From contig JAUCBJ010007033.1 in the NCBI GenBank assembly GCA_032718475.1, positions 1 through 34,851 on the forward strand: a stretch of DNA of 34,851 bases, in the 5' to 3' direction. Positions 1 to 34,851 of this stretch are shown here, piece after piece. The notes under the pieces are model-generated. The model had not been told where the DNA came from. It saw only the letters and a program-made list of their open reading frames with translations, and made no database searches. The DNA is from Nemertoderma westbladi (taxonomy: Eukaryota; Animalia; Xenacoelomorpha). The translations under genes and the position numbers were made by a program. Numbering within the stretch: position 1 is the first letter of the stretch; every line of letters starts with the position of its first letter.

Positions 1-2105
1 GTAATATTAGTCCGTTGTGCAGTATAATTATTTAGATAAGGCACAGTGCGGTGACATTTAGGTAAGGAAGTTAAAACGCCCATATATTTTGCATCCATCC
101 ATTTTGTATAGTATGTAGCCCTACCTACGTAATTTTGTATTAGGATATATGTAGATAGTCCCAGGGTAGCAAGTTTATTCGGACCCTGGATTTCGTGCTT
201 GCTGATATTAGCATCAGTAGGGCTATCATATAGGGACGCTGTCCTGGCCATTCAGCGGCCAGGGACGTGAACCATTACCATATAAGGTAATAATTCGAGG
301 TTTGGGCAGGCAATAGGACTACAATCCGGCCTCCTTATTGGACTAACTGCTTCCAGGTTGGTTTAATGCTAGCACGGACTGGAGAGCCAATGGGAGAGCG
401 ATTGAGTCACCTTATTGCATCACCCCATCCGGATCACCTATAAATTGGCGGTGTGCCGGTAGAACCTATATGTTCATGCTGTTAATACTGTATACCCTTA
501 CTTATCACATGACACACCCCTGTTACAATTTACTTGCTGAGCTGTCTCTAATTTTGTATTAGGATATCGTATTTTCTGCAATTTGCTAATTTTGATTAAT
601 TTCTTGGAATGATTTGCTAGTGCGATTACTTTGCTTGTGTTTCTCAATAATTCCTTCGATTGCTGCTAATTACAATTGAACTATGATTTCTACCCTTTGA
701 TTAATGGTTCTATGTGATTCCTTTCTGCGCAATAATCCTAAGGGATTTCTGAGACTGTCAGACTTTGTGATTTGCATGCGCCGCTACGGTAGCTATTAGC
801 ATCATGGAGGGCTAAGGTGCCAGTGGGCGGTGGGCGCATCGGGGGGTTGAGCGACTAGGAGAGAGCGGAGGATTCAAAGTGGGCAACGCTGGCCAGGGTC
901 ACCGTTGCGGGCGGGTATCTTGCACTGCGGCACGCAGACCAATCGCTGGTACAGTATCTAGGGGGCTGATGATCCAGGTTTTGTCTCTATTTAGTATTAA
1001 GGGGGCAGGAATTGGGTTAGTTAGGAATCCTAGATGTACCCGAGAGAGGCCTGCGCGTATTACAACGTTGAGTGTGGAGTACGAGTAGTGAATTGCACAA
1101 TTGTAAACTGTGATTTCTAACGCTGATTGGTGTGTTATTGAAGTGTGCCTAAGATTACGAATGCTTAGATAGGCGCTCTTTTCCCTTTGATTGATTTCTA
1201 TTTCTTAGTTACAATAATTAGTTATTGATTAGGTCAAAGTAATACGGCAATTTAGGCTATTACTAGCGAAACCTGTTGCGTGATAAATTAGAATTACGTA
1301 TTCTGGAACTCTTAGTAATTAGTACGCTGTTAAATATTTGTGACTGTAATTAATTAGTAAAAATTAAGAATTAGTACGCAGCATAGCGGAGAGTAGCTAA
1401 GGTAATAATTAGTGTACTGTAAACTATTCACGCTGAGCGGTTATTTGCATTAGCGGGCAATCAGCTAGAACGCACTATTCGGTACGCACGATACGCTAGT
1501 AGTTTTGCTGGCCTAAAGCCAGCCGCGGGCAGTTTTAGACTCGGAGTGGTACTATCCACGTAGAGACAATTACTGTACCATTTTTTGATATTTTAAATAT
1601 TCTCGCATTCACACATTACGTTAGGGAACCTCCAGTATTCGCGATTAGGAAAGACGTAGGTAATAGCGTGCTTTAATAAGTGATAGAATTAGGCGTAAGA
1701 ATACTCTGAGTGCAAGGCCTCTCGCACTCGTCTTAAGTAAGCTTAGGGAGCCGACTCGGGTTTATTGTTTTGGTTATTCCCGCGTGGCTCATAGATTCGA
1801 ACAGTTAGCTCTCTATCGAGCGATCGGTAGAGAAAGGAACAAGCGATTTTGCAGGAGTTGTGTAAAATTAGTAAAATATATTAGCGGACGGCAGATTAGC
1901 GCCATCCAACGGTAAGTAGCGGTTTTGTATTTAGCAACCCTTACAATTTAGTAATAGCACGCTCCTGATCCCCTTTACTTAACAGTAGAGCAGTCTTTGT
2001 GTCTTATTGGATAGGCGAGAGCTTATTAGGTTGGCAGAAGGATATTAACGGGTATTGGTCTGTTCAACAGTTCTGCTGTTAGTATAGAGGTCGCGGTTGT
2101 TTATC

Positions 2106-5100
2106 ATATGGGTTTATGGGGTATTATATATTTATAGGATATGGGTTTATGGGCGTATTATATATTTATAGGATATGGTTTTATGGGGTATTATATATTT
2201 ATAGAATATGGGTTTATGGGGTATTATATATTTATAGGATATGGGTTTATGGGCGTATTATATATTTATAGGATATGGGTTTATGGGTGTATTATATATT
2301 TATAGGATATGGGTTTATGGGCGTATTATATATTTATAGGATATGGGTTTATGGGCGTATTATATATTTATAGGATATGGGTTTATGGGCGTATTATATA
2401 TTTATAGGATATGGGTTTATGGGGTATTATATATTTATAGGATATGGGTTTATGGGTGTATTATATATTTATAGGATATGGGTTTATGGGGTATTATATA
2501 TTTATAGAATATGGGTTTATGGGTGTATTATATATTTATAGGATATGGGTTTATGGGCGTATTATATATTTATAGGATATGGATTAATGGGCGTATTATA
2601 TATTTATAGGATATGGGTTTATGGGCGTATTATATATTTATAGGATATGGGTTTATGGGCGTATTATATATTTATAGGATATGGGTTTATGGGCGTATTA
2701 TATATTTATAGGATATGGGTTTATGGGCGTATTATATATTTATAGGATATGGGTTTATGGGCGTATTATATATTTATAGGATATGGGTTTATGGGTGTAT
2801 TATATAATTATAGGATATGGGTTTATGGGGTATTATATATTTATAGAATATGGGTTTATGGGGTATTATATATTTATAGGATATGGGTTTATGGGCGTAT
2901 TATATATTTATAGGATATGGGTTTATGGGTGTATTATATATTTATAGGATATGGGTTTATGGGCGTATTATATATTTATAGGATATGGGTTTATGGGGTA
3001 TTATATATTTATAGGATATGGGTTTATGGGGTATTATATATTTATAGGATATGGGTTTATGGGCGTATTATATATTTATAGGATATGGGTTTATGGGCAT
3101 ATTATATATTTATAGGATATGGGTTTATGGGCGTATTATATATTTATAGGATATGGGTTTATGGGCGTATTATATATTTATAGGATATGGGTTTATGGGT
3201 GTATTATATATTTATAGGATATGGGTTTATGGGCGTATTATATATTTATAGGATATGGGTTTATGGGCGTATTATATATTTATAGGATATGGGTTTATGG
3301 GCGTATTATATATTTATAGGATATGGGTTTATGGGCGTATTATATATTTATAGGATATGGGTTTATGGGCGTATTATATATTTATAGGATATGGGTTTAT
3401 GGGTGTATTATATATTTATAGGATATGGGTTTATGGGCGTATTATATATTTATAGGATATGGGTTTATGGGCGTATTATATATTTATAGGATATGGGTTT
3501 ATGGGCGTATTATATATTTATAGGATATGGGTTTATGGGCGTATTATATATTTATAGGATATGGGTTTATGGGGTATTATATATTTATAGGATATGGGTT
3601 TATGGGGTATTATATATTTATAGGATATGGGTTTATGGGCGTATTATATATTTATAGGATATGGGTTTATGGGCATATTATATATTTATAGGATATGGGT
3701 TTATGGGCGTATTATATATTTATAGGATATGGGTTTATGGGCGTATTATATATTTATAGGATATGGGTTTATGGGTGTATTATATATTTATAGGATATGG
3801 GTTTATGGGCGTATTATATATTTATAGGATATGGGTTTATGGGCGTATTATATATTTATAGGATATGGGTTTATGGGCGTATTATATATTTATAGGATAT
3901 GGGTTTATGGGTGTATTATATATTTATAGGATATGGGTTTATGGGGTATTATATATTTATAGAATATGGGTTTATGGGGTATTATATATTTATAGGATAT
4001 GGGTTTATGGGCGTATTATATATTTATAGGATATGGGTTTATGGGCGTATTATATATTTATAGGATATGGGTTTATGGGCGTATTATATATTTATAGGAT
4101 ATGGGTTTATGGGCGTATTATATATTTATAGGATATGGGTTTATGGGTGTATTATATATTTATAGGATATGGGTTTATGGGCGTATTATATATTTATAGG
4201 ATATGGGTTTATGGGCGTATTATATATTTATAGGATATGGGTTTATGGGCGTATTATATATTTATAGGATATGGGTTTATGGGCGTATTATATATTTATA
4301 GGATATGGGTTTATGGGCGTATTATATATTTATAGGATATGGGTTTATGGGTGTATTATATATTTATAGGATATGGGTTTATGGGGTATTATATATTTAT
4401 AGAATATGGGTTTATGGGGTATTATATATTTATAGGATATGGGTTTATGGGCGTATTATATATTTATAGGATATGGGTTTATGGGTGTATTATATATTTA
4501 TAGGATATGGGTTTATGGGGTATTATATATTTATAGGATATGGGTTTAGGGGGTATTTTATATTTATAGAATATGGGTTTATGGGGTATTATATATTTAT
4601 AGGATATGGGTTTATGGGGTATTATATATTTATAGGATATGGGTTTATGGGGTATTATATATTTATAGAATATGGGTTTATGGGGTATTATATATTTATA
4701 GGATATGGGTTTATGGGGTATTATATATTTATAGGATATGGGTTTATGGGGTATTATATATTTATAGAATATGGGTTTATGGGGTATTATATATTTATAG
4801 GATATGGGTTTATGGGGTATTATTTATTTATAGGATATGGGTTTATGGGCGTATTATATATTTATAGGATATGGGTTTATGGGTGTATTATATATTTATA
4901 GGATATTGGTTTATGGGGTATTATATATTTATAGGATATGGGTTTATAGGTGAATTATATATTTATAGGATATGGGTTTATGGGGTATTATATATTTATA
5001 GAATATGGGTTTATGGGGTATTATATATTTATAGGATATGGGTTTATGGGGTATTATATATTTATAGGATATGGGTTTATGGGCGTATTATATATTTATA

Positions 5101-6052
5101 GGATATGGGTTTATGGGTGTATTATATATTTATAGGATATTGGTTTATGGGGTATTATATATTTATAGGATATGGGTTTATAGGTGAATTATATATTTAT
5201 AGGATATGGGTTTATGGGGTATTATATATTTATAGAATATGGGTTTATGGGGTATTATATTTTATAGGATATGGGTTTATGGGGTATTATATATTTATAG
5301 GATATGGGTTTATGTGGTATTATATAGGATATGGGTTTATGGGGTATTATATATTTATAGGATATGGGTTTATGGGGTATTATATATTTATAGAATATGG
5401 GTTTATGGGGTATTATAAATTTATAGGATATGGGTTTATGGGGTATTATATTTTATAGGATATGGGTTTATGGGGTATTATATATTTATAGGATATGGGT
5501 TTATGTGGTATTATATAGGATATGGGTTTATGGGGTATTATATATTTATAGGATATGGGTTTATCGGGTATTATATATTTATAGAATATGGGTTTATGGG
5601 GTATTATATTTTATAGGATATGGGTTTATGGGGTATTATATATTTATAGGATATGGGTTTATGTGGTATTATATAGGATATGGGTTTATGGGGTATTATA
5701 TATTTATAGGATATGGGTTTATGGGGTATTATATATTTATAGAATATGGGTTTATGGGGTATTATATATTTATAGGATATGGGTTTATGGGGTATTATTT
5801 ATTTATAGGATATGGGTTTATGGGCGTATTATATATTTATAGGATATGGGTTTATGGGTGTATTATATATTTATAGGATATTGGTTTATGGGCGTATTAT
5901 ATATTTATAGGATATGGGTTTATGGGCGTATTATATATTTATAGGATATGGGTTTATGGGCGTATTATATATTTATAGGATATGGGTTTATGGGTGTATT
6001 ATATATTTATAGGATATGGGTTTATGGGGTATTATATATTTATAGGATATGG
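2106..6052 (+). repeat. Minisatellite, 33/34-bp unit GATATGGGTTTATGGG(G/CG/TG)TATTATATATTTATAG, about 118 copies, inside a TRAF intron
   Basis: Directly visible tandem array. The last unit runs into the TRAF exon (tttatag|GATATGGAC). Confidence 0.98.
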
Positions 6053-6194
6053 ACAACCACTTGAATACTGAATGCGGATCTTCCGTAATGGATTGTATAT
6101 TCCGCGATTTCGGATGCGGCGAATCGTTTACAAGAGATAAATTCAACCAGCATGTTCGAGCCAAGGGGTTGGAGCATTTAAACCATCTAGCAAG
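6046..6194 (+). CDS. TRAF4: TRAF-family gene, internal exon encoding the end of a TRAF-type zinc-finger region
   Basis: Not in the ORF track. tttatag|GAT ATG GAC translates to DMDNHLNTECGSSVMDCIFRDFGCGESFTRDKFNQHVRAKGLEHLNHLA, matching the H..EC...CxFxxxGC...H...H pattern. Donor AG|gtcggt is phase 2, matching the next exon. Upstream exons were not found in the window. Confidence 0.85.
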
Positions 6195-6400
6195 GTCGGT
6201 TAAATTGTGTGTCGGTTAATTTTATGGGTGTCGGATATTTGTGGGTGTCGGGTCATTTTTGAGTGGCTTGTTTCTGAGTCTGCCGACATTGGCGATCACG
6301 TCTGTACTGTAGGTAGGGCCTACTGAATGTAGGTAGGTTCAGTGAGTTGTCGGTTATTGTCAATAAGAATTAGACATACTTATATTTTAATGTTTCACAG

Positions 6401-6500
6401 AAACTTACAAACAACTGTTTCAGTTGCTAAGGAGCAAACTGATCTTATAGATGAATTACTAGAGAAGGCAGAGGCGTTAGAACAACGAGTCAATAACCAG
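6401..6500 (+). CDS. TRAF4: TRAF-family gene, coiled-coil exon
   Basis: tttcacag|A AAC TTA...AAC CAG|gtaata gives (R)NLQTTVSVAKEQTDLIDELLEKAEALEQRVNNQ. Phases (2 in, 0 out) join both neighbouring exons in frame. Confidence 0.85.
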
Positions 6501-7389
6501 GTAATAAACAATTTATTCATTCAAGGTACTAATGATTATCCTAGATATATTAAGGGGGGGGGGGGGGGGGGGTGTGTAGTAGTAGCTTGTAATATAATCA
6601 ATAAGTCCGTTGTATTGTAAATGTTGTCTAGACCAAGGCACAACTAAACCAAGTGGTTGCTATAATTAAGGAGACCATTACCCCAATCTACTTTTTTTTT
6701 ATATATAAAGCTTATGAGAACTGATGAGTTTGGATAACTTCGTAAACCCTATGTTCGGGCTATATTTTGCGTAACATGTATTTTGAGATAGACAAAGGGT
6801 TGCAGTTCGGTTGTATCGGTAATCGGTTGTAGAAGATCTAAATGGCCATGTTTTACAAAACATTGAAAAACACAAAACATTGAACGCATTAGACAACACC
6901 ACCAGGACGGATCCTGAGAAAGCCCGCCGCTGTATTGGGGCGAAACCTACCGATCAGCTGTCTGCAGTCAGCTGATCACTGAATACATGCATGTCTGGGT
7001 CTCCAGTCGTTTTTTTATTTACTTGTAGTTGTACAATGTACATACCAACCGGTACGGTTTTTTACTATTAGTAGCTTGATGTGAAATATAAATAAAATAT
7101 TATTAGAAACTTTTCAAGCTTTCCTTACTACTGGTTTTACAAAACCAATACTACAGTAACGATTGTAGCCCAAAAGCTGATGAACATGTTGAAGTATAAG
7201 TTTGATGGAAATTGAAAGAAAAATTAAAAAAAAGTAGTAGGGAATTTAGGCATGACAAAGTCTAAAACGACAAACTGAGTAAAAGGCTGCGCATTTCACT
7301 TCCGTTGAGGTTAATAGTCCCCTTAAATAATTTGCAGAAATTTAAGAGTTATATAAATAATTAATTATAAAAATGTATTTTACAAACAG

Positions 7390-7881
7390 GACAAACATTA
7401 CGGAAGTCAGATGGTATGGAGGATCGAGAAAGTAGACGAAAAGATGAAGTTGGCTGAGACCGGAGAGAAGTTAACGATCTTCAGTCCGCTGTTCTCGTCA
7501 GCGCGTCGCGGATACAAACTAATCGCGAGTCTGTGTCTCAACGGTGACGGAAAGTACTGCGGACAATTCGTAGCGGTTTACGTGTACGTATGTAAAGGAG
7601 AGTACGACTCCATACTGAAATGGCCGTTCCAGAACCAAATCACAATTAAATTATTCGATCAGTCGGAGAATTCTAACAAAGCTGTTGTTAAAAAATTGAA
7701 TCCTGTCGATTTATTAGAAGAACACCAAAGCTGTTTCACAAAACCGCCAAGAGATAAAAATCCACCATTCGGTCTCATTGCGTTTATTCCTAAAGAAGAT
7801 TTCCAAGAAGGAACTTTTATTAAAGACAATACTATGTATATCAGTTTCAACATAGATACTGAAAATACTCCGTTTCTATAA
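7390..7881 (+). CDS. TRAF4: TRAF-family gene, terminal exon encoding the TRAF-C/MATH domain (TRAF4-like)
   Basis: aaacag|GAC AAA CAT; motifs VWRI, FSPLFSSARRGYKL, LNGDG, GEYDSILKWPF, LFDQ, FIKDNTMYI; stop TAA at 7879-7881. The TRAF4 subfamily call is inferred from the GYKLxxSxxLNGxG motif. Confidence 0.92.
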   Translation, partial: DKHYGSQMVWRIEKVDEKMKLAETGEKLTIFSPLFSSARRGYKLIASLCLNGDGKYCGQFVAVYVYVCKGEYDSILKWPFQNQITIKLFDQSENSNKAVVKKLNPVDLLEEHQSCFTKPPRDKNPPFGLIAFIPKEDFQEGTFIKDNTMYISFNIDTENTPFL

Positions 7882-7918
7882 ACCTTATTATTGCAGGAGG
7901 AATAGCCTTAATGAGGGG

Positions 7919-9160
7919 TGTAATGCATTACGTAATGGTGTTATTGAAGATATACGCATTGTGTAATGGTGTTATTGAATGTACGCATTGTGTAATGGTG
8001 TTATTGAATGTACGCATTGTGTAATGGTGTTATTGAATGTACGCATTGTGTAATGGTGTTATTGAAGATATACGCATTGTGTAATGGTGTTAGTGAAGGT
8101 ATACGCGATGGTGTAATGGTGTTATTGAAGATATACGCATCGTGTAATGGTGTTAGTGAAGGTATACGCGATGGTGTAATGGTGTTATTGAAGATATACG
8201 CATTGTGTAATGGTGTTATTGAATGTACGCATTGTGTAATGGTGTTATTGAATGTACGCATTATGTAATGGTGTTATTGAATGTACGCATTGTGTAATGG
8301 TGTTATTGAAGATATACGCATTGTGTAATGGTGTTATTGAATGTACGCAATATGTAATGGTGTTATTGAATGTACACATTGTGTAATGGTGTTATTGAAT
8401 GTACGCATTATGTAATGGTGTTATTGGTGGAGTAATGCATGTGTAATGGTGCTATTGAAGGTATACGCGATGGTGTAATGGTGTTATTGAAGATATACGC
8501 ATTGTGTAATGGTGTTATTGAATGTACGCATTGTGTAATGGTGTTATTGAATGTACGCATTGTGTAATGGTGTTATTGAAGATATACGCATTGTGTAATG
8601 GTGTTAGTGAAGGTATACGCGATGGTGTAATGGTGTTATTGAAGATATACGCATTGTGTAATGGTGTTAGTGAAGGTATACGCGATGGTGTAATGGTGTT
8701 ATTGAAGATATACGCATTGTGTAATGGTGTTATTGAATGTACGCAATATGTAATGGTGTTTTTGAATGTACACATTGTGTAATGGTTTTATTGAATGTAC
8801 GCATTGTGTAATGGTGTTATTGGTGGAGTAATGCATGTGTAATGGTGCTATTGAAGGTATACACGATGGTGTAATGGTGTTATTGTTGATTGCATGTGTA
8901 ATGATGTTATTGGAGATATACGCATTGTGCAACGGTGTTAGTGAAGGTATACGCGATGGTGTAATGGTGTTATTGAAGATATACGCATTGTGCAACGGTG
9001 TTAGTGAAGGTATACGCGATGGTGTAATGATGTTATTGGAGATATACGCATTGTGCAATGGTGTTATTGAAGGTACGCATTGTGTAATGGTGTTATTGAA
9101 GGTATACGCGATTGTGTAATGGTGTTATTGGTGATGTAATGGATGTTGTATAATGGTGTC
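7919..9160 (+). repeat. Minisatellite with 29-32-bp units (TGTAATGGTGTTATTGAATGTACGCATTG and variants) directly after the TRAF stop codon
   Basis: Visible tandem array with recurring variant units. Confidence 0.95.
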
Positions 9161-9796
9161 ATCAAAGGCTTTATTAATGGTGAAATCCAACGACATCATT
9201 GAATTCTTTAAAATTTGTTTGGCTATACCATACCATAGCGTGATTTAATATTTTTACAAGTAGGCTGGCCTATACATGCTTTTTTTTTATTGTTGAACTT
9301 AATTAAATTTTCTTTATTGTGTGGTAATTTTAGTCACTGAACTTATTAACCTAATTTACTTTGAATAATAAATAACGGTTACACTTTAACTGAGAGTATA
9401 ATATTTCCTCATGGCGTCATTCCTCATTATAAATTCCTTCGATTGATGATAAAATTAATTAATTATCGCCCCCAAAGGTGAAACCAAATATAATTATAGA
9501 TGTTAACAGAACTGATATCAATTTATTCATCTTATAGAAAAATAATACCAACAAATAATAAAGTTGCCCTGAACCATTTTAACACTATTTGGGAAATATA
9601 AAAATACAATTCATTGAAATACCACCGAAAAGTAACAATATAAATTAAATTAATTGAAAATAGTTATTATTCCAAAATTGTAACATTACTCAACGCCGTT
9701 AGTATTAACAGCGAGTTGTTAATTAGCACTTTTACAACTTTAGAGGACATTACAGCATATTGTATTGGCCTGTACATTTAGTATTGTATTTGGCGT

Positions 9797-9886
9797 TATT
9801 GTTTACGTGGTAACCATGACGGCGTTAAGTAATGTCCACTAAGGGGACATTACTTAACGCCGTCATTGGTTACCACGTAAACAATA
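9797..9886. repeat. Near-perfect ~90-bp palindrome/hairpin with ~41-bp arms
   Basis: TATTGTTTACGTGGTAACCATGACGGCGTTAAGTAATGTCC pairs with GGACATTACTTAACGCCGTCATTGGTTACCACGTAAACAATA, with one bulged base. Confidence 0.9.
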
Positions 9887-10454
9887 GGTGGAAATTTGCC
9901 TGACAGCCAGATAGGCCTACAGCATTACCTACCGGTAGGCGGGGTATAGCTATTACTAACCATAGTAGCTAAATTATTAACATGTCTCCAAACGCCACCA
10001 TAAATATAAGCTAACTTATTTATAACATAATTTATGTCATTTTTACATTTATTTTATACAACAGCTAATATAATTTGTGCAGTTTCTATCACTTATAATG
10101 TATATGTACAATCATTTCGTAATGTTAAAATCTTGGAATAAAACTACATACGTTGCAAAGTACTTTACAGCGTTCTGATACTCGTGGCTTTATTTTTCAC
10201 TCACTCACTACGTTCGTTCGTGTAACAAAGCCACTCGGATCATCACACTGTAAAGTGCTACTTTACACACAAGTATGTCAGTAAATAGTTAACAACAATA
10301 TTTAAATCACTTTTTGCTTCGCCGACACCAAATAGCAGTGAGCCATCTAAGTAAAGGATCACTCAAACTCTACAACTGCGAGAATTTATAGAAAACTTTA
10401 AGGTCGAAAAAATATCATTCAATGGTTGTATTTTGGAATGAAAAATTGCATAGA

Positions 10455-10760
10455 TTGTGGGGCGAGCCACGAAGTGAGTGAAGCCTTAGTATAGGGGTAC
10501 CGGTACCATTTAACTAGTTGTCTGTCGTCGTGAATTTTTATCCCTAATAACTCGGTCATCCATTGATGAAATTAAACCAAACTTGGTACGTAAGTAGTCC
10601 GTCAAAGGTTGAGGAAGAATCGGAAGTTTAGTCAAAAAAGTCTGTCAGTCGGTACCGGTAGTTTCAGACTACCGAAATAAGTCGGTCAATCATTGTCATT
10701 GATGAAACTAAAACAAACTTGGTATGTATGTAGTCATATAAAATTTGGTAGAAATTACCT
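10455..10760 (+). mobile_element. Degenerate HINE/DINE-1-like fragment
   Basis: GCGAGCCACGAAGTG..GAAGCC, TGTCTGTC and a duplicated CATTGATGAAA..AAACTTGGTA..GTAGTC motif resemble this class of element. Ends are not defined. Confidence 0.35.
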
Positions 10761-11627
10761 ACGAACATTCTTTACACCTTTATTCAAAGTAAATTAATAA
10801 TAAACAACAACAATATAATATAGCACAATACTCGGAATACAGTGTGACGTGCTGCGCGAAGGCCCCATGGAAGTGTAATATTGTATTTCAAAGTCATTAA
10901 TATCATTATTATACATTTATAACAACGTATTTCTACTGTTTAAAAATATTAATAAAATTCATAACCAGTAAGGTTATGAGTAAGGGTCACTTAGTTTAGT
11001 TGAGTTGCATTAAGTCTGGCGACTTATTATCCCCCCCCCCCCCCCCCCCCCCCCTAGTTACCATTTAGGATGCATCGAACCCTCGCTAATGAAACTCCGG
11101 CAGCACCCCGGGTCTCGTACCACCCATGAATTAACCAAAGCGACAATAAGTTGACATAATGAAACAAGTTATTCCCTCGCTGCGCTCGTTCATTGCATTA
11201 AATACACTCGGGTCTCATAAAGCTGAAATAAGTGCAATAGAATAATGCAAAAATTTATTGTGCAGGTTTTTTTAATTTTGTTCTCAAAATGAGAAAGTTT
11301 TACAATTTTATAACGAATTCGAAACAACAAAATACGATTATATAAACAAACAAACAAGAGAAAAACCCAGGGGGGGGGGTGTTAAACCGAAGATTTATCT
11401 GGACGACGTAAATAAAGACCAAAAGAAAATAAATAAAGTCAAGAAAAAAACGTTTTTTTTTTCACTTTCATGATTATTGAAAGTCACTGAAAAACAAATA
11501 ATAGAAGATTACCATTCCATTTACAGACAAAAATACAACGACTGGGAGGATAAAAACTAATAATATCGTTGATATCAGCAGAAAAAAAAACGGATGAAGT
11601 GCAGCCCTATGGAGGGCTGCACGAGAA

Positions 11628-11740
11628 CTATATCTCCTTTTTACTTTCAGTTTCGACTTGCTCGGTTGCCGGTCGGTTCTCGGTGTCACCGCTAGATGGC
11701 GCATCGTCTTTCAAGAGTTTTCCAATTTCATCATATTTAA
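11628..11740 (-). CDS. PGRMC1: PGRMC/MAPR (membrane-associated progesterone receptor, cytochrome b5-like heme/steroid-binding), exon 4 (last)
   Basis: ttttcag|TT AAA TAT gives (F)KYDEIGKLLKDDAPSSGDTENRPATEQVETESKKEI*. Matches the KY.xVGKLLK motif. Confidence 0.9.
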
Positions 11741-11840
11741 CTGAAAAATAAACAAAATGAGCGAAAATAATGAAAATGAAGAAAATATAATTCACTAGAT
11801 TTACATCACTTGGTGGAACTGGTAACAATAAATAACTTAC

Positions 11841-11990
11841 ATCTAAAGTTATCTCTCCAATCGTTCATGGCTTCTCTGTCTGTGGCCGATAGATCAGTGA
11901 GGTCGTCCCAGGTGTCGCTCACTGCGTCTATATTCATGGTAGCCAGAGCCCTGGAGGCGTCATGTCCCGCTAGGCTACCGTAGGGACCAT
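11841..11990 (-). CDS. PGRMC1: PGRMC/MAPR exon 3
   Basis: ctgcag|AT GGT CCC TAC gives (D)GPYGSLAGHDASRALATMNIDAVSDTWDDLTDLSATDREAMNDWRDNFR; donor T|gtaagt. The heme-ligand Tyr of the GPY motif is present. Confidence 0.93.
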
Positions 11991-12127
11991 CTGCAGGAAT
12001 ATTTATCATTCAGTTACTATTTGGGTGTCAAACAAGTTACTAAAACATTTAATGAACATTGGTAATATTTCTATACCGGCCTTACTGTTAGTGGGAGCCC
12101 TGCATCACCCTGCGAACCTACACTAAC

Positions 12128-12303
12128 CTGGCCCGTAGAACCCCCTCCCTCGGGACACGTCGAACACAATGCCATCGACGGCGAACAGAATCCGGGGATT
12201 ACGAACTCCGTCGAATTCCCGCAGTTCCGACAACCGGAAGTCGCGTTTCTCCATCGGAGATAATATCAGTGGCCGACGACGGGCCTGTAGCTGTTGTTCT
12301 CGT
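12128..12303 (-). CDS. PGRMC1: PGRMC/MAPR exon 2
   Basis: Not in the ORF track. catcag|A CGA... gives [58 protein letters not shown]; donor G|gttagt. Closely parallels the PGRMC RDF..ELR.FDG...RIL....VFDV..G..FYGP segment. Confidence 0.93.
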
Positions 12304-12817
12304 CTGATGGGTCAATAAACATATATATTAATCTACTAGAGACTTGGTAGGGGTGTGTGCTGTGTAGTAGGTGTAACAATTTTAATGACTCGAGCTCTTT
12401 TAAACTCGGGAGGGAGAGAAGGCGGGCAAAAATTGAGAGACAATAAAATGCTACCGGTAGAGGAATATTTTGATTTTAAACAAGAGCAAACCGGATTTAT
12501 GTAGGGCCTAATTGACAACATTTTGTAAATTTTATATTTACACGATAATACCAAAAAGCCTTTTTCTTCATCGAAAACATAAAACAAATAAAACAAAGAG
12601 TTGATTGTAACGTAACGTTGGCGCAAACCATAAATAAAGCAGTAATTTAACCCTAACCCTAAGTCATGAGGCTCTAATCTAATAAATTTGTGGAATTTCG
12701 GACTTTTTGCTATTGGCCCGATGCGCCTATACCGGTCATGATGTCCAAAATTCCACAAACTTCCTCTAGATGGATAAGTAGGCCTATCCAGCTATCCCTG
12801 TATCCCCGTAATCTCAC

Positions 12818-12939
12818 CTTCTTCTGTAGAGCATATAAAATACAAGCAACAACCCGGCCAATATTATCACATTCAATGGAGCGAATATTCCTGTTCCCCA
12901 TGTAGAACCGTCATCGACTTCTTTCTTTTCATTATCCAT
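12818..12939 (-). CDS. PGRMC1: PGRMC/MAPR coding exon 1 (N-terminal transmembrane anchor)
   Basis: MDNEKKEVDDGSTWGTGIFAPLNVIILAGLLLVFYMLYRR; PLN plus hydrophobic helix typical of PGRMC; donor AG|gtgaga. The four exons total 561 nt (186 aa plus stop), in frame. Confidence 0.88.
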
Positions 12940-12940
12940 T

Positions 12941-14209
12941 TTCCACGAAGCTAAGGAAAATCAACTACTTTCGCTAAGAAAGATTTTCCTTAGCTGAGAT
13001 GGTCTATTCATAGTGGGCTATTTTACTTGTGTGGGGCAGATTTGTTTTTTTTTGGTCGGGGAAAAAACTAGCCTTTAAAAGTACCCTGAAATTTTGCATG
13101 TATATACTACTCATCAAGGCGCGTCGTGTGGGATGGGTCTCATATTCAGGAAAAATCTGGTTTCCATGGCAACGGACTTAGAAAAAAGTCTATGTATTTC
13201 AAGTCAATATTTGTAACTCTATTTGTAGGAAAACTATAATACATATAAACTTGGGGTTTCTCAACACAACTATAAGGTCCATAGCAGAGCCGATTGAGGT
13301 TAAATAGAAAATCCAGTTACCTTGGCAACCGGGCTAAACAGATGTTAAAATTTTTAAAATGTTAATTTGAAGCCTAAGGTTAAGGTGTGATGACTTGGGA
13401 CCAATCCCTACCCCCACTATATAACTTATTCTGCGTCCGAATTTGATTGTTCTATTTTGCAGTTACCTTGACAACCGCTGAAAACAGATGTTTTTATACG
13501 AAAATTATTCATTTGTACATAGACTTCACGATAAAATTTTACGAAACTAGGTATGTGTTATCTGGACCACTAGTTGGAACTTTTAGTGAAACTCAAAACA
13601 TTCCAGAAATATCTAGTTACCATGGTAACTGTAGTTTTTTTAAAGTTATATATCATTCAAGTCTATAATCATAACTCTATTTGGAGAAAAACTGTAATAT
13701 ATATAAACTTGGGGTTTTGCAACTCATCTATAAGGTCCATATACAAGCCGTTCGAAGTTAATTAGAAAATCCATTTACCATAGCAACAAGAGTAAACAGA
13801 TGTTAAAATTAATAAAATGATAATTTGAAGCACAATTTAATAGTATTATGACTTGGGACCAACACCTACCCCCACTATATGACTTATTCTGCATCCGAAT
13901 TACATTGTTCTATTTTTCAGTTTCCATGACAACCACTGCAAACAGATGCATTTTGATAGAAAATCTGTAATTTGGACATAAACTACAATATTTTCTGAAA
14001 CTCGATGTGTTATCTGAAAAACAATCTGGACTGAATCTTTTTTCAAAGGTAAAACCAACAGTTCCAGAGAACTCTAGTTTCCATGGGAATAGAAGTTATT
14101 TATTGGCAAATGCTACTAAACTAGGCTAAGCAACGAACCAAATTGTGGCCGTTTGTTTAATTTTCCTTAGCTTCGTGGTTGCATTTCCTTTAGGAAATGC
14201 CTTTCTAGT
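12941..14209 (+). mobile_element. Non-autonomous Helentron-associated element (HINE/DINE-1-like), copy 1
   Basis: 18-bp subterminal inverted repeats CCACGAAGCTAAGGAAAA (12943-12960) and TTTTCCTTAGCTTCGTGG (14161-14178). Also a partial IR near the 5' end, a 3' hairpin GCATTTCCT-TT-AGGAAATGC, end CTAGT, a T-rich insertion site, no TSD and internal degenerate tandem repeats. Confidence 0.8.
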
Positions 14210-14298
14210 ATTTTAGGCCTATTTAAAAAATTACTACGAATTGTAAATTTTAAATTACTACAAAACACTTTTGGTATTTTCTCATACAGCTGTACACT

Positions 14299-15995
14299 AT
14301 CCACGAAGCTAAGGAAAATCAACTACTTTCGCTAAGAAAGATTTTCCTTAGCTGAGATGGTCTATTCATAGTGGGCTATTTTACTTGTGTGAGGCAGATT
14401 TGGTTTTTTTTGGTCGGGGAAAAAACTAGCCTTTAAAAGTACCCTGAAATTTTGCATGTATATACTACTCGGCGAGGCGCATCTTTAGGGCCGGGTCTCA
14501 TATCCAGGAAAAATCTGGTTTCCATGGCAACGGACTTCAAAAAAAGTCTATGTATTTCAAGTCAATATTTATAACTCTATTTGTAGGAAAACTATAATAG
14601 ATATAAACTTGGGGATTCGCAACACAACTATAAGGTCCATAGCAGATCCGATTGAGGCTAAATAGAAAATCCAGTTACCTTGGCAACCGGGATAAACAGA
14701 TGTTAAAATTTATAAAATGTAAATTTGAGGCCTAAGGGCAAGGTGTTATGACTTGGGACCAACCCTTACCCCCACTCAGCCACTATATAACTTATTCTGC
14801 ATCCGAATTACATTGTTCTATTTTTTAGTTACCATGACAACCGCAGAAAACAGATGTTTTTATACAAAAATTATTCATTTGGACATAGACTTCGCGATAA
14901 AATTTTACAAAACTGGGTATGTGTTATCTGGACCACTAGTTGGAACTTTTAGTGAAACTTAAATTATTCCAGAAATTTAGTTACCATGGTACAGTCAGGA
15001 ACACTGGTCACAATATGTCCAATTTACAGCCAGAATGTGTCCGCGGAAAACGCTCTCAGAGTGAAATTTCTCCATAGAAAACAATGCTAAATTTCATTTG
15101 AAAACCGGCAGTGAAATTTTAACATTGGCATTCTAAAAATTATGCCATTAGAATCGCCATAAAATTCTGTATAAATTAATTTGAGAATTAGAATCTCATC
15201 ATTGGGATAACTATCATAATATTAAAAATGAAAATGTGCCCAGCTTCTGCTTTGAGTACTATTGGAGTTACAGCCAAAATATGTCCGGAAATATAATCGC
15301 AGCCTGTGAAGGACAAATAGTGGCTGCGCGGACACTTTCTGGCTGTAAATATGTGGACAATTTTTGGCTGAGCTTCAGCCAGAAAGTGACCAGTGTTCCT
15401 AACTGTGGTAACTGTAGTTTATTAAACTCTATATCATTCAAGTCTATATTGATAACTCTATTTGTAGCAAAACTGTAATATATATAAACTTGGGGTTTTG
15501 CAACTCATCTATAAGATCCATATCCAAGCCGTTTGAGGCTAATTAGAAAATACAGTTACCATAGCAACAAGTCTGAACAGATGTTAAAATTTATAAAATG
15601 ATAATTTGAAGTACAAGTTAATAGTATTATGACTTGGGACTAACCCCTACCCCCACTATATGACTTATTCTGCATCCGAATTACATTGTTCTATTTTTCA
15701 GTTTCCATGACAACCACTGCAAACAGATGCATTTTGATAGAAAATCGGTAATTTGGACATAAACTACAATATTTTCTGAAACTCAGTATATGTGTTATCT
15801 GAACCACAATCTGTACTGATTTTTTTTTCAAAGGTTAAAGCAACAGTTCCAGAGAACTCTAGTTTCCATGGGAATAGAAGTTAATTTATTGACAAATGCT
15901 ACTAAACGAGGCTAAGCAACGAACCAAAGTGTGGCCGTTTGTTTAATTTTCCTTAGCTTCGTGGTTGCATTTCCTTTAGGAAATGCCTTTCTCGT
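14299..15995 (+). mobile_element. HINE/DINE-1-like element, copy 2 (interrupted by a MITE)
   Basis: Highly similar to copy 1, with the same subTIRs and hairpin; ends CTCGT. Carries a 414-bp insertion at 14992-15405. Confidence 0.8.
14992..15405. mobile_element. MITE with CAG..CTG termini and 5-bp TSD (TGGTA); superfamily unassigned
   Basis: TIRs CAGTCAGGAACACTGGTCAC and GTGACCAGTGTTCCTAACTG; TGGTA at 14987-14991 and 15406-15410. The empty site GTTACCATGGTAAC is present in HINE copy 1. Confidence 0.92.
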
Positions 15996-16821
15996 AGAGG
16001 AGACCTACTACTGCTGTACTGTACTACAGTTTATTAACTCAGACCTAACATATAAATCCCTTCGATACTGACAGACTGATAGTTTAACGTGCTGAATCAG
16101 TCAGCATTCAGGCATTAGGCCTATACAGTTACTGAGTTCAATGACTGAATGATAGGTTCTCTTTATCTTGGCTTATTACCAGATTACCGGTCAGCCGGTC
16201 CAGTTAAGTTATTCTCTAAATTCTTATTACCGGTACCAATTCTTGAAGGAAGACAGATTATCCGATGATCAATATCGTTAACCTTCTATTATTCTTTTTG
16301 TCGGTAGGCTATTCATCAATCAGGCTGCCAGGAAGTCTGATGGCCTAGTTTAGATTAGACTCAAGGGGGACAAAATCTGCGCGAAGGCAGGAAGGGACAA
16401 TACAGCAATATCCGATATCTGCTACCGGTAGAAGATTTTTCCCACGGCCAACGGCTGCCCGGTCAAAATATGCGGTGGATAATTTCGCCATGTTCTGATG
16501 TTTGCAGGCTGGCAGGTATGATACGATATACTAACTTGAAGGGGGGGATTAACGTGTTTAGGGGCCTCCACAGTCCACATATAAGTAACAGACTGACAGA
16601 CAGACAGAGTAATACACTGATATACGTCAACACGTCATAAACCAATTGCTGAATTGAGGGAAAGGAGCAGGCAGGCAGGTTACAGAATACAGAGCAGTAG
16701 AGGCAGGCTTTTCTAACCAAAACAATAAACGGCCACTTAACCAATTGAGGGAAAGGAGCAGGTTACAGAACACTGCAAAAGTCCAGTCAGTACTAGGCCT
16801 AACTGCAGTTCCAGAGTTCAG

Positions 16822-18898
16822 CAGTTTAGAACACTGGCTGACTGATCACTTTCTGGCTGAAGCTCAGCCAAAAATTGTCCAAATATTTACAGCCAGAAAG
16901 TGTCCGTGCAGCCAATATTTGTCCTTCACAGGTTGCGATTATATTTCCGGGCATATCTGCATATTTTGGCTGTAAATCCACTAGGCCTAGTCCTCAAAGC
17001 AGAAGCTGCTAGGCTGGGCACATAATGTGACCATTTTTTATTTTTAATATTAATAATCTGATAATAGTTATCCCAACGCACCCCTGGTTTAAAAAGCTTT
17101 TAGTGTCATGAAAAATACCGTAAAATCTGTGACTGCCAGCTCTTATATAATGGTCTGCATAGCAAAAAAAAATATTTTTTAAAATATTTTATCGAGCTCC
17201 TTTTTTTAGCACCTAAAAATGTGTTCTAGAACATTTTTTCGGTGGTGTGCGGAGTTGTCGAATTTAGGTATCTTGAATACTGATTCCTTATATTTAGCCA
17301 TTATATGCGAAATTCGCTCAGGATTTCAAATCTGCAAACAGTTTCATCATATCTTGTTTAGTTTTCAAGATATCGTGAAAAATGTGATGCGCATCCAAAA
17401 AGTGCGTGTGGCGCCAAATTTTCAATTTTCAGTAATTTGAAATATTCACTAAAAAATGAAAATTATCGATTTCTATAGGTTTTCGGCGATGCTGAATGCA
17501 ATGGTAATATTTTCCAGAAGGCTGGGTGAATTGTCATACTACTTTTCATTGGGTGCTGAAATTTGGAAAATGAAAATCAAATTTTCAACCATTGGAAATT
17601 TTCAATATAAAGCTCTGATTTACGATTTATTAAGGTTCTGTGTGTTGCTGAATGTAACAGTAATGTTTTCTAAATAAGTGGATTACTGTGTAAACAATTT
17701 TTACTAAACTGTCTAAAAAATGTGATAAGATATAATTTAATTCCTAATTCATACGTTTGTATTATTACTGTCATCCTACTTATATATTCTAAAATATTTC
17801 AAAACACAATACTTCGATTAATTATCTTTATGTATTTTTATTAAACTTTTATGAATATTTATATAACTTTTACAAAGTTTTGTATAACTTTTAGAACTTT
17901 TCTGACTTTTTTCGGATTTTTCTATAACCTTTAGAAAATTTTATACCGCTTTTAATACATGTTTTGAAAATTATTATATAACTTTTGGTAATTTTTATAC
18001 AGCTTTTGCTAACGAATATGATGCTTAGGGAGACATTATATACATAGTAAACCAGTTATCCAGAAAATAATACTGTAGCATTCAAAACCATACAAAACCT
18101 AAAAAAATAGCTAATCATAGGTTTAAACGGGATATTACAAAACTTGTAAAATTTGTCATTTTTGTTTTTAAAATTTCAGCACCCAATGAAAAGTAGCACA
18201 AAAATTCACTCAGACTTTTGGAAAATATTACCATTGCATTCAGCATGGCAGAAAACCTATATAAATCGATAATTTTCATTTTTTAGTGACTATTTCAATT
18301 TACTGAAAATTGAAAATTTGGCGCCGCACGCACTTTTTGGGTGCGCATCACATTTTTCACGATATCTTGAAAACTAAACAAGATATGATGAAACTGTTTG
18401 CAGATTTGAAATCCTGAGCGAATTTCGCATATAATGGATAATATAAGGAATCAGTATTCAAGTTACCTAAATTCGACAACTCCGCACACCACCGAAAAAA
18501 TGTTCTAGAACACATTTTTACGTGTTAAAAAAAAGGAGCTCGATAAAATATTAAAAAAAATATTTTTTTTTGCTATGCAGACCATTATATAAGAGCTGGC
18601 AGTCACAGATTTTACGGTATTTTTCATGACACTAAAAGTTTTTAAAACCAGGGGTGAACGATGAGATTCTAATTTACAAATTAATTTATACAGACTGACA
18701 GAATTTTATGGGGATTCTAACTGTCTACTGGTCTAAGGGCGTAATTTTTAGAATGCCAATGTTAAAATTTCACTGCCGGTTTTCAAATGAAATTTAGCAT
18801 TGTTTTTCAATGGAGAAATTTCACTCTGAGAGCGTTTTCCGCGGACACATTCTGGCTGTAAATTGGACATATTGTGATGTGACCAGTGTTCCTGACTG
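16822..18898 (-). mobile_element. Second, inverted copy of the CAG..CTG MITE, split by a nested element and carrying many small insertions
   Basis: 16822-17078 and 18657-18898 align to the reverse complement of 14992-15405. Confidence 0.88.
17079..18656. mobile_element. Non-autonomous foldback DNA transposon with CAC..GTG ends, 4-bp TSD (AACG) and ~500-600-bp TIRs; Chapaev/CMC-like
   Basis: CACCCCTGGTTT...AAACCAGGGGTG; AACG at 17075-17078 and 18657-18660. The arms are near-identical for ~500 bp. Superfamily is inferred from termini and TSD length only. Confidence 0.88.
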
Positions 18899-19584
18899 AA
18901 TGCACGTACAGTACTGGTACAGTACCAGTGGAGGTCCTGAAACACGTTAGTCCTACTTCAGCAGTTCAGTACCGGTACTTGCAGTAATCAATCACCGACA
19001 ATGCTGCAATGGCAGAACAGCAGAATGGAATGGCAGAATGGACTAGTTCAGCTTCAGGTTGTCAGATGTTAGGGTTAGCCTTAGCTGGTTACTGGGTTAG
19101 CGGCACCAGACCAGCACCCAGCAGACAGCGGGAATAATGCAGTACATGCAGTTTTTGCAGTACAGCAGTAGGCTATTACTACGGTACTGCTGTACTCTGG
19201 TACTGTACTAGAACATAGACAGATAGAGTAAGGTGATATCATCAAATCAGAATAGTCAGTGATTTTTTATGTCCTTTTATTTGACTTTTTTTGTCCTTTT
19301 TTTTACGAATTATGCATAATGACTTTTGTTGTCCTTTTAATGACTTTTATTGTCCTTTTAATGACTTTTATGTATGTATTTCTTCAAACTGTCAGACTGC
19401 TGATTTCTGGACTGTCAGACAGTGATTTCACCATGGCTGTGCCAAAACATTCCATGATTCCATGATTTATAGACTATGAGATAGATTTCCATATGCGCCT
19501 GTGGTAAAAAGACTCTATATTTAATAGTTTGTGGTTGTTGTCGATAATCGATTACGACATGACGTAGCAAAACACTCATTTTAT

Positions 19585-20377
19585 AGCCCAAAACAATTAC
19601 CAATTGATGGAAAGGAGCAGGTTAAGGCCGAGTTTTCTAACCAAAACAATAAACAGTCACTTTACCAAATCAGGGAAAGGAGCAGGTTACAGAGACGGGA
19701 TTTTCTAACCAAAACAATAAACGATCACTTAACTAATTGAGGGAAAGGAGCAGGTTACAGAGGCGGGATTTTCTAACCAAAACAATAAACGATCACTTAA
19801 CTTATTGAGGGAAAGGAGCAGGTTACAGAGGCGGGATTTTCTAACCAAAACAATAAACGATCATTTAACTAATTGAGGGAAAGGGACAGGTTACAGAGGC
19901 GGGATTTTCTAACCAAAACAATAAACGATCACTTAACTTATTGAGGGAAAGGAGCAGGTTACAGAGGCGGGATTTTCTAACCAAAACAATAAACGATCAT
20001 TTAACTAATTGAGGGAAAGGGACAGGTTACAGAGGCGGAATTTTCTAACCAAAACAATAAACGATCACTTAACTAATTGAGGGAAAGGAGCAGGTTACAG
20101 AGGCGGGATTTTCTAACCAAAACAATAAACGATCATTTAACTAATTGAGGGAAAGGGGCAGGTTACAGAGGCGGGCCTTTCTAACCAAAACAATAAACGG
20201 TCACTTTACCAATTCAGGGAAAGGAGCAGGTTACAGAGGCGGGATTTTCTAACCAAAACAATAAACGATCATTTAACTAATTGAGGGAAAAGGGCAGGTT
20301 ACAGAGGCGGGATTTTCTAACCAAAACAATAAACGATCATTTAACTAATTGAGAGAAAGGAGCAGGTTGCAGAGACG
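19585..20377 (+). repeat. 68-bp tandem repeat, about 11-12 copies
   Basis: Unit AATTGAGGGAAAGGAGCAGGTTACAGAGGCGGGATTTTCTAACCAAAACAATAAACGATCACTTAACT. About two further degenerate units lie at ~16638-16770. Confidence 0.95.
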
Positions 20378-20590
20378 ATAAAACTACAGTAATAGGCCTA
20401 AATTATGTGAAAGGTATATCCACATTTTCCACAATCCTGCAATCCAGTTTGGCCTATCAATTATTTAAAATTTATTAGCACAACCGGTAGGCCTACCATT
20501 ACCGTATTTAAATGGTAGGCTACACAGTAGGCCTATATCAGTACCGGTGCCGGTACTAAAATACAGAAATACCTGCTTTATACCTACATC

Positions 20591-20851
20591 TACGGTGGCT
20601 GAAAGCGGCCAAACAATATTAATTAAGCGTTTTTTTTTTTTAATTTCAACCCGGGTTGAAAATAATATCAACCCGGGTTGAAAATAATATCAACCCGGGT
20701 TGAAAATAATATCAACCCGGGTTGAAAATAATATCAACCCGGGTTGAAAATAATATCAACCCGGGTTGATATTACTGTATTTTCAACCCGGGTTGAAATT
20801 TAAAAAAAAAAACGCTTAATTAATATTGTTTGGCCGCTTTCAGCCACCGTA
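20591..20851. mobile_element. MITE with TACGG..CCGTA termini and 6-bp TSD (TACATC), IS3EU-like, with internal 22-bp repeats
   Basis: TACATC at 20585-20590 and 20852-20857; ~70-bp TIRs; seven copies of the palindrome TCAACCCGGGTTGA. Confidence 0.85.
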
Positions 20852-22025
20852 TACATCTGTACATACAAATATACAATACGCAGCAAATTAGTGCTATATA
20901 TACTAATACCGGTACTGATAGCCTGAGAGAACAGCAGTAGAGAAACCGGTAGCATGGAACCTAACATTAGACTTTTGGAGGACATAAAAAATAAAAAAAA
21001 AGGACAAAAAAAGGATTTATAAACGGACAATAAAAATTATTGCGATTCATGAATTCAATGTTAAAACAGATTTGAATTTACCGCCAAAATATAGGTGGTA
21101 GATCTGATCTGCCAAACTTCAGCCCTTCGGGTATATCTTTTGCGTAGAGGTATAGCCTACATAGAGGCTTCATGTAGGTATGTGTAGCCTACATGTAGAT
21201 GCACGTGTAGGGTGAATGTAGGTAGGTGTAGTCCCATAGATATTAATGTAATTTATGTGTCAACTTGCAGTAACGTGATACACGGTCGTCAATCAGGATG
21301 TATGGCAATAATCTCTGATCTCCACGGTACAATACGGTACATCAACATGCAGACCTGTCTGCTGTCAGACAACAGGTTTTACTGCATACTGCAGTACTGT
21401 ATAAATATCAAACATCGCGTTCTGATTATACTAAAGTCCCTTACTCGTCATAAATATTATGCCCTAATAAATTTGAGTATGCTAACGCCACGAAAGGCAT
21501 TGTTCCATTAGATTAACTCGTTCTGATTTATATGTTTATTGAGTAAGAGTAACCTAAACAAGAATAACAGCCATCATCGCGGGGACTATAGTCTACCAGA
21601 AACCCTGACCCCCCTCTGCCCCTCTTTATCTATTTATCAACCATACATCCATGGGACTTGAACAGTACTTCAGCATTGAAATGTTTTGGACGTTTTGTTT
21701 TGAAAGTAAAAATATAGAAGTCTGGAAGTTTTGTTTGTTTTAATTTTTCAGGCAGTCACATTCCACCAACCAGCAACAGTCCCATCCCTTCCCACTATCC
21801 CGCGGACCACCACACTGTTTCATTATAAAGTATTCCCATCTCGATTATGGGAATTAATCAGTAATCCGATGGGATTCAAATCCCATCTCGAAGTAACAGC
21901 AAAACAATAACACGAAAAGTCAATAGCTTTACAGTTATATTTGATTGCATTGAAAGTTAATAGAAAGAAGAAGTTAAATTGCATATCCATTAAAATATCA
22001 TGAAATTGATACGGCAGTTTAGTAG

Positions 22026-22027
<2 letters not shown>

Positions 22028-22056
<29 letters not shown>

Positions 22057-22845
22057 TTTATAAAGCGCCTTTCTAAGCACTATTTCAAGGCGCTGTGTAG
22101 TGTATGTGTTGGTATGTACTGCGTGTACGTAGGTATTTTCTATAAAAACTGGCTAAAGAACACTAAAAACATAAGTAAAAAAAAACACAATCAAGTAAAA
22201 AGTTAGAACTATTTTAAAAAATTGCTTCAGCAATATTCCTGTACATAATAGTGAGTTTTCAGTTTTTCTTTAAAAATACCAAGGGTACTGGCCAGGCGTA
22301 TGTCTTTAGGTAAGGAATTCCAAATGCGAGGTGCCGCAACAGAGAACGCGCGCCTTCCATAGCTCTCAAGGTTGTATCGGGGTACAACCAATAATCCCTC
22401 ACCGCCCGAACGTAAGTCCCTCCCGGGTGTATATCGCTTGAGCAGTTCGCAGAGATAGCCCGGCGCGGTACCGTTCCAGCACTTGTATGACAACATAGCT
22501 AATTTATATTCAATACGCCTATTAATTGGGAGCCAGTGGAGGCGTTTCAGTACTGGGGTTATGTGCTCGCGCTTTCTAATACCTTCTAACATTCGCGCTG
22601 CTGAGTTCTGTACATATTGTAATTTCTTAATGTATTTATCAGGTAAACCATAGTAGAGTGAATTATTGTTGTCCAATTTATTTGTTATAAATGCATGTAT
22701 TAATATTTCCAATTCACATCTAGATAAATATCGCTTTATTTTAGAAAGGTTGCGTAGATGGAAGAAGGCGTCTCTAACTACGGTTGATATCTGATTTTTG
22801 AATGTTAGGTGAGAGTCAAAGAGGAAGCCAATGTTACGAGCATTG
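22028..22845 (-). mobile_element. 5'-truncated L2-clade LINE (C-terminus of ORF2, 3' stem-loop, (ATT)n tail)
   Basis: ARNIGFLFDSHLTF, LIHAFITNKLD..NSLYYGLP, LQYVQNSAAR, HITPVLKRLHWLP, RAFSVAAPRIWNSLP. The 3' end on the minus strand is AGCGCCTTGA..AAGGCGCTTTATAAATATTATT... Confidence 0.92.
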
Positions 22846-22985
22846 AAACGGCCACAGCAAGATTTATAAAATGAAAAATAAGTAAAATCAGCACAGCACA
22901 CAATATTATCAATATAGACATTGAAGACAATTTAATAAACAAATACTATAAAAAAATATCTACTAACAATCAATACATGATATAT

Positions 22986-23202
22986 CTCTGAGAGTGGAAA
23001 GGATATCCACCATTTTACGTCTAGGATGGATGGAGTGGAAAGGAGTTCCACCATTCTACCTCTAGGATGGATGGAGTGGAAAGGATTTCCATCATTCTAC
23101 CTCTAGGATGGATGGAGTGGAAAGGATTTCCACCATTCTACCTTTAGGATGGATGGAGTGGAAAGGATTTCCACCATTTTACCTCTAGGATGGATGGAGT
23201 GG
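22986..23202 (+). repeat. 41-bp minisatellite (about 5 copies) flanked by a 14-bp direct repeat
   Basis: Unit GAGTGGAAAGGATTTCCACCATTCTACCTCTAGGATGGATG; AATACATGATATAT at 22972-22985 and 23203-23216. Confidence 0.9.
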
Positions 23203-23884
23203 AATACATGATATATATAATATATATAATATATAGGCCTATACATCAGCGACTACCATCGCCACTCTGGTTCAATCAGTCAGTCCGGTATCATTGTTAG
23301 CGTTTTGTTGAATTACCCACTCATCCTCAGACCCTCATGGACACCGACGACGAGCTCTAACCGTAACCGTTAGTCGATTCCTCCTTGACTGGAAACATCA
23401 GGCTGTCAGGTTCGGGCCGTTCGGCCCATACAAAGTCATTAGCCTCCATGCCTGAACCCGCAGGATCATAAGATCTACAGTATGTATCGGTATATCGTTC
23501 AGTCGTTTTTTCCTTTGTCAGTACTGTAGTATTGATAGGCTCCGTCTCGTGGGTATTCAGGGGACCCCCATTCGACGTATTCGCATCTCCTCCTGGTTGT
23601 TTCGGGTACCACCGCCCGCCATATGCGCATCTCTTCGTGGTTGTTCCGGGTACCGCCCCCGTTCGCCGCATTCGCATCTCATCGAGGAAGTTCGGGTCCG
23701 GGTACCCCGTGTAGGCCTATTCATTCATCATTGTTGTTTTTAAAGACCTACCTACATTCACCCTACACGTGCATCTACATGTAGGCTACACATACCTACA
23801 TGTAGCCTCTATGTAGGCTATACCTCTACGCAAAAGATATACCCGATATACGATATATATATATACGATATATATACGATATGA

Positions 23885-24790
23885 GTTGATAGTAAGTTAT
23901 ATTTTGCAAATCACATTGATTTAATAACTAAAAAGTGCTATAAAGTAATTAATTGTTTATTTAGGTGTTTTTCTACTAACGACTGTGAAGCTATTTTATT
24001 TGCCTATAAAGTGTATGCAAGGCCGATTTTAGAATATGGTAGTGCAATATGGAACCCTTTTTGTAATTCAAAACCTTTTCTTGGCCTAACAGACAAGCTT
24101 GAGTCGGTCCAAAGATATTTTACCCGTAGGTTATTCCACCGGTGCTATTTAGATACTGATGCTTGTTACCTAAGAAGGCTAAAAATTTTGAAATTACAAT
24201 CACTAGAACTTAGACGAGTTCATATTGACCTAATTACTGTTTTTAAAATACTCAACGGTTTTATTTCATTAGAATCTAATAATTTATTTGTAAATGTAAA
24301 CTCATCTTCAATAAGACTGAGGGGGCACCCTTACAAATTGCAGCAAGGACATTGCAGAACTGTTGCGGTGCAGAACTCATTTACAAATCGTGTTGTGCCT
24401 GTTTGGAACAATCTACCTTTCGTTGCAGTGACTGCCCCCTCAGTTGAATTGTTCAAACGCCATATTTATGTGTGCGATTTTAATAATTGGATTAAATTTG
24501 ACCGCAATTTGTAACTATGCCAATTTCTAATTATTTTCTATTTTTCATATCATTAGTTCTATCTGAGTTCAACTCTTTTTAGCGACCTACACTTTTATTT
24601 TAACATGTAATAATATTTTAGCGTATTTTAATTTCGTTTTTAATCTTATTTTAATATGGTGCCATAGTATAAGTCGTTTTGTTTTATTCTCTGTTCAACT
24701 TTCTCCTGTTTTATTTTATTATGTGCAGTTTTATTTGTACGCTTCTATGACAGCGGTGTCTCCACCCAAATAATATAATAATAATAATAA
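23885..24790 (+). mobile_element. 5'-truncated CR1-clade LINE (ORF2 C-terminus 23885-24514, 3' UTR, ATA tail)
   Basis: Open frame VDSKLYFANHID...YKVYARPILEYGSAIWNP...LESVQRYFTR...LELRR..DL...LRGH.YKL...FTNRVVPVWNNLP. The 3' boundary is placed at the (ATA)n run and is approximate. Confidence 0.88.
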
Positions 24791-25118
24791 CCCCAGCCCT
24801 TCCCTTTCCAGTACAAATTACATGTCTTTCAATAATTTGAACCCTATGGAGCAGGGTGAGGGTGGCACCTTTTAGGGACTTGTATACCGGTACTGTACCG
24901 GTAGCTTTGTATCCAGGAAGGTGGGGTCTGCCAGGTAGGCCTACTGCTGACACTGTTGTATCAGGCTGCAGGGCTGTACTGCTGTACTTCAGTACTTGTC
25001 TGTAAGATTTAGTGTGACGATCTACGGTACAGATCTACAGCATTTCTGTCGTGACTCGTCAGCTCGTGACCGTCACGTCATGTAATGCTGAGGCTGACAC
25101 TTATACTGCTGTACTGAC

Positions 25119-25685
25119 ATGGAGGACGATACTGACATGGAGGACGATGCGATTGTTCAAGATGCCTTGCAAGTAATCTTCGGATTGGGCGGCGAAACGG
25201 CCCATAAGCGATTGGAATTTGAGTTGCCCCCCAACCGACCGGATTCCCCGTCTACCGGCACCCCCGGGGAGGATGTGTTGCCTCGGTTCTGCTCGGCGAA
25301 AGAAAACAATAATGATGAAACCAAAGCAACGGACCCCGGGTCAGTAAAATGTTGTCCCCCACAGGAGGTCTCCGCTACGACTACGATAAGCTGTCGTCCC
25401 CCTATCGAACTTCCCCCCTCTAGTAAACTCTCTATATCCTTACACAACGTCGTCTCCACATTCAGCTGCCGTTGCCACCTCAACCTGCGTCGCATAGCGA
25501 CCGAGGCCACCAACGTGGAGTACCGCCCCGAGATGGGTCGTGTAATAATGCGTCTCAAACAGCCGAGAACTACGGCGCATTTAGTGAGTTCCGGGAAGAT
25601 CACTTGTACCGGGGCCGTATCGGAAGATGGTGCTAGGCGAGGGGCCCGGAAAGTCGCCGTTCTTCTAAAACGGTTGGGCTTCAAG
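25119..25685 (+). CDS. TBPL1: TBP-like factor (TRF2/TLF), coding exon 1
   Basis: ISLHNVVSTFSCRCHLNLRRIA..NVEY...VIMRLKQPRTTA..SSGKITCTGA.SE..ARR.ARK.A..LKRLGFK (first TBP repeat, TRF2 type); donor AAG|gtaagt, phase 0. Confidence 0.93.
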
Positions 25686-26009
25686 GTAAGTCTATCCTCC
25701 ACATCTGACCTCCATCTGTCCGAAGTGTCAGATCATATGGCAGCCATATTACTGTATTACAGTATTATGGCTGTATGGCACTTACTGGATTAGGCCTATC
25801 TGATTATCAGATTCATTTATTATAGGAAGGGATCTAGGGGTCTTAACCTCGAATGATAAGTTCATTTTACCTAAAATAACTTATCTTTCAGTCTTTTATT
25901 GGCGCAATTGTAGGACTAATCCCATCACATGCGTACTTTTTAACCGGGAAGTGTACAAATTTAGGAATCGCGTAATTTATCTTGAAATTAATATCTCATA
26001 TCTCTCCAA

Positions 26010-26052
26010 ACCACGTACGCGTTTCGACCTTACTGGGTCTCATCAGCGTGGT
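26010..26052 (-). ncRNA. Minimal type-I hammerhead ribozyme (minus-strand copy)
   Basis: Exact reverse complement of 26470-26512. Its upstream B box is mutated (GGTTCTAATCC); the A box at 26098-26108 is intact. Confidence 0.85.
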
Positions 26053-26413
26053 GTCGGATTAGAACCTGGGACCTCGATGTGGAAGCCGAGACTACAACCA
26101 CTAGGCCACAGGTTCTTGAGATATGGAGTATTAATTTCAAAGCCAGCTGACATTTTATTAGCCCCTGATTTTTTATTATTGATAGTAACAATGTGTTGGC
26201 AAGCTGTATTTTTCGAAGATAAGTTATTTTCGGTAAAATGAACTTATCATTCGAGGTTAAGACCCCTAGATCCCTTCCTATAATAAATGTATAATAACAA
26301 ACACCTCGAAAAATACAGCTTGCCAACACATTGTTACTATCAATAATAAAAAATCAGGGGCTAATAAAATGGCAGCTGGCTTTGAAATTAATACTCCATA
26401 TCTCAAGAACCTG

Positions 26414-26466
26414 TGGCCTAGTGGTTGTAGTCTCGGCTTCCACCTCGAGGTCCCAGGTTCGAATCC
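26414..26466 (+). promoter_or_regulatory. tRNA-like internal Pol III promoter (A box and B box)
   Basis: A box TGGCCTAGTGG at 26414-26424 and B box GGTTCGAATCC at 26456-26466, with tRNA-like spacing. There is no 3' acceptor strand, so this is not a tRNA gene. Confidence 0.8.
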
Positions 26467-26469
26467 GAC

Positions 26470-26512
26470 ACCACGCTGATGAGACCCAGTAAGGTCGAAA
26501 CGCGTACGTGGT
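26470..26512 (+). ncRNA. Minimal type-I hammerhead ribozyme
   Basis: Stem I ACCACG/CGTGGT; core CTGATGA (26476-26482); stem II GACC-cagtaa-GGTC; GAAA (26497-26500); palindromic mini stem III ACGCGT; cleavage triplet GUA, cut predicted after 26506. Confidence 0.88.
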
Positions 26513-27210
26513 TTGGAGAGATATGAGATATTAATTTCAAGATAAATTACGCGATTCCGAAATTTGTACACTTCCCGGTTAAAAAGTACGCATGTGATGG
26601 GATTAGTCCTACAATTGTGCCAATAAAAGATAAGTTATTTTCGGTAAAATAAACTTCAGAACTTATCATTCGAGGTAAAGACCCCTAGATCCCTTCCTAT
26701 AATAAATGTATAATAACAAACACCTCGAAAAATACAGCTTGCCAACACATTGTTACTATCAGATTCATGGCACAGTCTGACAGTTTAAACTCACCCCTGC
26801 ATTTCTCGATTTTCACTCTGTGCAAATTCATCCCCGGTTAAATTTCCTTACCGGTAGTATATTCTCACTCCCTGTGTATTTTTTTGTATCTTCTACAGTA
26901 TATACTTATACAAATCTCAAGCATGTGTTTGTCTGGGTGCTAGAGGTATCTGTGGTCTTAACTGTATTGGATTAACTTAACTTATATCGAATTTAGTTAA
27001 TATTGAAATTAAAATATCATGGGGGTGAGAATACACCGAGGGGGGTTAAATTTCACTAAAAAATCACCCAGAGTAGTTTCACCCCCGGTTAAAATGCCCT
27101 AGTGAATTTTAAGGGGGTGGAAATTATCTGTTACACCTACACCGGCCCCAGGGGCATATAATATATGCTTTATTTATTTGCTTTATTTCTTTTTTTATTT
27201 ACTTTTTAAG

Positions 27211-27516
27211 ATCCGCTTTATCAATTATCGCGTTGTTAACGTTCTCGCGAGCGTCGCCATGCCTTTTGGCGTGAAACTCGCTCCGTTCACCACCGCCAAT
27301 CGCACCATCGCGCGGTACGAGCCGGAACTCCATCCCGGGGTCACAGTCACTCTCAAACAGCCGGACTGCCGCGCAACACTCAAGGTCTTCTCTACCGGAA
27401 GTGTGACAGTGACGTCACGTCGTGTGAGTGACATCGGAGTCGCGGTCGAGAGAGTCTACCCGTTACTGGCGTTACATCGGAGAGACAAACAGTTGGAATC
27501 TAATTTGGATAGATAA
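27211..27516 (+). CDS. TBPL1: TBP-like factor (TRF2/TLF), coding exon 2 (last)
   Basis: tttttaag|ATC CGC gives IRFINYRVVNVLASVAMPFGVKL...YEPELHPGVT...ATLKVFSTGSVTVT. VVNVLA, YEPELHP and FSTGS distinguish TRF2 from TBP. Total length 290 aa. Confidence 0.93.
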   Translation: MRFINYRVVNVLASVAMPFGVKLAPFTTANRTIARYEPELHPGVTVTLKQPDCRATLKVFSTGSVTVTSRRVSDIGVAVERVYPLLALHRRDKQLESNLDR

Positions 27517-27521
27517 GGGCC

Positions 27522-30290
27522 GTGTCTGTATGTTTGTGTGTCTGTATGTTTGTGTGTCTGTTTGTTTGTGTGACTGAATGTTTGTTTTTGTCACTGGATG
27601 TTTGTTTTTGTGACTGAATGTTTGTTTTTGTGACTGAATGTTTGTTTTTGTGACTGAATGTTTGTTTTTGTGACTGAATGTTTGTTTGTGTGTCTGAATG
27701 TTTGTTTGTGTGTCTGAATGTTTGTTTTTGTGACTGAATGTTTGTTTTTGTGACTGAATGTTTGTTTGTGTGTCTGAATGTTTGTTTTTGTGACTGAATG
27801 TTTGTTTTTGTGACTGAATGTTTGTTTTTGTGACTGAATGTTTGTTTGAGTGACTGAATGTTTCTTTATTTGTTTGTGTAGGCGTATCGGTCTGTTTAAG
27901 TGCTCGAATTATTGTGTGTCTGTATGTTTGTTTGTGTGTCTGTGTGTTTGTTTACTTGTTTGTATGTCTGTAAGTTTGTTTGTGAGTCTGTGTGTTTGTT
28001 TACTTGTTTGTATGTCTGTAAGTTTGTTTGTGTGTCTGTATGTTTGTTTGTGTGTCTGTATGTTTGTGTGTGTGTGTCTGTCTGTTTAAGTGCTCGAATT
28101 ATTGTGTGTCTGTATGGTTGTATGTTTGTTTGTGTGTCTGTATGTTTGTTTGTGTGTCTGTATGTTTGATTGTGTGACTGAATGTTTGTTTTGTGTGTCT
28201 GTATGTTTGTTTGTGTGTCTGTATGTTTGTTTGTGTGTATTTATGTGTGTCTGTATGTGTGTTTGTGTGTCTGAATGTTTGTTTGTGTGTCTGTATGTTT
28301 GTTTGTGTGTCTGTATGTTTGCTTGTGTGTCTGTATGTTTGCTTGTGTGTCTGAATGTTTGTTTGTGTGTATGTATGTGTGTTTGTGTGTCTGTATGTGT
28401 GTTTGTGTTTCTGAATGTTTGCTTGTGTGTCTGTATGTTTGCTTGTGTGTCTGTATGTTTGTTTGTGTGTCTGTATGTGTGTTTGTGTGTCTGAATGTTT
28501 GTTTGTGTGTCTGTATGTTTGTTTGTGTGTCTGTATGTTTGTTTGTGTGTATGTATGTGTGTTTGTGTGTCTGTATGTGTGTTTGTGTTTCTGAATGTTT
28601 GTTTGTATGTCTGTATGTTTGTTTGTGTGTCTGTATGTTTGCTTGTGTGTCTGTATGTTTGCTTGTGTGTCTGAATGTTTGTTTGTGTTGTGTGTCTGAA
28701 TGTTTGTTTGTGTGTCTGTATGTTTGTTTGTGTGTCTGTATGTTTGCTTGTGTGTCTGTATGTTTGCTTGTGTGTCTGTATGTTTGTTTGTGTGTCTGAA
28801 TGTTTGTTTGTGTGTCTGTATGTTTGTTTGTGTGTCTGTATGTTTGCTTGTGTGTCTGTATGTTTGCTTGTGTGTCTGTATGTGTGTTTGTGTGTCTGAA
28901 TGTTTGTTTGTGTGTCTGTATGTTTGTTTGTGTGTCTGTATGTTTGCTTGTGTGTCTGTATGTTTGCTTGTGTGTCTGTATGTTTGTTTGTGTGTCTGAA
29001 TGTTTGTTTGTGTGTCTGTATGTTTGTTTGTGTGTCTGTATGTTTGCTTGTGTGTCTGTATGTTTGCTTGTGTGTCTGTATGTTTGTTTGTGTGTCTGAA
29101 TGTTTGTTTGTGTGTCTGTATGTTTGCTTGTGTGTCTGTATGTTTGCTTGTGTGTCTGAATGTTTGTTTGTGTGTCTGAATGTTTGTTTGTGTGTCTGTA
29201 TGTTTGTTTGTGTGTCTGTATGTTTGTTTGTGTGTCTGTATGTTTGTTTGTGTGTCTGAATGTTTGTTTGTGTGTCTGTATGTTTGTTTGTGTGTCTGTA
29301 TGTTTGTTTGTGTGTCTGAATGTTTGTTTGTGTGTCTGTATGTTTGTTTGTGTGTCTGTATGTTTGTTTGAGTGACTGAATGTTTGTTTGTGTGTCTGTA
29401 TGTTTGTTTGTGTGTCTGTATGTTTGTTTGTGTGTCTGAATGTTTGTTTGTGTGTCTGAATGTTTGTTTGTGTGTCTGTATGTTTGTTTGTGTGTCTGTA
29501 TGTTTGTTTGTATGTCTGAATGTTTGTTTGTGTGTCTGTATGTTTGTTTGTGTGTATGTATGTGTGTTTGTGTATCTGTATGTTTGTTTGTGTGTCTGAA
29601 TGTTTGTTTGTGTGTCTGTATGTTTGTTTGTGTGTCTGTATGTTTGTTTGAGTGACTGAATGTTTGTTTGTGTGTCTGTATGTTTGTTTGTGTGTCTGTA
29701 TGTTTGTTTGAGTGACTGAATGTTTGTTTGTGTGTCTGTATGTTTGTTTGTGTGTCTGTATGTTTGTTTGTGTGTCTGAATGTTTGTTTGTGTGTCTGAA
29801 TGTTTGTTTGTGTGTCTGTATGTTTGTTTGTGTGTATGTATGTGTGTTTGTGTATCTGTATGTTTGTTTGTGTGTCTGAATGTTTGTTTGTGTGTCTGTA
29901 TGTTTGTTTGTGTGTCTGTATGTTTTTTCGAGTGACTGAATGTTTGTTTGTGTGTCTGAATGTTTGTTTGTGTGTCTGAATGTTTGTTTGTGTGTCTGAA
30001 TGTTTGTTTGTGTGTCTGAATGTTTGTTTGTGTGTCTGAATGTTTGTTTGTGTGTCTGAATGTTTGTTTGTGTGTGTGTGTGTGTGTCTGTATGTTTGTT
30101 TGAGTGACTGAATGTTTGTTTGAGTGTCTGAATGTTTGTTTGTGTGTCTGTATGTTTGCTTGTGTGTCTGTATGTTTGTTTGTGTGTCTGTATGTTTGTT
30201 TGTGTCTGAATGTTTGTTTACTTGTTTGTGTGTCTGTATGTTTGTTTGTGTGTCTGTATGTTTGTTTGTTTGTCTTTATCTCTGTCTGTG
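27522..30290 (+). repeat. 20-bp GT-rich minisatellite (TGTTTGTTTGTGTGTCTGWA), about 135 units, starting ~5 bp after the TBPL1 stop
   Basis: Visible array. The first downstream AATAAA is at 30339-30344. Confidence 0.97.
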
Positions 30291-31547
30291 TGTTCGTATA
30301 CTTATTTGTTTTGTTATATAGAATCCCGAATGCAGGATAATAAATAAAATAAGAAACTTCATTTGAATAAATTCGATGCCACTTTCTGTATATTTATTTG
30401 ATAACCTATTAAAGCGAAATGTTAACTTCATATCTACCCGTATTGTAGTTTCTTTATATATTTACAGAGTAACTTTCTTTTTTATCTGGGTGGTTAAATG
30501 TTGAGTTCGGGGTAGAATTTAACAAACTGTAAATAGAAGGAGAGAGAAGGTTGTATTAATTCAATATGGAGTCCAGGGAGTTTTATTCGAATTACTTATT
30601 GTTGAGTATCGGATCGGTTGGCTGATCGCGTAATGTGCAGGTGATGCGTTCACCAAGCGGTAGGAGGCGTTACAAAGAAACAAATACCGATAATATAAAA
30701 CGGTCTCAGTCACACTGTGTTAGATTTAACAAGGTCCGCGCATTTTTTGCTCAATATTTCAGACCCACAGACTTTGAGATACTTTGTGCAAAGCAAAATT
30801 GTATTGACTAAAATTTGTCTTTGTTATAAATCATCATAGCGGGATGTTGCTGAACGTAATATTGCTCTTTATATTCTAGCAGGCGGTGCATGGCGGTGGT
30901 AAAAATACTTGTGTTAAGCCGGCACAGCATCTCAATGTGCAGTTCCAATGCTGCAGGCCAATTACCAGTGTAAAATTCGCTTAAAAATCCCAATAGATTA
31001 CCACTCCCGATTCACAATAGATAATGAGGCGTTTTGACCCACCCTTTGTCGCATCTGAAATACTTGCGATAAAACGCATTAATATCGCTTGCAGAAGTGT
31101 GCGATTAATCGCATTCATTACACATGCGACCCCTTTGCGATACATATTGTATTATGTGATACTGTGAAAAATCACAATATTATAATTTGGGATGATGAAT
31201 AGCAGTTAATAAAGAATACTTGCGATAAATATGTGATAAAAATAATCGCAAAAATACTTACGATTATTTAATAAAAATTATGTAATTATGTAAAAATGAT
31301 GGTAAGATTGTTGGTGGATGTAGTAATGGTATGTTGTGTGACTGAATAAAATGAATGATACGTTATGTGAATAACTCGAAAACAAAAGTTTAGTTTTTAG
31401 TTTTTTGCATTTAGTTCAATAAAACATTCACATATTCCGACAGGGTATAGAACAAACAGGAAGGGGCTGGGGTGTGGGGGGGGGGGGTGGCTACTGAGAT
31501 GGCAATACAATGAACGAGAGTCAATAGTAAATAATCCATTTTTGCTT

Positions 31548-34032
31548 TCAATGAACTGATATTTGCTGCAATGAACTGATATTTGCTGCAATGAACTGAT
31601 ATTTGCTGCAATGAACTGATGTTTGCTGCAATGAACTGATATTTGCTGCAATGAACTGATATTTGCTGCAATGAACTGATATTTGCTGCAATGAACTGAT
31701 GTTTGCTGCAATGAACTGATATTTGCTGCAATGAACTGATATTTGCTGCAATGAACTGATGTTTGCTGCAATGAACTGATATTTGCTGCAATGAACTGAT
31801 ATTTGCTGCAATTAACTGATATTTGCTGCAATGAACTGATATTTGCTGCAATGAACTGATGTTTGCTGCAATGAACTGATATTTGCTGCAATGAACTGAT
31901 ATTTGCTGCAATTAACTGATATTTGCTGCAATGAACTGATATTTGCTGCAATGAACTGATATTTGCTGCAATGAACTGATGTTTGCTGCAATGAACTGAT
32001 ATTTGCTGCAATGAACTGATATTTGCTGCAATGAACTGATATTTGCTGCAATGAACTGATGTTTGCTGCAATGAACTGATATTTGCTGCAATGAACTGAT
32101 ATTTGCTGCAATGAACTGATATTTGCTGCAATGAACTGATATTTGCTGCAATTAACTGATGTTTGCTGCAATGAACTGATATTTGCTGCAATGAACTGAT
32201 ATTTGCTGCAATTAACTGATATTTGCTGCAATGAACTGATATTTGCTGCAATTAACTGATATTTGCTGCAATGAACTGATGGTTGCTGCAATGAACTGAT
32301 ATTTGCTGCAATGAACTGATATTTGCTGCAATGAACTGATATTTGCTGCAATGAATTGATGTTTGCTGCAATGAACTGATATTTGCTGCAATGAACTGAT
32401 ATTTGCTGCAATTAACTGATATTTGCTGCAATGAACTGATGGTTGCTGCAATGAACTGAAATTTGCTGCAATGAACTGATATTTGCTGCAATGAACTGAT
32501 ATTTGCTGCAATGAACTGATATTTGCTGCAATTAACTGATGTTTGCTGCAATGAACTGATATTTGCTGCAATGAACTGATATTTGCTGCAATTAACTGAT
32601 ATTTGCTGCAATGAACTGATATTTGCTGCAATTAACTGATATTTGCTGCAATGAACTGATGGTTGCTGCAATGAACTGATATTTGCTGCAATGAACTGAT
32701 ATTTGCTGCAGTGAACTGATATTTGCTGCAATGAATTGATGTTTGCTGCAATGAACTGATATTTGCTGCAATGAACTGATATTTGCTGCAATGAACTGAT
32801 ATTTGCTGCAATTAACTGATGTTTGCTGCAATGAACTGATATTTGCTGCAATGAACTGAAATTTGCTGCAATGAACTGATATTTGCTGCAATGAACTGAT
32901 ATTTGCTGCAATGAACTGATATTTGCTGCAATTAACTGATGTTTGCTGCAATGAACTGATATTTGCTGCAATGAACTGATATTTGCTGCAATGAACTGAA
33001 ATTTGCTGCAATGAACTGATATTTGCTGCAATGAACTGATATTTGCTGCAATGAACTGATATTTGCTGCAATTAACTGATGTTTGCTGCAATGAACTGAT
33101 ATTTGCTGCAATGAACTGATATTTGCTGCAATTAACTGATATTTGCTGCAATGAACTGATATTTGCTGCAATTAACTGATATTTGCTGCAATGAACTGAT
33201 GGTTGCTGCAATGAACTGATATTTGCTGCAATGAACTGATATTTGCTGCAATGAACTGATATTTGCTGCAATGAATTGATGTTTGCTGCAATGAACTGAT
33301 ATTTGCTGCAATGAACTGATATTTGCTGCAATTAACTGATATTTGCTGCAATGAACTGATGGTTGCTGCAATGAACTGAAATTTGCTGCAATGAACTGAT
33401 ATTTGCTGCAATGAACTGATATTTGCTGCAATGAACTGATATTTGCTGCAATTAACTGATGTTTGCTGCAATGAACTGATATTTGCTGCAATGAACTGAT
33501 ATTTGCTGCAATTAACTGATATTTGCTGCAATGAACTGATATTTGCTGCAATTAACTGATATTTGCTGCAATGAACTGATGGTTGCTGCAATGAACTGAT
33601 ATTTGCTGCAATGAACTGATATTTGCTACAATGAACTGATATTTGCTGCAATGAATTGATGTTTGCTGCAATGAACTGATATTTGCTGCAATGAACTGAT
33701 ATTTGCTGCAATTAACTGATATTTGCTGCAATGAACTGATGGTTGCTGCAATGAACTGATATTTGCTGCAATGAACTGATATTTGCTGCAATGAACTGAT
33801 ATTTGCTGCAATGAATTGATGTTTGCTGCAATGAACTGATATTTGCTGCAATGAACTGATATTTGCTGCAATTAACTGATATTTGCTGCAATGAACTGAT
33901 GGTTGCTACAATGAACTGATATTTGTTGCAATGAACTGATATTTGCTGCAATGAACTGATATTTGCTGCAATGAACTGATATTTGCTACAATGAACTTAT
34001 TTACTGCAATGAACTGATATTTGCTGCAATGA
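31548..34032 (+). repeat. 20-bp satellite ATTTGCTGCAATGAACTGAT, about 124 copies
   Basis: Highly homogeneous visible array with recurring single-base variants. Confidence 0.98.
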
Positions 34033-34851
34033 TTTTCCCCATTGAAATGACTATATTGCGTCAATAGTCCCAAGGATTCCGATATATGGTAGAATAAAAG
34101 TATTGGTCAAATTTTTTTTATATTGATTATTTCCAATTTTATTATCAAATTAATTAATTATTTTCCTATTTTTTTTTTAATTGCATTTTTCACATTTCGA
34201 AGCCAATAAAAACAGTTAGGATCAAAATTTTAAAAATCTGACCAATGCTTTTGAAGATACCAGGCATGTGGTTACGCTGCCCAAACTTCATGAAAAAATA
34301 TTAAAAATTGGCAGAGGGGTAGCATTTTAAATTTCGTTGAAATAAAAAATACCATTCCGATATAATTGCCTTAAAAATTTGAACCTTCCCGCGCAAAAAT
34401 TGTCTGTTGATATGTGAGAATGTCTGTCAATATATATATATCAACAAGAAAAGATAAAACCATTCTCAGAATTTTGCTATATGAGTTTTCCTGGTCACAG
34501 AATTTATTTCGAGTGTCAATTTTAACATTTGATGACTTCCAAATTGTATGTGTGGCTGTCAGACAAGGCCAAATTTGTTTAATGACATCAGAAATGAAGT
34601 CACCGACTTCACGAAAACCCATACAGGGAATGTTTTAAACAGATAGTATGTTTTTTATTGATGAACAGACTTTAATACGGACAGACACAGCCATATCTCG
34701 AGAAGTAAGACAGATCTTGCTAAACGGTTTTCAAATTTGGAACCTTGATAAAAATCTGTTCTAGGTGAAATAAAAAAAATTGTGCAAAAATTATTGAAGT
34801 AGCGCTACCTACCCCACCCCCCCCCCCCCCCCCCTTAAAATATAAGACAAT

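Follow-up and report, generated by a model that had tools for sequence, protein, structure and literature searches.

Gene-less transposons are classified mainly by two keys, the length of the target duplication and the sequence of the element ends: Repbase files them by duplication length and end positions 1–11 (PMC4455052), and Dfam provides end profiles for 64 categories (PMC7805219). The scar left at exit is a third key, which reports the cutting chemistry. Tc1/mariner transposons leave 3′ overhangs, Hermes (hAT) and Transib form donor hairpins, and the footprint of Tol2 is listed as variable (PMC8151067). The canonical footprint of Sleeping Beauty is cag or ctg (PMC5224488). The duplications of IS630-Tc1-mariner elements are TA "in general", and those of Ginger2 are 4 or 5 bp (PMC10045372). 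The groups hAT5 and hAT6, from an animal lineage that includes Blackjack, have duplications of 5 and 6 bp, respectively (PMC12730594, where the original report of hAT5 is cited as Kapitonov and Jurka 2007). In Transib, CAC is invariant at the first three bases and the targets are GC-rich (PMC1131882), while among the PHIS elements NuwaI duplicates CWG and NuwaII has a 5-bp site (PMC4482050).

The window analysed here is a stretch of 34,851 nucleotides from Nemertoderma westbladi (contig JAUCBJ010007033.1). It is animal-type DNA, with exons lying amid tandem arrays and nested repeats, and it contains a MITE that is bounded by CAG..CTG ends and has duplicated 5 bp of its target, as well as dozens of short N5-CAG/CTG-N5 words that have the form of excision scars. 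As judged from its sequence, it is likely that this MITE resembles Tc1/mariner at exit and differs from it at entry; it is assigned here to no family.

Structure of the MITE and Its Empty Site

MITE copy 1 (14992..15405, + strand) is 414 bp long and has no recognisable coding remnant; Pfam analysis of its open frames of at least 58 aa gave no match. The left terminal inverted repeat (14992..15011, + strand) starts with CAGT, whereas the right one (15386..15405, − strand) shows ACTG at the + strand end. End comparison revealed that the left end, CAGTCAGGAACACTGGTCAC, is identical at 19 of 20 positions to the reverse complement of the right end. The subterminal region (15016..15381) contains, counted on both strands, six copies each of the short motifs CAGCCA and TGTCC, which, by their sequence and position, are likely to be transposase binding sites.

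The element is flanked by a 5-bp target duplication, TGGTA (left copy, 14987..14991; right copy, 15406..15410; both + strand), as indicated by the ends, the empty site and the contigs of public sequencing runs. It interrupts copy B (14301..15996, + strand) of a 1.27-kb host repeat, the copy A of which (12943..14210, + strand) is 93–94% identical over the aligned letters. Alignment of the two copies revealed a single TGGTA in copy A (13623..13627, + strand), with the alignment in register on either side of this empty site. The name HINE-like was given to the host repeat in the original prediction, and it is presumably apt, judging by general HINE features. Both tandem copies, A and B, consist of two internal units of ~455 bp that are 76–80% alike, and have subterminal inverted repeats and a 3′ hairpin; their summed depth in the runs is very high.

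Five public runs contain part of the region 12900–19000; two of them (X1 and X3) come from a single sample, and another (X2) includes a 670-letter contig identical to the window, so that it is perhaps not independent of it. None of the public runs listed for this region is an RNA run. In four out of four runs, contigs join 14986 to 15406, skipping 419 letters (414 + 5), and the five letters fit either side. These joints may represent other copies of the highly repeated host repeat instead of alleles. Thus, the CAGT-starting ends and the 5-bp duplication with an empty site in the paralogous repeat, both of which had been proposed from the letters of the window, were borne out, and the element at 14992–15405 shows each of the features expected of a MITE: terminal inverted repeats, a duplication with an empty site, and a short, non-coding and repeated body.

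The target length of 5 bp was measured at one insertion, that of copy 1, the flanks of copy 2 being too altered. An alternative division of the same letters, namely ACAG ends with a 3-bp duplication, is allowed at the copy 1 site, since the first letter of TGGTA is T and the last is A. The base before CAG is T in copy 2; among the loose ends listed in the runs, it is G at a five-contig loose end, and two single contigs have a G after CTG and an A before CAG, respectively. The A/T in question is therefore absent at three of the four other element ends visible, the ACAG/3-bp reading was dropped, and the MITE end is taken to be CAG and the duplication 5 bp. The variant ends in run contigs point to several subfamilies. 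The summed depth of the MITE in the runs reaches thousands, compared with ~12–40 for single contigs nearby, a figure that is not a copy number. A contig of one run (X4) omits 352 letters of the MITE middle (15017–15370) and represents a deletion derivative of ~64 bp with both ends kept.

N5-CAG/CTG-N5 Scars

Scars were counted in 20,950 non-tandem bases of the window, with the tandem-array stretches (2001–6200, 7901–9160, 19591–20400, 20631–20810 and 27401 to the end) left out, and the expectation was derived from 100 dinucleotide-preserving shuffles. Exact five-base repeats separated by 3 nt were found 133 times in total, and in 49 of these cases the spacer is CAG (25) or CTG (24). The 49 N5-CWG-N5 words, some of which overlap or nest and are not all independent, compare with 0.47 expected (shuffle maximum, 3), which is an approximately hundredfold excess; when low-complexity 5-mers were dropped, 42 remained versus 0.48 expected. 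Repeats of other lengths around CWG number 7 (2.3 expected) for 4 bp, 1 (0.1) for 6 bp and 2 (0.0) for 8 bp, as compared to 49 (0.5) for 5 bp. Between five-base repeats, CCG/CGG spacers were found 0 times (0.4 expected), the spacers CATG, CAGT/ACTG, CAGCTG and CAnTG 0 times each, and CA/TG spacers 7 times (2.2 expected; shuffle maximum, 9). Single C or G spacers, which are in part other palindromic words, occur 21 times versus 6.75 expected, and this counts against the reading preferred below. Scars with one mismatch (30 versus 7.4 expected) suggest that older, decayed scars are also present.

The duplicated 5-mers vary widely, with 42 different sequences among the 49, and their G–C content of 38% equals the background. 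Their target bias is palindromic (nMnKn): in 75 of the 98 symmetrised cases, position 2 is A or C and position 4 is T or G. The one measured target of the MITE, TGGTA, agrees with this bias in part: G at position 2 is seen in only 7 of 98 symmetrised cases, whereas T is the commonest letter at position 4. Only 2 of the 49 scar targets have T as the first and A as the last letter.

Comparison between paralogues identified six scars as insertions, of which five lie within MITE copy 2 and one within host copy B. The one in the host repeat, CCACT-CAG-CCACT (14772..14784, + strand), is an 8-bp insertion in the alignment to copy A. Two further scars were found in other MITE copies within run contigs. 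In the sample represented by two runs (X1 and X3), a contig is 8 letters shorter across 15995–16286, which would be consistent with a polymorphic scar and is left out of the counts.

Other scar-like words are also overrepresented in the non-tandem part of the window: TAGGCCTA (12 observed, 0.33 expected) and TACCGGTA (11, 0.34), as are TACTGTA (11, 1.84), TACAGTA (7, 1.75) and TAGGCTA (8, 1.53). Scars were probably left by several TA-targeting families as well.

The Second MITE Copy and Its Insertions

Comparison to copy 1 revealed a second, degraded MITE copy (16822..18898, − strand), which is split by an unrelated inverted-repeat element of 1578 bp (17079..18656). The ends of the latter are CAC, and it is flanked by a duplication of 4 bp, AACG. 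This nested element, which we take to resemble a non-autonomous Chapaev/CMC element, has long inverted arms and is repeated in the runs.

The two MITE copies differ by 19 substitutions over 414 aligned letters, and all of the ten insertions between them (8, 8, 6, 8, 12, 9, 8, 16, 1 and 5 bases) are on the copy 2 side. Based on the alignment, these include five scars of the form 5-mer/CTG/same 5-mer, one of them with an extra base and two nested in the 16-bp gap. In addition, there are one single-mismatch scar, one plain 5-bp duplication and one change of TA to TAGGCCTA, while the remaining insertions (8, 12 and 1 bases) are left unassigned. CATAT-CTG-CATAT (16952..16964, + strand) and ACAGA-CTG-ACAGA (18690..18702, + strand) were recovered by both the alignment and the scar count and are not in copy 1. 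At ATAAT-CTG-ATAAT (17053..17065, + strand), the 9-letter gap equals the scar plus one extra base, and the two nested scars of the 16-bp insertion lie at 18716..18736 (+ strand), the nesting being read from the sequence. Removal of scars by eye from the copy 2 flanks gave no matching target duplication.

Search for a Transposase and for Allele States

Pfam analysis of all 86 open frames of at least 58 aa outside the tandem arrays yielded only MATH and TBP domains above the cut-off and no transposase, such as the DD(34–41)D/E enzyme of Tc1/mariner; no hAT sequence was found in the same 86 frames. Rfam analysis of 12500–21000 gave 0 matches. The single match of a 20-base end pattern among metagenome contigs, in a bacterial-type contig lacking the partner end, was attributed to chance, as were the 15 matches of a 16-base end pattern among viral contigs, none of which (0/15) had a partner end or any likeness to the MITE body.

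No TGGTA-CAG/CTG-TGGTA allele of the copy 1 site was found among 15 of the 17 joints. The contigs over 15990–19600 contained, among the matches listed, neither an empty copy 2 allele nor an occupied scar allele. The suggestion that the MITE is the source of the scars stands as regards geometry, which matches that of N5-CWG-N5 (49 versus 0.47 expected); among the joints and rows listed, none shows a site in an occupied as well as a scarred form.

Comparison with Known Families

Like the MITE, Tc1-family elements such as Sleeping Beauty have ends that start with CAG, and they leave a cag/ctg footprint between the target copies (PMC5224488, PMC8151067). The Tc1/mariner form of footprint, with 2–3 terminal bases between target copies, is present in the scars, its tie to the MITE being one of geometry alone. 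The target is different: TA in the Tc1 family, a variable 5-mer with nMnKn bias here, and the MITE has a 5-bp duplication (419 letters skipped) in place of the TA duplication of Tc1/mariner. Furthermore, Sleeping Beauty has an IR/DR structure of ~230 bp, in contrast to the 20-bp inverted repeat of the MITE.

The MITE shares with hAT5 the 5-bp duplication, the animal host and short inverted ends. The canonical hAT duplication of 8 bp is not found at the MITE, and 8-bp repeats around CWG number two. The hAT enzymes studied so far excise via donor hairpins and leave variable footprints, and hAT5 itself was compared by description only: no hAT5 end sequences were found in the accessible text of PMC3517528, PMC6004678, PMC3630058, PMC2817418, PMC5753468 and bioRxiv 10.64898/2026.07.01.735963, or in the supplements of PMC8969392, and the supplement of PMC12730594 has no hAT5 entry. 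The likeness to Transib and RAG-like elements consists of the 5-bp length alone, given their CAC ends compared with CAG here, their hairpin excision, and GC-rich Transib targets versus TGGTA and scar targets with 38% G–C. In NuwaI, CWG is the target that is duplicated, whereas in the present scars it fills the gap between the two copies of a variable 5-mer. The site of NuwaII is fixed as CTNAG (C|TNA|G) and its ends are GG, as opposed to the target TGGTA and CAG ends of the MITE. Ginger2 matches the MITE in the length of the duplication, but its ends are TGT instead of CAG.

The original prediction that the element fits no recognised superfamily was too strong, since hAT5 is a published 5-bp group (PMC12730594), and its use of 5-bp duplications as a Transib hallmark was overstated, these being found in hAT5 and in Ginger2 (PMC10045372) too. 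The scar form points to a Tc1-like, hairpin-free cut on a non-TA target, and such a cut, made by neither hAT nor Transib as known (PMC8151067), implies a stronger sign of an unusual system than the duplication length. Among the titles and abstract openings covered, a set that excludes the bulk of subscription papers, of Repbase Reports and of bioRxiv supplements, no description of CAG/CTG footprints at 5-bp targets was found.

Proposed Mechanism and Alternative Explanations

Taken together, the data are best explained by a gene-less cut-and-paste MITE whose ends are CAG..CTG and whose insertion duplicates 5 bp, mobilized by a partner enzyme located elsewhere that makes a Tc1/mariner-like cut and integrates with a 5-base stagger at a loosely specified target; we consider this reading probable. 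The enzyme encoded outside the MITE would cut the transferred strand at the element end. The fixed 3-nt filler corresponds to the terminal three bases of the element placed between the target copies, so that the non-transferred strand would be cut 3 nt inside each end, without a hairpin, and a 3′ CAG overhang would stay on both donor ends. The two overhangs could then pair (C:G, A.A, G:C) with one central mismatch and be joined, and mismatch repair would yield either target-CAG-target or target-CTG-target, a net insertion of 8 bp. At insertion, the target would be cut with a 5-base stagger at loosely specified DNA. The MITE family, or relatives with the same ends, may have written the scars by inserting and excising again and again, with the highest density in a small number of stretches, e.g., 16.0–16.8 kb and either side of the TBP-like exon. 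We infer the cut positions, the repair route, the kind of enzyme and the MITE family as the donor, the last from the shared geometry of MITE and scars. As to the enzyme, opinion is evenly balanced on the IS630-Tc1-mariner type; another or unclassified DDE type appears rather doubtful, a hAT5-like enzyme with altered cutting is unlikely, and the involvement of no transposase at all is very hard to credit.

The MITE could instead be a non-autonomous hAT5 element, with the scars produced either by hAT5 enzymes that nick inside the element or by another family. Published hAT families with 5-bp duplications, belonging to the animal lineage with Blackjack (PMC12730594), and the 5–8 bp range of hAT duplications (PMC4482050) agree with this explanation, and the MITE may already be catalogued as hAT5. 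No hAT sequence was found in the open frames of the window, however, and the scars form a single fixed 3-nt class drawn from the element ends, in contrast to the donor hairpins and variable footprints of known hAT excision (PMC8151067). We therefore regard the hAT5 explanation as unlikely, even though the short inverted ends and scattered subterminal motifs of the MITE recall the layout typical of hAT-like elements. It is less probable still that the MITE is a bystander and that most of the scars stem from some other family that has CAG ends and duplicates 5 bp. In favour of a bystander, no occupied/scarred allele pair was found among the joints and rows listed, the one target of the MITE agrees only by half with the bias of the scars, many scars lie within copy 2 itself, and the variant ends indicate several subfamilies. 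On the other hand, among the inverted-repeat elements listed, the MITE is the only one in the window recognised as combining CAG ends with a duplication of 5 bp, and its summed depth in the runs marks it as highly repeated.

Slippage or a repair quirk unrelated to transposons is a most improbable origin of the 8-bp insertions. Short direct repeats, whatever their size, exceed shuffled levels 2- to 8-fold in the window, and a few scars lie within ACAG-type runs, but the spacer is untemplated by the flank and always CAG or CTG, exactly 5 bases are duplicated in 42 different sequences, and the identical geometry is found in an intact element.

Under the preferred explanation of a MITE cut in the Tc1/mariner manner, the exit scar conflicts with the family suggested by the 5-bp duplication (hAT5 or Transib): either a Tc1/mariner-like enzyme gave up TA, or a hAT subgroup gave up the hairpin. 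Either way, there are implications for the coupling between donor cleavage and target bending in DDE enzymes. In 21 kb, the scars preserve dozens of old target sites, so that target preference and local hot spots are readable from the sequence, and every scar is a frameshifting 8-bp insertion. More tentatively, and with a little less than even confidence, we propose an undescribed animal transposase family that combines Sleeping-Beauty-type excision, with a 3-nt overhang and without a hairpin, with a 5-base stagger at nearly any target, and whose cycles of insertion and excision are among the main drivers of mutation in this genome. If so, copy 2 would have gained at least five 8-bp scars while copies 1 and 2 drifted 19 substitutions apart, and the N5-CWG-N5 word would show, across the genome, where germline transposition took place in the past, even with the elements themselves absent.

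Genomic Setting of the Scars

The scars are unevenly distributed: 16 lie within 16–17 kb and none before 12.7 kb. The densest cluster (16009..16819) contains 15 exact N5-CWG-N5 words in ~810 bp, and density reaches up to ~21 per kb in the clusters at 15990–16830, 18900–19300, 24900–25110 and 25740–25800. In open-frame coordinates, the genes of the window comprise a TRAF/MATH exon (7357–7878) and two TBP-domain exons (25098–25790 and 27106–27513). The matches of the MATH exon in the Atlas are to eukaryotic TRAF-type clusters only, and a protein search with this exon among longer proteins gave no match.

The first TBP-like exon is closely flanked by scars on both sides (24964–25104 and 25747–25766), with none from the first ATG near 25119 to the splice donor near 25686. 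The scar-free coding part would be as expected of frameshifting insertions, and the flanking clusters suggest hot spots where chromatin is open or transcribed. At its beginning, the TBP-like frame includes an 18-bp tandem duplication (25110–25147), with two candidate ATGs in the same frame. A complex inverted duplication (25811–26761) with arms 98% complementary over 325 bp is found in the intron of the TBP-like gene, and its arms hold different N5-CAG-N5 scars, at 25884 and 26652.

Two further inverted-repeat structures were observed in the window. The first, at 20593–20849, is a palindromic MITE with CGG ends, TA flanks and an internal 22-bp tandem array. The other, at 21127–23846, has inverted arms of 101 bp that are 99% complementary and enclose other DNA and a LINE-like reverse-transcriptase tail fragment, located by eye at 22230–22931.

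Follow-up and report, generated by a model that had tools for sequence, protein, structure and literature searches.

Clustered 8-base insertions in the genome of Nemertoderma westbladi are probably excision footprints of a cut-and-paste transposon family

Analysis of a 34,851-nucleotide stretch of the Nemertoderma westbladi genome (assembly GCA_032718475.1, contig JAUCBJ010007033.1, positions 1 to 34,851 of the forward strand; hereafter, the window) revealed many short motifs in which two copies of a 5-base sequence surround CAG or CTG (N5-C(A/T)G-N5; hereafter, scars). It is very probable that these 8-base insertions are excision footprints of a family of cut-and-paste transposons with 5-bp target duplications and CAG...CTG ends, and that a 414-bp MITE in the same window is a resident member of this type. 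Repeated insertion and excision in a few hot intervals appears to account for about a fifth of the sequence there. Scars, scar clusters and fields, and a foldback element described below are given without strand.

The whole window contained 25 CAG and 26 CTG motifs. After seven tandem arrays were masked, 25 CAG and 24 CTG motifs (49 scars) were found in the 23,327 bases left, whereas 300 local dinucleotide shuffles yielded 0.75 on average and never more than 4. In the region 16000-19430, 27 motifs were present versus a shuffle mean of 0.15. Other 3-mer spacers between 5-base repeats occurred 1-6 times each, except for CCC/GGG, which reflected homopolymer runs. The signal was restricted to repeats of 5 bases (25+24), with 4+3 motifs for a repeat length of 4 and 0+1 for a length of 6. 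The sequence-only reading of this DNA had listed seven motifs at 16067-16398, all of which were found where it placed them, and about eight more at 18950-19230, where we detected eight perfect motifs at 18957-19215. It had also named a lack of CAG/CTG excess over other spacers, or a uniform distribution, as grounds for abandoning the idea; within the window the excess is present and the scars are strongly clustered. Scars with one mismatch around CWG (33, with about 10 expected by chance in a rough hand estimate) were excluded from the evidence, as their raw counts were no higher than those of AT-rich spacers.

The center of the scars was a constant CWG regardless of the flank, and nearly any 5-base sequence could serve as the target. 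Only a weak preference (NMNKN) was detected: position 2 of the target was A or C in 36 of the 49 scars (p = 3e-5), and position 4 was G or T in 39 (p = 8e-4). Such symmetry at positions 2 and 4 is typical of transposase targeting. The G+C content of target 5-mers was 38% (93 of 245 bases), compared with 36% for the whole window.

Eleven of the 49 scars could be compared with an unscarred counterpart (10 with paralogues and one with an allele), and all 11 were 8-base insertions, in agreement with the earlier proposal that the motifs arose by insertion rather than by deletion elsewhere. The ten perfect scars missing from their paralogues are located at 14772, 16644, 16667, 16807, 16952, 17053, 18690, 18723, 25884 and 26652. 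For example, the 8 bases of CCACT-CAG-CCACT (14772..14784) are missing in all three paralogous copies (13412, 13870 and 15651), and those of AACTT-CAG-AACTT (26652..26664) are missing in both paralogous copies. The scars AATTG-CTG and GCAGG-CAG in 68-bp repeat units, which had been described as insertions, are indeed missing in 12 of 12 other units. When a scarred paralogue was sought for each of the 49 scars, none was found.

We also considered that no transposon was involved and that these sequences were 8-base tandem duplications generated by replication slippage, or templated insertions from polymerase-theta end joining. Short direct repeats do flank the insertions, and ACAGA-CTG-ACAGA-CAG-ACAGA resembles a period-8 repeat. 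However, slippage would copy all 8 bases, whereas the repeat ends at 5: extension to a sixth base was seen in 8 and 11 of the 49 scars, which is the chance level. In addition, neither process explains the constant CWG center (49 cases versus 1-6 for other spacers), the exclusive 5 + 3 geometry or the presence of a resident element with matching ends and duplication. We regard this explanation as extremely improbable and interpret the scars as footprints of a cut-and-paste element.

The resident element is an intact 414-bp MITE on the forward strand (14992-15405; 14987..15410 with flanks), flanked by the 5-bp duplication TGGTA. Its ends, CAGTCAGGAACACTGGTCAC and CAGTTAGGAACACTGGTCAC, are complementary at 19 of 20 positions, and its termini read CAGT...ACTG, such that both ends start with CAG (CAGTC/CAGTT) and have the form CAGT(C/T)AGGAACACTGG. 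A CAGCCAGAA-type motif also recurs in multiple subterminal repeats. A paralogous empty site with a single TGGTA is located at 13617..13634 (forward strand), and contigs from four sequencing runs skip 419 bases at the MITE, with 5 bases ambiguous. The CAGT...ACTG ends, the 5-bp duplication and the empty site within the window indicate that the cognate type of element is present. No other element in the window was found to combine a perfect 5-bp duplication with matching ends. A possible internally deleted 22-base remnant of the MITE (16786-16805) was too short to call. A scan of metagenomes for the 20-base terminal repeat gave a single match, in a contig with the gene content of ordinary bacteria; it was taken as a chance match.

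Allelic contigs provided a view of variation between individuals. At the scar ACTGA-CAG-ACTGA (16067..16079), runs X2 and X3 had a single contig spanning the site; it lacked the 8 bases and showed no further differences across 277 bases. Thus, an 8-bp insertion polymorphism of the scar form, which the sequence-only reading had suggested looking for, was found in one case; it involves one other sample, as X2 and X3 derive from the same one. Run X1 did not differ from the window, of which it may be the source. The allelic contigs had 0-1 substitutions beside 8-14 indel letters; gap letters numbered 14 in 18865-19283, 26 in 18928-19286 and 18 in 16421-16659. Our guess is that the 14 gap letters combine a CWG scar (8) with a TA-CCGG scar (6).

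Previous work on Sleeping Beauty offers a precedent for the chemistry. Its canonical footprints, TACAGTA and TACTGTA, consist of the terminal 3 bp between target duplications and derive from 3' overhangs, according to the passages available from PMC6943129. By analogy, the element in the window would integrate with a 5-base stagger. At excision, the non-transferred strand would be cut 3 bases inside each end, such that the flanks keep a 3' CAG overhang. The two overhangs could then pair C:G and G:C around a central A:A mismatch, and end joining and mismatch repair would leave CAG or CTG, in roughly equal numbers, between the target copies. The nearly 1:1 ratio of CAG to CTG scars fits resolution of such a central mismatch. 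The initial proposal of a transposon that inserts, excises and leaves three terminal bases was thus supported with regard to the 8-base insertions and the resident element with the required ends and 5-bp duplication. The allelic contigs compared showed no site with the element in one allele and a scar in another, so we infer excision rather than observe it, and a search for transposase domains in the ORFs of the window (9 + 97 = 106) yielded no matches.

A second copy of the MITE (16806-18898) lies in reverse orientation relative to the intact one and carries at least 8 scars. In its left arm (16806..17078, reverse strand), the terminal repeat is broken by the nested scars CAGTT-CAG, AGTTC-CAG and ACTGG-CTG-ACTGA, and CATAT-CTG and ATAAT-CTG are also present. 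The right arm (18657..18898, reverse strand) has an intact terminus (18879-18898) and contains ACAGA-CTG and a nested pair, GTCTA-CTG inside TCTAA-CTG. The CATAT-CTG, ATAAT-CTG and ACAGA-CTG insertions relative to the intact MITE had been noticed in the sequence-only reading, as had a nested double scar; these were borne out, with two nested double scars in all. The flanks of this copy (AACTG on the left, AATGC on the right) do not form a matching duplication. The two arms are separated by an unrelated foldback element (17079..18656) with ends CACCCCTGG...CCAGGGGTG, arms of ~500 nt and a 4-base flank duplication (AACG). This foldback element takes no part in scar formation.

Clustered scars reach densities of 18-28 per kb in stretches flanking the second MITE copy, as well as at the 5' end and in the putative first intron of a TBP-like gene. 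The left field (16009..16805), which includes two scarred 68-bp units (~16630-16770), has 15 perfect scars in 16000-16830 (18 per kb), and iterative removal of scars identified 18 events accounting for 144 of 841 bases. The right field (18899..19232) has 8 perfect scars (23 per kb), and iterative removal identified 10 events accounting for 80 of 342 bases. These two densest fields directly border the second MITE copy, and it is possible, albeit doubtful, that clustering reflects local hopping from elements at or near this copy rather than targeting of open chromatin or promoters. Consistent with local hopping, three places show two uses each of a single 5-base target (ACAGA at 16588/16596, TATTA at 25747/25755 and, by peeling, AATGG at 19029). 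Moreover, 16 of the 49 target 5-mers contain CAG or CTG, suggesting that many insertions occurred into or beside older scars. However, the second copy is itself scarred and one of its terminal repeats is broken, so other donors must have taken part. The intact MITE has one scar within 600 bases, and two further clusters have no adjacent MITE of its family, which also argues against local hopping.

One of these clusters (24964..25116; 5 scars, 28 per kb) is located directly upstream of the first TBP-like exon and abuts it. The other (25747..25896; 4 scars) lies just past the part of the first TBP-like ORF that matches the TBP domain, in a position predicted to be intronic. It includes a double scar at the same target, TATTA-CTG-TATTA-CAG-TATTA, and TCTTT-CAG-TCTTT, a scar that the opposing arm of an inverted repeat lacks. 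The earlier suggestion that scars concentrate in open germline chromatin is a hypothesis, and the suggestion that they build regulatory DNA is speculation; what we observed is where these two clusters lie, one at the 5' end and one in the putative first intron of the TBP-like gene. CpG observed/expected ratios were not related to scar counts (Spearman -0.15, p = 0.53, 21 one-kb bins), and with ratios of 0.27-0.69 the scar fields are not CpG islands. As to other features of the window, the nearest named relative of the TBP-like gene product is from a bivalve (48% identity), and a protein atlas assigns it to the TBP family only; a MATH exon and a reverse-transcriptase fragment are also present, neither of which yielded a closer named match. 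Rfam and tRNA scans of the window gave no matches.

With regard to the superfamily, the DNA features are compatible with hAT5 and the chemistry of the scars with Tc1-like elements. The hAT5 group is defined by 5-bp duplications (available text of PMC12730594, citing Kapitonov and Jurka 2007), such as the one flanking the MITE, and hAT termini invariably have G as their third base (PMC1131882, Figure S7 legend), in agreement with the CAG start. The source elements might therefore belong to hAT5 and differ from studied hATs in the donor cut, possibly with the first nick 3 bases inside and CAG left on the flank. The multiple subterminal repeats of the MITE are also in favor of this assignment. 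However, the MITE has C or T at its fifth terminal base, whereas hAT termini follow the pattern YARNG, with G at the fifth base, and no hAT transposase was found among the 106 ORFs of the window. In addition, hAT footprints, as described in part of PMC3499496, are small and variable, with flank-complementary insertions and deletions that derive from flank hairpins, whereas the scars in the window keep the same three bases of the element throughout. Known superfamilies with 5-bp duplications are not expected to leave scars of this kind. Overall, we consider membership in hAT5 rather unlikely.

It is somewhat less likely still that the source elements form a lineage related to Tc1/mariner, with CAGT ends and a donor cut of the Tc1 type, staggered by 3 bases, that integrates with a stagger of 5 bases rather than 2. 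The MITE ends (CAGT...ACTG) are of the Tc1-like type, and, except for duplication length, scars have the form of the canonical Sleeping Beauty footprint, with three terminal bases, C(A/T)G, between target copies and both central forms occurring. The general Tc1/mariner footprint of terminal 2-4 bases between duplications, as given in the same passages of PMC6943129, corresponds to the 25 CAG and 24 CTG scars. Furthermore, TA-CWG-TA is enriched in the window (20 of 59 N2-CWG-N2 motifs, or 34%, versus a 10.7% share of TA for other spacers), which makes Tc1-like activity in this genome plausible. On the other hand, Tc1/mariner elements are defined by duplication of TA, whereas the duplication observed here consists of 5 varied bases of nearly any sequence, and no DDE/D transposase was found in the 106 ORFs of the window. 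We know of no Tc1/mariner member with a 5-bp duplication, and none was found in a full-text literature search.

Two other groups were compared with the MITE. Transib/RAG-like elements share the 5-bp duplication, but the accessible portion of PMC1131882 describes a perfectly conserved terminal CAC at positions 1-3, instead of the CAG of the MITE, and a preference of Transib for GC-rich targets, in contrast to target 5-mers with the G+C content given above. Ginger2/TDD was rejected, as its termini are required to be TGTNR (PMC2836005, in part), whereas those of the MITE are CAGTC and CAGTT. Published footprints combining a 5-bp duplication with CWG were not found by full-text search, the scope of which did not include Repbase Reports and subscription journals. 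We tentatively put forward, as a possibility that falls short of an even chance, an undescribed cut-and-paste lineage that combines a Tc1-type donor cut, staggered by 3 bases, with integration at a stagger of 5 bases. Such a lineage, either hAT5-like without flank hairpins or a new superfamily, would have been active recently enough for scars to segregate, with scars in hot intervals outpacing point substitutions and contributing about a fifth of the sequence.

DNA transposition is known to leave excision footprints as a by-product, but these are seldom seen to dominate mutation locally. In this window, an exact and easily searchable 13-base signature records dozens of insertion-excision cycles within a few hundred bases, including nested events and one that segregates, and the local input of short indels from transposition seems to be above that of point mutation. 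Such a scar map is a natural read-out of the germline landing sites of a transposon family, and scars allow the cleavage chemistry of an uncharacterized transposase to be deduced from genome sequence alone. If the partner enzyme is hAT5-like, the scars would argue for a mode of donor cleavage not described for hAT.

With the seven tandem arrays masked, the 23,327 unmasked bases of the window contained 49 motifs of the form N5-C(A/T)G-N5, in which a 5-base duplication surrounds CAG (25 cases) or CTG (24 cases). We refer to these motifs as CWG scars. In 300 shuffles keeping local dinucleotide content, the mean was 0.75 scars and the maximum 4. All motifs listed in the sequence-only reading, at 16067-16398 and 18950-19230, were present at these positions, and the interval 16000-19430 had 27 scars vs 0.15 in shuffles. 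Other 3-base spacers between identical 5-mers occurred 1-6 times each (except CCC and GGG, which were found in homopolymer runs). Repeat length was similarly restricted: CAG and CTG centers were found with 25 + 24 repeats of five bases, 4 + 3 of four bases and 0 + 1 of six bases, and extension of the 5-base repeat by a sixth base (8/49 and 11/49) was at chance level. Approximately 7% of CAG/CTG triplets in the unmasked window were centers of perfect scar motifs. The target 5-mers showed a weak symmetric preference (A or C at position 2 in 36/49, G or T at position 4 in 39/49), which fits site choice by a transposase dimer.

The earlier proposal that scars are 8-base insertions relative to paralogues was borne out at several places. 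We aligned the second copy of the MITE (16806-18898, reverse orientation) with the MITE at 14992-15405. It carried 8-base insertions CATAT-CTG, ATAAT-CTG and ACAGA-CTG, a nested pair (GTCTA-CTG within TCTAA-CTG), a second nested pair in the terminal repeat (AGTTC-CAG within CAGTT-CAG) and one imperfect scar, ACTGG-CTG-ACTGA. The 8 bases of the scar at 14772 were missing from all three paralogues, scars 25884 and 26652 were missing from the paralogous arms, and all 12 other units of the 68-bp repeat were without the two insertions found in the unit at 16630. None of the 49 scars had a scarred paralogue; thus, every scar is younger than the duplications. The second MITE copy is interrupted by a foldback element unrelated to the MITE (17079-18656, 1578 bases; arms of ~500 nt, 93-97% complementary; ends CACCCCTGG...CCAGGGGTG; 4-base flank duplication AACG), within which no CWG scars were found.

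We also compared the window with contigs from public sequencing runs of the same organism. Run X1, which may be the source of the window, showed no difference over 16010-16590. In runs X2 and X3, which represent one sample, the sole contig over 16010-16286 lacked exactly 8 bases at 16067, the position of a segregating scar (ACTGA-CAG-ACTGA), with no other difference in 277 bases, and the remaining scars in 16010-16443 were all present. Over 14900-19500, allelic contigs of X2 and X3 differed from the window in the scar fields mostly by indels: 14 gap letters and no substitutions in 18865-19283, 18 and 2 in 16421-16659, and 26 and 8 in 18928-19286. Some contigs of this sample join 16738 or 16770 to 18928, omitting the entire second MITE copy; these may be alleles or paralogues.

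The 414-bp MITE at 14992-15405 starts with CAGTCAGGAACACTGGTCAC and ends with the complement of CAGTTAGGAACACTGGTCAC, and a CAGCCAGAA-type motif is repeated several times in its subterminal regions. It has TGGTA on either flank, and an empty site with a single TGGTA occurs within the window (13617-13634). The type of element predicted by the scar, with CAG...CTG ends and a 5-bp duplication, is therefore represented in the window. Contigs of all four runs skip 419 bases at the MITE (5 bases ambiguous), but their high depth indicates that most are probably paralogous host-repeat copies rather than alleles.

The analogy with Tc1/mariner footprints held in form (duplication, C(A/T)G, duplication) but not in the TA duplication, which is replaced by five bases. 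In the excision account excerpted from PMC6943129, flanks of Sleeping Beauty keep 3' overhangs, the terminal three base pairs stay behind between the duplications after end joining, and the canonical footprint is TACAGTA or TACTGTA. By analogy, we infer that both flanks would end in CAG-3' after excision, that the outer bases of the overhangs would pair, leaving an A:A mismatch at the center, and that mismatch repair would yield CAG or CTG about equally, as in the observed 25:24. No occupied/scarred allele pair was seen.

No transposase was found among the ORFs examined in the window. Transib shares the 5-bp duplication with the scars and the MITE, but is described in part of PMC1131882 as requiring CAC termini and preferring GC-rich targets, whereas the MITE has CAG termini and scar targets are 38% G+C. 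In Ginger2/TDD, a 5-bp duplication occurs only in TDD-4/5, and the TGTNR ends that it requires, according to an excerpt of PMC2836005, are not matched by CAG...CTG. hAT5 has both a 5-bp duplication and G at terminal position 3, as does the MITE (excerpts of PMC12730594, PMC1131882). However, the hAT elements studied, as far as described in a portion of PMC3499496, leave variable, flank-complementary footprints from hairpins, whereas the piece of the element within the scars of the window is constant. Tc1/mariner matches in ends and scar form but not in the TA duplication. Thus, we class the chemistry of the scars as Tc1-like but leave the element without an assigned superfamily, with hAT5 and a Tc1-related lineage as leading candidates.

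Other scar-like words were found at TA. In 9912-26856, TAGGCCTA occurred 13 times (0.39 in shuffles) and TACCGGTA 11 times (0.46), for example at 16116, 16794, 16982, 16228, 16423 and 18970. TA was on both flanks of 13/16 AGGCCT and 11/18 ACCGGT, and at 16982 TAGGCCTA represents an insertion of 6 bases when compared with the other MITE copy. The words resemble scars left by two transposon families that target TA, one with GG...CC and the other with CC...GG ends. TA-CAG-TA and TA-CTG-TA were also enriched in the unmasked window (TA in 20/59 N2-CWG-N2, 34%, vs 10.7% with other spacers), with some of these words sitting within 5-base scars. At 24885-24903, TACCGGTA-CTG-TACCGGTA can be read as TA-type scars nested in one another (TA-CCGG-TA, TA-CTG-TA, TA-CCGG-TA), and at 18906-18924 an 8-base repeat surrounds CTG (GTACAGTA-CTG-GTACAGTA), outside the 5-base rule. 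A small element at 20591-20851 has 74-nt inverted ends (TACGGTGG...CCACCGTA), TACATC on each flank, an internal palindromic tandem repeat with a 22-base unit (20641-20769) and a CWG scar immediately at its right flank (20852).

The scars were localized, as the sequence-only reading had claimed: all 49 were within 12701-27521 (3.6 per kb), and the remaining 9.6 kb of unmasked sequence had none (binomial 5e-12). With 36% G+C, the window is animal DNA, and its flanks without scars are mostly satellite and tandem arrays. Satellite DNA forms four arrays, at 2106-6052 (period of 34 bases), 7925-9130 (29/63 bases), and 27523-30293 and 31549-34032 (20 bases each), which together with three smaller tandem arrays occupy about a third of the window. 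It also contains a TRAF-type MATH exon (7357-7881), two exons of a TBP-like gene (25098-25793 and 27106-27516), whose protein has a bivalve sequence as its closest named relative (48% identity), and fragments of a non-LTR reverse transcriptase. One such fragment (22227-22931, minus strand) is in a 2.5 kb region bracketed by 101-nt inverted repeats (21127-21227 and 23746-23846, 99% complementary). What is presumed to be the first intron of the TBP-like gene contains nested inverted duplications (25811-26711), whose arms of 325, 77 and 53 nt are 96-98% complementary; CWG scars lie in two of their junction regions.

Two hot intervals, 16000-16830 (18 scars per kb) and 18899-19240 (23 per kb), flank the scarred MITE copy. 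Two others adjoin the first TBP-like exon (24940-25120, 28 per kb) and follow directly beyond its TBP-domain match, at a presumed intron position (25730-25900, 23 per kb). Iterative removal, in which scars are peeled off one by one, yielded 18 events in 841 bases (17% of the interval) in the left MITE-flanking field and 10 events in 342 bases (23%) in the right one. At each of three places an identical 5-base target had been hit two times, and CAG or CTG was contained in 16 of the 49 target 5-mers; new insertions therefore often fall within or next to old scars. Both local hopping and regional accessibility are possible causes of the clustering; CpG depletion did not track scar density within the window.

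Transposon excision footprints as such are well known. We found no description of the 5 + 3 + 5 geometry in full-text literature, a coverage that excludes Repbase Reports and most subscription journals. The N5-CWG-N5 motifs are well supported as a record of scars, and this record raises the interesting question of which enzyme is behind them.

Follow-up and report, generated by a model that had tools for sequence, protein, structure and literature searches.

Pol III promoter motifs joined to a hammerhead motif in a young, very high-copy 411-bp retroelement, probably integrated by a Penelope-like enzyme, in a TBP-family intron of Nemertoderma westbladi

What is the sequence that has tripled the length of one intron in Nemertoderma westbladi, and by what route did it arrive? 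The window (the whole stretch of 34,851 nucleotides that was analysed) contains a TBP-family gene, and the two coding exons that surround this intron were both matched by Pfam:

25119-25685, + strand: coding exon upstream of the intron, with the first TBP repeat of the host gene (Pfam TBP, E 6.4e-22)
27211-27516, + strand: coding exon downstream of the intron, with the second TBP repeat of the host gene (Pfam TBP, E 4.5e-17)

In the sequence, a GT splice donor stands directly 3' of the upstream exon and a pyrimidine tract with AG lies just 5' of the downstream exon, and the intron occupies 25686-27210. An initial annotation of this DNA had assigned the intron to TBPL1, and the Pfam matches in both exons uphold this host placement at the level of the TBP family; a homologous-protein search with the upstream exon returned no match at E <= 1e-5. 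The intron holds one insertion of a 411-bp unit, which also puts a near-perfect hairpin of ~400 bp into the host pre-mRNA. The reading that we favour, with a probability of roughly 60%, is a single insertion of a non-coding retroelement, young and present in very high copy number, that bears a tRNA-derived Pol III promoter motif and a type-I hammerhead motif and was probably integrated by a Penelope-like RT via twin-primed TPRT.

The insertion is made up of one inverted and 1.3 forward copies of the unit, set between 12-bp direct repeats:

25805-25816, no strand: left 12-bp direct repeat TATCAGATTCAT, target-site duplication (direct reading)
25811-26216, - strand: inverted copy of the 411-bp unit (blastn at 98.5% and 97.3% identity, inverted repeats, alignment)
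26216-26629, + strand: full forward unit, 411 nt counted from 26219 (blastn, alignment)
26630-26761, + strand: partial second forward unit, covering unit 1-124 plus 8 inserted nt (blastn, alignment)
26757-26768, no strand: right 12-bp direct repeat TATCAGATTCAT (direct reading, alignment)

Read from 26216 down to 25893, the inverted copy presents unit positions 88-411, followed by an 8-nt insert (25885-25892) and then by unit positions 1-74 (25884 down to 25811). The inverted and forward copies are joined head to head by their 5' ends with an overlap of 1-3 nt at the inner junction, and the 3' ends of both arms face outward. That of the inverted arm, at unit ~74, adjoins the left flank; that of the partial second forward unit, which stops at unit 124 before the tRNA-hammerhead module, adjoins the right flank. 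The forward arm runs 50 nt (unit 75-124) past the end of the inverted one. Microhomology was found at the inner junction and at both outer junctions, where the last 3 nt of the left repeat (CAT) and the first 5 nt of the right repeat (TATCA) double as element sequence. The earlier description of a non-coding 411-bp monomer in one inverted and ~1.3 tandem copies agrees with the inverted repeats, blastn and the alignment, and the 12-bp duplication with terminal microhomology that went with it was recovered at the same positions. The 1.3-copy array went unreported by TRF because it comprises fewer than 2 copies.

Non-majority letters at unit 325 and 355 are common to both arms (26543/25979 and 26573/25949), and these shared private variants fit one insertion event from one source. 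A DNA transposon with terminal inverted repeats was also considered as an explanation of the layout and was rejected because the outer termini (unit 74 versus unit 124) are not each other's complement.

Each arm contains one hammerhead motif:

26464-26517, + strand: type-I hammerhead of the forward copy (reading, Rfam HH9, fold, descriptor)
26005-26058, - strand: hammerhead of the inverted copy, an exact match to the forward one (Rfam HH9, descriptor, alignment)

Helix I of the forward copy consists of 6 bp, ACCACG (26470-75) with CGUGGU (26507-12), and has an extension of 5 bp (UCCGA/UUGGA) beyond a bulged C26469. The core letters CUGAUGA (26476-82) and GAAA (26497-500) flank a helix II of 4 bp (GACC/GGUC) with the loop CAGUAA, and helix III is formed by 2 bp (AC/GU) around GC, within the palindrome ACGCGU. 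The cut-site triplet GUA ends at 26506, and the cut is predicted after A26506 (its counterpart in the inverted copy, on the minus strand, falls between 26016 and 26015). Both copies have the full set of core letters, arranged around a three-way junction as in type I. The complete core and the stem I extension claimed in the initial annotation are both in place, the extension being part of the minimum-energy fold, whereas its label of a "minimal" hammerhead has to be replaced. In the definitions given in PMC4209133, the minimal Penelope variant is the one without helix III, and the canonical metazoan type-I form has an open-ended helix I of ~6 bp, a helix II of ~4 bp and a helix III of 1-2 bp with a palindromic loop of 2-4 nt. 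The helix sizes found here (6, 4 and 2 bp; 2-nt palindromic loop) fit the canonical form, by virtue of the short helix III.

A search of the window with a core descriptor gave no match outside the two copies of the element (3 overlapping matches versus 0.17 expected; 1 of 100 shuffles reached 3). The Rfam hammerhead scan that had been suggested as a check matched both copies with Hammerhead_HH9 but stayed below the gathering score (26.6 and 28.2 bits versus 52), the 28.2-bit match being the inverted copy (25995-26062, - strand). The corresponding E-values were 5e-5 on 146 nt and 1e-4 to 4e-4 on 1.1 kb, and nothing in the Rfam search was at or above the gathering score. Sub-threshold Rfam "miRNA" matches at 26128-26394 (MIR7996 and others) were set aside as artefacts of the long inverted repeat.

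Two copies of the hammerhead RNA are predicted to form a double hammerhead through an intermolecular ACGCGU helix (-44.3 versus 2 x -18.0 kcal/mol), and in this model helix III would be formable only between two copies. There is one sense hammerhead per strand at the locus, so that the insertion is predicted to be unable to release the unit in cis.

The hammerhead is one part of a larger module, for which the following features were located:

26411-26477, + strand: degenerate tRNA-derived head (box pattern match; relaxed ARAGORN)
26056-26108, - strand: promoter boxes in the inverted copy, A at 26098-26108 and B at 26056-26066 (alignment)
26382-26404 / 26518-26540, + strand: 23-nt imperfect inverted repeat around the tRNA-hammerhead module
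26227-26230, + strand: the one T4 run that the unit has on its sense strand, where Pol III might terminate (recurs at 26638-26641)

Directly 5' of the forward hammerhead lie, where the initial annotation had placed them, an A box, TGGCCTAGTGG (26414-26424), and a B box, GGTTCGAATCC (26456-26466); their spacing is tRNA-like. The pattern AGTGG-N25-45-GGTTCGANNCC matched once in the window, in the forward copy, versus 0 matches in 100 shuffles; the B box of the inverted copy has a G-to-T change, reads GGTTCTAATCC and was missed by this pattern search. Within the head, the loop CUUCCAC resembles an anticodon loop, and the 3' acceptor-like strand, ACCACG, is at the same time the 5' strand of hammerhead helix I. 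The description "tRNA-headed" needs a qualification: ARAGORN called no tRNA at its default threshold and gave a degenerate tRNA-like fold only at 70% of it, Rfam gave no tRNA match at E <= 10, and the minimum-energy fold of the head is a long hairpin and not a cloverleaf.

The imperfect inverted repeat that was said to bracket the module was likewise found (23 nt, 87% complementary), and its arms pair in the circular minimum-energy fold. Folded as a circle of 411 nt, the unit reaches -103.0 kcal/mol versus -81.4 +/- 4.8 among 100 shuffled sequences (z -4.5), and 62% of its bases are paired. Its sequence is 39.4% GC, and no Pfam match was obtained for ORFs across the element, which marks it as non-coding. 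The sense T4 run falls ~120 nt past the cut site, so that at least part of Pol III transcription would stop short of the full unit. On the antisense strand there are six T4-T6 runs versus the one T4 on the sense strand, and selection on the transcribed strand would fit this depletion.

The abundance of the family was judged from the contigs of two DNA sequencing runs (X1 and X2) mapped over the stretch, which represent one organism. Depth in unique flank bins was 15-30 in X1 and 14-36 in X2, and in element bins it was 77,000-533,000 (4029 contigs) and 29,000-334,000 (1606 contigs), respectively. The unit is thus at ~10^4 times the depth of the unique flank, roughly evenly across its length. 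At least 95% likeness was found for 3384 of the 4029 contigs of X1 (84%), and the depth ratio together with this high likeness indicates a young, very high-copy mobile family. Thousands of family contigs carry different flanks. Among the loose-end rows listed (18 of 630), 6 rows (34 contigs) end at 26283-26292 or at 26346-26347, i.e. at unit 65-74 or 128-129, with heterogeneous flanks beyond each; the family 3' ends in these rows (unit ~74 and ~128) match neither the T4 run nor the hammerhead cut site. Within the hammerhead, every variant stays below 1% of depth in both X1 and X2, and the variants listed there (26478 G>T and 26486 C>A) are rare and destructive. The family copies are nearly identical and too alike to give covariation, and the hammerhead stems are for that reason backed by one sequence.

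In a further run, X4 (its kind guessed as RNA), a single contig of 441 nt covers unit 41-411 followed by 1-70 and has a terminal overlap of 30 nt. Terminal overlap is the criterion by which Logan recognises circular contigs, as described in PMC12424806, and 441 = 411 + 30 is the signature that an assembler leaves for a closed 411-nt cycle. Either perfect tandem DNA or an RNA circle can be its source. Two other runs of the same study contain next to none of the element's words, and no RNA run is listed as containing the stretch. Scans of public viral and prokaryote genomes with the family hammerhead gave 0 matches each. A metagenome scan with a B-box plus hammerhead pattern gave 4 loci, all in unrelated tRNA-like contexts, which were rejected as members of this family.

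Neither 3' end of the insertion carries a poly(A) or microsatellite tail, which speaks against an ordinary tRNA-derived SINE moved by a LINE, with the hammerhead as a passenger or relic and with LINE-type twin priming as the origin of the inverted arm. For this explanation one can point to the established twin priming of LINE-1, to boxes and a 12-bp duplication that would suit any SINE, and to two ORFs in the window (22230-22931, - strand; 23885-24511, + strand) that resemble LINE reverse-transcriptase C-termini. Both ORFs, however, are without a Pfam match and without similarity to the unit. Moreover, both arms hold the whole module and jointly exceed 2 units, unlike what LINE twin priming on a unit-length SINE RNA would give, and the combination of partial tandem, inverted copy and one-sided extension is the published Penelope-like pattern. 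We therefore regard the LINE-driven SINE as unlikely.

The microhomologies at the outer and inner junctions, the roughly even depth across the unit and the cycle contig, which could be circular or tandem DNA, are all compatible with a satellite-like tandem repeat that spreads as DNA, its circular or fold-back products being captured at breaks by microhomology-mediated repair with the ribozyme and boxes irrelevant to the spread. This explanation is improbable given that a clean 12-bp duplication with outward 3' ends has the geometry of priming at staggered nicks and not that of end joining, that varied flanks occur in thousands of contigs with ends clustered at two unit positions among the rows listed, and that the T-run imbalance (1 sense versus 6 antisense) would fit selection on a transcribed strand. 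A chance resemblance of the hammerhead-like and tRNA-like motifs without RNA function could be argued from the Rfam scores under gathering, the missing default tRNA call and the lack of covariation among near-identical copies, but is very improbable in view of the joint occurrence of complete core letters, three helices of typical size and a palindromic helix III, a descriptor expectation of 0.17 in the window, a perfect A box and a perfect B box, spaced as in a tRNA, immediately upstream of the forward hammerhead, and the identical combination described for Sm-alpha.

The preferred reading, a twin-primed insertion by a Penelope-like RT, draws on the resemblance of the inverted copy, partial tandem and one-sided extension to the Penelope-like insertions described in PMC8557442. 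Penelope-like elements have been proposed as the retrozyme helper on the grounds of co-occurrence and pLTR similarity; within the window, a Pfam scan of 55 of the 61 non-satellite ORFs with a length of 70 aa or more found no RT or GIY-YIG domain. The 1.3x tandem had been taken in the initial annotation as the mark of a circular template, but it would equally be produced from multimeric RNA or by template jumping, and, whatever the template, twin priming is needed for the inverted arm.

Under this reading, the A and B boxes inside the unit would bring in Pol III, with a start ~10 nt upstream of 26414, and tandem arrays would yield transcripts of more than unit length through read-through of the single T4 run or through host read-through. 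Hammerheads of successive units or of separate RNAs would pair via ACGCGU into a double hammerhead, and cutting after GUA would give 411-nt monomers with the promoter near the 3' end. By analogy with other animal retrozymes, a cellular RtcB-type ligase would likely close the monomers into circles. Nicks 12 bp apart would be set in the target by a Penelope-type enzyme, and both of the resulting 3'-OH ends would base-pair with the RNA of the element over a few nt, ...CAT with AUG near unit 71-74 and ...TGATA with UAUCA at 120-124; two cDNAs would then be copied and meet head to head.

A more specific version, which we hold as a tentative possibility, is that of a self-promoted animal retrozyme in which a hammerhead that depends on dimers has taken over the 3' strand of a tRNA acceptor as its helix I, and in which 411-nt RNA circles or multimers are copied by a Penelope-like enzyme from two fixed unit points ~54 nt apart, one per nicked strand. 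Since the acceptor strand and helix I would be one and the same, Pol III transcription and unit-length processing would be served by one compact module of 100 nt. If this version is true, the family would be part of a widespread class of Penelope-dependent SINEs and would offer a readable footprint of the still unknown mechanism of Penelope integration. With ~10^4 near-identical copies in one genome, the family bears on retrozyme transcription, through the fusion of a textbook Pol III promoter motif to a ribozyme motif, and on retrozyme insertion, through very young copies that keep readable junctions (outward 3' ends, microhomologies and a 12-bp duplication).

The design of a tRNA head with a hammerhead is already known from blood flukes. 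Sm-alpha of Schistosoma is described as a tRNA-derived, hammerhead-bearing SINE (PMC2770079, PMC6765202), and the SINE-like retroposons Sm-alpha and Sj-alpha are credited to Ferbeyre et al. 1998 in PMC6765202, PMC2770079 and PMC8490949. Likened by description only, Sm-alpha and the present family have in common a type-I hammerhead behind a tRNA-derived Pol III head (the promoter motif here being predicted), a unit length in the hundreds of bp (335 versus 411), more than 10,000 copies that are both tandem and dispersed, and a promoter that cleavage would leave at the 3' end of the monomer. This position means for Sm-alpha that only tandem copies can propagate, and likewise would here. The hosts are different, and the GC-rich exons here would speak against a schistosome. 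The two also differ in that tRNAscan calls tRNA-Gln-TTG genes or pseudogenes in Sm-alpha, whereas the head here fails default tRNA detection, and in that the 3' acceptor-like strand of the head here doubles as ribozyme helix I. The SINE-retrozyme hybrid originally put forward for this locus is partly supported, by the young high-copy family, the fusion of A and B boxes to a hammerhead and the Penelope-like layout, but the hybrid design as such is not new. Outside Schistosoma, no tRNA-headed hammerhead element was described in the literature searched, which did not include subscription journals, Repbase reports and preprint supplements.

The metazoan non-LTR retrozymes, as presented by Cervera & de la Pena 2020 (PMC7229834), in the review PMC7761336 and in bioRxiv 10.64898/2026.07.22.740005, resemble the family in their canonical type-I hammerhead, non-coding unit of 150-450 bp, low GC (39% here), duplication of more than 4 bp, highly self-paired predicted circle and proposed Penelope-like helper. 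Metazoan retrozymes seem promoter-less according to PMC7761336, whereas the 411-bp unit has an A box and a B box, both perfect. Tandem arrays are also the form in which retrozymes are described, in contrast to the inverted plus 1.3 tandem copies here with one sense ribozyme per strand, and the tandem copies, each with a hammerhead, by which a retrozyme is recognised do not occur at this locus. The closed 411-nt cycle contig is the only hint of hammerhead tandems at the level of the family. In vertebrates, retrozymes are reported to be kept out of introns (Li, Clavereau & Pollet 2026, bioRxiv 10.64898/2026.07.22.740005), unlike the intronic copy described here.

Endonuclease-bearing Penelope-like elements (Craig et al. 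2021, PMC8557442) are described as larger (3-4 kb with an ORF, versus 411 bp without one) and carry the minimal hammerhead in place of the canonical form with helix III. The one-sided extension of their insertions, a "tail" of 30-40 bp, is exceeded by the offset of ~50 nt between the two 3' ends here. Their insertions nevertheless share with this one a partial pseudo-LTR-like tandem next to an inverted, 5'-truncated copy, a 3' extension on one side, a target-site duplication of variable length and a hammerhead within the repeated part.

The element lies in an intron of a gene assigned to the TBP family by Pfam TBP matches in both flanking exons (25119-25685 and 27211-27516); the initial annotation had named the host TBPL1, and the assignment is kept here at the family level. 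A reading of 25400-27200 agreed to the letter with the sequence observed by that annotation. The 411-nt unit was defined as 26219-26629, and alignments recovered the proposed layout of one inverted plus about 1.3 tandem forward copies.

Features of the element and its site (position, strand where assigned, description)
25686-27210: host intron
25805-25816 and 26757-26768: direct repeat TATCAGATTCAT
26216 down to 25811, minus: inverted copy, unit positions 88-411, 8 extra bases, then positions 1-74
26219-26629, plus: full forward unit, 411 nt
ending at 26761, plus: partial forward unit, positions 1-124
26414, plus: A box TGGCCTAGTGG, in the head directly 5' of the hammerhead
26456, plus: B box GGTTCGAATCC, in the same head
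26470-26475, plus: hammerhead helix I, 5' strand ACCACG (this and the following by sequence reading)
26476-26482, plus: hammerhead core CUGAUGA
next, plus: helix II, GACC / loop CAGUAA / GGUC
26497-26500, plus: GAAA
after GAAA, plus: C, GC and GUA, with GUA ending at 26506
26507-26512, plus: helix I, 3' strand CGUGGU

The 5' ends of the two arms (the inverted copy and the forward copies) meet at 26216-26219, and their 3' ends look toward the flanks. The 12-bp TATCAGATTCAT stands on both sides, and the last three letters of its left copy and the first five of its right copy are also readable as element sequence, which bears out the suggested target site duplication with terminal microhomology. 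Two letters off the family majority are common to both arms (26543/25979 and 26573/25949), which fits one event from one source. The layout has the geometry of target-primed reverse transcription: a staggered cut of 12 bp would have left two 3'-OH ends, each priming on the element RNA through short microhomology. The 1.3-fold tandem is compatible with the circular template that had been invoked for it; multimeric RNA or template jumping could produce it equally well. Between the arms, 5 of 324 aligned positions are unlike (25811-26216 versus 26306-26629), one being a G-to-T within the inverted copy's B box; with that change included, four of the five are G-to-T or C-to-A, a transversion bias between the arms. 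The element ORFs had no Pfam match, and no further copy of the unit was found within the window.

Four public runs were mapped on 25700-26900 (contigs at least 85% alike). For two DNA runs of organism A, depth was 15-30 (X1) and 14-36 (X2) over the left unique flank versus 77,000-533,000 and 29,000-334,000 in element bins, with 4029 and 1606 contigs, respectively. Since summed contig depth does not equal copy number, the ratio of about 10^4 gives an order of magnitude only. The family is young, given that 3384 of the 4029 X1 contigs were at least 95% alike. Of the loose contig ends, 18 rows were listed (with 612 more); six of these, comprising 34 contigs, fell within 26283-26292 and 26346-26347 (unit positions 65-74 and 128-129, respectively), in agreement with the 3' ends at the locus (about 74 and 124). 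The sequence past these ends was mutually discordant, as would be expected of element ends beside many different flanks. Opposite-strand joints made up 4 of 15 listed joint rows (with 62 more); they fall at different positions and indicate inverted junctions elsewhere in the family. The 411-bp family is real, mobile and abundant, with a Penelope-like insertion signature, and this much of the SINE-retrozyme interpretation stands; we infer its other parts, namely ribozyme activity, Pol III transcription, RNA circles and a helper element. To the right of the insertion, 26766-27140 is also moderately repetitive in organism A (480-1530 deep, versus 15-30 in the left flank); it contains short repeats, both inverted (I9) and direct (D3), and is possibly a small element of MITE type.

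The A and B boxes were found where the initial annotation placed them, leading into the hammerhead core with a start-to-start spacing of 42 nt, and the combined pattern matched once in the window and in 0 of 100 shuffles. No tRNA was called there by ARAGORN at default thresholds or by the Rfam tRNA model. At 70% of threshold, ARAGORN returned a degenerate 67-nt cloverleaf (26411-26477) with an 8-nt anticodon loop and helix I ACCACG as its 3' acceptor strand. The head is therefore tRNA-derived; it passes directly into the ribozyme core, and no tRNA shape is predicted for it in the minimum-energy fold.

Helices I and II were both present in the minimum-energy fold of 26405-26530, in which UCCGA/UUGGA lengthens helix I past a bulged C26469, starting within the B box as had been predicted. 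Helix III would have 2 bp around a 2-base loop and cannot form intramolecularly; its ACGCGU is a six-letter palindrome, and co-folding of two copies predicted the classical double hammerhead, in which ACGCGU pairs between the molecules (-44.3 versus 2 x -18.0 kcal/mol). These helix sizes are those of the canonical metazoan type-I hammerhead of Cervera and de la Pena, not of the helix-III-less Penelope-like form (PMC4209133), so the label "minimal" does not apply. Both copies matched Rfam Hammerhead_HH9 (E about 1e-4 on 1.1 kb; forward copy 5e-5 on 146 nt), but at half of the gathering score, and Rfam gave no match at or above it. Across 34.9 kb, matches to a simple core descriptor were confined to the two element copies (0.17 expected), and the hammerheads of the two arms are identical. 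Within the hammerhead only two variants were listed, each destructive and at low frequency in X1 and X2, which leaves no covariation to weigh. With one sense hammerhead per strand at the locus, no unit should be excisable in cis. Metagenome contigs L003 and L004 also fitted the B-box plus hammerhead pattern, with tRNA genes of prokaryote type and, a few bases further on, CTGATGAG...CGAAAC; chance probably accounts for them (a rough estimate gives about 2 expected matches).

In X4 (organism B, kind guessed to be RNA), one contig of 441 nt (depth 13.8) spans 26259-26707 but lacks the 8-nt insert; on the unit it runs from position 41 to 411 and on through 1-70. Its initial and final 30 letters map to the same unit positions, and A>T at 26677 makes the ends identical at the one place where the two units of the window disagree. 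Such 30-mer end repeats are the Logan criterion of circular contigs (PMC12424806). The contig hints at a closed 411-nt cycle and possibly a circle; an exact tandem, whether DNA or RNA, could equally be its source. In two further runs from that study the words searched for were almost absent. Folded as a circle, the unit reached -103.0 kcal/mol versus -81.4 +/- 4.8 over 100 dinucleotide-shuffled sequences (z -4.5); 62% of its nucleotides were paired, and the 23-nt bracketing inverted repeat of the initial annotation formed the stem that bears the tRNA-hammerhead module. Each unit carries one T4 run on the sense strand (26227-26230, 26638-26641), roughly 120 nt beyond the cut site, against six T4-T6 runs on the antisense strand, an asymmetry that would fit a Pol III-transcribed sense strand. 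Part of that transcription would stop at the sense run after about 230 nt, ahead of a second hammerhead. Family 3' ends match neither the T4 run nor the cut site. These last two points tell against a plain scheme of Pol III transcription and circles, as do the single sense hammerhead per strand and the several possible origins of the tandem.

Inverted and forward copies also make a near-perfect hairpin (25811-26630; 325-nt arms with 98% complementarity and an additional pair of 77 nt) within the intron of the TBP-family pre-mRNA, which would yield long double-stranded RNA and explains sub-threshold Rfam "miRNA" matches (MIR7996, 84.8 bits, among others). Immediately 3' of the gene are long 20-bp-period arrays (27523-30293 and 31549-34032; 139 and 124 copies), the first beginning 7 nt past the stop codon. 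Elsewhere are a 34-bp satellite (2106-6052; 118 copies, 95% matches), arrays of periods 29, 63 and 244 (7925-9130) and a 68-bp array of 11 copies (19602-20374). At 7357-7878 (plus), an open frame encodes a TRAF/meprin MATH domain (Pfam PF21355, E 3e-29) and probably represents an exon from a gene of TRAF type. Frames of 234 aa (22230-22931, minus) and 209 aa (23885-24511, plus) had no Pfam match and are unrelated to the 411-bp unit; by their motifs, we take them to resemble LINE reverse-transcriptase C-termini.

The inverted copy beside a partial tandem with one-sided extension is a published hallmark of Penelope-like insertions (PMC8557442), and a 2026 preprint argues that the retrozymes of animals derive from Penelope elements and are non-autonomous (10.64898/2026.07.22.740005). 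The legible, very young insertions of this family make that integration model testable. Metazoan non-LTR retrozymes resemble the unit in size, low GC, hammerhead form, duplication of more than 4 bp and self-paired predicted circle (PMC7229834); unlike the 411-nt unit with its A and B boxes, they are apparently promoter-free according to one review (PMC7761336). Sm-alpha/Sj-alpha of Schistosoma share a tRNA-derived Pol III head with a type-I hammerhead, units of a few hundred bp and more than 10,000 copies; Sm-alpha elements are annotated as tRNA-Gln-TTG derivatives (PMC2770079). Since cleavage leaves the Sm-alpha promoter at the monomer's 3' end, tandems are required for propagation (PMC6765202), and by analogy this would apply equally to the 411-nt unit. 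With tRNA head and hammerhead already combined in Sm-alpha, the design of the 411-bp family is not a new kind.
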